Shown piece by piece: positions 1 through 52,844 of a stretch of DNA of 52,844 bases (the first letter of the stretch is position 1; the number at the start of each line of letters is the position of its first letter). A program made the translations under genes and the position numbers. A model generated the notes under the pieces. That model worked only from the letters and a program-made list of their open reading frames with translations. It was not told the DNA's origin and ran no database searches. Source of the DNA: an uncultured Methanosarcinales archaeon (GTDB lineage: Archaea > Nanobdellota > Nanobdellia > Woesearchaeales > GW2011-AR9); the NCBI GenBank assembly GCA_964510085.1, contig CAZEAB010000006.1, forward strand, positions 1-52,844. The letters are read 5' to 3'.

Positions 1-7
1 AAAAAAG

Positions 8-80
8 AGCGCCCGGAGGGACTCGAACCCTCGATCTAAAGCTCTGCAGGCTCTCGCATTAGCCACTTTGCCACGGACGC
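8..80 (-). tRNA. tRNA-Cys(GCA)
   Basis: Reverse complement folds as a cloverleaf: acceptor GCGTCCG/CGGGCGC, anticodon arm AGAGC-CTGCAGA-GCTTT, T-arm GAGGG-TTCGAGT-CCCTC, discriminator U; CCA not encoded; TATATAAA about 25 nt upstream. Confidence 0.95.
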
Positions 81-815
81 TTGAGAACACTCTGAATCAT
101 CACTATTTATATACTTTTGGGAGGAAATAGGAGCTAGTAGTAACTCTCTTTGTGACAATGTTATTCTGGGGATATAATAACCCAGTTTCTTCCAAAGAAA
201 GTATTTGGTCCAGTTCTTTTGACTACTAAACCCAATTTCTTCAATCCATTTTTCAAGCATCCTTACACCACTTAGATAAATTACTATTGATCCACGATTG
301 TTATGGCATTGAACTTTGAAACCATTATTTGCTAAAAGTTCAACTATTTGTGCTGCTAAGTCGTGGCTTACTGTTGTGATCTCTAAACGTGGATAAGTAG
401 GTTTATTTGTAGTGATTCTTGATTTAGAGAAATAAAGAGAACCATCTGTTTCAAAGATTCCTCTTAAAACGTGCTTACCTTCTTCCCAATTCATAAGTTG
501 CGAAGGTATTTTCACAGTGTATGTTTTACTCTTAGCAAGACCATAAGTATTTTTTAAATACAAAGCAAATTTTTTGTTATGAACTGTTAACTTTAGACAA
601 TGACTCCCATCTTTATATTCTCTTACAAATACTTTTGAATTTAATTTAAATTCATCTTTAATAAACATGGAAAGTTTTTGATAGTAATCTTTTTCTTCTG
701 TAGCATTTCCTGAAATTTCAATACCATACTGCCTATATTTAGGATAATCTAACAAACAACCATCACCAATCATGACACCAATAAATTCGTTTATGTTCAT
801 TTTTTCCATTTTCAC
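36..815 (-). CDS. Two-motif LAGLIDADG endonuclease-like protein; 3' end overlaps tRNA-Cys
   Basis: Two LAGLIDADG helices, EFIGVMIGDGC and VLRGIFETDGS; start may be ATG at 809 or 800. Confidence 0.85.
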   Translation of the reverse strand: MKMEKMNINEFIGVMIGDGCLLDYPKYRQYGIEISGNATEEKDYYQKLSMFIKDEFKLNSKVFVREYKDGSHCLKLTVHNKKFALYLKNTYGLAKSKTYTVKIPSQLMNWEEGKHVLRGIFETDGSLYFSKSRITTNKPTYPRLEITTVSHDLAAQIVELLANNGFKVQCHNNRGSIVIYLSGVRMLEKWIEEIGFSSQKNWTKYFLWKKLGYYIPRITLSQRELLLAPISSQKYINSDDSECSQASVAKWLMREPAEL

Positions 816-854
816 TAAAATAAATGGAAATTAATGATTAATAAACTCTATCCA

Positions 855-878
855 TGGTTGTCCAGTGGGTAGTGGGTT
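855..878 (-). repeat. 24-bp dispersed element, copy 1 (AACCCACTACCCACTGGACAACCA)
   Basis: Exact reverse-complement match to 50293-50316; followed after 9 nt by TTTATTAA. Confidence 0.9.
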
Positions 879-1053
879 AGAAGAAGTGAAACTTTTAGTT
901 TCTTTTTCTATATAACTGGTCTGCTAAAGTTAGGATAAAAGCAATCATAACAACTAGTGAATAAAAATAACTGAAAATCAAATCAGTTGAATTTAATCCT
1001 CTCAAAACACCAACGCAATTATATCTAATACAATTACAGACTTACGAAACAAT

Positions 1054-1146
1054 TTACCAGACTCCAATTAATTTCAAAATAATAAGTATCAATGCCGTAA
1101 CTCCCAGTACGCTTCCCACAATAGCAAGATAGTCTAATAAATCCAT
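1054..1146 (-). CDS. Putative 30-aa hydrophobic microprotein MDLLDYLAIVGSVLGVTALILIILKLIGVW
   Basis: Manually translated ATG..TAA; single TM-like helix; below the ORF-track cutoff. Confidence 0.5.
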   Translation of the reverse strand: MDLLDYLAIVGSVLGVTALILIILKLIGVW

Positions 1147-1190
1147 ATCAAGAAGAAAGACTTAAGAGATATAGCTCTTTGTAAAAAAAG

Positions 1191-1304
1191 CGGACCCGGG
1201 AGGATTTGAACCCCCGACCTACAGCTTAGAAGGCTGTCGTTCTATTCACCTTATCAGCCGAATCTAATCGCTTCGCGCCGATATCCAGGCTAAACTACGA
1301 GTCC
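1191..1304 (-). tRNA. tRNA-Arg(TCT) with 39-nt D-loop intron (1246-1284, position 19/20)
   Basis: Acceptor GGACTCG/CGGGTCC, anticodon arm ACAGC-CTTCTAA-GCTGT, T-loop TTCAAAT; BHB with helix GCCT/AGGT and bulges GGA and GAA. Confidence 0.93.
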
Positions 1305-1341
1305 AATATGTAAAAAAACAGAACACAGCTTAAAAAGATTT

Positions 1342-1896
1342 CTACTCAATCGTCAATTTATTGATAATAACGTCCTCTAAAGGTTTATCCTGACTATCCT
1401 TAGTAACCTTACCAATTTTATCAACAACGTTCATTCCTTCAACAACTTTTCCAAAAACTGGATGTTTATCATCTAAGAAATTGTTGTCAACAGTATTAAT
1501 GAAAAATTGCGAACCACCCGTATTAGGACCAGCATTTGCCATACTAATAGTACCCCTACTATTCACATTTGAAGAAGTAAATTCATCTTTAATTTGATAT
1601 CCTGGACCACCAGTTCCCCACATATTCTTTTTAGCAACTTGTTTTGACAAAGGGTCTCCTCCTTGTATCATAAATCCATCAATAACTCGATGAAATCGTG
1701 TACCATCATAGAACCCTTCTTTTGCTAATTTTTCAAAATTACCTGTAGTGATAGGCATATCGTTCGCTAATTCAATTTTAATTATTCCTTGTGTTGTATC
1801 AAATGTTGCTGTTGTCATAGTATTTACCTCGCTTGTGCATCCTACTAAAAAGAGAACGCATAATATTATTAATATTTTTTTCATCATGGTAACCAC
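1342..1896 (-). CDS. Cyclophilin-type peptidyl-prolyl isomerase with lipoprotein-like signal
   Basis: FHRVIDGFMIQGGDP, SMANAGPNTGGSQFFIN, HPVFGKV; N-terminal MKK...LFLVGC; real start probably 1887 or 1884. Confidence 0.95.
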   Translation of the reverse strand: MVTMMKKILIILCVLFLVGCTSEVNTMTTATFDTTQGIIKIELANDMPITTGNFEKLAKEGFYDGTRFHRVIDGFMIQGGDPLSKQVAKKNMWGTGGPGYQIKDEFTSSNVNSRGTISMANAGPNTGGSQFFINTVDNNFLDDKHPVFGKVVEGMNVVDKIGKVTKDSQDKPLEDVIINKLTIE

Positions 1897-2978
1897 GTCT
1901 TCTTATTCTTAATCTTTTCAGGCAAATATGTGTCAATAACATAATTCAAACCCCAAGCAGCTAATGCCTGCTGTTCTGCCCTTACTTTCATCTTACCCAT
2001 TTGTGTTAATGCTTTCTGCCATGGTTTATGATGCAATACAAACGGATCATTTTTCAACAAATCTTTAATTTTCTTAATATCAACATCTTTTAAAGGATGT
2101 GAAGGTAACTTATAATCTACAATATCTTGCGGTGTAATTCCAATAAATTGTGCTTGTGGTACACAGAAATATTCATTAATATGCGCAGCATTTCCTGAAC
2201 CAACTTTTAATGTCCTATAAATGCTTCCAAAACCGTAAGGGTCTCCGTCTGTAAATACATATACTGGAATCTTCTGCTCATCAGCTAACTTTCTAATAAA
2301 TCGTCTACAAGCTCGTGTAGGAACTCCTCCCATCGCAACTAAAATACAATTTGCTTTCTTCCAATATTTGTGTTTATTTAACCGTTCAAACATACCTGAT
2401 GTTTCAATCGCTAATACAAATTTTGCTTTTGTCTTAAATCTAAGGTGCTCCACTGAACTAGGAACAGAATATGCTCCTGAACCAAATTTAGTACAATCAA
2501 TTTGTAAATCATTTCCGGTATCTGTATCTTTATCAATAACTATTAATTCTCCAGCAACGGCTCCACCTTTCTCTTCAGGAACAAAACCAATCTTCTCCCT
2601 ATTAACTCGCATCATTGCTTCAATATCGTCCATAACAGCATCGGATTCAGGTTGTTCTTTGAATCGAGCATCGTTCCAATTTTTCGAGACATAATACGCT
2701 TCTCTTTTTGTTGCAATATCATTTGTTTCAATCAATTGTTTAGAAAGACCCATCATCCGTAATGTCTGCGCAAATGTCTTGATAGTAGAAGCAGTTAATG
2801 TTCTTGTTTTTACCTTACTTAATATTTTGAAGTATCCTTCTTTTTCATCATACGAAACGTTACTTAAAGAACGAATTGGCATTTCAATATCTGGTTGCTT
2901 TAATTTTCTAATAGTTTCGTAAATACCCTTAGCAACATTCTTAATTTCTGTAACTACTATATTTTCTTTCTTTACCAT
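1884..2978 (-). CDS. top6A: DNA topoisomerase VI subunit A
   Basis: TKREAYY catalytic Tyr region, AIETSGMFERL, TOPRIM DGDPYG, AEQQAL. Confidence 0.96.
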   Translation of the reverse strand: MVKKENIVVTEIKNVAKGIYETIRKLKQPDIEMPIRSLSNVSYDEKEGYFKILSKVKTRTLTASTIKTFAQTLRMMGLSKQLIETNDIATKREAYYVSKNWNDARFKEQPESDAVMDDIEAMMRVNREKIGFVPEEKGGAVAGELIVIDKDTDTGNDLQIDCTKFGSGAYSVPSSVEHLRFKTKAKFVLAIETSGMFERLNKHKYWKKANCILVAMGGVPTRACRRFIRKLADEQKIPVYVFTDGDPYGFGSIYRTLKVGSGNAAHINEYFCVPQAQFIGITPQDIVDYKLPSHPLKDVDIKKIKDLLKNDPFVLHHKPWQKALTQMGKMKVRAEQQALAAWGLNYVIDTYLPEKIKNKKTWLP

Positions 2979-2979
2979 C

Positions 2980-4686
2980 CTACATCAACGTTGTTTGTTT
3001 CTCTTCCTTCTCATAATCATCCAACTCAATTTCCTCATTCTCTTCTACTTTTTCTTCTTTCTTCTTATCTTCTTTTCCAATTTTTGCCAATTCCGGGTCA
3101 TAATCAGGATTGTTTACTTTAATCTCTTCAAGTTCTCCTCGAGTATGTTCAAGAATCTCAGCTAAATCATCTTCAATTTTCTTAACACTAATTTCATCTA
3201 AACCTAATAAATCTTTCAAACCAATAGCAACGTGAGGGATATATTTTTCTATATAACTTCGTTTCTTTGATTCATCTTTAATTCTTTTTTTCTTATTAAC
3301 AAAAGAAGCTAATTTTCTTCCACACTCTTGTAAAGCTAATCTAATTTCTTTAATAATCTCATCATAATGAGCAAGAGCATCCTTAGCTTCTGAGGTAAAT
3401 GGAACCCATACTGAAGTCATATGGACAACGATTGTACAAGGGCCAACTGGGATTGAATTTCTACTTTGTTGTAATCCATAAGATCTCCATGTTGTATCTT
3501 GAATAGCTTTCGTATTTGCACATGCTCCCTGTTGATACATTAATGGAACTCTATTAGCAAACCGCATAATTCGAACAGTTTTATCTCCTTCTTGTTCTCC
3601 ACCATATGCTAAACCGGCTTCAATAACAAACGGATTCCCTCTATATACTGATGCAGGACGAGTTGTGGTACAATAAAATTCCGCATTAATTTCTTTCCGT
3701 AATCCTCTCTCTAATAATTCTGCACCAATTGGTGAAATACAATCGGTTGGAGGGGATATAATTTTAGTCTGTTGAATTCCATTAAGTAATTGTTCTGCCA
3801 TTTCTCTTGACAACTTTTTTGGTTTTGTTCTTGGTAATAATGAAGAATTCTCACAAATAGTTTTTGCAGTACCCGCACCAACACGAACAAATTCTGTTGT
3901 AAGAAATTGTTGAAGGGTTTTTGCACTTGTTACTTCCATCATTTTGATTAATCGGCCAAGTTCAACACCATAAGGGTGGGGTTTAATCTCAACTGGTTCT
4001 GCAGGAAGTTCTTCAGTTGCTCGTGGAAAAATAAATTGTTCTGCTTCAGGGTTAGTATAAATAATTGTACAATGCGGATTAACGATAGCAGTTTCTTTCA
4101 TATATTCATCAACAGATTGTCTTCCTTTTTTGTATCCTCCATCCATATCTATCTCAATTCTTGTACCGTGATCTTTTTCTTCCCAATCAATTTCTTCATC
4201 GGACATAATTTGTGGATTGTTTGTAGTTGTGTTAATCTTAAGTTTGATTACGTGTGCTTTCTTTCCTTTTCCAGTTTTAGAAGTAATTTTAGCTGGTTTT
4301 CCTGTAGTTAGTTGCCCATATAATACTGCAGCAGAAATACCAATACCCTGCTGTCCTCGTGTAGCAGATAATTTATGAAATTTAGAACCATATAATAACT
4401 TTGCAAAAATCTTTGGAACTTGTTTTCGAAGAATTCCAGGCCCATTATCTTCAAGAATGACTCTAAATCGTGTATCGCTTAATTGAATGAGTTCTACATG
4501 TATCTCTGGGAGAATTCTTCCCTCTTCGCATGCATCTAGTGCGTTATCAACACCTTCCTTAACAGCGGTCATTAACGCTCTTCTTGGGTTATCAAAACCT
4601 AATAAGTGCCTATTTTTCTCAAAGAACTCTGCGATAGATATATCACGATGTTTTTTTGCCAATTCTTCAGCAGTCTTCTTAACCAT
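2980..4686 (-). CDS. top6B: DNA topoisomerase VI subunit B
   Basis: GHKL motifs [24 protein letters not shown]; RFANRVPL; adjacent to top6A. Confidence 0.97.
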
Positions 4687-4798
4687 TGATTATAAGAAAA
4701 ATATCTGTTTTATAAGACTTTTGGAAAAGAGCCAATACTTCCTCCAAACAACACAAACCTTTAAATACGCCTGTTAAACCAATCTCAATAGAGAAAAT

Positions 4799-6298
4799 AT
4801 GGGCAGAGCAGTTGAAGGAAATCTTCTAACAATGCAAGAATTGGAAGCGAACAGGCTTCTTATACTTACAAAATATAAAAAGTACTTACAACATCAACTT
4901 TCTAAACTAGCAGATTATACCAATAAACTTGAATATCCACATATTGAAGATATTGGATTTGAATGCGAAGGGTGGTTTATTAATGATAAATTACTTCCAA
5001 ACCCTGTATATGAACAAGTGGTTAAATTAGTTCCAGATATTGGAAGGGAATTACTTTCATGCCAATGGGAAGTTCGAAATGAAAAAGACAATCTTATCAA
5101 ATTACAAGACCCATTACAACAAACAAATGAATGTGTTAAGGGAGTTTTCGCACCAATACAAGATGCTGCACAGAAATGCAATACAAAATTACTGATAATT
5201 GGTGGACATCCATTCTTTACTGCAGATCTTGCAAATACCATGATTACTAATTCTAAACGCCACCAAAAATTAATAGAATACATTGATTCATATGACACGA
5301 ATACTATTAACATCCCATTCGTAAATGGAGATGAAACTCGTCAAGGAATGATTTACGAGGGATATACGACCTCAATTCAAATTACAATTCGTGTATCCCC
5401 TATTTTTGCATCTTTATACCATGATGCATATTACTTAATAGCTCCTATTTTACTTGCAATGACAGCATATTCTCCAATAATTGAAGGGAAAGAAACACAT
5501 TCAGATAGTATGAGGGTACAAATAGTTGGAGATTCCTGTTACGGTTTTTCTGAAGAAGATAAAGCCGTTGGAATGCCAAGTAGATGGGGTCCTTTCCCTC
5601 CAATTTCTCAACCAGATACTGTTCCAAGTAAGTGGGCAAACCAAGATTTGTATAACTTATTAAGAAGCAGTAAAGTTCCAAATGGCGTTTCATTACATTT
5701 TGCAGAAGTTGCGGGTAAAGAAAAAGGACATTTACTTGTTACAGACACAGACTTAGAAATAGATCCTTTAGAGGGGTTTCCTTCTCCAATAATGTGGCCT
5801 TACGTAAAAATTCAACCATTTGGAATGAATGAGGGTGGTATTTTAATTGAACTTCGATTTATTGAAATGGTAAGAAAACAAGAAGAAATTTCATTACTTC
5901 TTCACTTCCTTGGAACTATGCTTGAAGTTGTTACTCATGATTTACATTTACAAAAGTTATCTCCATTACAATTAATTCACTTTAATGAAAACGAGAAAAC
6001 TTGTTCTTTACAAAATGCGTTATCATCAAACAAAGCAATCAATTGGCCACATAACGGTGAAGTAATTAAGCGGCCTGTAAAAGATATTCTTCGAGAACTT
6101 CTTGATAAAATGATTCCCCATTTCCATAAGAATGGACGAACTCCAGAAGAGATAGAAGAAATTTGTAATGTATTTGTTAACAGGGTAGGTCTTCGTATTA
6201 AAGGAGATTCTATTGAAGAATGTAATCCAACTGAAACAGCTGCTCAAGAAATGCGACGTAAAGGACCAACTCAAATGATAGAAGAATATTTATTTTAA
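4799..6298 (+). CDS. Divergent glutamate-cysteine ligase / carboxylate-amine ligase (GCS2-like)
   Basis: IGFECEGW, ELLSCQWE, GGHP, SIQITI, AMTAYSP and IELRFIE match the GCS2/YbdK motif order. Confidence 0.7.
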   Translation: MGRAVEGNLLTMQELEANRLLILTKYKKYLQHQLSKLADYTNKLEYPHIEDIGFECEGWFINDKLLPNPVYEQVVKLVPDIGRELLSCQWEVRNEKDNLIKLQDPLQQTNECVKGVFAPIQDAAQKCNTKLLIIGGHPFFTADLANTMITNSKRHQKLIEYIDSYDTNTINIPFVNGDETRQGMIYEGYTTSIQITIRVSPIFASLYHDAYYLIAPILLAMTAYSPIIEGKETHSDSMRVQIVGDSCYGFSEEDKAVGMPSRWGPFPPISQPDTVPSKWANQDLYNLLRSSKVPNGVSLHFAEVAGKEKGHLLVTDTDLEIDPLEGFPSPIMWPYVKIQPFGMNEGGILIELRFIEMVRKQEEISLLLHFLGTMLEVVTHDLHLQKLSPLQLIHFNENEKTCSLQNALSSNKAINWPHNGEVIKRPVKDILRELLDKMIPHFHKNGRTPEEIEEICNVFVNRVGLRIKGDSIEECNPTETAAQEMRRKGPTQMIEEYLF

Positions 6299-6303
6299 GA
6301 GAT

Positions 6304-7122
6304 TTACCTACAAAAATTTGCATTACTTTGTCCGTAACAAATGTTTTTAATTTCTGGACCAGTATATAATCTGTTGTGGATAGTTAAGTCGTCTAGTTTT
6401 CCACCAAAGTATCTATCACTATCTCCATCAGGACCATCCTTTCCGGCTTTTCCTAGGAATAATGTGTCCCATTTATCCTTGTTAATCTTATGTTCAATGG
6501 TTTCTCTACCAACTGAAATTCCATCAATAAATAGTTGCATGTATCCCCCATCTCTATTATCTAAAACTAAAGCCGCATGGTGCCACCCTGCTCCAGAGAA
6601 AGGCGTTGAAATTAATTTACTGTTTCGTGCATCTCCTAAATATGCTGTAAGAACTCCCCTTTCATATTTTTGGCCCTTAATGTGGTTACCCATTGAAACA
6701 TGAAATTCTTGTTCTGGTCCCCATCCATCTCCAGCAAATTGTCTATGTTTTTTCTCATTCATATCCCCTTGCCACACCATGTGTGCTCTCTTTCTATTTG
6801 TTAAATCAGTAGATTTAAACCAAAACATAATGGTAGACATATCCATTTCTTGTAAATGTAAACTAGATGTCTGGACATAATTTGTTTGTCCATTAAAATG
6901 CCACGCTTTAGTCCCTTTATATGTTCGTCTAGAATGGGTACCAACTTCATACAAAACACCTTTATGGTTTGTTGATGCATCCATTTCCATATCTAACTCA
7001 AATACAGTATCTGAAATAATAGTAGTTACAGCTCCTTGGATAGAAGTCCATCCATTTGCTACTGCAATAACAAAAACAAGCCCAATAACCGCAGCAGTAA
7101 TTATTTTTCGTTCATCCATCAT
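6304..7122 (-). CDS. Secreted or membrane-anchored LamG (ConA-like lectin) domain protein
   Basis: N-terminal hydrophobic helix; TIMFWFK, WHHAALV, LFIDG, FGGKLDDLTIHNRLY. Confidence 0.85.
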   Translation of the reverse strand: MMDERKIITAAVIGLVFVIAVANGWTSIQGAVTTIISDTVFELDMEMDASTNHKGVLYEVGTHSRRTYKGTKAWHFNGQTNYVQTSSLHLQEMDMSTIMFWFKSTDLTNRKRAHMVWQGDMNEKKHRQFAGDGWGPEQEFHVSMGNHIKGQKYERGVLTAYLGDARNSKLISTPFSGAGWHHAALVLDNRDGGYMQLFIDGISVGRETIEHKINKDKWDTLFLGKAGKDGPDGDSDRYFGGKLDDLTIHNRLYTGPEIKNICYGQSNANFCR

Positions 7123-7172
7123 TAAAGAGAATAATCTTTTGGTATATAAAGATTTACCTCTTCACAATTATT

Positions 7173-7239
7173 GGGAGCAGCACCCTGACGTAGTCAAGGC
7201 GGGCACTTGGAGAGTGCGAATCCGCCGTACCCTGCTCCT
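7173..7239. ncRNA. Candidate structured non-coding motif, copy A
   Basis: GC-rich intergenic multi-stem: GGGAGCAG/CTGCTCCT, TGAC/GTCA, GGCGG/CCGCC, GCACT/AGTGC; covaries with 24367-24436. Confidence 0.65.
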
Positions 7240-7251
7240 AATTTGGATAAT

Positions 7252-7788
7252 TCAACCAAACATAATCTCTTTTTTCTTCTTTTCTAAGAATTGATATACT
7301 GTTTTATGCATGCTTCCTTGTAATAACATTGCAACGGCTTGACGTGCTAGAGACACCTGTCCTGATTCTCCAATAATACCAACAGTTTTTCCATATACAG
7401 AAACATGGCAATCAGTTAAACGCTCAATTTCTTCTCGAGACTTACCACCTTTTCCAATAACTCTTCCTTTAAGTCGTTGTAAAGTATTTTTACTTTTTCC
7501 AGAAATATCTTTCATATCAATTAATTCAAGAGCATAATCTGACTTTAACAGCAACAACGCAATTTTTGGGTTAAAACCACGTGCAATTGCCTTAACAATT
7601 TCTTTAGTGGTATATAAATCAAGACCGTCATCACCAGTAATAGTAACGTCTCCCTCTTTTGATATATCTAAAGAACTTTTTGTAGCCAGTTCTATTTCTT
7701 TTTTGGTGTTTCCATTAGTTCCAATTAAGACAGCTACCCGTTCTTCAGGTATTTTTAGTTCATATGAAAATTCTTCTTCATTCATCAT
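7252..7788 (-). CDS. KH-domain pre-rRNA processing protein (Pno1/Dim2 family)
   Basis: Two KH GxxG loops (LIGTNG, VIGKGG); downstream of RIO1. Confidence 0.93.
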   Translation of the reverse strand: MMNEEEFSYELKIPEERVAVLIGTNGNTKKEIELATKSSLDISKEGDVTITGDDGLDLYTTKEIVKAIARGFNPKIALLLLKSDYALELIDMKDISGKSKNTLQRLKGRVIGKGGKSREEIERLTDCHVSVYGKTVGIIGESGQVSLARQAVAMLLQGSMHKTVYQFLEKKKKEIMFG

Positions 7789-7791
7789 TAA

Positions 7792-8499
7792 CTAATTTCC
7801 TCTTATCTTTTTTAATACTTCTTCTTTAGTTTGTGAAATTCCATGTTTTTTAAAGTACTGCAAGACGTTTTTTACATCTCTTTCAAGTAACTCTTCTGAG
7901 TTAGGAGTACGAACCAACGTTGCCTGTGAGAAGTCAATTAAGACTGGCTTTTCATTATAATTTAAGATATTAAATGAACTTAAATCACCATGAATTAACC
8001 CAATTTCATACATTTTTTTAATTTCTTTAATAACCTCCTTAAAGAATTTCTCTACATTTGTTGGCGCTGCATCTTTTAATGGGGGTGCTGGTTCTTCATC
8101 TCCAATAAATTCCTCTACAATGATGTGATTTCTCCATGAAATTGGTTTTGGGATGGCAATCTTACCTTTTTCTGATTTTAATAAATTTTTATACTCTCGT
8201 TGAGCCCATGCCAGTATAATCTGTCTTCTATGTTTTCTTAGAAAAATATAGCGAGGATCTTTTCTAATATAATCATACATCTTTGCAAATTCGGCATTTT
8301 GCATTCGATAAATCTTTACAATTACCTTTTTATTCCCTTTTTTTGCAATAAATACATTACTTTCCTTTCCAATAGACAAAGGGCTTACTAACTCATCAAA
8401 TATCTTCCTACTTTGAAGTTCAAATAGGGTCCTGTTGGTAAATTCATCAAAGACTCCCTTAACGGTTTTAAACCGTTCTTGATACGTTAATGTAACCAT
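7792..8499 (-). CDS. rio1: RIO1 serine kinase
   Basis: SIGKESNVF, VKIYR, IHGDLSSFNIL, IDFSQA. Confidence 0.94.
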   Translation of the reverse strand: MVTLTYQERFKTVKGVFDEFTNRTLFELQSRKIFDELVSPLSIGKESNVFIAKKGNKKVIVKIYRMQNAEFAKMYDYIRKDPRYIFLRKHRRQIILAWAQREYKNLLKSEKGKIAIPKPISWRNHIIVEEFIGDEEPAPPLKDAAPTNVEKFFKEVIKEIKKMYEIGLIHGDLSSFNILNYNEKPVLIDFSQATLVRTPNSEELLERDVKNVLQYFKKHGISQTKEEVLKKIRGN

Positions 8500-8631
8500 A
8501 TTTGACTAAAATAGCTTGGTGTTTATAATGATTTTCACCATAAAATACTACTTTTGAGTGAACACAAAAACAAAACATTTAAATACTAGCACCACAATAT
8601 AGTAACAACACACCTCAAAACCACCTCTTTT

Positions 8632-8663
8632 CCCTGATAAGCCTTTGGTTTATCGGGGTTTTT
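8632..8663 (+). terminator. GC-clamped hairpin followed by T-tract
   Basis: CCCTGATAAGCC-TTT-GGTTTATCGGGG then TTTTT. Confidence 0.5.
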
Positions 8664-8735
8664 CTATTTAATTTATCAAGAATTTAAGACTAAAAAACCG
8701 TAACATTTATAAACTACCAATTCTCCAAAATATAT

Positions 8736-8807
8736 GCCCGACACGAGAGTACCTTAGGGAGTGTACGGATAATCCAAGCAATGAACTTGGGGGTTAGTGG
8801 CACGGGC
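8736..8807 (+). ncRNA. Candidate structured RNA or leader upstream of dnaG
   Basis: TTTATAAA at 8707-8714; GC-rich GCCCG...CGGGC closing stem with internal CCAAG-CAATGAA-CTTGG hairpin. Confidence 0.45.
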
Positions 8808-9007
8808 TTCATAATCAATAAGACAAACAACGAACTCTTATGACACGGAGTTATTCACAAAATATAGATTCACAATTCACATAGTACAGAGGGTGGAAAT
8901 AAATTCTATATTTCGTGGAACAACAAGAAAAAGACATTTACCAATCACACGTATCACATATTGACACATAGTAGATAGTAGGTAGCTTTTTCTAGGAGGA
9001 AATAAGA

Positions 9008-10279
9008 ATGGCAAAAATAAGCCCAGTAGCGGCAAAATATATTGTTCAATCAGAAATTCAAATTGAAGGAATCGTTGATCGACCAGACGTAATTGGTGCG
9101 GTTTTCGGACAAACAGAAGGTCTATTAGGAAACGAACTAGAACTTCGTGAATTACAAAGAAGTGGACGAATAGGACGAATTGAAGTAAACATTAACACCA
9201 GTGGTGGAAAAACATCTGGAGAGATTATAATCCCTAGTTCACTTGATAAAACTGAAACAGTTATAGTGGCGGCAGCTCTTGAGATTATTCAACGAATTGG
9301 TCCATGTAACGCAAAGGTTAAAGTAAAAAAAATTGAAGATGTTCGTACAAGTAAGCGACAATTTGTAATTCAAAGAGCGAAAGAACTTCTTAAATTTCTT
9401 ACTGAAACAACTCTTCCAGATTCTCAAGAGATTTCTGATGAAGTAGCACAATCAGTTCGAATGATGGAAGTAGTAGAATTTGGACGAGAAAGATTAGCTG
9501 CAGGACCCGCAATTGAAGATAGCGAAGAAATAGTTATCGTTGAGGGAAGAGCAGATGTCTTAAACTTACTTAAACATGGATTTAAGAACGCAATAGCAAT
9601 GAACGGAACTTCATGTCCGGCGACAATTAAAGAACTATCTCGAAGAAAAACAACTACAGTATTTGTAGATGGAGATCGAGGAGGTAATTTAATCATAAGA
9701 GAATTGCTAAGTGTTGCAGATTTAGATTCTGTATGTAAAGCACCAGATGGAAAGGAAGTTGAAGAACTTACAAAGAAAGAGATTCACAAAGCATTACGTG
9801 GGAAAATTACAGCAGAACAAGCAAAGTTAGATCTTGGTGTTGATAGTGAAGGAAGAGTGAAAGAAGTTCCTCAAAATAGTCGATCTCGTACTCAAAGACC
9901 ATCACGTACACAAAGACCTCTACCACCAAAAAGAGCACAAAGTTTCCAAAGAACTCCACGACCTCAAGCAAAGAGCAGAGAGTTATCTGCAGATGAGAAG
10001 AAAATTCTGAAGAAAACAATGGAAGACCTTTTCGGAACTCGAGGAGCTTGTATCTTTGACCAAAAACTTACAATTCTTGGAAAAGTTCCATTAAGTGAGC
10101 TAGAATCTACCATTAAAAGTTTGAATGGCGGAATTTACGCAGTAGCATTAGATGGAGACATATCACCAGAATTATCTCAGTTAGCAGAGAAATTAAGCAT
10201 ATCCCACATAGTTGGAACAGGATCAAAAGTTAAAATCCCTGTTAAAGTGAATGTCTTAACTGATGAAAGTTTAAGTTAA
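9008..10279 (+). CDS. dnaG: Archaeal DnaG (primase-like, exosome-associated)
   Basis: DVIGAVFGQTEGLLG, VEGRADV, TOPRIM DGDRGG; AGGAGG RBS. Confidence 0.96.
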   Translation: MAKISPVAAKYIVQSEIQIEGIVDRPDVIGAVFGQTEGLLGNELELRELQRSGRIGRIEVNINTSGGKTSGEIIIPSSLDKTETVIVAAALEIIQRIGPCNAKVKVKKIEDVRTSKRQFVIQRAKELLKFLTETTLPDSQEISDEVAQSVRMMEVVEFGRERLAAGPAIEDSEEIVIVEGRADVLNLLKHGFKNAIAMNGTSCPATIKELSRRKTTTVFVDGDRGGNLIIRELLSVADLDSVCKAPDGKEVEELTKKEIHKALRGKITAEQAKLDLGVDSEGRVKEVPQNSRSRTQRPSRTQRPLPPKRAQSFQRTPRPQAKSRELSADEKKILKKTMEDLFGTRGACIFDQKLTILGKVPLSELESTIKSLNGGIYAVALDGDISPELSQLAEKLSISHIVGTGSKVKIPVKVNVLTDESLS

Positions 10280-10367
10280 ATTTTTTATTTTTTATTCTTC
10301 TTATTTTTGAATATTGCTTCCGAGAGATAACCACAACATTTTTATCATCCTTATCTTTCATAAACCC

Positions 10368-11705
10368 ATGACCTTCGATGTTATCATAGGACGTTCAAAA
10401 CAAGACGTAGCTAAATTTGGAAAAAGAGGAACGATTTTCTTAGGAAAACAATACGTCCAAATGGGTCAAACTACTTCATTATCAAACCCAGTATATATGG
10501 ATGTTGCTGGAGCACATGTTGTATTTATAGTTGGTAAACGTGGATCAGGAAAATCATACACAATGGGCTCTATTGCAGAAGGTCTTGCAGATCTTCCAGA
10601 AGAGATTAAACAAAACTTGTCAATAATTCTTCTAGATACAATGGGTATTTACTGGACTATGAAATATCCAAATTACCAAGATGCTGAAATAACTAAAAAA
10701 TGGGGATTTGAGCCAAAAGGATTAGATGTCAAAATATATACTCCTACAGGATTTTATTACAAATACAAAGAAGAAGGGATTCCCACAGATTTTCCATTCT
10801 CATTACGGCCGATTGATGTAGACCCATTAGATTGGACTAACGCATTTCAAATGAATGCGAATTCTGCAGAGGGAGTTTTAATAACTAAAGTTGTTCAAGA
10901 ACTCAAGATAAAAGAAAAATCTTATTCGATGGATGAATTGATTGAACTCGTAAAAAAAGATAAAGAATCAGACACAGTTACAGTAAATGTTGTTGTGAAT
11001 GAATTCAAAAAAGCAAAAGGGTGGAAAATCTTTTCAAAAGAAGGAACTCCATTAAAAGATCTCGTAGCAGGAGGTCAAGTAACAGTACTTGACGTTTCTC
11101 CATATGCTACAATGGCATCTGGTTGGGAGATAAAAGCTCTTGTAGTTGGACTTATTTCTCGTACATTATTCAACCAACGTCTTCTTGCACGAAAAACAGA
11201 AGAATTCAAAACAGTAGATACTTCCATGCACTACTTTTCACATGAAAAAGACACTAAGATGAAAGAACCGCTTGTGTGGCTTGCTATTGACGAAGCTCAC
11301 GAACTTCTTCCAAAAGAAGGAAAAACAGCAGCATCAGATGCTTTAATAACAATTCTTAGAGAAGGACGTCAACCCGGAATTTCATTAATCCTTGCATCTC
11401 AACAGCCGGGAAAGATTCATACGGATGTAATGACACAGTCAGATACAGTACTTGCACATAGATTAACTGCACGAATGGATGTAGAAGCTCTTCAGCAGTT
11501 AACACAAAGTTATATGCAAGAAGGTTTAGAACAAGCAATAGACCACTTACCTCGATTAAAGGGTTCTGCAGTAATATTTGACGATGCTAACGAGCGTATC
11601 TTCCCAATACAAATGCGTCCACGATTTACATGGCATGGTGGTTCTTCTCCTACTGCAATTAAAGAAAAGAAAGAAGATTATGATAAAATGTTGAAAGAGA
11701 TTTAG
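10368..11705 (+). CDS. HerA/FtsK-like ATPase (DUF87)
   Basis: Walker A GKRGSGKS, Walker B LAIDEAH, REGRQPG, ASQQP; ATG at 10368 preferred over TTG at 10314. Confidence 0.88.
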
Positions 11706-12841
11706 TCTAAGAAGATACTTAAATCACTAAATGAAGCAAATTCTGTATTTCTTCCAACTCCTGCTTTAAATTTCAATTTTCGTAACGCTTTAAATTCTAA
11801 TTGTCTAATTCTTTCACGTGTTAAGTTAAATCTCTGCCCCACTTCTTCTAATGTAAGCGGATCTTGTCCATCAAACCCAAAACGTAAACGCAATATTACT
11901 TCTTCTCTTGGTTCTAACGCAGCAAGTAATCTTTTTACCCTTTTTTCAAGTTGAGAATGTGCAACTTTACTTTCTTGTCCTCTATTTATATGTACGTGAC
12001 CATTGTAACTTGCATTATCTCCAGTAATAAAATCTTGAAGTGAATCTCCTGGTTCACCATCCTTTCCTTTAATTGGTGCATCGAGAGATCGCGGATTTTT
12101 TGATGCAATAAATAATCTCTCAAGAGAGCTTATCGCATCTGAAATTCTAACATGTAATCTTTGAGCTTTTGCATTCCCATTAGGTTTCCAAGTAGAATAA
12201 AAATCATTTACATTTTGTACTGTTGGTTCTTCATTAATTACCGTAGAAGCAAGTTTTCTTAATTCAACATTATCTAATGCAAGAGAGATAGCAATTTCTT
12301 GATTACTTGGTCTTCTTCCTAACGAACTTCGTATTCTTTGAGATGCATGATAAATATGGTTAAATCTTTCTGAAATATGTACTGGCAAACGAATGGTTCT
12401 TGAATAATCGGCTATTGCTCTTGTAATTGATTGTCGAATCCACCAGGAACCATACGTTGAAAATTTGTGCCCCTTTTCCCATTCAAATTTTTCAACAGCT
12501 TTTTGCAACCCTGTATTTCCCTCCTGAATTAAATCAAGAAAACTTAAACCTCGATTATTATATCTTTTTGCTATACTTACAACTAATTTAAGATTTTTTT
12601 CAAAGAATTCTCCAGTAGCAGTTTGATAGATTTCTTGACCTCTTGTCCAAATACCTGCAAGATGTAGTATTTCTTTACAATAGGAGGGTAATTTTGTATT
12701 TGAACCTCTAACATTAGTTTGTTCAATGTACTGTTTTCCCTTTTGAATAGCTTGATCAATAACTTCTTCAACAGTTCTACTTCTTAATTCTAAAGAAAAA
12801 GGGATTGCACTTAGTTTATGATTTTGATAATAACTGCTCAA
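11702..12841 (-). CDS. Bacterial-type sigma70 (RpoD-like) regions 2-4; C-terminal part of a split gene
   Basis: [52 protein letters not shown] (region 2), SLDAPI (region 3), [24 protein letters not shown] (region 4). Confidence 0.92.
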
Positions 12842-12870
12842 TAATCTTCGTAATTCAGTTCTCTTATCTC

Positions 12871-13725
12871 TTACAGGCCTGCAAATTTATGTGCTAATAC
12901 AGATTTCTCAATTATTCTTCCAGTTTTTTTAGTTCCCCTATTATCACATAAAACCTTAACTCTTTCTAAATATCTCTCTGATTCTTCTTCTATTGTAGCT
13001 CTTTGTCCATCCCATATATCTTTTATTTGTTGGTATCGTTCATCTTGTTTATTGGATTTTATAGGATAATTTCGTAATAATTCAATAAGTCTGTCAAGCG
13101 AATCATATAATTCTCCTTGAAGGCCATGTACTAAACCTAAAACTAATATTCTATCTTCTGCTTCTTGAATCAAAGCTCTTCCATAATCTCTTTTTTGTCC
13201 AACTAACTGTTCTGTTTCTCTGTTTAATAAAGGAATTTTTCCAATAGACTGAAGATAAAATGCTACAGAATCAGTTATTGGAATTGTTGAAACACCGGGT
13301 ATAGGTTTAGGTGAAGAAGAGGCATAATTCCTTTCCCTCTTCATTTTTTCTTGTGTAACTCTTGCTTCAAGTCCTGAAATATAATTAATATAATTAGACA
13401 AATTTACTGGAGAATCTTTCATAACAAATGGATTAACTTTATTTGGTTCAACTTCATATTCACCAATTCCCACAATCTCACAAACACCACCGGCTTCAAT
13501 ATGGGTTTGTAAGTAAATTGTTTGATTACTTGGATCAAAATCAGCAGGAGCGTTTCTAACAACGCCAGAATATAATAACCTACCTTGGTCTTGTAATTTT
13601 AATAATACTCCTTTTCTTTTCCTTGTATAGGTTAACTGTAACTTTCTAGAAGAATCTAAAATATTTCCTCTACTATTTCGCAAAGGAATTGGAATAAGGA
13701 TATTTGTATCTAATAATTCTTCCAT
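12871..13725 (-). CDS. N-terminal part of the split sigma70: unknown domain plus region 1.2
   Basis: [23 protein letters not shown] is region 1.2; frame is offset by 1 nt from the downstream ORF. Confidence 0.8.
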
Positions 13726-13770
13726 ATACTATTTTTACTAAGTTGCTTTAAAAAGATTCTGTAAAGATTA

Positions 13771-14664
13771 TCACATCTTATCTAAACGTCGTATCCGTTC
13801 ATTAATATCTGGATGAGTCATCCATAGGTTCTTAAAAAACATTTTTCGCTTCTTTCTGAAAGGAGTTGAGATAAACAGATGTGCAGTTGCTTTATTTGCA
13901 TGATCTACTAGTGGGTCTGGATCTTCCTTGATTTTTCGTAACGCATCCGCTAAACCTTTTGGATATCTTGTTAATTGTGCTCCAGATGCATCAGCAAGAA
14001 ATTCTCTCTTTCTACTAATAGCAAGCTTAATTGCTTCTCCAATAAATGGACTTAGAATAGCCAAAACTAACCCCACAACAATTAATACAATCGTAAGTTG
14101 ATTATTCTCACTATCTCTTCTACCCCAAAGAAAGCTTCGTAAAAGAAAATCAGAAAGTAAGATAGTTAATCCAACCATAACAGATGCAAGCATCATAACT
14201 CTTATGTCATAATTTTTTATATGACTCATTTCGTGAGCAATAACTCCCTCTAATTCTAACTTGTTTAACTTCTCTAATAAACCAGTTGTAACGGTAATTG
14301 ATGAATGTTCTGGATCTCTTCCAGTTGCAAATGCATTTAATGCACTATCATGAATAACATATACTTTAGGTGGTTTAGGTAATCCTGCTGCAATTGTTAA
14401 TCCCTCTACTGTGTTAATCAAATGAGTATACGTCGGCTTTTTGGCTTCTTTTGCTCGAGTCATTGTAAGAATGGCATTTGCACCACCATAATAACTAAAC
14501 AAAAAGTAAATTACACCAACAATTAACGCAAGAACTAACCCAGTATATTGATTTCCATAAAATGAACCAATAAGTAATCCTAACACTACAACAAAAGAAA
14601 AAAAGAAGAAGATTAGGAGATAGGTCTTCCTCTTGTTACTGGAAACCTCTTTGTAAAATGTCAT
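13771..14664 (-). CDS. htpX: HtpX-like M48 membrane metalloprotease
   Basis: NAFATG, HEMSH zinc motif, SRKREFLAD, THP. Confidence 0.93.
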   Translation of the reverse strand: MTFYKEVSSNKRKTYLLIFFFFSFVVVLGLLIGSFYGNQYTGLVLALIVGVIYFLFSYYGGANAILTMTRAKEAKKPTYTHLINTVEGLTIAAGLPKPPKVYVIHDSALNAFATGRDPEHSSITVTTGLLEKLNKLELEGVIAHEMSHIKNYDIRVMMLASVMVGLTILLSDFLLRSFLWGRRDSENNQLTIVLIVVGLVLAILSPFIGEAIKLAISRKREFLADASGAQLTRYPKGLADALRKIKEDPDPLVDHANKATAHLFISTPFRKKRKMFFKNLWMTHPDINERIRRLDKM

Positions 14665-15209
14665 TAAAACTCAACATCAACGTTTTTCTTTTCCTTTCCC
14701 TCTGCTTTGAAAAAATCTTCTTGATGAAATCCAAACATTTTTGCAAAAACATTTTTTGGGAAAACTTGAATTGCTTCATTGAAGTTCATAACACTATCAT
14801 TATAAAACTGTCTAGCGTACGCAATTTTGCTTTCTGTTCCCGACAATTCTTCTTGCAAGTGTATAAAGTTTTGGTTTGCCTTCAAATCAGGATAATTCTC
14901 CGCAACGGCAAAAATACTCTTAAGTGCTTCAGTAATTTGGTTAGATGCCTTTGCTCTACTTCCAACTGAACCTTTCATTAAAGAAGTTCTTGCTTCAGTA
15001 ACTTCTTTCAAAACACCTTTTTCGTGTTTCATATATCCCTTAACTGTTTTCACTAAGTTTGGAATTAAATCATATCGTCTCTTCAATTGAACATCAATTT
15101 GAGAGAACGCATTCTTCACTCGTACTCGTAATCTAATCAAGCTGTTGTAAATATATATTAAGAATACTACCACAACCGCAATAACAATCCATATCCATGT
15201 TGCAACCAT
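14664..15209 (-). CDS. lemA: LemA family protein
   Basis: [34 protein letters not shown]; coupled to htpX. Confidence 0.95.
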
Positions 15210-15377
15210 TGTAAACCTCCAATGTAGTATTAAAAACAGATTTCATTTATAATTATTCCCCCCATAAAACGCAATATATCAAAAAGTAAAGACTTTTTGG
15301 GAAGTCCCGAAAATAGATTTTTTCGGAACTTATATAAACCAAAATAACATTCCTAAAACTATAGAGGTGATAGTTTT

Positions 15378-16298
15378 ATGGTATTAGAACACATTTTTCC
15401 AGAGGACTGGTTGGAAAAGAAAGGTAGATACGCATTCTTATTAGGAGTAATATATTCATTTGTTGGTATTGGATTAGCATGGATTTTATTTAGAAACGAT
15501 CCAGCATTAGTTGCAGTAGCATTTACATCATTATTACTTTTACCAGAATTGTATAAAATATTTTCAATAGAAGAAAGACGAGAAAGTATGGAAACAGATT
15601 TTTCCATCAAAACATTATGGAGGGACGATATAGACATTATTCGAATTTACTTTTTTCTGTTTCTAGGTATAATGTTTTCTTATTCCGCTATGACTCTTAC
15701 GATGGATAGTCTTCAAACAAACTCTCTCTTTCGTGAACAGTTAGAAATAAGATTTGGTTCAGACCTTCCTGTATCTGCAGGAGAAGGAGGGCAAGGACTT
15801 GATTACAGTAACATCGTTGATTTTCCAGGAACATTTAGTATGGATTTGTTCTATGGGCTGTTAAGCAATAACTTTTTAGTGTTGCTGGCCTGTTTCATCA
15901 TGGCGTTGTTAACAGGAGATGGAGCGGTATTCTTAATTTCATGGAACGCATCGGTTTGGGGAACAATTTTTGGAATTACTGCAAAGGGAGCAGCGACATT
16001 TACTGGCGGAAGTACAATAGTATTATTCCTGCTGGTACTTGCAATAGTATTCCCACACATGATGATAGAAGCGCTGTCATATTTCCTCGCCGCCATATCG
16101 GGTTCGGTGATATCTAAAGATGTAATATTAGAGAAATTCGCATCCGAACGGTTTTTTGAAGTATTTGGGTTAAATCTGTATCTGTTGTTAGTAGCATTAT
16201 TCTTTTTGTTACTTGGAGCAGTAGTAGAAACCTGGGTACTTGACAACGTAACCATCTATAATGAAATAATTAAACAAAGCTTTGCTGCGTTTAGTTAG
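15378..16298 (+). CDS. Polytopic membrane protein, SpoIIM/DUF95-like
   Basis: Multiple TM helices, NNFLV, FPHMMIE, AVVE; GAGGTGA RBS. Confidence 0.75.
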   Translation: MVLEHIFPEDWLEKKGRYAFLLGVIYSFVGIGLAWILFRNDPALVAVAFTSLLLLPELYKIFSIEERRESMETDFSIKTLWRDDIDIIRIYFFLFLGIMFSYSAMTLTMDSLQTNSLFREQLEIRFGSDLPVSAGEGGQGLDYSNIVDFPGTFSMDLFYGLLSNNFLVLLACFIMALLTGDGAVFLISWNASVWGTIFGITAKGAATFTGGSTIVLFLLVLAIVFPHMMIEALSYFLAAISGSVISKDVILEKFASERFFEVFGLNLYLLLVALFFLLLGAVVETWVLDNVTIYNEIIKQSFAAFS

Positions 16299-16368
16299 TT
16301 TTAATTTATTTTTTTATTTCTATTTTCTTTTGGTAAGTTTTTTATATATGCCTCTATAAATAAGTACT

Positions 16369-17058
16369 ATGAAAACAGTAGGTATTATTGGAGGATTAGG
16401 ACCAGAAACAACAGCAGAGTTTTACTTAGATCTTGTTTTCTCATGCCAAAAAAAAGATAAGAGTAATAGGCCACCAATCTTAATATCAAGTGTACCTATT
16501 CCTTATGCAATTGAAGAAGAAGCTATTTCAAAAAACACAGGCATTGAACGTTTTGAACCATTTCTCACAGCGGAAGCAAGAAGATTAGAAAAAAGTGGCG
16601 CAGACTTCTTAGTAATGCCTTGCAACTCATTACATGTGTTTATTAATCAAATTAGAGATTCAGTAAATATTCCCGTTTTAAGTATTGTTGAAGAGACAGT
16701 AAATTTTTTACTTAATGAAAAAATGCAGAAGGTAGGCATTGTATCTACTTCTGCTACTATTCAGAATAGATTATATGAGGACGAATTTCAGAAAAGGGAT
16801 ATTGTTTTCCAATCACCAGACGATTTCCAGCAAGCTAAAATGGGGAAAATGATCCATAATTTAGTAATTGGTCAACAAAATAATAAGGACAGAGAAGATT
16901 TAATTGAGATAATCAATGATTTGGGAGATAAGGAAGTTGATTGTGTGATCCTTGCATGCACAGACTTACAATTATTAATCCCAAAACATCCAAATGTAAA
17001 AATATTTGATACAATGAAAATATTTGTGAATGCAACTGTTGAAAAAATTCTACAATAA
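16369..17058 (+). CDS. Aspartate/glutamate racemase family protein
   Basis: GIIGGLGP, MPCNSLH, ILACTDL (both catalytic Cys). Confidence 0.92.
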   Translation: MKTVGIIGGLGPETTAEFYLDLVFSCQKKDKSNRPPILISSVPIPYAIEEEAISKNTGIERFEPFLTAEARRLEKSGADFLVMPCNSLHVFINQIRDSVNIPVLSIVEETVNFLLNEKMQKVGIVSTSATIQNRLYEDEFQKRDIVFQSPDDFQQAKMGKMIHNLVIGQQNNKDREDLIEIINDLGDKEVDCVILACTDLQLLIPKHPNVKIFDTMKIFVNATVEKILQ

Positions 17059-17060
17059 AA

Positions 17061-17879
17061 TTACTTCCCATTCGGTTTACACACACCATAAAAATCGCAT
17101 TGCCCAGTTCTCCATTTACATAACGGTGTAACGTTTTGTGGATAATCAACTTGATTTGTTGTAATTCCAGTATGTGCGTGTATTAATTCAATCTCACGTC
17201 TTGCAAGCTCTAACAAATCTTCATCAACATTAATCATCTTTAGTTTATGTCGTAAAAAGAAAATTCCTACTTTAGATGGAGTTACTCCATGTGTTTCATA
17301 ATATAAAAGTGCATAAATTCCTAACTGTAATCTGATACTGTCTTTAATATCAAATCGGGCGTTTGTCTTATAATCTATAATATGTACTTCATCTTCAATT
17401 TTTTGAATGGCATCAATAAATCCTCTTACATTTTGTTTTTCAGATTTATATTCAAGTTCACGTAACGGCGCTATTTTTGTAAATGTATCTTCTATAGATA
17501 AATTCTCCTCAGTTTTCATCTTAGTAAAATCTTTAATAAAATGATTCACCCAATTAATTAACATTAACATAGTTTCTTCAAAATAGAATCGTTCTTGATC
17601 TTTACTTAATTGTAAGTCATCTAATCTTTTTTTGTAGTGTTGCCATTGAAAGAAACACAATTTTTGAATTGCTGCTTTAAATTTCATTTCATAATTTTCA
17701 TCGGTAAAACTAGAGATATCAATGGTATAGAAATCTTCTAACGCAGAGTGGGCAATATTACCTCTCACTTGATGAATATTTGAGAGTGTAGGTATCTTCT
17801 CAATATATTGGTAATAGTATTTTCTCTTACACTGTTTGAATGTGTTTATAGAAGATGGAGATTCTCGTCTGTTTGCCAT
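17061..17879 (-). CDS. PD-(D/E)XK RecB/AddB-like nuclease with probable Fe-S cysteines
   Basis: SPSSINTFKQC, GNIAHSALE, GFID, IIDYKT, QLGIY, C-terminal C..C..C; ATG at 17879 lies downstream of the TATA. Confidence 0.88.
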   Translation of the reverse strand: MANRRESPSSINTFKQCKRKYYYQYIEKIPTLSNIHQVRGNIAHSALEDFYTIDISSFTDENYEMKFKAAIQKLCFFQWQHYKKRLDDLQLSKDQERFYFEETMLMLINWVNHFIKDFTKMKTEENLSIEDTFTKIAPLRELEYKSEKQNVRGFIDAIQKIEDEVHIIDYKTNARFDIKDSIRLQLGIYALLYYETHGVTPSKVGIFFLRHKLKMINVDEDLLELARREIELIHAHTGITTNQVDYPQNVTPLCKWRTGQCDFYGVCKPNGK

Positions 17880-17921
17880 TACCAGTTTGGGAATGAACTT
17901 GTTTAAATGTCTTTCCTGTAC

Positions 17922-17938
17922 TTGACCAGTGGGTTGTG
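17922..17938 (-). repeat. Degenerate copy of the 24-bp element (CACAACCCACTGGTCAA)
   Basis: 15/17 identity to the core CACTACCCACTGGACAA; upstream of TTTAAACA (17907-17900). Confidence 0.55.
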
Positions 17939-17994
17939 CTACATACAGACGTAAGCACAAACTTTTATAAAAGAACTAACCAATTACATCTTAA

Positions 17995-18327
17995 ATGGCT
18001 AAACCGAAGAAACATCAACATAATCCACAAGATCAAGTTATACGGGTACGTATACCTCGAGGAAACGAACTTCTGGGGATTGTTCAACAAAGATTGGGCG
18101 GAAGCCGAATGCGAGTTCTCTGTTTAGATGGAAAAGAAAGAATTTGTCGAATTCCAGGAAGATTACGAAGAGGGTTATGGGTTCGAGAAAACGATGTTGT
18201 TATTATTACTCCTTGGGAACTTGGTGGAGATACAAAAGGAGATGTCATTTACAAATATCGTGGACGAGCTGAAGTTGATTTCTTACGTAGAAAAGGATAT
18301 CTTAAAACACTAGAAGACGAGTTTTAG
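17995..18327 (+). CDS. eif1a: Translation initiation factor aIF-1A
   Basis: [43 protein letters not shown]. Confidence 0.96.
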
Positions 18328-18329
18328 GA

Positions 18330-18545
18330 TTAATCTCCTGCCCAAATGTAACAACCACGTGATTCTCCGCTTAAAACTGCATCTGCTGCACTTGCAAATT
18401 TATCATAACTTGTTCCATGGCTCTGTGCCTCTCTTTTCTGACGTCTAAACATTTTTTCCATATATCCATCAACATCAGCTGGACCAATATCTTTAGAATT
18501 ACGCACCATTATGCCAAGTAAACTGTCTTTAGGTCTTTCTATCAT
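18330..18545 (-). CDS. Hypothetical protein
   Basis: 71-aa ORF in an intergenic gap with TATA-like element upstream. Confidence 0.5.
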   Translation of the reverse strand: MIERPKDSLLGIMVRNSKDIGPADVDGYMEKMFRRQKREAQSHGTSYDKFASAADAVLSGESRGCYIWAGD

Positions 18546-18658
18546 AATTTTTTAAGATATTTCTATTATTTAAACATTTCTCAGATAATTCTTTACTACT
18601 CCATTATATCCTTACAAACACAGAAATCCTTAAATACCGTTTTCCTTACTAATTACAT

Positions 18659-19207
18659 ATGAAAAAATTGAAACTCTTATTATACAGTGTTATTTTTGCA
18701 TTTTTATACCTTTCAATAATCCAAATCTTCATCGATAGTTTAGGCGCATCATTCTATCTTGAATTACTAGGTCTCCTATTCTTAATGGGGCTAACCTTTG
18801 TAGGATACATTGGATATACTGAATCCTGGGGAGAGAAATTCTTCTTCTTTACATTTCTATTTTATATTGGCAATTTAGCGGTTTTATGGTATTCAGCAGG
18901 TTCATTATACATAAGTCTTCTTTTCGTAGCATTACTTGGCTTTGTAATGTCAATTCCTCATAATACTAAAGTACAGGTTAATGAAGAACCAAAAATTGAA
19001 ACATACCCTGAACCATATAGTGAAGTATTTGATGTTCCAGCAGTAAAACATTCACCTGGTAAGTACGTTGCAAGTAAAAAAGGCAAGTATTACCATGAAC
19101 CTAAAAGTGAATGGGCTAAAAAGATTAAAGAAAACAATCAAGTTTGGTTCCAGAGTAAAGAAGATGCATGGGAAAAAGGATACAAAGCACATGCTGATGT
19201 AGAATAA
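18659..19207 (+). CDS. Membrane protein with C-terminal Ada-metal-binding-like domain lacking cysteines
   Basis: About 4 TM helices, then YVASKKGKYYH..WAKKI...WFQSKEDAWEKGY. Confidence 0.65.
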   Translation: MKKLKLLLYSVIFAFLYLSIIQIFIDSLGASFYLELLGLLFLMGLTFVGYIGYTESWGEKFFFFTFLFYIGNLAVLWYSAGSLYISLLFVALLGFVMSIPHNTKVQVNEEPKIETYPEPYSEVFDVPAVKHSPGKYVASKKGKYYHEPKSEWAKKIKENNQVWFQSKEDAWEKGYKAHADVE

Positions 19208-19209
19208 AT

Positions 19210-19653
19210 TTATTTTTCTTTCCAATACAAAATTACAATTAAAATTACACTAATACTAATAGCTATATCCGCAATATTAAAAGCAGGCCACCATCCTAAA
19301 TCTATAAAGTCGATAACAAATCCTCGAAAGAATCTATCTAGCATGTTTCCTATAACTCCACCAAGAAATATCCCCCATAATATCTGCCCTTTTCTATCTG
19401 TAGGCAAATCTTTGTAGTAATATAATACCCCTCCAGCAACAAGAAGTGAGAGAAAACCAAGAAGTAATGTTCTTCCTTGCAAAATACCAAACCCTGCTCC
19501 AGTATTTGTGAGATAATGAATTTTTAGCCATGAATACTCTGCAACGAATCTAGAACTCTCTATAGCCCACTTTAACAATTGATCAAAAAGAATAACAATA
19601 ATTGAAGCCCACAAAAATTCTTTCTTAAAAATAATCCTTTTCATAATCACCAC
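19210..19653 (-). CDS. lspA: Lipoprotein signal peptidase II
   Basis: DQLLK, NTGAGFG, GNMLDR, VIDF, FNIAD (both catalytic Asp). Confidence 0.93.
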   Translation of the reverse strand: MVIMKRIIFKKEFLWASIIVILFDQLLKWAIESSRFVAEYSWLKIHYLTNTGAGFGILQGRTLLLGFLSLLVAGGVLYYYKDLPTDRKGQILWGIFLGGVIGNMLDRFFRGFVIDFIDLGWWPAFNIADIAISISVILIVILYWKEK

Positions 19654-20054
19654 AATCTCTTTCTATTATCTTGTGTGTTACCTTTCTCTAAATTCGCAAG
19701 TCGTTGGTCTAACGATTGTAATAACGCTTTAATTGTATCAAGTTTACTGTTCATTAATTCCATATCTCTTTTATTACCTAATTCTTGTGTAGATTGTGGT
19801 GCTAATGAAGGTGCAACAGACTCTGGTTGGGATGCAAAAGGGTCACTTCTTCTATCTAACTCCTCAAATGGAGATGTTTCACCAGCTGGAGGCGTAGTTG
19901 GCTGTTGTTCCATACTAGGAAAATCTTTTGCCATTTCCTTAGAAGCAAGAGCATCAAAGTCAAATTCATCTTCTTTTTTCCAAAATTTAAGTTTGCTGAA
20001 CATTCCCATATAAAGAAGTAATATTACAGCGGTTTTAAATATTTCGTTAACCAC
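19647..20054 (-). CDS. Hypothetical protein with C-terminal coiled coil
   Basis: ELMNSKLDTIKALLQSLDQRLANLE; real start probably an internal ATG near 20009. Confidence 0.7.
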   Translation of the reverse strand: MVNEIFKTAVILLLYMGMFSKLKFWKKEDEFDFDALASKEMAKDFPSMEQQPTTPPAGETSPFEELDRRSDPFASQPESVAPSLAPQSTQELGNKRDMELMNSKLDTIKALLQSLDQRLANLEKGNTQDNRKRLW

Positions 20055-20088
20055 AACTTTAATAAAGAAAATTGTACTCTATGCAGAT

Positions 20089-20325
20089 ATGGCAAAAACA
20101 AAAAAGAAAGAATCAAAGGACGAACAAGTTGGTTTCCATAAAGGTTCCCTTGCAACATTAAGTAAAGAAAGGGAAGAGTTAATGCGAATTCTACAAATTG
20201 TAGAACAACTAATGCAGATGCACATTGCTGAACTTAAGAATTTGGGAGTAGATTTAGTAAAAGAAGCTAAAAGCGCAACTAAAAAACTTAAGGGAAACAA
20301 ACCAATAGAAGATGTGCTTAAGTAA
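20089..20325 (+). CDS. Small hypothetical protein
   Basis: 78-aa ORF, divergent promoter, EQVGFHKGSLATLSKEREEL. Confidence 0.75.
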   Translation: MAKTKKKESKDEQVGFHKGSLATLSKEREELMRILQIVEQLMQMHIAELKNLGVDLVKEAKSATKKLKGNKPIEDVLK

Positions 20326-20342
20326 ATAAAAAATAAAAAAAT

Positions 20343-21977
20343 TTATTTTTTCTTAATTAACATTGCTGCAAGTAAAAACATTATTACTACAATGATTATT
20401 ACAATACCGCCAATTAAGAGTGCAACTTCTGCAAAACTATCTTCTCCTACTTCCTGAACAACTGGTTGTGTTTCTACAAATGTTGGGAAGTTAATTTTCT
20501 CAACTAATACAGAACCACTAGTTGAACTAGGATTTTTTGGAACGAAGTTGTTTACAGAGATTGTAGATGAGCTTGGTGTAACGCTTGTTGAAGCAGTTCC
20601 TTTGATAGATTTCTCAATATCATCTTCTAACTCCTCAGCATCTTCTTCAAGGTTTTCAATCTTACTAAGCAACTTTTTCTGATCTTTGATAGAGGTATTC
20701 TTACCAACTTTATCATCTAGATTTTTGATCTTCTTAGCTAAATCTTCAACATTATCATCAAGATCTTTAAGCTTGTCTTCGTACTTTTTCTCATCCTTAC
20801 TATCCTTTTGAGTTCGAGCTTTTTCTACTTTCTTTTTGTAAAAGAAGTAGTCTTTTTCAATATCATCAAACTCATTATCCAAATCTGAGAATTCAATCCA
20901 TTCATCTTTAACCACTGGAGTTGGTGTTGGAGTACTTGAACAATCTGTTCCTACAGTTTGTGCAATTGCTTTCTTAGCATCAGCTTCAAGTGTTGCTAAT
21001 TCACTAATTAGCTTGTTTGCATCTGCTTCTAAATATCCATTCTTCCATTCAGTTGCAGTTGATCTAACAAGGACCATAGTTTCCATAGCATCGTTAATAT
21101 CATTACGAATTCCTGTTAATGCAATTTTTGTAGTATCTGTACTTTTCTTTGCACAAAGTAACGTGTTATGTTCTTTTGAAACTTTTGCAAGATCAGATTT
21201 AATCAAAGGAATTCCATTAGGACCAGCGCTGTACACAGCAAAGTATGCGTATCCATACTCTACTACTTTTCCTGGTGATTTACTAATTGTTCCTAAATTC
21301 TTTTGAAGTTCATCATAGTCATTTGCAAAATCTTGTTGAACAAGTTCATTTTTCTTGTTGTTATCTTGCATTTTCTTTTCAGAAGCTTTAACTTTATTTA
21401 CAAGTGAACCTAATTCATTCATTTTTGATCCAACAGTATTTACATCGCCTTTCTTTGCAATCAAATCTAAGATCTCTGCTTGTAAACCATGTAGTTCATC
21501 AAGTTTTATTTCTGCTTCAGTATATACAAGTCGGGCTTCTTCATGTACATCAATCATTGTTAACGCATCTCCCGCTTTCTTGAATAATCCTTCAGTAGAA
21601 GATAATTTTCCAACAAAAGTATTTACTTGGTTAAGAACATAATCTTTTTCTGATCCATCTCCTGATTGAAAATTTCCTTGAGATGCTTCACTAAGAAGTT
21701 CTGTTCTAATTGTATCTGTTTTACTTTGAATTCCACTAAGTTTAGTCTTAAGTGAATTTAATGATGTTAAAGCAGTAGTAGCATCTTCAGCAGTTGAAAA
21801 TTCTATTACAGAATAAACATCCGTATTGTATTGGCCCTGAACTTCTTCAAACTGGTGGTTTAAATTATCAAGTTCTTGTTGATAATCTCCCCCGTCTTTC
21901 GCCAAAGCAATCGGCGCAAAAGTTCCTAGAGCAAACAATAGCAATACTATAATCGCAATTATTTTGTTTAATTTCAT
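20343..21977 (-). CDS. Surface coiled-coil protein with signal peptide and C-terminal TM anchor
   Basis: Signal peptide, helical/heptad regions, Ser/Thr linker, TM followed by KKK; GAGGT RBS. Confidence 0.8.
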   Translation of the reverse strand: MKLNKIIAIIVLLLFALGTFAPIALAKDGGDYQQELDNLNHQFEEVQGQYNTDVYSVIEFSTAEDATTALTSLNSLKTKLSGIQSKTDTIRTELLSEASQGNFQSGDGSEKDYVLNQVNTFVGKLSSTEGLFKKAGDALTMIDVHEEARLVYTEAEIKLDELHGLQAEILDLIAKKGDVNTVGSKMNELGSLVNKVKASEKKMQDNNKKNELVQQDFANDYDELQKNLGTISKSPGKVVEYGYAYFAVYSAGPNGIPLIKSDLAKVSKEHNTLLCAKKSTDTTKIALTGIRNDINDAMETMVLVRSTATEWKNGYLEADANKLISELATLEADAKKAIAQTVGTDCSSTPTPTPVVKDEWIEFSDLDNEFDDIEKDYFFYKKKVEKARTQKDSKDEKKYEDKLKDLDDNVEDLAKKIKNLDDKVGKNTSIKDQKKLLSKIENLEEDAEELEDDIEKSIKGTASTSVTPSSSTISVNNFVPKNPSSTSGSVLVEKINFPTFVETQPVVQEVGEDSFAEVALLIGGIVIIIVVIMFLLAAMLIKKK

Positions 21978-22068
21978 TTTGTATTAATACCTCATCTAGA
22001 TGATATAGTAAAAATACGCTTATTTCTTTATAAAGATTTCTAAAAGAATTTACTTTTGAGTGACAACA

Positions 22069-22521
22069 CTAAATGATTATTGAATTAGTTCGAGATATCT
22101 TTGGAAGATGGTTTAATATAACCCCCTCTTTATATCGTGCACTTCCTAACACTTCATTTCCAAAGCAAAGAATGATTTGTCTATTATCTCCACTAACTTC
22201 TTTAGTAATATCTTCTCCCTTAAAATAAGCACGAACTTCTTCATCCGTTAATTCAACAGTATTTTGAACATTTCCTGCTTCCCTTACCAATAGCTGTGCA
22301 CCTTCTTTACTTAATCTAACATAATTATTCATATTTTCAGCGAAATATAGTCCAATTCTGTTAGCTTTATGATAATCTATCTTATCAATATTTTTATTTA
22401 TAACAAAAATACGTTCTTTATCATTTTTAAAAAAAGCATAATCTTCAGTTAAAAAAGTTCCAAATTGACTTACAATATCTTCTCGTAACTTCTTTACTTC
22501 CCGTGAATTAAGGACTCTCAT
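22069..22521 (-). CDS. NIP7/PUA-like ribosome biogenesis protein
   Basis: IGLYF..RLSKEGAQL..VELTDEEVRAYFKGED..ILNHLPK; ATGA overlap with the aIF5B stop. Confidence 0.7.
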   Translation of the reverse strand: MRVLNSREVKKLREDIVSQFGTFLTEDYAFFKNDKERIFVINKNIDKIDYHKANRIGLYFAENMNNYVRLSKEGAQLLVREAGNVQNTVELTDEEVRAYFKGEDITKEVSGDNRQIILCFGNEVLGSARYKEGVILNHLPKISRTNSIII

Positions 22522-24302
22522 CCAACACCCCACACTGGATCTTCTTTTCTTTTAATTTCTGCAATTTCCTTAATAACATTAATCTCAACTGCAGACAAAT
22601 GTTTCTTTAACTGTTTTAATTGCTTAAAATCTTCTTCAGGAATGTCTGTATAAAGGAAATCTCCCTCTTCAATCTGTCTTCCTACTGTAACGCCATCAAG
22701 CGCCATTGCAATTTGTTTACCTTGTTCTGCTACTGTTATATTTTCTTTTCCTTCCTTCATACTTTTAACATAAGAAATACGTTTTCCATGACTTTTCATC
22801 ACTGGATCTCCTGTTTTAATCTTTCCAATTTCAATTTCTACTCCTACAATAGCAGGATTACTTTGCCGGAAGGTATATCCTTTAAGTATAGCAAATTTAC
22901 ATGGTCGTACAAGGGAATTAAATTTCTTCTTTTCAATTTCTTCTTTTAATGATTCAACATATTTTTCATAATCTTCAATTGTTTGATAAATTACATCGTG
23001 GCTAATTACCTTTAACTCCTTTGTTTTGATAAGATCTTCAATCTCAGTAGGGATTTTCACATTAAATCCTAATAAGACTCCTGTAAATGGATCTTTTTCA
23101 TGTAAAGATTCAAGTTTAGAAATATCTTTTTTAGTGAGATCTCCTAAAGTAGCAGAAGAAATAGGAACATCCTTCTCTTCCAATAACGTTCGGAGTGCTT
23201 CTAATCCTCCAATCGTATCTGCTTTAATCATAACGCCCATTTCGGAATCTTCATCCGAAAGAACTTCACCAACTTCTTCTTTAATTTCTTCAATTAAACC
23301 AGGGATATCTGCTTCAGAAGAACTACTTCGCACAGGCATTCCAGCAATAGCTTTATCTAATCCTGGGGCGGAAATTTTTACTCCCGTTGCCGCATGAACT
23401 TCCTTAACATTCTTAAATTGACTTTTCTTTTCCCTCATTTCAGATAACTCTGCTGGCTCCAGTAATGCTCGTACTTTTACAGTAAATGGTTCTCCGATAT
23501 CTCCAATAATGAGTGTATCTCCAACTTTTAATTGCCCATTATAAATAATAGTATCAATAGTCATCCCTAAACCTTTTTCTTCTTTAACTTCAAGAATAGT
23601 TCCTTTACAATTGCCTGTTTCATCAATTTCTAACTTCTTTTCCAGATATTTCTGAGCTAGTCCAGTAAGAACCATAAGTAATTCGGGGATTCCTTGTCCG
23701 GTATTTGCAGAAACTGGAACAATTGCTATTTGTTTAGTATAATCATCAATTCTATCAAACCGTTCTGCTTGTAATTCATTTTCTGTACATTGTCCAACAA
23801 GTTCATATAATTTCTTTTCAAACTCTCCCTGAATTTTAAAATCAAAATCTGCAATATTTGCAAGAAGTGTTTTATTTTGGTCATATTTCCATCCATGTAA
23901 TAAATCAACTTTATTTGCAGCAATAATAAAAGGAACTTTGTTTGCCTTCAGAATTTCGATAGATTCAATCGTTTGTGGTTTAAATCCTTCATTAATATCC
24001 ACAACAAGAATCGCTATGTCAGCAAGCGATCCTCCTCTTTTTCGTAAACTAGTGAAAGCAGCGTGACCAGGAGTATCGATAGTTAATAATCCAGGAACGG
24101 TAAGACCCTCTTTAAAAGCATCAAATAAATTTCCACAAATCTTTTTGATAGTCTCCATAGGGATAATAGAAACACCAATTGCTTGTGTGATGGCACCCGC
24201 TTCTCTATTAGCAACAACAGTTCTTCTAATTTTATCTAGTAAAGACGTTTTCCCATGATCGACGTGTCCCACGACTGTTACTAATACCTTTCTTGTTGCC
24301 AT
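22518..24302 (-). CDS. infB: Translation initiation factor aIF5B / IF-2
   Basis: GHVDHGKTS, GAITQAIG, DTPGH, NKVD. Confidence 0.97.
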   Translation of the reverse strand: MATRKVLVTVVGHVDHGKTSLLDKIRRTVVANREAGAITQAIGVSIIPMETIKKICGNLFDAFKEGLTVPGLLTIDTPGHAAFTSLRKRGGSLADIAILVVDINEGFKPQTIESIEILKANKVPFIIAANKVDLLHGWKYDQNKTLLANIADFDFKIQGEFEKKLYELVGQCTENELQAERFDRIDDYTKQIAIVPVSANTGQGIPELLMVLTGLAQKYLEKKLEIDETGNCKGTILEVKEEKGLGMTIDTIIYNGQLKVGDTLIIGDIGEPFTVKVRALLEPAELSEMREKKSQFKNVKEVHAATGVKISAPGLDKAIAGMPVRSSSSEADIPGLIEEIKEEVGEVLSDEDSEMGVMIKADTIGGLEALRTLLEEKDVPISSATLGDLTKKDISKLESLHEKDPFTGVLLGFNVKIPTEIEDLIKTKELKVISHDVIYQTIEDYEKYVESLKEEIEKKKFNSLVRPCKFAILKGYTFRQSNPAIVGVEIEIGKIKTGDPVMKSHGKRISYVKSMKEGKENITVAEQGKQIAMALDGVTVGRQIEEGDFLYTDIPEEDFKQLKQLKKHLSAVEINVIKEIAEIKRKEDPVWGVG

Positions 24303-24366
24303 TTATAGGTTATTTCTTAGTTTGTTTTTAAATTTTCTCAATGAAACATGTATTTAGTTCAATAGG

Positions 24367-24436
24367 GTTAGCACCGCCAATTGAGGCGCATTTTGTGAAG
24401 AGTATCACAAAATCTACCGCGCCGTGCTGTGCTAAC
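24367..24436. ncRNA. Candidate structured non-coding motif, copy B
   Basis: GTTAGCAC/GTGCTAAC, GGCGC/GCGCC, ATTTTGTGA/TCACAAAAT; same architecture as 7173-7239. Confidence 0.65.
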
Positions 24437-24507
24437 ATGGAAGGCGAACTAAATCAGTATCAATGAACAGGCAAATTTTATAAAGAACACAATAAACATA
24501 TGCATTA

Positions 24508-25212
24508 ATGGCTAAACCAAAATTCACACATCGTAGTCCGGTGGCAGTATTTATTCTTACTATTATTACATTTGGATTATATTGGATTTATTGGCTTTAT
24601 TCAACAACAAAAGAATTACAAGATTATGATAAAGAAGCACCACATCCAGGATTAATATTTTTATTCTTCATCCCATTTGTTAATATTGTTGTAGCCATAA
24701 TTTATTATTGGAAATATGCTAAATCTATTAACAAAGTAACTGGCTTTGATACATGGGGAATGTTTCTCTTAATGGTTCTTATTCCATCTATAGGAATGAT
24801 TATTGCACAGATTGAATTTAATCGAGGAACGAAACCAAAGAAAGGCAAGAAGGAAGTTGCTAAATCATACAAAGTAATTGGAATTTTACAGTTAGTTATT
24901 TCTTCAATTCTGTTAATGTACTTCTCATTAAATATACGGTTCATATTTTATTCACCAATATGGACTATAGCAAAATTATTAGTACCCATTGGAGGGATTG
25001 TAGGAGGAATAGTTCTTCTTAAGAAAACAAAGTGGGCACCAACGTTACAATTTTGGTGGGGGACGTACAGTCTGTTATACTACCTTTCACCTTTACTGAT
25101 TTTTAATGCTGGTTTTGGTTTTGGATTTATGGGTTATATGGGAAGCATCATTGGAATGATGTACATGATTTTCATAGTTGCATATTTCAGAACTTCATGG
25201 AAATTACGGTAA
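24508..25212 (+). CDS. DUF4234-like membrane protein with extra TM region
   Basis: RSPVAVFILTIITFGLYWIYWLY. Confidence 0.75.
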   Translation: MAKPKFTHRSPVAVFILTIITFGLYWIYWLYSTTKELQDYDKEAPHPGLIFLFFIPFVNIVVAIIYYWKYAKSINKVTGFDTWGMFLLMVLIPSIGMIIAQIEFNRGTKPKKGKKEVAKSYKVIGILQLVISSILLMYFSLNIRFIFYSPIWTIAKLLVPIGGIVGGIVLLKKTKWAPTLQFWWGTYSLLYYLSPLLIFNAGFGFGFMGYMGSIIGMMYMIFIVAYFRTSWKLR

Positions 25213-25243
25213 CATTTAAGTTATAACCTTCTTTTTCTAACAC

Positions 25244-26347
25244 ATGCAAACAATTTCAGAAAAATCTGTACAAATAAATGCATCCGTTCCAGAAAAAGAC
25301 GTAAACAGAAAGATGCCTGTATTCTATAATCCAAGAATGATATCAAACAGAAACATTTCCATTCTCTTAGTGAATTCAATAGATAACAAAGATATGAACC
25401 TTGCATTCCCATTAACTGGTTCCGGTGTAAGGCCGCTACGGTTTTTGAAAGAAGTAAAAGAAGACAAGATAAATCACCTGTTTGTAAACGATAGAAAAGA
25501 AACATTTGAAAAAACGTTCAAAGATAATCTTAAATTAAACAAAATAAAGAATAAAAACATTTCTATCTTTAATGAAGATGCATCTTTATTCTTACTAAAT
25601 AGAATCATGGATACAAAGAAACCTTCTGGATATTGTGGATACTTTGATTATATTGATTTAGACCCCTTTGGAACACCTAATCCCTTTCTTAATGCTACAA
25701 CTGCACGAATTAGCAGAAAAGGAATCATTGCAATAACTGCAACAGATACAGCAGCTTTAAGCGGAACGTACCCTCAAGTTACAAGAAGAAAGTACTGGGC
25801 TAAAACAACAAAAAATTACATGATGCACGAACTCGGTCTTAGAATCTTGATTAGAAAAGTCCAATTACAAGGAGTTCAATTTGACAAAGCATTAACTCCA
25901 GTATTAGCATATCATAAGGACCATTATTTCCGAATTTATTTTAGATCTGAAAATGGAAAAAAGAAATGTGATGCAATCTTAGACCAACACAAGTTTATGT
26001 TATATAATCCTAAAACGCTTGACTTTGAAATATCAAAATCTAATACAAAGAAAGGATACGATGCTATCGGCCCTTTATGGGTTGGAAGTTTAAAAGATCA
26101 AAAACTTGTTGAAAAGATGTTACAGAATAATACGTATGAAAAAGAGACTAAATTTCTTACAAAATTACAAGAAGAGCAAGATGTTTGTGGATTTTATGAT
26201 TACCACATCATTGCAAAGAAGTATAAAATACCCTTAGGAAAGAAGGAAATGTTATTGAAGAAATTAAAAGCATCTAGTACCCATTTTTCTCCCACTGGTT
26301 TCAAAACAAATAAAAAGATTAAAGAAATAATCCAAAAACTTAAATAA
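25244..26347 (+). CDS. trm1: tRNA (guanine-26)-dimethyltransferase
   Basis: VFYNPRM..NR, GSGVR, IDLDPFGTP, TATDTAAL, ELGLRIL, GPLW. Confidence 0.93.
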   Translation: MQTISEKSVQINASVPEKDVNRKMPVFYNPRMISNRNISILLVNSIDNKDMNLAFPLTGSGVRPLRFLKEVKEDKINHLFVNDRKETFEKTFKDNLKLNKIKNKNISIFNEDASLFLLNRIMDTKKPSGYCGYFDYIDLDPFGTPNPFLNATTARISRKGIIAITATDTAALSGTYPQVTRRKYWAKTTKNYMMHELGLRILIRKVQLQGVQFDKALTPVLAYHKDHYFRIYFRSENGKKKCDAILDQHKFMLYNPKTLDFEISKSNTKKGYDAIGPLWVGSLKDQKLVEKMLQNNTYEKETKFLTKLQEEQDVCGFYDYHIIAKKYKIPLGKKEMLLKKLKASSTHFSPTGFKTNKKIKEIIQKLK

Positions 26348-26368
26348 GTTGTTTCTATTTGATTTAAT

Positions 26369-26674
26369 ATGCTTACAAAAGAGATTATAATTAAGAAAAT
26401 TGAAGAGAATAAATCTACAATTCGTTCATTTGGTGTAAAAAAATTAGCTCTTTTTGGCTCTTACGCACGAGATGAAGCTACTGAAAAGAGCGACATTGAC
26501 TTTTTAGTTGAGTTTGAGCAAGGAAGAGGGTTATTCAAAGATTTTGTACATTTGCTTCAATTCTTAAGAGATGATTTATTTGTAAAGGATGTTGATATTG
26601 TTAAACCAAATTTGATACATGAAGGGCTTAAGGACTCAATTCTTGGAGGATCAAAAATTGAAGCGAAGCTTTAA
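26369..26674 (+). CDS. MNT (minimal nucleotidyltransferase) antitoxin
   Basis: LFGSYAR...SDIDFLV. Confidence 0.92.
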   Translation: MLTKEIIIKKIEENKSTIRSFGVKKLALFGSYARDEATEKSDIDFLVEFEQGRGLFKDFVHLLQFLRDDLFVKDVDIVKPNLIHEGLKDSILGGSKIEAKL

Positions 26675-26990
26675 TCTTTATTTAGAAGACATTCTTGAAA
26701 GGATTTCAAGAATTCGTGAATATACTAATGGTATGACTTACATTGATTTTCAAAGAAATAAACTAGTATCCGATGGAGTTGTCCATAACTTAGAGATTAT
26801 TGGAGAGATAGCTGGCCAGTTAGACGACGAATTTAGGAGAAAACATTCCGAAGTTCCATGGCAAGAAATGAAAGATTTTAGAAACGTCATTATTCATAAA
26901 TACCATAAGGTAGACTTTGAGATTGTGTGGAGTATTGTTGAAAACCTTATTGATCCATTAGAAAAAAATGTACAGAAAATATTACTATGA
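26658..26990 (+). CDS. HEPN (DUF86) RNase toxin
   Basis: [17 protein letters not shown] (Rx4HxY); TTG start at 26658 overlapping MNT. Confidence 0.9.
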
Positions 26991-27340
26991 ACAAACTAAC
27001 TAAAGAACAAAAAGAAATTCTTCTCAATAAAGGAACAGAAGCGCCAGGAACAGGCAAACTTCTTCATAATAAAGAGAAAGGAACATATCATTGTGCTCAA
27101 TGTGGTACAGAATTATTCTCTTCTAAAACAAAATTTGATTCTGGAAGTGGGTGGCCAAGTTTCTATGATGCTGATAATGTAGAATGTAAAGAGGATAATA
27201 GTTTGGGTATGAATAGAACTGAAGTGACCTGTAAGAAGTGTAAAGGACATCTTGGCCACTTATTTGAAGATGGGCCTAAACCAACTGGTAAAAGATATTG
27301 TGTTAATTCTGGTGCGTTAGAATTTGAAAAAAAGAAATAA
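26987..27340 (+). CDS. msrB: Peptide-methionine (R)-S-oxide reductase
   Basis: [26 protein letters not shown]. Confidence 0.96.
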
Positions 27341-27342
27341 CT

Positions 27343-27621
27343 CTATCCTAGAGCCAAATCCATCTTTGCAATTTGGGAATCTCTCACATTCTCAATTTCT
27401 CCCAATTTTGTTGCAATTCCGTCAAAGTCTGCTCCTTCAACTTCATACATACCAAGAACAAGAACTGCCTTCAAACCGAATGCGATAGGTTCTTCCTTAA
27501 CTTGCATTTCGCCAATAGCTCCTGCTTCTCGAGCGATTGCTTCTGCTTTTTCTTTAATTGGTCCTAAATCAACTTCAGGTGATTCAGGCATTAATTTAAA
27601 CGTAACTACTGCTTTTGACAT
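27343..27621 (-). CDS. ef1b: Elongation factor 1-beta
   Basis: KLMPESPEVDL, EEPIAFGLKA. Confidence 0.95.
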   Translation of the reverse strand: MSKAVVTFKLMPESPEVDLGPIKEKAEAIAREAGAIGEMQVKEEPIAFGLKAVLVLGMYEVEGADFDGIATKLGEIENVRDSQIAKMDLALG

Positions 27622-27624
27622 TTT

Positions 27625-28203
27625 TTACATACCTCCTGCTAATGCTGCCATCATAACAAAAAAGAAAAACCCTAATGCAAGAACAAATATGATTATAATT
27701 GGCAATATAATTGCTCCAAACGCTTTTCCCTTTGAAATTTTATGTAATGTTGATAACCCAACAACTTCTAAGTATATTGAATAAATTGCTGGAAATATTG
27801 ATAATATAGATACAAGAAGTACAACAATTTCGGAACTAATAACTAAAATCATTGCAACCATAGGAATTGCCCATAATAAAGATGGAACAGACCCATATGC
27901 TCTTGCTTTAAATGTATCAATATACGTTCCTTTTCCCTTGAATAACATAACAAACACATGTGTGATACCTGCCCCAATGAATGCTCCAACCATACCAAAT
28001 AAAACAATTGCTACATACATTAGTGGATACCATCCAGCGGATATTTGAAATGTTTTTATTTGTGAAGCTGCAGAAAGTAATCCTACAACTGCAGTAAAAA
28101 TCAAGTAGAATACAACTGGTTCTTTCAATCCTTCTTTCTTAACTGTAGAGAAATATTTTGTTGGTGTTTTCAACACCTTTGCTATTCGTAAAAAAAAATC
28201 CAT
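27625..28203 (-). CDS. Yip1-family membrane protein
   Basis: P..YF, about 5 TM helices, AYGSVP, HKISKGKA. Confidence 0.8.
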   Translation of the reverse strand: MDFFLRIAKVLKTPTKYFSTVKKEGLKEPVVFYLIFTAVVGLLSAASQIKTFQISAGWYPLMYVAIVLFGMVGAFIGAGITHVFVMLFKGKGTYIDTFKARAYGSVPSLLWAIPMVAMILVISSEIVVLLVSILSIFPAIYSIYLEVVGLSTLHKISKGKAFGAIILPIIIIFVLALGFFFFVMMAALAGGM

Positions 28204-28204
28204 T

Positions 28205-28372
28205 TTAGTTAGGTCCTACAAATCCACATGAACAAGTATACTTTAAAGCATTTGCTCTTGCGAACGTACTTCGTACAATTTCATTCTCACCGCATTGAGG
28301 ACAAGGAAAAATAACTGCTCCCTGGTCGTTGTCAATACGCTTCTTTGTTGCACTACATAATTTTGCTGTCAT
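28205..28372 (-). CDS. Small zinc-ribbon protein (DUF1610-like), 55 aa, absent from ORF track
   Basis: MTAKLCSATKKRIDNDQGAVIFPCPQCGENEIVRSTFARANALKYTCSCGFVGPN; family normally upstream of aEF-1beta. Confidence 0.88.
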   Translation of the reverse strand: MTAKLCSATKKRIDNDQGAVIFPCPQCGENEIVRSTFARANALKYTCSCGFVGPN

Positions 28373-28458
28373 AATGTTGTTATCCTTGGCAGTTATTTAT
28401 AAAAGTTTTGTTCAAATATAATGAAAGAAATATAAAACAGTAACAGTTTTTGATTAAT

Positions 28459-29268
28459 ATGATAATACCAAACCAAGAAGAATTTGAAAGAAAAGTAAAA
28501 TTTCTAAAAAATTCGCCCTCTCACATCATTTCAGATTTTGATAAGACTCTGACAAAAGCATTTACAAATGGGAAGAAAGTGCAATCATCTTATGCATTAT
28601 TAAGAGAGGGGAACTATTTGAATGAGAACTTTGCAAAGAGATCCCAAGAGTTTTATAATACTTATAGAAAATTCGAAGATTCAGACGAGCCATTACCTTT
28701 TAGACAAAATAAAATGAACGGCTGGTGGCAAGCTAATTGGACATTAATGAAAGAATGTGGATTATCAAAATCTGATTTACTTGATATTGTTGATAAAAAT
28801 AAAATTGAAGCAAGGGAAGGATTGTCAGAATTTTTCTCTATTATAGAAAGTGTACCTGTTCTAATTTTCTCGGCCGGTTTAGGAGACATAATTGAAATGT
28901 TCCTGGATAAACATGATCTATTAACACCCAATGTTCACATAGTAAGCAATTTTTGTACGTTTGATGAAACTGGAAAAGTTATAGAAGTCCCTTCTAGTTT
29001 TATTCATACATTAAATAAAAATGAGATTGAAATTACAAACAGGCCTTACTATCAAGAAATAAAAGATAGAAAAAATGTTATATTGCTGGGCGATAGGATT
29101 GATGATTTAGGGATGGTTGAAGGACTTGAACATGATGTTGTGTTGAAAATAGGGTTTTATAATTGTGATTCTCAAACACTTGAAGAATATAAGAAACATT
29201 TTGATTTAATTATTACAAATGACGGAACTATGGAAGAAGTAAATAAATTACTAAAATCTATTCTTTAA
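28459..29268 (+). CDS. HAD pyrimidine 5'-nucleotidase (UMPH-1/NT5C3-like)
   Basis: ISDFDKTLT, WW, IFSAGLGD, IVSNF, LLGDRIDDLGM, LKIGF. Confidence 0.85.
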   Translation: MIIPNQEEFERKVKFLKNSPSHIISDFDKTLTKAFTNGKKVQSSYALLREGNYLNENFAKRSQEFYNTYRKFEDSDEPLPFRQNKMNGWWQANWTLMKECGLSKSDLLDIVDKNKIEAREGLSEFFSIIESVPVLIFSAGLGDIIEMFLDKHDLLTPNVHIVSNFCTFDETGKVIEVPSSFIHTLNKNEIEITNRPYYQEIKDRKNVILLGDRIDDLGMVEGLEHDVVLKIGFYNCDSQTLEEYKKHFDLIITNDGTMEEVNKLLKSIL

Positions 29269-30334
29269 CTTCAACTCTATTACCTTTCACAATAAAACCA
29301 ACATTCATGAACTTCTCAACAACATAGATATTAGTTTTTGCATGGTTACTGATTTCACTTGCTTCAATGACAGAACCAGGTAATAATCCCATAAACGGAA
29401 TTAATTGGTCTGCTAAATAATGGTCTACTGGTTTTGTTGAATCTAATTCCTTACGTAACAATGTCACAACATCCTTCCCTATTTCTTCGGAACGTGTTCC
29501 TCGTTTTAATAAGGAACTTGCACCCAAGATTACAGGATTATCTACGTCATCACTCTCACACATTGCCCATAACACAACATCTCCCCCAGGAGAAGATGTG
29601 GTAACGTATTCATTTCGAATGTTAACGGGAACTTCTAAATTTGTAAGAGATCCTTTAATACTTCTTTCAATTCTCTCTGCTACTTCATTCTCACTTAACT
29701 CTTTTGAAACGTTTACAGCTCCTTTAATTTGAACGATTTCATTTCGTTCAATTAAAGTAATTTTAGAGACTTTCAAATGTAAATCTTCTAACAAAGCCTC
29801 ATACGATTCTTCTTGATTAAATCTGGGTGTAATTTCAACAGTAACTTCTCCGCCCCCTTTTGGATAATACCCTCTCTTAAGAACTTTCAAATCAATCTTA
29901 TCTACAAATCGTTGTAGTTGTGGAAATAAAACATTCTTAATATACTCCACACTCGCTTGCCACTTCCCACACGTCCCTCCTTTTACAGTAATTGTAACTT
30001 TTCCTGGAGCAAACATGCTTGGAAGAATAACTCCCTGTAAAAATAAAGAAATAGAACCAGCAGTTCCAATATCAAAAGAATAATTGCCTCTTTTTACTTT
30101 ACCTGGAATGAACATAATCTCTTTTGCACCTAAATGGATGTTAGTACACTTTGCACCAGACATTTCTTGAAGTGCTCTAATAACGGTAAGATGTTGTGCC
30201 TTTAAACCAGATTTGGGTCTGCCCGCTCTGATGTTATGTATTGTAACTTCTTTTCCTGTGAGAGTTGAAAAAGCTAATGCTGTTCTTACTAACGCGCCTC
30301 CACCTTCTCCATGTGAACCATCTAATTCAATCAT
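29258..30334 (-). CDS. rtcA: RNA 3'-terminal phosphate cyclase
   Basis: IELDGSHGEGGG, RGYYPKGGG, DHYLADQL, HAKTN. Confidence 0.95.
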   Translation of the reverse strand: MIELDGSHGEGGGALVRTALAFSTLTGKEVTIHNIRAGRPKSGLKAQHLTVIRALQEMSGAKCTNIHLGAKEIMFIPGKVKRGNYSFDIGTAGSISLFLQGVILPSMFAPGKVTITVKGGTCGKWQASVEYIKNVLFPQLQRFVDKIDLKVLKRGYYPKGGGEVTVEITPRFNQEESYEALLEDLHLKVSKITLIERNEIVQIKGAVNVSKELSENEVAERIERSIKGSLTNLEVPVNIRNEYVTTSSPGGDVVLWAMCESDDVDNPVILGASSLLKRGTRSEEIGKDVVTLLRKELDSTKPVDHYLADQLIPFMGLLPGSVIEASEISNHAKTNIYVVEKFMNVGFIVKGNRVEVKE

Positions 30335-30465
30335 GTTTCTGTTTTTATGTGGTGTTATTTAATAGTTTCCGAAAATTTAAATCATTTTAAGAAGTATCAG
30401 AAATCTTAATTTCTTGCGATTTTTGAAGGGAATGTTTAAAAAAATGAGGGAAATTACCATATAAA

Positions 30466-30870
30466 ATGAATAATGGCACCAAATCAAACATAGACGCTTT
30501 CGTAGATGAGGCAATAGATGTTATAACAAGTTGTTCTAAATTAGAAAGTGAAGCTGATAGAGGTAGAGTAAGAGAGATATTACTAAGACCATTGACTGGA
30601 GAATATTCTTTTGTGACAGAACCTAATGGTCAAGTAACTATGAGTAGAATTGGTCATAAAAGACATTTAAGTCCTGCTCATATTAATGCTTATATGGGAG
30701 GAGTATTTGTAGAAATAGGCCGCTATAAAAATATTGTAGATCGAAATAAAGCAGTTTGTAAATCATATAGGGCTCCTACATTTGAACCAGCACAAGCTCG
30801 AGAGTTCATAAAAGATGCAGTAAATAAAGCATTTAAAGCACCCGGTGTTGCAGAATCTTACCAACAATAA
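30466..30870 (+). CDS. Hypothetical protein
   Basis: 134-aa ORF with upstream TATA-like element; no recognised motif. Confidence 0.65.
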   Translation: MNNGTKSNIDAFVDEAIDVITSCSKLESEADRGRVREILLRPLTGEYSFVTEPNGQVTMSRIGHKRHLSPAHINAYMGGVFVEIGRYKNIVDRNKAVCKSYRAPTFEPAQAREFIKDAVNKAFKAPGVAESYQQ

Positions 30871-30922
30871 TTTCCAATAACATTTTCAAAAAGTATTTAA
30901 CCAACAACTCTCTACTAAACCC

Positions 30923-31345
30923 ATGACATGTCCATTTTGTACAAATATTAAACAAGCAGTATTCTACGAATCTACACATTGCTACGCTATTTACAACCTA
31001 AGACCTATCGTTCCAGGTCATGTAATGATAATTCCAAAAGAACATCGGCAACATCTTCTAGATTTAACAGAAGAAGAAAGTAATGACTTTATGCAGACAG
31101 TAAAAGAAGTATGTAAAATTCTTAAAAAACATTACAACGCAGAAGGTCTTTCATTATTAATACAAGATGGTGAAGCAGCTGGACAAACTGTTCCACATAT
31201 ACATATGCACATAGCTCCATTAGATGGGAAGATGTCTACGCGAGAGTTTGTGCAAAATGCTCCTAAAAGTGAAGATAGGCATGCATTAACAGATGAAGAA
31301 ATGAAGAAGGAAGTTGAGAAGTTAAAATCACCACCAACCGATTAG
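30923..31345 (+). CDS. HIT family hydrolase
   Basis: CPFC, PGHVMIIP, AGQTVPHIHMHI. Confidence 0.95.
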   Translation: MTCPFCTNIKQAVFYESTHCYAIYNLRPIVPGHVMIIPKEHRQHLLDLTEEESNDFMQTVKEVCKILKKHYNAEGLSLLIQDGEAAGQTVPHIHMHIAPLDGKMSTREFVQNAPKSEDRHALTDEEMKKEVEKLKSPPTD

Positions 31346-31402
31346 TTTTCCAACACCTAGAAGGATAATAACCAGAATAATAAACTTGTATATTTCACTC
31401 AT
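31328..31402 (-). CDS. Putative 24-aa hydrophobic microprotein MSEIYKFIILVIILLGVGKLIGWW
   Basis: Manual translation; starts 4 nt after the stop of 31407-31622. Confidence 0.4.
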   Translation of the reverse strand: MSEIYKFIILVIILLGVGKLIGWW

Positions 31403-31406
31403 TCCT

Positions 31407-31622
31407 TTATTGTTTGTCATTTTTCCATAACCTCTGTTTGATTACAATCATACACAATGTGTAAAAGACCAATGACGCAAATACACTTAGTAATCTATTG
31501 TTAATTAATCTTTCGAAAAATGATAAAGTTTCATTTATGATAACGATAGTAGAAATTGCACTAATAACAAGAACAAATAAAACCCTATTGCTTTTGAACA
31601 TTTTCATAAAATCAGATAACAT
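31407..31622 (-). CDS. Small 2-TM membrane protein
   Basis: Two hydrophobic helices, basic tail. Confidence 0.55.
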   Translation of the reverse strand: MLSDFMKMFKSNRVLFVLVISAISTIVIINETLSFFERLINNRLLSVFASLVFYTLCMIVIKQRLWKNDKQ

Positions 31623-31718
31623 AATTGCTAGGAAAAGCAGGGGCTTAATAGATTTATTATGAATAAGAACAATATACTCGAAACATTAATAAAAGAGTAA
31701 TTTTCTTAGTATATTTGT

Positions 31719-31888
31719 GGGGATATAGTATAAAGGATTTCGTCCGTACAGCCTGGCTAGAATGATGGCCTCCAGTAGTGGAGGGTTGAGCGTAAAGCAA
31801 TGATAAAACCTTACCTGAAGTCAGCCGTAGATCTGGGAAATGATAAGTGATTGCTTATTGTTCAGAAATTCGAATCCCAGTATCCCCA
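31719..31888 (+). tRNA. tRNA-Trp(CCA) with three introns (31734-31751, 31776-31822, 31838-31868)
   Basis: Removing 18, 47 and 31 nt leaves 74 nt: acceptor GGGGATA/TATCCCC plus A73, anticodon arm ATGGC-CTCCAGA-GCCGT, T-arm CTGGG-TTCGAAT-CCCAG; D-stem is weak (one A-A mismatch). Confidence 0.88.
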
Positions 31889-31942
31889 CTTTTTATTCTT
31901 AAAACAAAAACACATATAAACGAAAATAATAACCTTAATACC

Positions 31943-33133
31943 ATGTACGAAAAAAGAGGTAGTCCTAAACAACATAAAGGTTTCTTTGCAAAACATCGAG
32001 GTTTAGTAGCAGCATCTACTTTATTCGGAACTATCGTTGGAGCAGGTATTCTTGGAATTCCATATGTTGTTGCAAAAGCAGGTTTACTCTACGGTCTTAT
32101 CCTTATCCTTCTATTTGGATTTACAATTATGATGTTAAATTTCTTCACAGGAGAGGTTGTCTTAAGAACAAAGACACAACACCAACTTCCTGGATATGCA
32201 GAGAAATATCTTGGAAAAAATGGAAAGCGTTTTATGATGTTGTCAATGCTCATTAGTATTTACGGTGCGTTAACAGCATACTTAATAGGAGAAGGAAACA
32301 CATTTTATACATTATTTAAAATTTGGTCACCATTAACATTTAGTATAATTTTCTTTGTCATTACATTCTTGATAATATATCGTGGAGTTAAAGCAACAGG
32401 AAGAGCAGAACTGATTCTAATATCTCTTCTCATATTAGTTGTAATCGCAATTGGTGTTTTCTCTGCCAACAAAATTGATTCAAGTAATTTCTCCTCATTT
32501 AATCCAGCATTTTTCTTCCTTCCATATGGAGTGATTCTATTTGCATATGCAGGAATGCCAGCAGTTCCAGAAATGCAAGAACAATTACAGGGACAAAAAA
32601 AGAAATTAAAGAAAGCAATAATGTGGGGATCTATTTTACCAATTATATTATACCTTGCATTTGCATTTATTATTGTTGGTGTAATTGGAATTGAAAATTT
32701 TGATGCATTACAACCAAACGAACGAATTGCAACAATCGCATTAAGTTATTACTCCGTTCCACTGCTTGGTTTATTTGCAAACCTTCTTGCGATACTTGCA
32801 ATGTTTACCTCGTACTTAACTCTTGGAATAGCGTTACTAGAAGTGTATGAATATGATTACAAAATTCCAAAATGGATTGCATTTATTGTCACATTCTCAT
32901 TACCTCTTGCTATAGTATTATTTGATTTAACATCATTCATTACCGTTCTTGGGATTACCGGAGCATTTGCCGTAGGGCTTGAAGGAATCATTGTTGTGTT
33001 AATGTACTGGAAAGCAAAAACACTTGGGAAACGAAAACCAGAATATCAAATGGGAAACCATAAAATCCTTGGAAGTTTTCTTATTCTTCTATTTGCTGTT
33101 GGCATAATATATCAAATAATTCAATTAATATAA
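31943..33133 (+). CDS. Aromatic amino acid (Trp/Tyr) permease family transporter
   Basis: GTIVGAGILGIP, about 11 TM helices; ATG at 31943 because the longer ORF overlaps the tRNA. Confidence 0.88.
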   Translation: MYEKRGSPKQHKGFFAKHRGLVAASTLFGTIVGAGILGIPYVVAKAGLLYGLILILLFGFTIMMLNFFTGEVVLRTKTQHQLPGYAEKYLGKNGKRFMMLSMLISIYGALTAYLIGEGNTFYTLFKIWSPLTFSIIFFVITFLIIYRGVKATGRAELILISLLILVVIAIGVFSANKIDSSNFSSFNPAFFFLPYGVILFAYAGMPAVPEMQEQLQGQKKKLKKAIMWGSILPIILYLAFAFIIVGVIGIENFDALQPNERIATIALSYYSVPLLGLFANLLAILAMFTSYLTLGIALLEVYEYDYKIPKWIAFIVTFSLPLAIVLFDLTSFITVLGITGAFAVGLEGIIVVLMYWKAKTLGKRKPEYQMGNHKILGSFLILLFAVGIIYQIIQLI

Positions 33134-33203
33134 TTTTTTCATCACTTGAAAATAAATAACTGTTGGAAAAGTTTATAAAATAACTTCTGTGCGACGAATT
33201 GGA

Positions 33204-35072
33204 ATGGCAGATAGTCCAATTGTGAAAGATGGTTTTGTACGTACGTTTCGTGATGATACGAGGTACGCTAAGTTTGCACAAGATATCTTTGATTTGGATG
33301 AAAGATTGCGCGAAGCTTATGCTGAGAGATATAAAGAATCTCGTCAAGGGCCACGTTCTAAATTTGAAGAAAGATTAGCAGAAAAAATTCAAAGAGAGAG
33401 AATTCTTACAGAAGGAAGTGTACGACATGCAATTGGATTAGTTGATGATTATACAAAAGATTTAGAAGACCTTGAAAAAGGAAGAGCGATTGATAGACTT
33501 CTTCAAACGGTTACTACACACACAAGAATGGTTGGTGAGCAAGATATTTTATCGGCTGATGTTGCATTACGAAAACTTCCTCATATAGCACATAAATTGT
33601 CTGGAGTTGATTTAACACGGTGGACTGCAATCGGATTACAAAATACTTCTGAAGAGAAGGCATCATATTTTTCATTAGATTCCTGGTCAATAAAAGTATG
33701 TACTGGACTTACAATTGCAGAAACAGGAATTGATCACTATAAAGAATCCCCTCATTCAAATTTTTCAGTAAGTTCAAGAAAAGAGATTAAAGATAATTTG
33801 GCCCGTATTTTGGTTAATTATGGAATGCGTGGTGTTACGGATGATCTTTTGGATACATTTACAGGAAGACCATTTCATGATGATGAGAAGGTTACTGCTT
33901 TACAAGTATACTCGCATGTATTGGAAATTATGGGTGGAGAAAACCCTCATTTACCTAAAGTTGCACATCTTGCGGCTGTAGAAGTAACAGCATGGGCAGC
34001 TGACTCAAATCCAATGGATGCTTTAATATGGACGTATATTGGACTTCGTTTAACTAATTCTGAAAGAGAAGAATATTTTTGCTTAGAAGGAAAAGGAAGA
34101 AAAGTATTTGATGGTTTATTAGAAGCAACAAAGTTTGAATTGCCATCTCAACTACCTAATGCTGTATCTACAAAATATAAAAGCCCTTCTCAAATAAAAA
34201 CAGATGTATCTCCTACAAGTTCAATTCCTCCTGAAAGAAGGGAAGATATTGAACCTGTTCAAGAAGGACCACCAAAATCATTTAATGAATCAACGTTTTT
34301 TGAATCATGGAGTGGAGATGAACCAGATACTCCAGGATATAATGTTCCAGAACAACCTCCTTCAATTCCCTATGCAGATCCAGATGTGAAACTATCAAAG
34401 AAAGCAGAGTTTTTATTGACACAGGATTTGCCAGAGATAGGTGCAGATAATGTCCTTCTTGTAGAAGAATTCTTTGAAGAAGGTAAAGGAATGGTTGTTG
34501 AAATAGCTGCAGAGCCAGAACGTAAACAAAAAGAAAGAAGAAGAATTACATTACGAGATACAATTTCCTCATTAACACTTACACAAGTTGAAGGAGAAAT
34601 TCCAACAGATGATACGCAGAGAGAGGTAATGTACGCTACTTCAATAATTAATTATGTAACACACTTAAATAATGGGAATAATCCTTTAGCAGAATCAAGT
34701 GTTCTAGAATCAATACGGTTACTTAGCCGATATGGTTTTGATGATGTAAGGGGAGTAGAGATTATAGCAGGAAGTTTAGAGAGTTTTCATTCTTTCTTTC
34801 CTACAATTGGAGTTACAAATTATGATTCAAAGATGTCAGCAGTTCTTGAAGGGACAAGTTGGATTATTAATTATGGTGCTGCATTTGGTCATTCTGAAAA
34901 AGAGATTAAAACGGCAGTAACGCGTTGGTCGGATTACATTACTGTAGCACCAAAGGAGTTTAATGAAGAGTATCTTGCAGGAAGAAATTGGGAAGGGATG
35001 AATTTTGTTTCAAATATCTATCGAAGTATGCGAGGTAAAAAGAACTCAAATTTATTACAAGAAACATCATAA
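33204..35072 (+). CDS. Large orphan cytoplasmic protein
   Basis: Long ORF, TTTATAAA upstream, central Pro/Glu/Ser-rich linker; no family recognised. Confidence 0.75.
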   Translation: MADSPIVKDGFVRTFRDDTRYAKFAQDIFDLDERLREAYAERYKESRQGPRSKFEERLAEKIQRERILTEGSVRHAIGLVDDYTKDLEDLEKGRAIDRLLQTVTTHTRMVGEQDILSADVALRKLPHIAHKLSGVDLTRWTAIGLQNTSEEKASYFSLDSWSIKVCTGLTIAETGIDHYKESPHSNFSVSSRKEIKDNLARILVNYGMRGVTDDLLDTFTGRPFHDDEKVTALQVYSHVLEIMGGENPHLPKVAHLAAVEVTAWAADSNPMDALIWTYIGLRLTNSEREEYFCLEGKGRKVFDGLLEATKFELPSQLPNAVSTKYKSPSQIKTDVSPTSSIPPERREDIEPVQEGPPKSFNESTFFESWSGDEPDTPGYNVPEQPPSIPYADPDVKLSKKAEFLLTQDLPEIGADNVLLVEEFFEEGKGMVVEIAAEPERKQKERRRITLRDTISSLTLTQVEGEIPTDDTQREVMYATSIINYVTHLNNGNNPLAESSVLESIRLLSRYGFDDVRGVEIIAGSLESFHSFFPTIGVTNYDSKMSAVLEGTSWIINYGAAFGHSEKEIKTAVTRWSDYITVAPKEFNEEYLAGRNWEGMNFVSNIYRSMRGKKNSNLLQETS

Positions 35073-35193
35073 GAGGTTACAATTTCTTCAAGATAATGTA
35101 ACTACTAAAAAATAATTATGGTGCAAAAGATTTATAAAACAATAGCTACTTTGGAGTAGTATTCTAAAAGAGGGATGTGGGGTAATAATCAAA

Positions 35194-36510
35194 ATGGTAA
35201 CAAGAGATAATGGGGATAAAGATTTGGAGGATTTAACACAAGTGAGTCCTCTTTCAGCAAATAATAACGATACAAAGGTGGTTGATACAGGTGTTGTAGA
35301 TCATCACAGAAATGCAATAGTGCGATATGAAAATTCTTTTAGACGATTTCAAGCAGTACGAGATCAATTTGGAGGACGTTTTGGAGATAGACAAATTGAA
35401 GAAGCTGTAACGTATATCCATGGAAATCCTCGTTCAGATGTAATGTCAAGTGTAACTCCTCAGAAACATTTAGGTAAAAGAGATATAGAGATGACCGTTG
35501 AAAATGCAGTTATAGATGCATTAGAAGGATTACATCAACATGGTCATGAGTATAATGTAAATAATTTTAATGTTGCAGCAGCTGCTCTTGATGTATTACC
35601 GGAAGCAGCTCATAAATTAAATCCAGCAAATTTACGAGATTATGTTTTAGTAGGTCTTAGATTTAAAGAGATGAGTGAAGTATTTGATGCAGGGGCATTA
35701 ACTCACCTTCCAGTTCCACAATCTGATAATGCGCCTGCAGGATGGATTCCAGAAACGTATTTTTCAGATTCTGAAATCTCAACATTTTTCTTATCAGCTC
35801 TTCAAGCAAAGCAGCAAGATCCAGCATGGTATTCAGATATGAGTCTTAAAATTGCGTCTTCTATAGAAGCTGTTGGAACCAGTATTGGTCAATATAAACA
35901 GAGAGTTTCAGATTGGTTTGGTGATAGAAGTAATTCTAAAACAAAAGACGATAAATTTAGTGCAAGGAGTAATGAAACACGATTAGATAGATATGTTCGT
36001 AGAGGAGTAATTGCAGCATTTGCAACTGCAACAGTTGCATCAATTACAACAGCAGGAGTTATTGCGTACCATGTAAGTCCAACTGCACGTGGTGCAATGA
36101 ATCGGACTGGAGCAGCAATTTCTTTAGCAGGAAATTTAGCATATGATACAGTAACAGGCGCTTCAGGAGAATCAACAGTAGACTATAGTGTTGCTATGGG
36201 TAATGCTATTCGTGGAAATCCAGAAGGTTCACCAGAACAGACACAAGCTGTATGGGATGTTATTAATGATGCAACATGTCAAAAGAGTCCAATTACAATT
36301 GCAGCAGGAAGTTCTGCTCAAGCAGCAAAAGATGTTTGTCAGAACCCCTACGTAAATTCAGAAGTTAACTTTGGTAAATATAGTGTATGCGAAGATGTAG
36401 TTAAAACAGGACTTATGGCTGCAGCAGGAAACTCACCTAAGATTGACGGACGATTTGATTTAGAATGTGATAAAGATAAATACGATGCAGGGAGGAACAA
36501 AAATGAATAA
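35194..36510 (+). CDS. Orphan bitopic membrane protein with Cys-containing C-terminal domain
   Basis: Central TM (GVIAAFATATVASITTAGVIAY); four Cys in the C-terminal domain. Confidence 0.75.
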   Translation: MVTRDNGDKDLEDLTQVSPLSANNNDTKVVDTGVVDHHRNAIVRYENSFRRFQAVRDQFGGRFGDRQIEEAVTYIHGNPRSDVMSSVTPQKHLGKRDIEMTVENAVIDALEGLHQHGHEYNVNNFNVAAAALDVLPEAAHKLNPANLRDYVLVGLRFKEMSEVFDAGALTHLPVPQSDNAPAGWIPETYFSDSEISTFFLSALQAKQQDPAWYSDMSLKIASSIEAVGTSIGQYKQRVSDWFGDRSNSKTKDDKFSARSNETRLDRYVRRGVIAAFATATVASITTAGVIAYHVSPTARGAMNRTGAAISLAGNLAYDTVTGASGESTVDYSVAMGNAIRGNPEGSPEQTQAVWDVINDATCQKSPITIAAGSSAQAAKDVCQNPYVNSEVNFGKYSVCEDVVKTGLMAAAGNSPKIDGRFDLECDKDKYDAGRNKNE

Positions 36511-37858
36511 TAAAATTAAAATCATTGCAGGAAGTGCAGCAGCAGCTGTTAGTTTATACGCAGCAAATGCACTAGCACAACCTAAAATTACCTATAAACC
36601 AAAGAAGCCAGCAGCAGCTGCAGGAACAACTCCTGGAGTAGCTCCTACACCAACACCTGCACCTACACCAGCTCCAGCTGGTAAGAACTGTATTGACCCA
36701 GCTAAACACAGCAAAGATGTTAGTACAGCTCGTGCTCAAGGTAAGCAAGATGGATTTAAACAAGGAGAAGTAGCAGGATTAGCAAAATGTCCAAAACCAA
36801 GTCCTGTACAAGCAACTCCTCAAAATACTAATGTTGGTTCAAGAATCAAAGTAAATGATAGAAGAAGTAGTGTTCGGAGAAATGTAAATGGATGTGAAAA
36901 ATATGTTATGTCACAACCACAGTTTCAAAATAAATACGGTGTCTGTGCAACAGATTCTGGTAGAGATGCCTTAAAGAGATTAGGTGTTAGTGTATTTAAT
37001 ACAATCCCAGCAAGTGAATACAGATCATTAAGTAAAAGATTTGCATCATGTCCTGGAGAAAGTATCTGTACTGTTGTTGGAACAGATGACATGAGAAATG
37101 TTAATGCAATGTTAGGTGGAAAACTTAATGATGCTCTTAGAAATGGAAATGTTAACGAACAACTAATGCGTAAGATTATAGCAGAATATACATTAAAATT
37201 AAAACAAGAATTATCTGTTAATATGTCTGGTGCAGTAACACCAGTTGATCTAGCTCCAGAAGCAAGTCACGTTACAGCAGGTATGGAATTCTTATTTAAT
37301 GGAGATGGAAACACATTATCGGCATTAACAGCAGGATATCAATTATCATGGAGTCATGTTTCTGCAGAAGGAAAAGTAGGATACATGTTCTTAAGTGGAA
37401 AGAATACAAAAGATTCATCTCGGATTGTAGATTATGATTCAACAAAATTAGCTTTAGGAACTCAGATTCTAAAAGATGTTGCAACTGACACAGCTGTTCA
37501 AGGAAAACATATTCCTTTTGCAGAATTTAATATTGGTGTCCATTATGACTTTACTGAAAGTACACGTGGAGTTTTAAAGTTAGGCCCAATGATAACATAT
37601 TCAGATAGAGGAACTGGTCAAAGTAATATGTACCACTTCCATCAATCAGCAAATCCAGCAATAAGTCCAGTTGAAACAAATACAGAATCTAAAGTGGCAA
37701 CTAAATGGGTTTTTGATACAGGATACACTCTAAGAGTAGGTCTTGATCGTAAAGTTGGGGATAATGGAGCAATTAGTTTAAATGCAGCTTTACGATGTTT
37801 TGGTACAGAATTAGGTGATAAGTGTTATGGTGGATTAGGTCTAGGAGGGAAATTTTAA
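36503..37858 (+). CDS. Secreted protein: Pro-rich linker, Cys-rich domain, beta-rich C-terminus ending in Phe
   Basis: GGAGG RBS before ATG 36503; Ala-rich signal peptide; PTPTPAPTPAP; ends YGGLGLGGKF. Confidence 0.78.
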   Translation: MNNKIKIIAGSAAAAVSLYAANALAQPKITYKPKKPAAAAGTTPGVAPTPTPAPTPAPAGKNCIDPAKHSKDVSTARAQGKQDGFKQGEVAGLAKCPKPSPVQATPQNTNVGSRIKVNDRRSSVRRNVNGCEKYVMSQPQFQNKYGVCATDSGRDALKRLGVSVFNTIPASEYRSLSKRFASCPGESICTVVGTDDMRNVNAMLGGKLNDALRNGNVNEQLMRKIIAEYTLKLKQELSVNMSGAVTPVDLAPEASHVTAGMEFLFNGDGNTLSALTAGYQLSWSHVSAEGKVGYMFLSGKNTKDSSRIVDYDSTKLALGTQILKDVATDTAVQGKHIPFAEFNIGVHYDFTESTRGVLKLGPMITYSDRGTGQSNMYHFHQSANPAISPVETNTESKVATKWVFDTGYTLRVGLDRKVGDNGAISLNAALRCFGTELGDKCYGGLGLGGKF

Positions 37859-40800
37859 ATGAGAGCAACAACATTACTTTCACTTTTTGTTATGTTGATT
37901 TTAGTTTCAGCTCCACTTGCTCAATCAGCAGGCGGGGTAGCGGTAACATATTGGCTTCCAGATGGAAGTAAGTCATTAACCATAAACTATGGAGAAACAG
38001 CAGAATTACAATTAGAATCAAGTACAGGGCAATTACCATTAGAAGTAGTTGTTCTTGTGACAAATGAAGCAACAGGAAAACAATTCCAACTTCATAAGAA
38101 AATTTCAACAGAAGATAAGAAACACAATCCTGTTCTTAAAGTTGACACAAAAGCATTCAATATGTTTGGTGGAACATACAAAATTGTAGCAACCGCCGAT
38201 GGCGTTGCGGAGAAAACACCAACAATCCTGAAAGTTATTGGGAAAAACACACCTCCTACTTTAGAAGTTATTAGTAAACCTTCATACACATACTCAGACG
38301 GTCCAGAATTCACAGCAAAAAATGGAGACTATGTAGAAGTATGGTTTGCATCAAAAGATGCAGAAGGAGATAAAGTTTCATTTGAATACAAACCTCACAA
38401 CGCAGGATATTTTGTAGGGGGCTTACCAGAAGGTCTTTCATTAGTATACGTTGTAGAAAATAAAGAACTAGGCCACATGGGAGCAATAATTGGAACTCCA
38501 ACACAGACTGGTAAATTTAGTGTAACAATTTCAGCTTCAGATGGAAAAGATGTTACTAAACAGAATATTTACTTAGAAATTTCAGGAAGTGATCCAGAAT
38601 TAAGTTTATCTGGAACACAAAGCGAATATGCAGAAGTAGCTCCTACAAGTTCGCCCTACACAATTACAGCTAAAGTAGATGATAAAGATGTAAAAGATAC
38701 ACACAACGTTGTTGTTGAATCATGTTCACCAGGAATGATGGGTTGTATTGATATGGGCATGTTTGGAAGTTCTTACAGTAAAACTCTTCCAAGTGTTATG
38801 AAATTCAATGAAAAAACAAATGAATTAGAAATCAATCCAACTTTTGATTACTTAAAACATAACTGGGACTCAAACCCATTTGACTTTAAATCATATGGCC
38901 AACAATCAAAAACATACAAAGTTCGATTTAAAGCATATGATAGCAATTCGCAATCATCTGGTTGGGTCTACCATACAGTTAAGATTGTAGATACAAACCA
39001 GAAACCTGTATACCAGGGTTCAATTGGAAAATTACCAACTAAAGAAGGAGAAGCATCTACATTACAAGTAAGTTTCAAAGATGGCGATAAAGAAGATACA
39101 ATTTCCTATGCTGTTAAAAACAATCCAACTGGTGTTTCAATTACAGCAGACGGAAAAGTTCAATGGACTCCTAGTTTCACACAATCAGGAACTCAAGAAA
39201 TTACCGTTGTAGCTACTGATAAAATTGATACAGTTGAACAGAAATTTAGTACACTTGTTGCAAATGTAAATCAAGCACCTACAATTACAACTGGAGATCA
39301 AAGTACTACAGAATCACACTTAATAAAATTCAAAGTCGAAGCAACAGATATTGATGGAGACTTATTTGATATTAGTATTGATTCAAAGACTCTTCCATCT
39401 GGAGCATCGTTCGACGCAACAAGTGATGAATTTTCATGGTTCACTAAAGTTGGTGACGCAGGTACATACAAAGTTGTTTTCACAGCACGAGATGTACATA
39501 ACGCAGAATCAACGAAAACAATTACAGTAATTGTAAACCCTTTAAACAACGATCCGCCACAGATTACAACTGGCGATCAGAAAGCTGTTGAAGGAGATTT
39601 AATCTCATTTACAGTTGAAACAAAAGATAATGATGATCCAATTGTTTTAGTTGGTGTTACAAAGTCAACACTTCCAGCAGGAGCAACATATGACTTTGTA
39701 AGTAAGAAGTTTACCTGGCAAACTAAAGTTGGTGACAAAGGAACATACAATGTAGAATTTGAAGCTGATGATGCTAAAACAACAACAAAGAAAACAATCA
39801 AAATTACTGTAGAAGAAAAACAAGTTGTTCCAAATGCAAAACCTTCATTAACAAAAATTGAAGATCAAACATTTGTTGCAAATGTAGAGAAATCATTTAC
39901 CATCTCTGGAACAGATACAGACGGTCCAAACCCAGTATCATATGTAATGACCTGGCCGGAAGCAAACCTTCCAGCAGATGTAACATTTGATAAAGCAACA
40001 GGAAAATTCACATGGAAACCAGCAGCAAGTTATGCTGGAAAGACATTGAAAGTAACATTCGGAGTAACTGATGGTAAAGATACAACTTCACAAGAAGTTA
40101 CCTTTACAATTAATGCAAAGAATGAAGCGCCTGTATTAGATGCGATTGGGGATAGAGTATTCTATGTTGAAATGGAGAACACTTTGGTTGTAACAGCAAC
40201 AGATGAAGATGTTGCAAGTTTAAAGTTTACTGCAGCAATATTGCCAGCAGGAAATGTTACATTCAGTAATGGTAAATTTTCATGGAAACCAACAGAAGCA
40301 AGCATTGGAACACACGAAATAACATTTACTGTAACAGATGCAGCAGGATTAGCAGATAGTGAAAAAATCAAGATTACAGTAATGGAACTTGATACAGACC
40401 AAGATACAATTCCAGACAGAAAAGATAACTGTCCTAAAGTTGCAAATCTAGATCAGAAAGATTCAAATGGAGACAATATTGGTGACGCATGTGAACAGAA
40501 TAATGTTCCATTGTTCACAAATCTGAAAGATACATACACAGTAAATGAAAATGAGAAACTTGTTATCAACATGAAAGCAGTTGATGATGACAATCAGAAG
40601 TTAACATTTTCATTAACTCCACCAACAGGAGTTGCATTTACTGGTTCAAGTTTTGTACAAGATAAAGACAACGAAGCTACATTTACGTGGACTCCTGGAT
40701 TTAAAGATGAAGGGAACTACAAAGTAGTGTTATCGGTTACTGACGGAGATGCAATAACTAACAACACTGTTACAATTAATGTACTTAACAAGAACAGAGG

Positions 40801-41371
40801 TCCAGTAATCACCTCAACACCAGTTACAAGTGCAAGTACAATTGCAAAGTATGAATACCAAGTAACTGCTACAGATGAAGACAATGACAAGTTAACCTTT
40901 AGTCTTGTACAAGCACCAGAAGGCATGACAATTAACTCAGTAACTGGTTTAGTTGAATGGTATTCACCATACTCTGGAGCTGCTTCAGTAACTGTTGCAG
41001 TATCTGACGGCGAATCAGTAACACTTCAACAGTATACAATTTCAAGCCAATCATTTAGTAAGAACATCAAAATTGCAAATGTTCGAGTTGGCCCAGAAGT
41101 TGCATACGCAGGAGAACCAATCTTAGTCCACTCAACTGTTGTGAACAACGGGAATGTGGATTTAGAAAATGTACGAATTGAAGTACTAATCTATGACCTT
41201 GGTCTAAAGAGAAGTACAGGTACATTTGACTTAGAAGATGGAAGATCAAATGCTCGTGGAGTATATCTTCAGCTACCACCATTCGCTCCTTCGGGAACGT
41301 ACTTGGTAAAAGTAACAGCTGGAAATGACGAGTTCAGGGAATCTGCCTACAGGCAGGTTACTGTCATTTAA
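37859..41371 (+). CDS. Large surface adhesin-like protein with cadherin-like/He_PIG Ig repeats, TSP3 repeat and CARDB-like C-terminus
   Basis: Repeated N.AP...ATDxDGD...LP.GA.FD...FTW.P; DTDQDTIPDRKDNCPKVANLDQKDSNGDNIGDAC. Confidence 0.88.
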   Translation: MRATTLLSLFVMLILVSAPLAQSAGGVAVTYWLPDGSKSLTINYGETAELQLESSTGQLPLEVVVLVTNEATGKQFQLHKKISTEDKKHNPVLKVDTKAFNMFGGTYKIVATADGVAEKTPTILKVIGKNTPPTLEVISKPSYTYSDGPEFTAKNGDYVEVWFASKDAEGDKVSFEYKPHNAGYFVGGLPEGLSLVYVVENKELGHMGAIIGTPTQTGKFSVTISASDGKDVTKQNIYLEISGSDPELSLSGTQSEYAEVAPTSSPYTITAKVDDKDVKDTHNVVVESCSPGMMGCIDMGMFGSSYSKTLPSVMKFNEKTNELEINPTFDYLKHNWDSNPFDFKSYGQQSKTYKVRFKAYDSNSQSSGWVYHTVKIVDTNQKPVYQGSIGKLPTKEGEASTLQVSFKDGDKEDTISYAVKNNPTGVSITADGKVQWTPSFTQSGTQEITVVATDKIDTVEQKFSTLVANVNQAPTITTGDQSTTESHLIKFKVEATDIDGDLFDISIDSKTLPSGASFDATSDEFSWFTKVGDAGTYKVVFTARDVHNAESTKTITVIVNPLNNDPPQITTGDQKAVEGDLISFTVETKDNDDPIVLVGVTKSTLPAGATYDFVSKKFTWQTKVGDKGTYNVEFEADDAKTTTKKTIKITVEEKQVVPNAKPSLTKIEDQTFVANVEKSFTISGTDTDGPNPVSYVMTWPEANLPADVTFDKATGKFTWKPAASYAGKTLKVTFGVTDGKDTTSQEVTFTINAKNEAPVLDAIGDRVFYVEMENTLVVTATDEDVASLKFTAAILPAGNVTFSNGKFSWKPTEASIGTHEITFTVTDAAGLADSEKIKITVMELDTDQDTIPDRKDNCPKVANLDQKDSNGDNIGDACEQNNVPLFTNLKDTYTVNENEKLVINMKAVDDDNQKLTFSLTPPTGVAFTGSSFVQDKDNEATFTWTPGFKDEGNYKVVLSVTDGDAITNNTVTINVLNKNRGPVITSTPVTSASTIAKYEYQVTATDEDNDKLTFSLVQAPEGMTINSVTGLVEWYSPYSGAASVTVAVSDGESVTLQQYTISSQSFSKNIKIANVRVGPEVAYAGEPILVHSTVVNNGNVDLENVRIEVLIYDLGLKRSTGTFDLEDGRSNARGVYLQLPPFAPSGTYLVKVTAGNDEFRESAYRQVTVI

Positions 41372-41501
41372 GAATAGATAATTGGTGTAATTACTCAAGA
41401 ATACTAAATGCCACGAAAGGTTTATAAAGAAACCAGGCAATTTAGGGTTTAGGGGTAATACTCCATTTGTCAAAGAAATTAATTGGAGGAACAAAGACAA
41501 A

Positions 41502-42767
41502 ATGAAAAAATTGATGAGCTTAATGGCTATATTCGTTGTAAGCGTACTCATGGTTTCCATGGTTAGTGCTTTAGACGATACAAATGTTAAATTCCACAAA
41601 GTGGAAGTTAATAACGTAGACATTGAAAAAACAACCTTTTTATCCGTAGAAGAAGGCGAAGAACTTGATATTGATATTGTATTAGTAGCTGGTACTGCTG
41701 GTGCTAAAGATGTTCAAGTTGAAGCTGAAATTGGCGGATATGAATATGACGATTACGAAAACCTCGAAAAAGAAACAGAAGTATTCGACGTTTTACCTGG
41801 ACGAACAAAGTCAGTTAGTTTAACACTAAACTTACCTAAAGGTCTAGATAAAGATGAATACTGGTTACGTGTTCGAGTAATGGATAAAAAAACAACCACA
41901 CAAGAAACAGTTGTTAAATTATCAGTAGAACCTACACGACATGGTGTTGACATCAAAGATGTTGCATTATCTCCTGGTGCTAAAGTTCAAGCAGGTCGAT
42001 CTTTACTTGCATCCGTTCTCTTAGAGAACTACGGTGACAAGCATGAAGACGATGTAAAAGTAACAGTAGCAATTCCAGCTTTAGGTGTTAGTTCAACTGA
42101 ATTTGTTGACGCTGTTAAAATGGACGATAAGAACGGTCTAAACAACATCGATTACGAAGATGTTCCTGAAATGTTCCTTTCCATCCCTGGAAACGCAGCA
42201 GCAGGTACATACAAATTGGATGTAACAGTACAGTACGACGATCTTCGTGAAACTGTAAGTAAATCATTCAACGTAGAAGTTGTTGAGAACGCTTTATTCC
42301 AAACATCCGACAAGCTAGTATTGGCAGTTGGTCCAGCAGCAAAAACCGTAGCACAAGGTACAACCACAAACTTCGGTGTTGCTCTAATCAACGAAGGAAC
42401 AAGCTCAAAAGCATACACAGTTGAAGCAGTCTCCGGAAACGGCGTAACTGCGACAGTAAGCGAAAGCTTAGTAGTATTATCACCAAAACAAAGTAAAGTT
42501 GTTGCAGTAGGAGTAACTCCAAGCGCATCAGCAGCTGTTGGTGAGAACCTAGTTTCAGTAACCATCAAATCCGGTTCTGAAAATGTTGAAACAGTGAGCT
42601 TAAAAGCTAACGTAGTTCCAGGTCAATCAAATGATAGCTTTAACCTACGAAACGGATTAGAGATTGCATTAATCGTACTTGTAGTACTATTAGTAATCAT
42701 TGGTCTAATTGTTGGTTTCAGTCGATTGAGACGGGATGACGACGAGGAAGAACAAACTTACTACTAA
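41502..42767 (+). CDS. Putative S-layer/surface protein with Ig-like (CARDB/NEW3-like) domains and C-terminal TM
   Basis: Signal peptide, beta-rich domains, TM followed by RRDDDEEEQTYY; GGAGG RBS and T-tract terminator. Confidence 0.78.
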   Translation: MKKLMSLMAIFVVSVLMVSMVSALDDTNVKFHKVEVNNVDIEKTTFLSVEEGEELDIDIVLVAGTAGAKDVQVEAEIGGYEYDDYENLEKETEVFDVLPGRTKSVSLTLNLPKGLDKDEYWLRVRVMDKKTTTQETVVKLSVEPTRHGVDIKDVALSPGAKVQAGRSLLASVLLENYGDKHEDDVKVTVAIPALGVSSTEFVDAVKMDDKNGLNNIDYEDVPEMFLSIPGNAAAGTYKLDVTVQYDDLRETVSKSFNVEVVENALFQTSDKLVLAVGPAAKTVAQGTTTNFGVALINEGTSSKAYTVEAVSGNGVTATVSESLVVLSPKQSKVVAVGVTPSASAAVGENLVSVTIKSGSENVETVSLKANVVPGQSNDSFNLRNGLEIALIVLVVLLVIIGLIVGFSRLRRDDDEEEQTYY

Positions 42768-42861
42768 GGTAGTAAACCTTTCCTCCAATTTTTTTTCTTT
42801 TTCTTTTTGTTGAGGAACTTTTTTTAATACATTTTTTATACTCTATAATAATTGATATTCT

Positions 42862-43941
42862 ATGAAAATTGCAATAATCGGTGGCGGTCCAATCGGATGT
42901 TATGCTGCTTATTTACTCGCAAAAGAAAACCATGATGTTTCTATTTATGAAAACCATTCTCAAATCGGTGCACCAATACAATGTACTGGTATTCTTACAT
43001 CTTCATTTGATGAGTTTAACATTCCTATGGGTGAATTTCTTGTAAACATCATAACTACAATAGACGTTCATTCGCCAAATAAATCACTTACAGTCAAACA
43101 AAAAGACTATGTTGTATGTAGGACTAAGTTTGATCAATATATCGCGAGAATGGCTGAAAAAGCTGGTGCTAATATCTTTGTAAATCATTCATTTCAGAGA
43201 AAGGAAGGAAATACATTAATCATAAACAGTAAACATGAAGAAATCTCAATAAACCCAGACATCGTAATTGCTGCAGATGGCCCTTTATCACCAACAGCGA
43301 AAGCGTATGGGTTTTATCATAAAGATAGAGAAAACTATTTTGGGATACAAGCAACGGTAGAAGGACACTTTGAACCACATACAATTAAAACATACTTTGG
43401 AAAAAGGGTATGTCCTGGTTTATTTGCATGGATTACACCAGAATCATCTACAACTGCAAGAGTAGGCTTAGCAATGAAGAAAGATTCTCGTAAGTATTTT
43501 GACAAGTTTATGAAAGAACAGGGCTTTACAGCAAAAGAGATGCAAGCAGGTACAATCCCATTATATCACTCAAAACAAAAGATAAAACATGGCAATTGTT
43601 ACGTTGTTGGAGACGCATCTTCATACGTAAAAGCAACCACTCTTGGAGGTATAGTTCCAGCGATGAAACAAGTTGAAGTTGTGGTGGATTGTATTCAGAA
43701 TGGAAAGGATGTTGAGGTTGAATTAAAGCAAGTTAAACGGGAATTATGGACACATTTGAAAGTACAAGAAATATTTGATAAATTTTCAGATAAAGATTGG
43801 GATGAATTAGTAGGATATGTTAACCAACCAAAAATTCAAAAAGTATTTGAAAAATATACGCGAGATAATCCAATTCCCTTAATTACTTCAGCATTATTAA
43901 AAGAACCAAGGTTTCTTAAGTTCACAAAACATATTTTTTGA
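42862..43941 (+). CDS. Geranylgeranyl reductase family FAD oxidoreductase
   Basis: GGGPIG, QCTG, AADG, FAWITP, VGDA..VK..TLGGI. Confidence 0.9.
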   Translation: MKIAIIGGGPIGCYAAYLLAKENHDVSIYENHSQIGAPIQCTGILTSSFDEFNIPMGEFLVNIITTIDVHSPNKSLTVKQKDYVVCRTKFDQYIARMAEKAGANIFVNHSFQRKEGNTLIINSKHEEISINPDIVIAADGPLSPTAKAYGFYHKDRENYFGIQATVEGHFEPHTIKTYFGKRVCPGLFAWITPESSTTARVGLAMKKDSRKYFDKFMKEQGFTAKEMQAGTIPLYHSKQKIKHGNCYVVGDASSYVKATTLGGIVPAMKQVEVVVDCIQNGKDVEVELKQVKRELWTHLKVQEIFDKFSDKDWDELVGYVNQPKIQKVFEKYTRDNPIPLITSALLKEPRFLKFTKHIF

Positions 43942-44668
43942 TAACATTGGCATACTTCTCATTCATTCCACCTAACCTAAAGATAACAACTTCTTTAACA
44001 CCAATCTTCTTCATTTCATTCAAATCTCGCTTCAAATCTTTTGGAGTTATCTTTGGTTCATTCCCCAGAATTCCTGTTGCAGTAACCCCCAATCCAACTT
44101 GTAAGTTATCTTTATATTTTTCATGTAATTTAGTAATACCTCTAAGCAACAATGTTGGGATTAATTTATGCATTGACGTATAATACATGACAATCTTTTT
44201 GTTTCCATACTTTTTTGGAGAATACGAAACCCCTAACATTTTCAATATAGAACCAGCAAAGGAATTTTTAATGGGATATTCTGCAGTAAGGATATTTTTC
44301 CCATTATTCTTAAAGAATTTTCTAATTCTCGGCAAATTTGTAACAAAATTATCCACTCGTAGGAATAACCTTGGGTGTCTTAATGGAAGTTCTGCATCCC
44401 ACATTACTTTGATATTTTTTTCTTTAATTTCATCCATTATCCTTTTCATTGCTTTAGAAGAACTAAATGGGCTTAACCAATAACCCTCTTTATGCTCTAA
44501 AACTGGCCAATATCCAACTGTAATGTTCTTATTTTTTACACTTCTCTTAATAGCATTAAATTCTTTAATACTCTTAGAAGCCACATATACGGTTGTTGGC
44601 CATGTAACAAATCTAAGTTTAGCCAAATTCTTTTTTGTAGGAAATTCTTCAAAGAAACTTACTTTCAT
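43922..44668 (-). CDS. Hypothetical protein, possibly TIM-barrel
   Basis: 248-aa ORF; YWP..GYWLSPF, WDAELP, VIFRLGG. Confidence 0.7.
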   Translation of the reverse strand: MKVSFFEEFPTKKNLAKLRFVTWPTTVYVASKSIKEFNAIKRSVKNKNITVGYWPVLEHKEGYWLSPFSSSKAMKRIMDEIKEKNIKVMWDAELPLRHPRLFLRVDNFVTNLPRIRKFFKNNGKNILTAEYPIKNSFAGSILKMLGVSYSPKKYGNKKIVMYYTSMHKLIPTLLLRGITKLHEKYKDNLQVGLGVTATGILGNEPKITPKDLKRDLNEMKKIGVKEVVIFRLGGMNEKYANVIKKYVL

Positions 44669-44700
44669 ATCACAAAGAAAACAAAACTCATTAATAAAAT

Positions 44701-45462
44701 CTACTTCATTACTTTATACCATTTATACAACAATCTATCTACGGACTTAACTAAATCTGCATTCGAACCACTTAACGTAATACAAGTACTATCTAACTCT
44801 ATTGTTGGTTTTTCCCCACCTAATACAAATTCAATAACCGGGTTTCCCTGAGTATTGTCACAACTCATGGTTTTTCTACCTTCACATACTTTTGCATCTA
44901 TAGTACATGCCGCTTCAGGATATCTTCCAATTCCTTGAGCCATGTTGAGACTTAATTCTGATACAGCCAAGGTATAATATTGATTTGCAATTCGTGGGTC
45001 TATTGCAATGTAAATTGTTCCACCGTTATTGAATGTATCAGAAACTTGTCCAGATACTTCTACATCTACCAAATCTTTTGGGCCGAAATGTAATGGAATA
45101 ATCAAATCTTCATCTACTCCAGAGACTTGTGTCCACCATAATTTATCATTTCTCACAACACTATATCCATTATAGATATACCCCTGCTCTTCATTAAGAT
45201 CTCCATCATAATTCATTTGATGTAAATCATCGATTGTTGCTACGGCAGCACCAGTAAGAGAATTATACCAAGAGAATCCTCCTATAACAATAATAAATAG
45301 ACCTATAATCACTCCAACCATCAGAAGGACGTTCTTTGAATCGCTTGAAGTATGTTGCTCTTTATTCTCTTCAAGAGTTTCCTCGGCATGTTTTTTTGCC
45401 TTTTCATCAAGATCTTGACGTTTTTTCTCTTTCTCAATCGATTCTATGATATCTATATCCAT
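44701..45462 (-). CDS. Membrane-anchored hypothetical protein
   Basis: Single TM, YIYNGYS, four Cys, VDRLLYKWY. Confidence 0.75.
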   Translation of the reverse strand: MDIDIIESIEKEKKRQDLDEKAKKHAEETLEENKEQHTSSDSKNVLLMVGVIIGLFIIVIGGFSWYNSLTGAAVATIDDLHQMNYDGDLNEEQGYIYNGYSVVRNDKLWWTQVSGVDEDLIIPLHFGPKDLVDVEVSGQVSDTFNNGGTIYIAIDPRIANQYYTLAVSELSLNMAQGIGRYPEAACTIDAKVCEGRKTMSCDNTQGNPVIEFVLGGEKPTIELDSTCITLSGSNADLVKSVDRLLYKWYKVMK

Positions 45463-45501
45463 TTAGGAGATTTGTCAAACTTGCTTTATAAATTTAATGA
45501 A

Positions 45502-46197
45502 TTAATCCGGCATACGTGAATTATCATAATGACGTAATCCAAACCGAGCCATTATCACATATTGTCCATCTCTTGAAACAGAACCACTAAGACTTGCATC
45601 AACATTCTGGTGTAAAAAGTCAGCTTCATGTTGTAACCTTGCCTCAGTGTGATGGAATGCAACATGGCTACCATGTAATTCTGCAGAAACAATACCACTT
45701 AAATTCCATCCATGCCATACTTGTTTAGTTATTTTATACTCAACATATTCTCCATGATGTCCATGAAATCCAAGAACTCTCCATCTGGAATTATCAGATT
45801 TTCCAAAAATTCCAATAACATACTCTTGGTCTACTAACTTTTCAGTTTGATGAAGATCAATACCACCTACCATCTCAATATGTGGGGTTATATGTACACC
45901 AACTTCTCCCCATAAATTGTAATTAAGATCTCCAGAAAGGTCTCTGTAATTGATTTCTCCTCCACCAGCAAGAAGCATATCACCAAAATGTGCTTTCCCT
46001 CTAATACGTTCTTGATTAATCGGTCCACTTGACGCGGCTTCTCCTCTCCACCATAATCTTGACAAATATCGTTGCTGGTGATTTATCTGAACAGAAGTAG
46101 GATTTTTTTCAACAATTTTCTTTGGACTCGCAGAAACAGGGGACAGCGCCATGTATGTTGCCATGAAAGCAGCAAACAAAGCATTTGTATACCTCAT
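45502..46197 (-). CDS. Secreted His-rich protein with alternating beta-strand pattern
   Basis: Signal peptide ending VSA; serial amphipathic strands rich in Gly and aromatic residues. Confidence 0.7.
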   Translation of the reverse strand: MRYTNALFAAFMATYMALSPVSASPKKIVEKNPTSVQINHQQRYLSRLWWRGEAASSGPINQERIRGKAHFGDMLLAGGGEINYRDLSGDLNYNLWGEVGVHITPHIEMVGGIDLHQTEKLVDQEYVIGIFGKSDNSRWRVLGFHGHHGEYVEYKITKQVWHGWNLSGIVSAELHGSHVAFHHTEARLQHEADFLHQNVDASLSGSVSRDGQYVIMARFGLRHYDNSRMPD

Positions 46198-46255
46198 GCG
46201 TCGTACATTTCTGGTTTGTTTTTAAATATTTCTGTTTGGAATTGGAATATTGGTC

Positions 46256-46984
46256 CTAAGATGTTGCTTGGGCCCAAATGGTCTTAAAGAAAGAGCGGTA
46301 TCTATCTGCATTTTCATTAGATGTTATTACAAATGCAGAGGGAGTTTCTCCCCAAACAACAGTCATCACATTATTTTCATAAATAAAAATCCCTGTGGGC
46401 AATTTTAGTTTAGTATACCGAATATTTAACCCAACCGATTTATAATTTTTTTTAATAATTTTTTTTAGCTTGTTTGGAGCAACTAATTTAACTTTTATTT
46501 TTTTAGCTCTTCTTTTTGCATGAAAATTCAATAAGAAAATTCTTAATTCCTCCGAGTCTAATTCTTCTCCTAATGTAAAAACATCGTAGCTCCCATTTTT
46601 GGGAATTGTTTGAAGTAGCCTTTCCATTGCTGTTTTAAACCCTCTAATCCCTTGATAAACAGTTGCTTTTTGAGCTTTCTTTTCTATATTCTGTTTAGAT
46701 TTTAATTTTGGAATGAGTTCTTTGAGTCTCTTTTTCTTTTCATCAATAAAATTAAGCAACATTTCTGGATCAGACGCTTGAAAATGCTTTATTTTTGAAA
46801 CAATTATATAACTTGCTAGACCTTTATTAATTAGTTTCTCAAGTGCTTCGTATACCTTTGAGTTAGGAATTCCAGATTTTTTAACTAAAGGCCCAGTAGA
46901 AGTTGAACCCAATTCTAAAAGAGCTAAGTACACCTTTATTTCTCTTTCTGTAAGTCCCGCGTCTAGTAACAATTGTGTGTCCAT
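46256..46984 (-). CDS. TrmB-family transcriptional regulator
   Basis: GLTEREIKVYLALL...SKVYEALEKLINKGL wHTH; ATG at 46984. Confidence 0.9.
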   Translation of the reverse strand: MDTQLLLDAGLTEREIKVYLALLELGSTSTGPLVKKSGIPNSKVYEALEKLINKGLASYIIVSKIKHFQASDPEMLLNFIDEKKKRLKELIPKLKSKQNIEKKAQKATVYQGIRGFKTAMERLLQTIPKNGSYDVFTLGEELDSEELRIFLLNFHAKRRAKKIKVKLVAPNKLKKIIKKNYKSVGLNIRYTKLKLPTGIFIYENNVMTVVWGETPSAFVITSNENADRYRSFFKTIWAQATS

Positions 46985-47025
46985 CTGTCGTTGATTCTTG
47001 TTTGGATATATAAAACTTTCCACTA

Positions 47026-47044
47026 TTACTCCCAAGGGTGGTAA
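47026..47044. promoter_or_regulatory. Imperfect inverted repeat, candidate TrmB operator
   Basis: TTACTCCC-AA-GGGTGGTAA between the divergent TATA-like boxes of the regulator and the methyltransferase operon. Confidence 0.4.
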
Positions 47045-47090
47045 GTAAAATATATATTGTTCTCAAAAAAATAAAAGTATTAACTACAAA

Positions 47091-47789
47091 ATGGTACTAA
47101 CTAAAAATCAACAAGAACAAGTTATGAGACAGATTGAAAGAAATCAACATAGTGATATTAGGGTAGATTTAGCTTTAACCAATAGACATAAGGTACAGAA
47201 TTTAATTGTCAATGAAAATGTACTGAACCCAAAGGGAGTAGCTGCTACCTATTTAGCTCAATGGTTGTTTTTTAATAATGGTCTTTATCATAACAAAACC
47301 ACGATTGATATGGGTTGTGGTTCTGGAATTCAAGGTATAGTAATGGCTAAATACGGCGCTGAAAGAGTTTGGTGTACTGATATTTCGGATGATGCCGTAA
47401 AGAACACAAAAGCAAACATTTGTCAATATGGTTTAGAAGACAAAGTAAACGTTGTTCAAGGAGATTTATTTGAAAATATTGATAGTGATGCAGATTTAAT
47501 TGTTTCTAATATCCCATTTTTTGCTGTAGATCCATATCCTGAACATCCCATTTCTTTAGCCATGTTGAATGATGGCACATTGGTTCACGGATTCCTTGAA
47601 GGTTCAAAAAGACACCTTAAGACTGGTGGAAGTGTCGTAATGGTGTATTATGAAATGGCAGGAGAGGTAAATAACCCTTCCGTACAAGCACCCAAACATA
47701 ATTATCAAGTTGAACTAAAATTTAGAGTTGACTCTCAACAAGACATACAAAAAGGGCCGATATCTATATATGAAATGAGGCCAAAATGA
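47091..47789 (+). CDS. Class I SAM-dependent methyltransferase (HemK/MTS-like)
   Basis: IDMGCGSG, TDIS, GDLF, VSNIPF. Confidence 0.9.
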   Translation: MVLTKNQQEQVMRQIERNQHSDIRVDLALTNRHKVQNLIVNENVLNPKGVAATYLAQWLFFNNGLYHNKTTIDMGCGSGIQGIVMAKYGAERVWCTDISDDAVKNTKANICQYGLEDKVNVVQGDLFENIDSDADLIVSNIPFFAVDPYPEHPISLAMLNDGTLVHGFLEGSKRHLKTGGSVVMVYYEMAGEVNNPSVQAPKHNYQVELKFRVDSQQDIQKGPISIYEMRPK

Positions 47790-48790
47790 AAATTAAGCAT
47801 TACACTATACTTGGAATGATTGTTCTTTTAGCAATTATAATGGTCAGTTGTAATTACCCTATAACTGGAAAAGCAGTATCGGATGTAAACAAAAAAGTTG
47901 ATGTAAGGCTTCCAATCCCATTTTTAGATGCGACAATGTCTCCTTATTATGTTGCTTTAGATAAAGGATATTATGCAGAACAAGGTCTTGATGTTTCATT
48001 AAATCCTGGTTCATCTGAAACTAATCCTGTTAAAATGGTGGCTTCTGGTGCAGATGAATTTGGAATCTTAGGGGGGCCAGATACACTATTGGTTGCAAGA
48101 TCAAAAGGAATTCCATTAGTAGCAATTGCCGTTTTACATAGAAACTCTGACTTTCCAGTAATCTTAACATTAAAAGAATCTGGGTTGACTAAACTAGAAG
48201 ATCTGCAGGGAAAAAAGATAGGATTATTTTATGGACATATATCAACTGATGTTTTACATAATCTTTTGAATAAGTATGGTATTAAAAGAAATGAAATAGA
48301 TGTTGGTGTTGATTACAACCAATTGATTGCTGGGAAAGTTGATGCACAGTGGGCGTTTAGGCCTAGTGCAGGAATTACACTCCCCTCAAAGGGTTATGAA
48401 GTTAATGTCATCTCTCCTAAGGAATACGGAATTAATACACACGGTCTAACTTTATTTACTACAGAAGACATGGTAAAGAATCATCCAGAGATTGTTGAGA
48501 AATATCTTAAAGCAACATTTAAAGGAGTACAACACGTGATTGATTCTCCTAAAGATGGTGTTAAATCAATTACTAATCGAGATTCTAAATTAGATGCAAA
48601 CGTTGAAATGCAAAGAATTAAGGTATATTCCAAACTATTGAGTCATACAGAAAGGTATCCTATTGGTTATATGGATTACAAGATGTTTAAGGAAACGTAT
48701 GACAGACTACAAGAAGAAGGAGTAATCACTAAAGACTTTGATGTGAATAAAGCATTTACTACGGAATTTATTGATAAGATTCACAAATAA
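47786..48790 (+). CDS. NMT1/THI5-like ABC substrate-binding protein
   Basis: YYVALDKGYYAEQGLDV, DLQGKKIG; signal with MVSC. Confidence 0.88.
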   Translation: MKIKHYTILGMIVLLAIIMVSCNYPITGKAVSDVNKKVDVRLPIPFLDATMSPYYVALDKGYYAEQGLDVSLNPGSSETNPVKMVASGADEFGILGGPDTLLVARSKGIPLVAIAVLHRNSDFPVILTLKESGLTKLEDLQGKKIGLFYGHISTDVLHNLLNKYGIKRNEIDVGVDYNQLIAGKVDAQWAFRPSAGITLPSKGYEVNVISPKEYGINTHGLTLFTTEDMVKNHPEIVEKYLKATFKGVQHVIDSPKDGVKSITNRDSKLDANVEMQRIKVYSKLLSHTERYPIGYMDYKMFKETYDRLQEEGVITKDFDVNKAFTTEFIDKIHK

Positions 48791-48828
48791 AATAGAAGAG
48801 TCCTTTATATTCTTTCTATGTAATAAAA

Positions 48829-49554
48829 ATGATAGAAATAAAATCAATTAAAAAAAAGTATGTCAAGAATAATTCTCTTGCTATTGATGACATTTCCTTT
48901 AATATAAATAATGGAGAGATCATTTCAATTGTTGGACCAAGTGGGTGTGGTAAAACTACACTATTAAGGATTATTGCTGGTTTAGTCAAACCGACAGAAG
49001 GAAGTGTTAATTTTAAATCAGATGTAAAAAATAATTCTAATAAAAAATCAAGTATAGTTTTCCAAAATCCAGTTCTATTACCTTGGAGAAATGTTTATGA
49101 TAACGTAAAATTACCTAACGAGCTTAACAATATTGTGGGAAATAAAAGAGTCATCGAAAAAATAAAACTGGTTGGTTTAGAAGAATTTAGGAACCATTTT
49201 CCAAATGAATTATCTGGGGGTATGCAACAGAGAGTAAATGTTGCACGGGCACTTGTTTTAAACCCAGAATTAATTCTTATGGATGAACCATTTGGTGCTT
49301 TAGATGAAATAAACAGAAATAAACTTAATTTAGAATTATTAAGAATACATCAAAAATTAAAACCAACAATCGTATTTGTAACACACGCAATATCGGAAGC
49401 AGTTTTCATTTCAAACAAAGTTGTTATTCTTTCAGATAGACCATCTAAAATCAAGGATATAATCCCCATTTATTTACCAAAGGAAAGGAACATTGAATTA
49501 AAGGACACAAAAGAATTTCAGGAGTATGTAAAATGCATTCTAAAAAAGATTTAA
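48829..49554 (+). CDS. ABC ATPase (TauB/SsuB type)
   Basis: GPSGCGKT, LLPWRNV, LSGGMQQR, MDEPFGALD. Confidence 0.95.
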   Translation: MIEIKSIKKKYVKNNSLAIDDISFNINNGEIISIVGPSGCGKTTLLRIIAGLVKPTEGSVNFKSDVKNNSNKKSSIVFQNPVLLPWRNVYDNVKLPNELNNIVGNKRVIEKIKLVGLEEFRNHFPNELSGGMQQRVNVARALVLNPELILMDEPFGALDEINRNKLNLELLRIHQKLKPTIVFVTHAISEAVFISNKVVILSDRPSKIKDIIPIYLPKERNIELKDTKEFQEYVKCILKKI

Positions 49555-50285
49555 TGTACCCAATTGTAACTTTCTTTATGATTGTTGGAATATGGCAACT
49601 CATTGATTTCTTGTTAAACATTAAGGAAGTAATTTTTCCGAGTCCAATAGAAATCTATCAAAGCATAATTGAAAATTACAATGTATTACTTAAACATACA
49701 TCGATAACCATGGTTGAATCTGTTTTAGGTTTTATTATTGGCGCTAGTTTGGGAGTAGCTTGTGGGATATTATTTGTATATTCCTCGAAATCAAAAAAAT
49801 CACTATACCCTTATGCAATAGCATTGAAAGCAACCCCATTATATGCACTAGCACCCCTGTTGGTGTTATGGTTTGGCAACGGAATTATGTCAAAAATAGT
49901 AATGTCAGCAATGGTGGCATTCTTCCCCGTTTTAGTAAATGCTGTAAAAGGATTTAGTTCAGCAGATCAAGAGAGTTTAGACTTGTTTAAATCTTTATCG
50001 GCATCAAAATTAGTTACATTTTCAAAATTACGTTTTCCTAGTTCTTTGCCATACATCTTCCCTGCATTAAAGACAGCAACCACTCTTGCCGTAGTTGGAG
50101 CAACAATTGCAGAGTTCACTGGGGCATCATCTGGAATAGGTCATCTGATTGTGAATTCTTCATATTATTTAGATACCAGTATAATGTTTGCAGGAATAAT
50201 TTTTATTTCTATAGCAGGCGTATTGTTTTTTTATTTTGTTGAATTTATAGAGAGACGAGTAGTCTTTTGGCAAAATACAGATTAA
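49533..50285 (+). CDS. ABC permease (TauC/SsuC type)
   Basis: FPSP, LAPLLVLWFG, AEF..ASSGIG. Confidence 0.93.
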   Translation: MHSKKDLMYPIVTFFMIVGIWQLIDFLLNIKEVIFPSPIEIYQSIIENYNVLLKHTSITMVESVLGFIIGASLGVACGILFVYSSKSKKSLYPYAIALKATPLYALAPLLVLWFGNGIMSKIVMSAMVAFFPVLVNAVKGFSSADQESLDLFKSLSASKLVTFSKLRFPSSLPYIFPALKTATTLAVVGATIAEFTGASSGIGHLIVNSSYYLDTSIMFAGIIFISIAGVLFFYFVEFIERRVVFWQNTD

Positions 50286-50292
50286 ACTTCAC

Positions 50293-50316
50293 AACCCACT
50301 ACCCACTGGACAACCA
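50293..50316 (+). repeat. 24-bp dispersed element, copy 2
   Basis: Identical to the reverse complement of 855-878; 9 nt upstream of TTTATATA (50326-50333). Confidence 0.9.
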
Positions 50317-50366
50317 CACCCAGGGTTTATATACCACCAATCTCGCAAACATACTAGGTGATGTGC

Positions 50367-50477
50367 ATGAGAGTAAAACTAATACGACGGGGAAAAGTAG
50401 TGGGGATGATTCATCAAGACTTCCATAATAAAGAAGAAATCAACATTTGGGCAGAATTAGAACTACCTACAGTATAA
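50367..50477 (+). CDS. Putative 36-aa microprotein MRVKLIRRGKVVGMIHQDFHNKEEINIWAELELPTV
   Basis: TATA at 50326, AGGTGA RBS 5 nt before the ATG; stop abuts the convergent gene. Confidence 0.6.
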   Translation: MRVKLIRRGKVVGMIHQDFHNKEEINIWAELELPTV

Positions 50478-51260
50478 TTATTCTGGTTTTGCAAATCTTC
50501 CTTTTTTTCTTGCAGAATTCATAGCATTAGAAAACACATAAGACATAAGGCCTAAAAATATTAATCCCACTATTAAAGGATACCATAAAACACTAAGTTC
50601 TACATTTCCGCCAGCTATTATAACTCTCATACTTTCAAATATTGTTGTCAACGGATTAACTGAAGCTATACTGGCTGCCCAAGGAGGTAATGCCGATAAT
50701 GGATAAAATACACAACTAAATGGTTGTATTATCCAAATAACACTCCATGCAAGTATTTGTATTCTTGTACCAAAACGAAGTACAAGAGAACCAATAAACA
50801 AACCAATAGCCCAAGCAATAATAAAAAGAACTCCAATAAAAAACAATATTTTATAACTAAAATTAAATACATTAAAACTATATAATGCGTATCCAAAGAT
50901 ACTTACAACTGCAAATGAGACTAACGATCTAATAATACCTAATATCCCTAAAGAAGTAACCAGTTCTATTTTCTTAATAGGAGAAGTAAATAAATGATAT
51001 ACACTTCTAGACCAATAAAATTCTAAAAGATATACCACTAAATCCTGGCTACCTCTCCAGACAAATAACCACAACACAATTCCCCCCATAATGGAATTAA
51101 TAATATTGAAATCAGACAAACCTTGAATAAAGAAAGTCATAAACCCCCAGATTAATACATCTAGAATTGGCCAATAGAGAATATCAAAAAGTCTGTCTGC
51201 ACTACTAAATGAGATAAACCAATAGTTCAATAACAATGCTTTAATTCTATGCCATTTCAT
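50478..51260 (-). CDS. ABC-2 type exporter permease
   Basis: About 6 TM helices, VFYPLSALPPW..NPLT..ESMR. Confidence 0.92.
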   Translation of the reverse strand: MKWHRIKALLLNYWFISFSSADRLFDILYWPILDVLIWGFMTFFIQGLSDFNIINSIMGGIVLWLFVWRGSQDLVVYLLEFYWSRSVYHLFTSPIKKIELVTSLGILGIIRSLVSFAVVSIFGYALYSFNVFNFSYKILFFIGVLFIIAWAIGLFIGSLVLRFGTRIQILAWSVIWIIQPFSCVFYPLSALPPWAASIASVNPLTTIFESMRVIIAGGNVELSVLWYPLIVGLIFLGLMSYVFSNAMNSARKKGRFAKPE

Positions 51261-52189
51261 AATTCTTCACTGTCCTCGTTTTGTCTAGATTGACGAATAA
51301 AATATTCCTCTAATGTCGGTTTTTCTAAATGAATATCATCAAACGGAATTTTTTGTTTGATAAATTCCTCTAAAATTGGATATACTACCCTCTTTTTATT
51401 TTGTAGTCTGAAAACAAGCTGCTTTCCTTCTTTCTCAAAATCAATCCCTCTTTTTTCCAACAACCTTTGAGCTTTCTTAATATTTTTGGAAAAGTGTAAC
51501 ATCACTTTCTGTGTTTGCAAGTCTTTAACTAAATCTTGTGCATTTCCAGTTGCAACAATTTTACCTTTGTTCATAAATGCAATTCTGTTACATAACTTTT
51601 CAACTTCCTGCATGTAATGTGAAGTGAAAATAATCGTACAACCAGTTTCTTTATTATATTGTTTTAAATGATCTCTAGTAATCTCTGCCATGTCTGGATC
51701 TAATCCAACTGTACATTCATCTAAAAATAACAATTCTGGATCATTTAGAAGTGCCTTAACTAACACGACTCTACTTCTTTCTCCGGAACTTAGTGATTCA
51801 ATTTTAGTTTTATAAATATATCTTATCATAAATTTTTCAGAAAGTTCTTCAATTTTCTTCTTTGGATTTTTAACATTATATAACTTAGCATATACTAGTA
51901 AATTTTGCCAAACAGTTAATCTTCCATGTAAATTATAATATGCAGTAGCAACATTAAATCGTTGTTTACACTCCTCTTCATTTTTTGAAAAGTCTTTTCC
52001 AAATATCTTGATAGAACCAGAATCTGGAGATGTTAATCCACTAAGCATGTTTATTGTAGTAGATTTTCCGGCTCCATTAACTCCAAGTAAACCAAAGATC
52101 TCTCCTTTTTTAACTCTAAATGAAACTTTATCTACTGCTTTTACTTTTCCAAATTTTTTTACCAGCTTACTTACTACTAAAACATCCAT
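51257..52189 (-). CDS. ABC exporter ATP-binding protein
   Basis: GVNGAGKST, LSSGE, FLDECT, TSHYM. Confidence 0.94.
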   Translation of the reverse strand: MDVLVVSKLVKKFGKVKAVDKVSFRVKKGEIFGLLGVNGAGKSTTINMLSGLTSPDSGSIKIFGKDFSKNEEECKQRFNVATAYYNLHGRLTVWQNLLVYAKLYNVKNPKKKIEELSEKFMIRYIYKTKIESLSSGERSRVVLVKALLNDPELLFLDECTVGLDPDMAEITRDHLKQYNKETGCTIIFTSHYMQEVEKLCNRIAFMNKGKIVATGNAQDLVKDLQTQKVMLHFSKNIKKAQRLLEKRGIDFEKEGKQLVFRLQNKKRVVYPILEEFIKQKIPFDDIHLEKPTLEEYFIRQSRQNEDSEEL

Positions 52190-52293
52190 GTACTTAAGAA
52201 AGAAGAGGGGGTATTAAAATCTTTCATTTTAAAATAGAAAGCCCTCGCCGATAACTTCACTAACGTTCAGAATCGTCATCGTCTTTTGAAAAA

Positions 52294-52365
52294 AGCCTCT
52301 GCCGAGATTTGAACTCGGGACCTGCGCTTTACGAGAGCGCCGCTATACCACTAAGCCACAGAGGC
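52294..52365 (-). tRNA. tRNA-Thr(CGT)
   Basis: Acceptor GCCTCTG/CAGAGGC, anticodon arm GCGCT-CTCGTAA-AGCGC, T-arm CCGAG-TTCAAAT-CTCGG. Confidence 0.96.
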
Positions 52366-52366
52366 A

Positions 52367-52525
52367 TTACAACTTCTCTAATAACTCTTTATGATTAAAC
52401 TTCTTCTGACAAGCAAAACAAACTTCATACTTCTTTGAACTACCTTCTTTCCTAATTACTGTACCTTTCAATTTACCTAAAAACAGTTCTTGAATGTTCT
52501 CTTTACAAATGCCACATTTTCTCAT
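52367..52525 (-). CDS. 52-aa zinc-finger protein (CxxC...CxxC), absent from ORF track
   Basis: MRKCGICKENIQELFLGKLKGTVIRKEGSSKKYEVCFACQKKFNHKELLEKL. Confidence 0.8.
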   Translation of the reverse strand: MRKCGICKENIQELFLGKLKGTVIRKEGSSKKYEVCFACQKKFNHKELLEKL

Positions 52526-52663
52526 TTCGTTTCACTTCATTCCAAAGCCCTCGAGTATGTAATACTCTTCGGTTTACTCATTTTCCAATTAGAGAGGGGT
52601 TATTTTTTAAATTCTTCTCTTTTTTAGGCAAAATAAATAAACAATGAAGATAAATGAATTACA

Positions 52664-52844
52664 ATGAGAAAACGACTTGCGGTTATTGATAAGAACAAAT
52701 GTCACCCAGAGGAATGTGGCAACTACCTTTGTGCTAAATTGTGTCCCGTTAACAGAACTGGAGCAGATTGTATCTATCCAGGAGATATGGATAACAAAGC
52801 AAGAATTGATGAAGTTCTTTGTACTGGCTGTGGTATTTGTCCAA
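52664..52844 (+). CDS. rli: Ribosome recycling ATPase ABCE1/RLI, 5' part (truncated by window)
   Basis: RLAVIDKNKCHPEECGNYLCAKLCPVNR...IDEVLCTGCGICP Fe-S domain. Confidence 0.93.
   Translation, partial: MRKRLAVIDKNKCHPEECGNYLCAKLCPVNRTGADCIYPGDMDNKARIDEVLCTGCGICP

Follow-up and report, generated by a model that had tools for sequence, protein, structure and literature searches.

Two structured motifs in an archaeal contig are probable members of a MITE family with IS5-type ends and a conserved folded core

The window (the whole 52,844-nt stretch of archaeal DNA analysed here) carries two GC-rich islands, designated copy A and copy B, each of which lies upstream of a minus-strand gene: copy A at 41-51 nt from the start codon of a Laminin_G_3 gene, and copy B at 65 nt from that of the gene for IF-2/aIF5B (Table 1). 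An earlier sequence-only reading had noticed this arrangement and had proposed a structured motif in two covarying copies; the position upstream of the two genes was confirmed, and both sequences stand exactly as it quoted them at 7173-7239 and 24367-24436. Its consensus, applied as a pattern, occurs at exactly two places in the 1.06-Mb genome (reversed-pattern control, 0). The supposition of only two copies had to be given up: a covariance model built from copies A and B and their relatives (R1) detected 43 copies in the same genome at E≤0.01, of which only A and B lie in the window. All 43 matches lie on the model strand, with E-values from 4 × 10−24 to 5.5 × 10−4, and the density is about one copy per 25 kb. 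The element measures 114-135 bp, or ~200 bp at most with insertions, and is non-coding, any given frame being open in at most 17 of the 43 copies.

Table 1. Features of copies A and B and of the adjacent TATA-like boxes, in window coordinates; paired elements follow the predicted fold.
Feature	Position	Strand	Remarks
TATA-like box, palindromic, GTATATAAAG	7143..7152	.	between Laminin_G_3 start (7122) and copy A
Copy A, full R1 match	7163..7243	+	63.6 bits
A, P1 5' strand ATTGGGAGCAG	7170..7180	+	pairs with 7232-7242
A, 5' junction CACC-CU	7181..7186	+	family (C/G)GCC-CU; A deviates
A, P2 side hairpin GAC-GUA-GUC	7187..7195	+	middle pair covaries in family
A, junction AA	7196..7197	+	family GA, conserved at ≥90%
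A, P3 base 5' strand GGCGG	7198..7202	+	pairs with 7222-7226 (CCGCC)
A, P3 apical hairpin GCACU-UGGAG-AGUGC	7203..7217	+	sequence variable, pairing conserved
A, 3'-side bulge GAAU	7218..7221	+	
A, P3 base 3' strand CCGCC	7222..7226	+	
A, 3' junction GUACC	7227..7231	+	family GUGCC; A deviates
A, P1 3' strand CTGCTCCTAAT	7232..7242	+	
aIF5B TATA-like box (TTTTTAAATTT on +)	24324..24336	-	conserved in relatives; between gene and copy B; outside element
B, left target-site duplication TCAATGAA	24338..24345	.	8 bp, 8/8 identical
Copy B, whole 114-bp MITE	24346..24459	+	R1 match 24357-24440, 48.2 bits
B, left terminal arm ACATGTATTTAGTTC	24346..24360	+	inverted repeat of 24446-24459
B, inner P1 5' strand GTTAGCAC	24367..24374	+	pairs with 24429-24436
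B, 5' junction CGCC-AAUU-GA	24375..24384	+	type-2 core, without P2 hairpin
B, P3 base 5' strand GGCGC	24385..24389	+	pairs with 24419-24423 (GCGCC)
B, P3 apical hairpin AUUUUGUGA-AGAGUA-UCACAAAAU	24390..24413	+	same type in other genera's copies
B, 3'-side bulge CUACC	24414..24418	+	
B, P3 base 3' strand GCGCC	24419..24423	+	
B, 3' junction GUGCU	24424..24428	+	
B, inner P1 3' strand GTGCTAAC	24429..24436	+	
B, right terminal arm GAACTAAATCAGTA	24446..24459	+	
B, right target-site duplication TCAATGAA	24460..24467	.	

Copy B is a recognisable insertion, whose whole arms agree at 32 of 39 aligned positions. Copy A we take to be older, decaying or without arms: terminal inverted repeats are not recognisable at its ends, leaving an 11-bp closing stem only, and its right arm can be no longer than 12 nt because the stop codon of the KH gene comes next. 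Its single duplication candidate, a 9-mer with one mismatch, is at chance level, and three G-to-A changes fall at positions conserved elsewhere in the family. Contigs from four other samples (DNA runs) cover A and B, and no joint skips either of them, a result that says nothing on expression or on insertion polymorphism. Comparison with the genomes of relatives revealed empty sites at both loci; the region upstream of aIF5B is element-free in G001 and G022, and the Laminin_G_3 gene and copy A are both missing between the same neighbours in G001. Furthermore, G188 has acquired a MITE independently, in inverted orientation and flanked by a 9-bp duplication of its own, ~3 nt from the corresponding conserved aIF5B TATA region, which in the window lies 30 nt before the ATG.

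Many copies possess inverted arms of ~35 bp that end GG...CC, with 8-9-bp target duplications on either side. Of 56 copies in five relatives (those of the 60 loci with flanks of at least 40 nt), 13 have an exact 9-mer repeated on both sides at fixed offsets, compared with 1.6% of shuffled controls. The excess over expectation is weak in the genome of the window itself, where a 9-mer with at most one mismatch flanks 13 of the 43 copies (four exact) compared with 17% of shuffles, and about 6-7 of these duplications are convincing. Two relatives, G189 and G022, contain IS5-family insertion sequences (ISs) of ~0.95 kb whose ends the arms match. The IS of G189 is 989 bp long, has the ends GGCTCCGTAGAAT.../...TTTCTACAGAGCC and a 9-bp duplication, GGAAAAAAC, and encodes a transposase of 336 amino acids that matches PF01609 (DDE_Tnp_1; E=2.5 × 10−15) and the NCBIfam IS5 model NF033579 (142.5 bits; cut-off, 140). 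The IS of G022 (934 bp; ends GGCTCTGTCCAGAAT) is decayed, and its right end and the MITE arms have 27-28 of 36 positions in common, the inner P1 GTATACTG included. Their size, GGCT... ends and 9-bp duplication would place these parent ISs in the IS903-like group within IS5. The same 18-mer IS end was found 27 times in G188, forming ten inverted pairs (judged by eye) 124-195 bp apart, with the others unpaired. An IS5 transposase was present in two of the five genomes searched and was found in neither G001, G188 nor the genome of the window; the mobilising enzyme therefore lies outside those three assemblies. ISL3 was also considered as a parent for the GGCTCT ends and was set aside, PF01610 being present in none of the five genomes. 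A search of the window's own genome for a gene-carrying 'split core' returned truncated remnants only. The core is absent from both parent ISs and is common to MITEs with at least three end types, a pattern that would not be expected if an IS had merely lost its interior.

On the basis of these ends and duplications, we propose that the elements are non-autonomous and that an IS5-family DDE transposase acts on them in trans; it would recognise the GG(C)...(G)CC terminal inverted repeats, move the element by cut-and-paste and leave the 8-9-bp target duplication. The element plan is two inverted ~34-bp copies of the IS end around a ~55-nt GC-rich core foreign to the IS, and the surviving copies occupy short gaps, some bounded by a stop codon and the promoter that follows, others by two divergent promoters.

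Of 40 other genomes in the same archaeal family, the R1 scan detected copies in 18 (1-18 each); positives numbered 3 among 150 genomes of an order-wide sample and 7 among 150 genomes of a phylum-wide sample, these seven all listed as the same family or order. The distribution among relatives is patchy, with very few copies beyond the family. Seven genomes with a lone match were inspected, of which five had given one match each in the family scan; in all of them the match still has the MITE form, and it does not sit at a conserved locus. A scan of genome contigs for the core pattern gave at least 113 stretches; among the matches listed, nearly all are single and from GC-rich bacteria, and three loci, all from one archaeal record, are real. 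The single bacterial matches are read as chance, at a rate higher than had been estimated, and the scan as uninformative on distribution. No match to the element was obtained in the viral contigs, plasmids and phages searched. The elements thus show the features by which MITEs are recognised, being small, non-coding, dispersed and patchy, with empty orthologous sites and with ends common to an autonomous IS.

The core strand that is predicted to fold (the + strand of the window for A and B) would form a closing stem continuing the arms, an optional hairpin P2 that tolerates large insertions, and P3, a 5-bp stem with a bulged apical hairpin. Copies A and B both fold better than their shuffles, whichever strand is taken (z=−2.9 to −3.8). 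In an alignment of 30 copies, 89.8% of cells pair compared with 67.7% in shuffles, and double-sided changes occur in 20 of the 26 pairs. The corresponding values for the 44-row alignment of the window's own genome (A4) are 93.2% and 68.8%, with double-sided changes in 23 of 26 pairs, a count that includes the 44th row, a weak reverse-strand match left out of the wobble and junction-conservation tallies; when the partner is slid, 30-54% of the cells in this alignment pair. Alignments A4 to A6, the 44-row one included, were fitted to the model, which favours the model's structure. The compensatory stem differences that the sequence-only reading saw between its two copies are therefore real and hold across the family on both the 30 copies and the 44 rows; homologues and covariation, whose absence it had named as refuting, are both plentiful. 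The base of P3 illustrates this, occurring as GGCGG:CCGCC, GCCGG:CCGGC, GGUGG:CCACC, GUCGU:ACGAC, GGCAG:CUGCC, GCUGG:CCAGC and GCCCG:CGGGC. An alternative register at the 3' junction, pairing GGCGC with GUGCY, was rejected, since column 29 would then face many A.C pairs and the chosen register covaries. The junction nucleotides (G/C)GCC-CU, GA and GUGCC, ~14 positions in all, are at least 90% conserved, compared with 40-60% for the arms. Type-2 cores have no P2 hairpin at all, apical loops accept insertions of 50-80 nt, and the expansion modules of P2 and P3 have no occurrence outside the elements.

Wobble pairs were used to assign the folded strand. Within the stems, G.U exceeds A.C by 38 to 10 over 18 columns in the window's own genome and by 29 to 14 in 57 distinct copies of five other genomes (60 rows, identical ones tallied once), and the + strand is therefore probably the folded one. 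The asymmetry was not seen in a smaller set of 24 distinct rows (27 before identical rows were merged; G.U 8, A.C 6), nor for the P3 helix of the 57-copy replicate set (6 and 8). In the outer arms, G.U and A.C number 21 and 18; the tally covers 40 copies, the other three being truncated or carrying large insertions, and is confined to arm alignments of at least 18 positions at 70% identity or more. Wobble bias alone cannot separate RNA from DNA, because G.T is the least harmful mismatch in single-stranded DNA.

Comparison with known RNA classes gave no identity for the core. Rfam 15 found two tRNAs in the whole window, both elsewhere, and around A, B and 11 other copies its best scores were 10-20 bits against thresholds of 37-70, so that the absence of a known Rfam family, as the sequence-only reading had supposed, was upheld at threshold. 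A tRNA (split, permuted or intron-bearing) was considered because type-1 cores combine a 7-11-bp closing stem with a T-arm-like GGCGG...GAAUCCGCC; ARAGORN found no tRNA at either site, the Rfam tRNA model was likewise empty, no bulge-helix-bulge could be drawn, and type-2 cores are without the T-loop-like letters. H/ACA and C/D sRNAs and a hammerhead-like three-way junction were rejected on defining boxes that are absent or unconserved, as judged by eye against the consensus sequences. In a kink-turn, the L7Ae-binding motif, a 3-nt bulge precedes tandem sheared G.A/A.G pairs that adjoin a canonical stem; in the alignments, likewise inspected by eye, the conserved GA lies next to P3, and the opposite strand has GUG where GA after a 3-nt bulge would be expected. 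An integron attC site was also dismissed, the end words being in the wrong order and the copies dispersed, with duplications.

Taken as a whole, these data are best explained if the two motifs are homologous members of a MITE family with a selectively maintained structured core, to which we assign a probability of about 0.8. Among the identities that the sequence-only reading had put forward, the mobile structured repeat is thus the one supported, by the copies, the duplications and the ends, while the riboswitch-like leader of Laminin_G_3 and aIF5B fails on the TATA-like boxes and the empty sites and is very improbable. Such a leader would account for the placement of both motifs 41-65 nt upstream of minus-strand start codons and for the CGCC that can be drawn with two pairing partners. 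At both loci, however, a box separates motif from gene, so that the transcript excludes the motif. In addition, the wobble bias points to the + strand as the folded one, whereas the genes are on the - strand, and the orthologous sites in G001 and G022 are empty. The proposed CGCC:GGCG switch shows no double-change pairs, its first pair failing in 6 of 30 cells, and it breaks whenever the GGCGS strand changes. The other 41 copies adjoin unrelated genes in both orientations, and relative to co-directional neighbours (crude ORF calls of at least 90 amino acids) 11 copies have the same and 11 the opposite orientation, so that orientation offers no hint of a sense transcript being important to the host. 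Least probable of all is a chance resemblance or a short protein-coding gene. Short + strand ORFs do span the copies (7139-7294 and 24341-24466), yet the 43 matches at the E-values given above, set against an empty reversed-pattern control, are not expected by chance; at most 17 copies have any one frame open, and the substitutions track base pairing rather than codons.

Within the MITE reading, we infer that conservation of the core reflects selection on persistence or spread of the element and not regulation of neighbouring genes. We give an even chance to the core acting as RNA on read-through transcripts, as a processing, stability or protein-binding module. The narrower proposal, of an RNA function not described before (a small self-cleaving ribozyme, say, or a specific protein-binding scaffold) that spreads through small-genome archaea between borrowed IS5 ends, is a tentative one with odds well against it; an RNA activity would explain why the core outlives the arms, why the ends differ and why ~14 junction nucleotides are nearly invariant. 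We place at the same low level the idea that the core works as single-stranded DNA, folding during replication or transposition to aid end pairing or to offer a host-factor site. This would suit a core that invariably occupies the middle of the element, the lack of orientation bias relative to transcription and a strand wobble bias that fits G.T in DNA equally well; moreover, elements of only ~120 bp are short for protein-mediated synapsis of the ends, given the stiffness of DNA. The parent ISs nevertheless do without the core, the outer arms would fold too and yet show no strand bias (21 versus 18), and we know of no need of IS5-family transposition for internal sequence or single-stranded intermediates. 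Slightly less probable again is the view that the core forms a family of small RNA genes in its own right, or a self-cleaving or protein-binding RNA of a new kind, with the IS ends as its vehicle and with selection keeping the activity of the RNA rather than the DNA element. This view is favoured by a core that is common to elements with different ends and missing from the ISs, by conserved junctions around variable helices, by apical insertions like those of many catalytic or scaffold RNAs, by arm-less copies that keep an intact core (copy A, and C14:4321 with the best score, 89 bits) and by a TATA-like box 29 nt upstream of the first paired base of copy A. That box is palindromic, however, and serves Laminin_G_3 equally; in addition, the arms show no conserved promoter or terminator, P2 is missing altogether from type-2 cores, the lone matches in seven genomes still have the MITE form at no conserved locus, and no Rfam ribozyme or other RNA family matches even at E≤10.

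The MITE family recalls several known systems. Like REP/REPIN and IS200/IS605-type palindromic elements, it consists of GC-rich, strand-specific hairpins dispersed in intergenic DNA; to our knowledge those elements do not combine terminal inverted repeats with target duplications and rely on HUH (Y1) enzymes, whereas here 8-9-bp duplications and DDE-type ends are found. With the IS5-family ISs of G189 and G022 it has in common ends that begin GGCTC and 8-9-bp duplications, although the window copies encode nothing and hold a core that those ISs lack. A resemblance to bcr1 of the Bacillus cereus group (~155 bp) lies in a dispersed, non-coding MITE-like repeat with non-conserved genomic distribution and short direct repeats. 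The bcr1 repeat is bounded by 5-bp direct repeats, is transcribed, and is kept by compensatory changes in a branched 'cruciform-like' fold of two stem-loops at the RNA level (PMC3184786). In contrast to this bacterial repeat, the present family occurs in an archaeon with a 1-Mb genome, has 8-9-bp duplications and IS5-family ends, and is known from sequence alone. Correia/nemis (Neisseria), ERIC (enterobacteria) and RUP (pneumococcus) likewise pair terminal inverted repeats with target duplications and occur in many copies between genes. Classical bacterial MITEs are described as about 100-160 bp long, often beside gene starts, forming long hairpins when transcribed and in some cases carrying promoters or an IHF site (PMC3184786). 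The interiors of Correia/nemis, ERIC and RUP are mostly the two IS ends, whereas here an asymmetric GC-rich core is foreign to the parent IS and better conserved than the ends. A survey of DPANN MITEs reports very high densities in some genomes, with 105 per Mb in one Woesearchaeal genome (PMC11602168), and MITEs as such are therefore expected in an organism of this kind. The available text of that survey gives no conserved core, fold or IS partner for its MITEs, and its supplementary lists may include the family (PMC11602168). We found no description of this core in the literature listings searched or in the accessible parts of PMC11602168, PMC13343696 and PMC3184786.

These results account for two GC-rich islands that looked odd: both belong to a mobile family that is abundant in this very compact archaeal genome, and both are struck from the list of candidate riboswitches. 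The mobile elements of these archaea have barely been described, and for one of them the element, its parent IS type and a covariance model are now defined, together with its insertion habits, directly upstream of promoters or directly after stop codons. The core is foreign to the parent IS, compensatory changes maintain it, and its conservation exceeds that of the transposase-binding ends. These observations suggest that some MITEs bear a cargo module, of RNA or of folded DNA, with its own function; should that function be catalysis or protein binding, the core would represent a new class of RNA, discovered via its vehicle.

In the window's own genome (1,059,990 bases, 33.8% G+C), the consensus proposed by the sequence-only reading matched only copies A and B when used as a pattern, with a reversed-pattern control giving 0 matches, and the sequences that it had quoted for both copies were exact. 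Its count of two copies in this genome did not hold: R1, a covariance model of the core built from a 30-copy alignment (A3) after the structure had been annotated and checked, returned 43 matches at E<=0.01, all on one model strand. Truncated or internally deleted element remnants are left unscored by R1 (C11:34198, C11:35396 and C4:56373; remnant types in this genome are a 5' junction without P3, the 5-bp stem with a bulged apical hairpin, or 3' halves alone), so the true insertion number exceeds 43. A relaxed pattern (CRCC...GGCGS...SCGCCGYRCY), applied to 61 genomes comprising the own genome and 60 relatives, matched in 11, with almost none for the reversed control. In samples of the family, order and phylum, R1 matched 18 of 40 other genomes of the same taxonomic family (1-18 matches each), 3 of 150 across the order and 7 of 150 across the phylum, the last all listed as the same family or order. 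Seven genomes, five of which had yielded a single match when the family was scanned, were each inspected at one match. All of them showed MITE-like copies (resembling miniature inverted-repeat transposable elements) at unrelated loci, one being a nested insertion in which an element lies within the core of another; in none of the seven was the core seen as a conserved gene of its own.

The core occurs in two types. Type 1, represented by copy A, reads (C/G)GCC-CU-(small hairpin)-GA-GGCGG-(hairpin)-GAAU-CCGCC-GUGCY, and type 2, represented by copy B, reads CGCC-AAUGGA-GGCGC-... without the small hairpin. Across A3, 89.8% of cells were paired, compared with 67.7% in shuffles and 33-52% with partners slid, and both sides had changed in 20 of 26 pairs; an alignment of 44 own-genome rows (one of them weak and from the reverse strand), whose figures are flattered by its fitting to the model, gave 93.2% versus 68.8% in shuffles, with 23 of 26 pairs changed on both sides. 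Covariation was clearest in the 5-bp base of P3 (GGCGG:CCGCC, GCCGG:CCGGC, GGUGG:CCACC, GUCGU:ACGAC, GGCAG:CUGCC, GCUGG:CCAGC, GCCCG:CGGGC and GGCGC:GCGCC). Conservation was at least 90% in the junctions, at GCC-CU(G), (C)GA(G) and (C)GUGCC, versus 40-60% in the arms. The switch suggested earlier, in which the upstream CGCC pairs with GGCG, showed no double change, was broken at its first pair in 6 of 30 cells, and was not restored where GGCG varies; there is thus no evidence for it. P2, an optional side hairpin, and the P3 loop tolerate insertions of 50-80 nt, themselves folded and found only inside these elements. Among the long forms, a module ACGGGAA..UAUCCCGUUAAGC is common to three copies and another, GCAAGAUAGCGAAG..., to two, neither occurring anywhere else in the own genome; two further copies share the same ~60-nt P3-loop insertion, which shows that copying has also involved expanded variants.

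Coordinates of the elements, their parent insertion sequences (IS) and the tRNA genes of the window (C, contigs; L, loci in relatives' genomes)
Feature	Location	Strand	Details
Copy A	7163-7243	plus	
Copy B, whole element	24346-24459	plus	114 bp
Copy B, direct repeats	24338-24345 and 24460-24467		TCAATGAA on both sides
tRNA-Cys(GCA)	7-80	minus	Rfam and ARAGORN
tRNA-Thr(CGU)	52294-52365	minus	Rfam and ARAGORN
G189 IS, 989 bp, autonomous	L232 1076-2064 (G189:C19)		ends GGCTCCGTAGAAT... and ...TTTCTACAGAGCC; 9-bp duplication GGAAAAAAC
G022 IS, 934 bp, decayed (frame with stops)	L233 1376-2309 (G022:C8)		ends GGCTCTGTCCAGAAT; duplication TAATCTAT
Long forms, own genome	C4:77012-77160, C3:61900-62075, C5:5500-5710, C15:20902-21026, C7:37250-37372		branched insert in place of the small P2 hairpin
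P3 apical-loop insertion, own genome	C10:5855-5994 and C15:8328-8466		same ~60-nt folded insertion
Nested insertion	L238 (G014:C43) ~1470-1740		type-2 element inside another family element's core (P3)

In many copies the core caps a pair of inverted arms, ~35 bp long, with GG at the start and CC at the end, and direct repeats of 8-10 bp lie on either side. Allowing up to one mismatch, a 9-mer recurred at matching offsets in 13 of the 43 own-genome copies versus 17% of shuffled controls (4 exact; about 6-7 judged convincing), and exact 9-mers were present in 13 of 56 copies from five relatives versus 1.6% of shuffles, the left one always 16-18 nt ahead of the R1 match and the right one 23-26 nt beyond it (one at 10 and 17). 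No insertion polymorphism was seen in contigs from other samples. The 18-mer end GGCTCTGTAGAAARTCTC has 27 occurrences in the relative G188 at up to 3 mismatches, of which 10 inverted pairs, matched by eye and 124-195 bp apart, are MITEs and the rest are unpaired. ISL3 (PF01610), considered as the parent, was found in 0 of 5 genomes searched. PF01609 was found in 2 of 5 (G189 and G022); no PF01609 gene was found in the own genome, G001 or G188, and the enzyme is therefore elsewhere or unassembled. The G189 IS encodes an intact 336-aa transposase (NCBIfam IS5-family NF033579, 142.5 bits against a cut-off of 140). Both ISs have duplications of 8-9 bp and ends that match the MITE ends, the right end of the G022 IS and the arms of the most frequent MITE type agreeing at 27-28 of 36 positions, through the inner-closing-stem GTATACTG. 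With its filters off, R1 found no core in either IS (best 10.8 bits); each MITE is thus built of two inverted IS-end copies, with a core between them that comes from another source. The element is most likely an IS5-family-derived MITE family; judging from ends, duplications and partners, a DDE transposase acting in trans would move it by a 9-bp staggered cut.

Within the window, R1 scored copy A at 63.6 bits, copy B at 48.2 bits and nothing else, and, whichever strand is taken, the fold of each copy is stronger than in dinucleotide shuffles (z -2.9 to -3.8). The direct repeats of copy B, together with arms that are identical at 32 of 39 positions as inverted repeats, delimit it as a whole element. 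Copy A has an 11-bp stem only, the stop codon of the KH-domain gene (7252-7254) leaves its right arm at most 12 nt, and three G-to-A changes (CACC, AA for GA, GUACC) fall at positions otherwise at least 90% conserved; we take it to be an old or truncated copy. The neighbouring minus-strand genes were as previously named, Laminin_G_3 and IF-2/aIF5B; on their other sides the copies are flanked by the KH-domain gene and by a gene for a DUF4234 membrane protein. TATA-like boxes lie at 7143-7152 and 24324-24336, and the start codons of Laminin_G_3 and aIF5B follow ~29-30 nt beyond, a spacing that suggests that mRNAs of this organism have no leader or almost none.

By our own crude gene calls, 16 of the 43 own-genome copies lie between divergent genes and 5 between convergent genes, with 11 co-directional sense and 11 antisense, and thus no orientation bias. 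Between co-directional genes, where the R1 match ends ~0-30 nt from the upstream stop and at least 40 nt from the next start, copies sit just outside the next promoter. A conserved leader of the neighbouring gene was rejected for both copies, since relatives have the orthologous sites without them: the aIF5B start and TATA region (TGTTTTTAAATTT) is conserved in G001 and G022 with no element after it, and in G001, of the same genus, the KH gene abuts the homologue of window gene 4799-6298, the Laminin_G_3 gene and copy A both being missing. The Laminin_G_3 gene (window 6304-7243 with copy A) may be a recent gain beside the element. R1 gave no match at the aIF5B locus of G189 or G012. In G188 the same spot, within a few bases, holds a different family member in inverted orientation, flanked by a separate 9-bp duplication (TAAGCTACT); L219 (G188:C4) at ~2100-2300 and window 24324-24467 thus present two opposite-oriented members, independently inserted in two genera with their own duplications. 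These independent insertions suggest that landing just upstream of promoters, as at the conserved aIF5B TATA region, is either preferred or uniquely tolerated.

The own-genome stems held 38 G.U-type versus 10 A.C-type pairs on the model strand, distributed across 18 columns in about 25 copies; an A.C-type pair there would be G.U on the other strand. A replicate set drawn from five other genomes (57 distinct copies) gave 29 versus 14, a smaller mixed set 8 versus 6, the P3 helix alone in the replicate 6 versus 8, and the outer arms 21 versus 18 (counted only in the well-aligned arms of 40 of the 43 copies). These counts are moderate evidence that the core and inner stem would fold on the model strand, which at copies A and B alike is the plus strand of the window. 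We read the outer arms as constrained only as double-stranded ends.

No known RNA family was recognized. On the window, ARAGORN and Rfam at gathering thresholds reported only the same two tRNAs, neither at copy A or B; around the copies, Rfam at E<=10 gave chance-level matches only (10-16 bits versus thresholds of 37-70), and the long forms were not recognized either. The core description was not found in Rfam or in the literature searched, which lay outside the sequence lists of PMC11602168; likeness to K-turn, H/ACA, hammerhead and IS903 was judged on general consensus features. The Bacillus cereus group offers the closest described likeness, bcr1: this ~155-bp repeat is dispersed, has short direct repeats and keeps a branched RNA fold through compensatory changes (reviewed in PMC3184786). 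A survey of prokaryotic MITEs reports very high densities in some DPANN genomes, one of them Woesearchaeal (PMC11602168).

From the aligned copies, the core appears to be kept by selection on the fold of one strand. The wobble-pair asymmetry is compatible with RNA and single-stranded DNA alike and cannot separate them. Two less favoured readings are that the core acts as folded DNA in transposition, or that it has an autonomous RNA activity. We prefer the reading, at about one chance in two, that the core is an RNA module carried on read-through transcripts.

Follow-up and report, generated by a model that had tools for sequence, protein, structure and literature searches.

A DPANN sigma-70 homologue with an orphan N-terminal domain and coexisting intact and frameshifted alleles

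The locus on the minus strand at positions 11702 to 13725 of the window, i.e., the whole 52,844-nucleotide stretch of archaeal DNA analyzed here, is very probably the Woesearchaeota/Nanoarchaeota version of the DPANN sigma-70 homologue, which if intact would form one protein of about 674 residues served by a leaderless TATA promoter, and whose intact allele coexists with a frameshifted one. The original prediction had described a single gene and overlooked that the window contains two open reading frames (ORFs) lying in different frames because of a one-base difference. ORF-N (12871 to 13725; 284 residues) comprises an N-terminal domain, region 1.2, and the start of a non-conserved spacer, and ends with a TAA stop at 12873 to 12871. 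ORF-C (11702 to 12841; 379 residues, TTG start) encodes the end of the spacer followed by regions 2, 3, and 4, and its frame is open upstream as far as 12886. The interval from 12871 to 12886 is the sole stretch in which both frames are open, and it contains a one-base polymorphism. One extra base behind plus-strand position 12877 joins the two frames, the gene strand then reading GGG instead of GG. This base was seen outside the sample of the window, in one contig each from X3 and X5, with a depth of 3.4, and is also present in the public protein P0121 (408 residues), which is continuous through the junction. Since the single frame is restored in these contigs and in P0121, intact and broken alleles coexist: the shorter form of the window recurs in X3 (record 4), X5 (record 10), and X6 (record 15), the X6 contig being 1,351 bases long and bridging the site. 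No further difference from the window was detected in the contigs of either allele across the stretches that they cover. In the same-genus genome G001, the syntenic orthologue is a single ORF of 670 residues, and the alignments with it span residues 5 to 281 for ORF-N (40% identity) and residues 296 to 641 for ORF-C (47% identity). The intact form is thus one protein that carries, in order, the orphan N-terminal domain, region 1.2, the spacer, region 2, region 3 with an insertion, and region 4. The base missing from the assembled genome falls in the poorly conserved spacer.

Two ways in which the frameshifted allele could still yield a sigma core were considered and set aside. Programmed -1 frameshifting was rejected by inspection, as no X XXY YYZ heptamer occurs in 12871 to 12886 and a -1 frame stop lies just upstream. 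Separate expression of ORF-C was rejected by eye, as neither a TATA-like hexamer at -30 nor a Shine-Dalgarno-like run precedes its TTG codon. As a TATA box for ORF-C itself is missing, the frameshifted allele most likely gives no sigma core. According to profile scans, this sigma gene is the only one in the genome and hence probably dispensable, at least for some time.

As originally predicted, regions 1.2, 2, 3, and 4 are all matched by Pfam, the first in ORF-N and the others in ORF-C. Region 1.2 (13207 to 13272; ORF-N residues 152 to 173) scored 24 bits with PF00140 (Sigma70_r1_2; cut-off, 22). Region 2 (12398 to 12607), with the core-binding helix and the -10 recognition and melting residues, matched PF04542 (Sigma70_r2) at 70.3 bits for a gathering threshold of 24, and at 73.9 bits in a genome scan. 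Region 3.0 (12254 to 12370) matched PF04539 at 34.1 bits (threshold, 25.3) over profile positions 1 to 39 of 78 only, i.e., the first half of the region 3 profile; an inserted segment of about 46 residues (12107 to 12244) displaces the remainder. This insertion was delineated from alignments, is common only to the same-genus orthologue, and is predicted to be helical (pLDDT of about 94 to 96); together with a lengthened 3.2 loop, it accounts for the insertions that had been announced. Region 4 (11771 to 11929), the -35 helix-turn-helix, matched PF04545 at 61.2 bits (gathering threshold, 24.1). Both the region 2.3 WW and the RERIRQ helix could be located in the sequence. The top NCBIfam model for ORF-C was RpoD (PRK05658), with 288.4 bits for an equivalog cut-off of 555, and the other RpoD/SigA models likewise stayed below their cut-offs; ORF-C was scored alone, which lowers the score. 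Region 1.1 (PF03979) gave no match in ORF-N at E ≤ 0.01, and Sigma70_ner was not detected by the Pfam scan. The AlphaFold2 model of ORF-C reached a pLDDT of 85.5, and all 49 PDB matches listed by Foldseek were bacterial primary sigma chains (sigma A or sigma-70) with a probability of 1.00, taken from RNA polymerase complexes or models; PDB sequence matches were likewise all primary sigmas. Judged from these profiles and folds, the sigma-70 signal in the locus is real.

We then compared individual residues with E. coli sigma-70 at 34 positions chosen as contact residues for core binding and for recognition of the -10, extended -10, and -35 elements. Identity was found at 31 of them, the three differences from E. 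coli RpoD being M413Q, Y425H, and R599K. The core-binding helix residues L402, D403, Q406, E407, and N409 (E. coli numbering) are all retained, as are the aromatic melting residues aligned to Y430, W433, and W434, the region 3.0 residues aligned to H455 and E458, and the region 4 residues aligned to R584, E585, R586, R588, and Q589. Region 2 is 70% identical to that of E. coli RpoD and 72% identical to that of the same-genus orthologue, and the N-terminal domain and spacer share 31 to 40% identity between congeners. Regions 2 and 4 are under strong long-term constraint.

The N-terminal part was said to be an unrelated domain, and indeed about 150 residues have no match to a Pfam, NCBIfam, or PHROG family. 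The orphan domain proper covers approximately residues 1 to 105 (13411 to 13725) and is beta-rich by prediction. A HMMER search against 1.84 billion representatives retrieved three proteins at E ≤ 0.001, all within this genus-level group; ORF-N residues 1 to 130 had no usable match in the ESM Atlas, and ORF-N as a query against 301 genomes of the order retrieved itself and, beyond that, a single weak match to region 1.2. AlphaFold2 modeled ORF-N poorly from six sequences (pLDDT of 49), with six strands between residues 9 and 84. In G023 and G024, the ORFs located after the long-form sigma genes were tried as a conserved partner and rejected, as they resemble neither one another nor the sigma N-terminal domains nor G000 to a significant degree.

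The TATA-like sequence expected upstream corresponds to TTTTTAAA at 13754 to 13747 and starts 29 nt ahead of the ORF-N start codon, an ATG. In the 805 ORFs of the genome with 150 residues or more, TATA-like hexamers cluster sharply between -30 and -27 relative to the ATG, with counts of 115, 101, 54, and 34 at these positions and about 0 to 15 at nearly all others. The box of the sigma gene therefore has the standard leaderless archaeal promoter geometry of this genome, and the intact gene would be transcribed from it. The locus was also reported to be embedded among archaeal genes, and its neighbors are archaeal: they include Topo VI, a RIO kinase, aIF1A, and aIF5B. The closest named relatives of Topo VI-B, at 76 to 83% identity, are from Woesearchaeota, Nanoarchaeota, Nanoarchaeia, or an unclassified "archaeon," and synteny with the housekeeping genes is kept in the congener G001. 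The context is archaeal and non-chimeric, which disposes of the chimeric assembly proposed as a possible refutation. The genome is 96.9% complete and carries TFB, TBP, and Rpb5_C; its one Rpb1_1 match is a split archaeal A′ subunit located beside Rpb5_C, and no bacterial RNA_pol_A_CTD (alpha-CTD) was found in it. It has no bacterial core RNA polymerase. The original interpretation thus stands as far as an RpoD-like gene of the sigma-70 family in an archaeal setting, with an N-terminal domain lacking detectable relatives beyond the genus, is concerned.

Sigma70_r2 was present in 166 of 401 sampled high-quality genomes of the phylum and in 32 of the 41 genomes of the family, many genomes having several matches apiece. 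In a tree built by a quick search and with RpoD-like bacterial rows only, 27 sigmas from archaeal genomes fell on one side of a branch (SH-aLRT, 96) and all 24 bacterial rows fell elsewhere. Together with the genome counts, this branch points to long residence in archaea. The 11 bacterial loci that are named rows were picked by chance peptide patterns and are not nearest relatives. The locus grouped with other archaeal long forms, and its nearest relative was the same-genus orthologue, at 40 to 47% identity; the gene is thus not a recent transfer. The second proposed refutation, that of a degrading copy, applies by half: the assembled allele is frameshifted, but an intact allele coexists with it, and regions 2 and 4 are strongly constrained over the long term.

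Our preferred reading, possible rather than probable, is that the intact protein works inside the archaeal cell with the archaeal RNA polymerase, as a sigma-like factor accessory to initiation or with a regulatory role. The intact sigma would dock on the archaeal RNA polymerase, the only polymerase present; once docked, its regions 2 and 4 would read -10-like and -35-like DNA. In its favor are the archaeal host and promoter, the constraint on the contact residues, and the long residence in archaea. The whole account, from the identity of the gene to this mechanism, has somewhat less than an even chance. Against this reading, the clamp coiled-coil of A′ was invariant in 27 of 27 relatives, among them G007 and G009, for which sigma queries were empty; being invariant regardless of sigma presence, it displays no sigma-linked adaptation. 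At the positions that match E. coli beta′ R275, E295, and A302, the archaeal A′ has I, L, and H instead. We take these beta′ positions to be required for sigma-70 binding and presume that they are faced by sigma residues Q406, E407, and N409; changed beta′-equivalent residues beside an unchanged sigma triplet fit a bacterial-type partner better. The same observations could be read as those of a polymerase-independent regulator, in which the region 4 helix-turn-helix and region 2 would bind DNA at archaeal promoters as a repressor or activator with no docking on RNA polymerase: the clamp helices are unlike those of E. coli at three positions taken to contact sigma and stay constant whether or not a sigma is present, and region 1.1, presumably the element that keeps free sigma-70 off DNA, is absent, with another domain in its place. 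In addition, Castelle et al. 2021 (PMC8204110) state that anti-sigma factors were not found in DPANN. Such a free regulator is nonetheless unlikely, since the melting aromatics and the core-binding helix, which should be superfluous in a protein that only binds DNA, are all retained, and region 2 is equally near to E. coli and to the congener. Regarding the preferred docking on archaeal polymerase, TTGACA-N16-18-TATAAT was not enriched genome-wide in a test that is blind to a small regulon: no site matched perfectly, 29 had one mismatch, and 793 had two, compared to 19 to 54 and 527 to 928, respectively, for six permuted motifs. A complex prediction between the A′ clamp (residues 1 to 360) and sigma regions 2 to 3.0 scored 0.00 and, having been run without control pairs, counts neither way. 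The frameshifted allele counts against the preferred reading, as it shows that the cell tolerates sigma loss. None of the literature searched describes an archaeal sigma in functional terms.

The near-complete retention of the bacterial core-binding, -10, extended -10, and -35 residues in a cell without a bacterial core could also be explained if the sigma, though made by the archaeon, targeted the RNA polymerase of bacteria that are its partners or prey and diverted it much as phage sigma factors do with that of their host. The genome encodes a membrane-anchored SLT lytic transglycosylase and also an M23 peptidase, whose leader is twin-arginine-like, families that matched only bacteria among the control genomes and that hint at contact with bacterial cell walls. 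By eye, however, the N-terminus has no signal peptide, no secretion genes adjoin the sigma gene, and the several sigma paralogues of many relatives are more like an internal regulatory set. We know of no protein-transfer route for such a sigma, and the DPANN hosts shown so far are, to our knowledge, archaea. We therefore consider action across domains rather improbable, and its most explicit form, a weapon or tool in which an RpoD mimic is delivered into a bacterial partner and reprograms its RNA polymerase, more improbable still, even though delivery, if true, would explain the unchanged residues. That the gene is instead a relic, useless in this lineage and with the frameshift as the first step of its pseudogenization, is doubtful. 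The lesion is found in the assembled genome and in contigs of X3, X5, and X6, the genome has no other sigma gene, a TATA box is missing at -30 from ORF-C, and Sigma70_r2 was not found in 9 of the 41 same-family genomes. Exactly one lesion is present, however, and apart from it both halves are uninterrupted and collinear with the orthologue; the allele contigs are otherwise identical to the window where they cover it, the intact allele persists, and regions 2 and 4 are strongly constrained over the long term. If, on the other hand, the organism possessed only the intact gene, the missing base would be an assembly or sequencing error, as the low depths (3.4 to 5) and the position of the break within a short G run might suggest. 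This is very unlikely, as the form of the window was assembled independently in X6 and accompanies the longer form in X3 and X5, and a GG/GGG run is an untypical error site.

Transcription start in archaea is generally regarded as using only TBP, TFB, and TFE. A bacterial-type sigma is nevertheless retained in about four out of ten sampled genomes of this phylum, with DNA- and core-contact residues nearly unchanged. The role of such a factor is relevant to the ways in which initiation systems may be combined and in which tiny symbionts handle partners. The locus offers several handles, i.e., a natural pair of broken and intact alleles, a defined archaeal promoter, and conserved residues to mutate. 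As stated in the original prediction, sigma homologues have been reported sporadically in DPANN with no assigned function, and Castelle et al. 2021 (Front Microbiol, PMC8204110) report such a set (fam00359) in genomes with TBP and TFB, mis-binning being excluded. The present locus resembles it in having a bacterial-type sigma-70 gene in a Woesearchaeota-type genome with TBP and TFB, the gene lying on a contig of otherwise DPANN archaeal genes. With DPANN sigma genes already published there and the copy of the reference assembly broken, this is a well-characterized example and not a discovery. What the present locus adds is the frameshift polymorphism, the orphan N-terminal domain, the genus-specific region 3 insertion, the leaderless TATA promoter, and the residue-level conservation.

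Other sigma-bearing systems resemble the locus in part. It shares with group 1 factors (RpoD/SigA) regions 1.2, 2, 3.0, 3.2, and 4, a spacer between regions 1.2 and 2, and the fold, but it falls short of their score (288 versus 555 bits), lacks region 1.1 and Sigma70_ner, and has a different N-terminal domain and a region 3 insertion. Unlike these factors, it has no bacterial core polymerase in its genome and lies outside the sampled bacterial RpoD tree rows, and their single uninterrupted frame is lacking in the window, although it is present in the P0121 allele and the G001 orthologue. MzaA of the MZA anti-phage system, which was the second-best NCBIfam match and the PADLOC match of the locus, is likewise a long RpoD-like protein (about 700 residues) with an unrelated N-terminal part. 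That match reached 261.5 bits for a cut-off of 800 and covered the sigma core only; ORF-N had no MzaA match, and PADLOC revealed no other Mza genes among the flanking ORFs scanned. Sigma factors of phages and viruses are also sigma-family proteins found outside bacterial chromosomes, and the locus matches the PHROG sigma family phrog_351; rpoS-like genes on DPANN viruses have been reported in PMC12647753. In contrast to such settings, synteny with housekeeping genes is kept in the congener, and a provirus or defense-island context was rejected: of the nine ORFs scanned between 4799 and 16298, none matches an integrase or, over its full length, a capsid protein or terminase. Partial, low-scoring matches labeled as terminase or virion proteins were observed on a HerA-like ATPase, a LemA, and a lectin-like ORF. 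The neighboring HerA-like ATPase is recognized by generic HerA and mad8 models.

On the minus strand, 11702-13725 proved to be frameshifted in the window rather than one gene as originally predicted, and reads as two ORFs in different frames. ORF-N (12871-13725) encodes 284 residues from an ATG and stops at a TAA (12873-12871), and ORF-C (11702-12841) encodes 379 residues from a TTG, its frame being open upstream only to 12886. The sigma-70 regions 1.2, 2, 3, and 4 claimed for this locus were all recovered with Pfam, i.e., Sigma70_r1_2 at residues 152-173 of ORF-N (24 bits versus a cut-off of 22) and Sigma70_r2 (70.3 bits), Sigma70_r3 (34.1 bits, first half of the profile only), and Sigma70_r4 (61.2 bits) in ORF-C. 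Among NCBIfam models, RpoD ranked first (288 bits versus a cut-off of 555), followed by MzaA, the sigma-70-like protein of the MZA anti-phage system (261.5 versus 800), then by other RpoD/SigA models and RpoS; RpoH, SigB/F/G, and FliA scored far below RpoD, MzaA, and RpoS. Based on this ranking and on scores under the cut-offs, the protein is classified as RpoD-like, below every NCBIfam equivalog cut-off. Sequence matches in the PDB were primary or RpoS-type sigmas throughout, and the AlphaFold2 model of ORF-C (pLDDT 85.5, from 47 sequences) retrieved bacterial primary sigma factors (sigma A/sigma-70) in 49 of the 49 Foldseek matches listed, at probability 1.00, the matched chains coming from RNA polymerase complexes or models. 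According to genome profile searches, this is the sole sigma gene of the source genome, G000, with a single r2 match, a single true r4 match, a second r4 match corresponding to TFB, and no r4_2 match.

In the congener G001, the orthologue is a single ORF of 670 residues. Its residues 5-281 align with ORF-N (40% identity) and 296-641 with ORF-C (47% identity), and since these alignments flank the break, it falls within a 15-residue, poorly conserved spacer stretch between regions 1.2 and 2. Logan contigs from four non-source sequencing runs (X3, X5, X6, and X7) were compared with 11500-14000; contig depths over the sigma gene were all below 6, and the X3 and X5 sets, being near-identical, possibly represent a single data set deposited in duplicate. 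An extra base behind plus-strand position 12877 was present in one contig in X3 and one in X5 (12518-12894, depth 3.4), so that the gene strand reads GGG instead of GG, the exact change that joins both frames. The window's form was carried by record 4 of X3 and record 10 of X5 (depth about 5), and by record 15 of X6 (12193-13543, depth 4.5), which spans 12877; the X7 contigs did not bridge the site. Found independently of these contigs, P0121, a public gene call of 408 residues, is identical to ORF-N over residues 1-283 and then follows the ORF-C frame, with no intervening stop, up to region 2.2. Over the stretches covered, contigs with either form were otherwise the same as the window. From the extra base, the read-through in P0121, and the lack of other contig differences, we conclude that a recently frameshifted allele exists alongside an intact one of about 674 residues. 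By eye, the 16-nt overlap zone contains no slippery heptamer, and neither a TATA-like hexamer nor a Shine-Dalgarno-like run was seen ahead of ORF-C; for these reasons the broken allele probably makes only the 284-residue N-terminal piece.

The archaeal embedding noted for the gene was borne out by its neighbours and by synteny with G001. The window encodes Topo VI A and B, a RIO kinase, a KH/Dim2-like protein, aIF1A, aIF5B, Trm1, an archaeal-type DnaG, TrmB, and an RNA 3'-phosphate cyclase, and the named relatives of Topo VI-B (76-83% identity) were labelled Candidatus Woesearchaeota, Nanoarchaeota, Nanoarchaeia, or unclassified "archaeon." G000 (1.06 Mb, 32 contigs, 96.9% completeness, 0.36% contamination) carries TFB and TBP, and its single Rpb1_1 match is an 864-residue subunit A' of the split archaeal polymerase, adjoining Rpb5_C; no bacterial alpha-CTD was found in the genome profile search. 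A chimeric assembly is contradicted by the gene order of G001, where, as in the window, a HerA-like ATPase gene converges on the sigma gene and HtpX follows, and by contigs of other samples that span the sigma gene and extend into the HtpX flank. The G001 HerA-like ATPase (L003:3-1400, compared with window 10314-11705) contains extra sequence just before the P-loop position of the window protein; it ends in an H-N-S motif, is missing from the window's copy, and looks like an intein.

The TATA-like box noted upstream was located as TTTTTAAA at 13754-13747, beginning 29 nt ahead of the ATG of ORF-N and within a genome-wide peak. Across 805 ORFs of at least 150 residues in the whole of G000, TATA-like hexamers peaked between -30 and -27 relative to the ATG (115, 101, 54, and 34 counts), with about 0-15 at each of nearly all other positions. 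Given this concentration, G000 genes appear to be mostly leaderless, and the sigma gene promoter, judged by its position, is of the genome's standard geometry, so that the archaeal machinery should transcribe it.

In an alignment with the E. coli K-12 rpoD product, 31 of 34 chosen positions, which we take to be core-binding, melting, -10, extended -10, and -35 contacts, were the same in the window's sigma, the deviations being M413Q, Y425H, and R599K. Region 2 is 70% identical to E. coli RpoD and 72% to G001, and region 4 is 53% and 60% identical, respectively; the N-domain, the spacer, and regions 3.0-3.2 with their insertion share 29-40% with G001, against a yardstick of 88% for the N-terminal 360 residues of A' between G000 and G001. 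These regional identities point to a core that is nearly fixed in a protein that is otherwise fast-evolving. The suspicion of a degrading copy is half borne out: the assembled allele is frameshifted, but an intact allele coexists with it, and regions 2 and 4 are under strong long-term constraint. The insertions previously claimed were also found: one of about 46 residues after E. coli position 500, common to the window and G001 only and helical at high confidence in the AlphaFold2 prediction, and a lengthened 3.2 loop, which in the long archaeal sigmas bears a G-F/H motif.

As proposed, the N-terminal domain of about 150 residues is an orphan, with no relatives detected outside the genus: residues 1-150 of ORF-N had no match in Pfam, NCBIfam, or PHROG, the ESM Atlas returned nothing, and an exhaustive HMMER search of 1.84 billion representatives yielded three proteins at E<=0.001, namely P0121, a 157-residue fragment (75% identity), and the G001 protein. 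Its AlphaFold2 model, unreliable at pLDDT 49, suggests six strands followed by helices. The long archaeal sigmas of the relatives G016, G023, and G024 (700-728 residues) have N-extensions of comparable size, in which no significant similarity to the window's N-domain was found. In G023 and G024, whose long-form sigmas group with that of the window, the sigma gene is followed by a same-strand ORF (L004:2441-3469 and L007:2-919, respectively), coiled-coil-rich by eye; no significant similarity was detected between these two ORFs, nor between either of them and any sequence of G000.

Of 401 high-quality genomes sampled in the phylum, 166 had a Sigma70_r2 match (163 of 398 without the positives G135, G431, and G532, flagged unpublished), as did 32 of 41 sampled in the family. 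Searching with ORF-C gave matches in 26 of 41 relatives, many of which had several. An IQ-TREE quick search (55 rows and 406 columns, branch support by SH-aLRT only, with many branches long; rows under 55 bits or 240 residues excluded) placed the window's sigma as sister to that of G001 (support 89), both within the long-form group of G023, G024, and G016 (support 93). A branch with support 96 separated 27 archaeal-genome rows from 4 others and all 24 bacterial rows, a bacterial sample of RpoD-like proteins only. One of these 4, the 454-residue sigma of G038 (L005; G038:C67:3553-6601), nests on a short branch inside Patescibacteria RpoD; the bin has about 6% contamination, and this sigma may be a contaminant or a recent transfer. 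G063, of the same order as G000, has three tandem sigma-70 family genes (L015; G063:C3, about 17464-20643) with open frames of 400, 371, and 229 residues, two of which group with bacterial RpoD rows. The placement with G001 and the long archaeal forms speaks against recent transfer into G000, and the archaeal sigmas fit an old acquisition with vertical descent and paralogue expansion. DPANN sigma homologues had indeed been published: Castelle et al. 2021 (PMC8204110) describe sigma-70 genes (fam00359) as particularly prevalent in Woesearchaeota, rule out mis-binning, report no anti-sigma factors, and leave the mechanism unclear, and a 2025 paper (PMC12647753) places rpoS-like genes on DPANN viruses. 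The window's copy is a well-characterised further member of this kind. No functional study of an archaeal sigma turned up in the literature searched, and the role of a sigma in an archaeal cell is a testable scientific question.

We tentatively prefer a reading in which the intact sigma would be a sigma-like accessory factor acting inside the archaeal cell on the archaeal polymerase, because the only polymerase and the promoter are archaeal and very small genomes have retained and expanded the family. In its simple form, this reading is weakened by the A' clamp coiled-coil, which does not vary across 27 of 27 relatives, some of them without matches to sigma queries; by I, L, and H in A' where the aligned E. 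coli beta' has R275, E295, and A302, presumably needed for sigma-70 binding; by the sigma residues assumed to face them, which are unchanged in the window; and by the lack of genome-wide enrichment of the sigma-70 consensus promoter in G000.

The same pattern keeps two rivals alive. A DNA binder independent of any polymerase is unlikely, given that the sigma retains its melting and core-binding residues. A factor directed at the polymerase of a bacterial partner, which has no export signal and no known transfer route, is quite improbable, although some plausibility is lent by two proteins encoded elsewhere in G000, an SLT lytic transglycosylase that carries a membrane anchor at its N-terminus (G000:C9:12055-12789; L087:1180-1914) and an M23 peptidase whose leader is twin-arginine-like (G000:C2:75751-76542; L088:1273-2064). 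Both belong to families directed at peptidoglycan, and in the control genomes these families had matches in bacteria alone. In view of the broken allele, the sigma gene may also be in the course of being lost in the lineage of G000, a doubtful scenario compatible with any functional reading, including the accessory factor that we prefer.

Elsewhere in the window, the bacterial-like gene set also includes a lipoprotein signal peptidase II of bacterial type (Peptidase_A8; 19210-19653) and an Asp/Glu racemase (16369-17058). An ORF for a HepT-like ribonuclease toxin (26619-26990) overlaps an MsrB (SelR) gene at the latter's start, with no partner antitoxin upstream among ORFs of at least 110 residues, and at the window's edge a LAGLIDADG/WhiA-like ORF (36-815) overlaps the end of a tRNA-Cys (7-80). 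A same-strand run of large ORFs (33189-42767; 627, 438, 463, 1170, and 421 residues) probably encodes surface or adhesion proteins; the first three had no Pfam match at E<=1e-5, the last had a weak NPCBM_assoc match only, and the 1170-residue ORF contains He_PIG, Big_9, and cadherin-like repeats.
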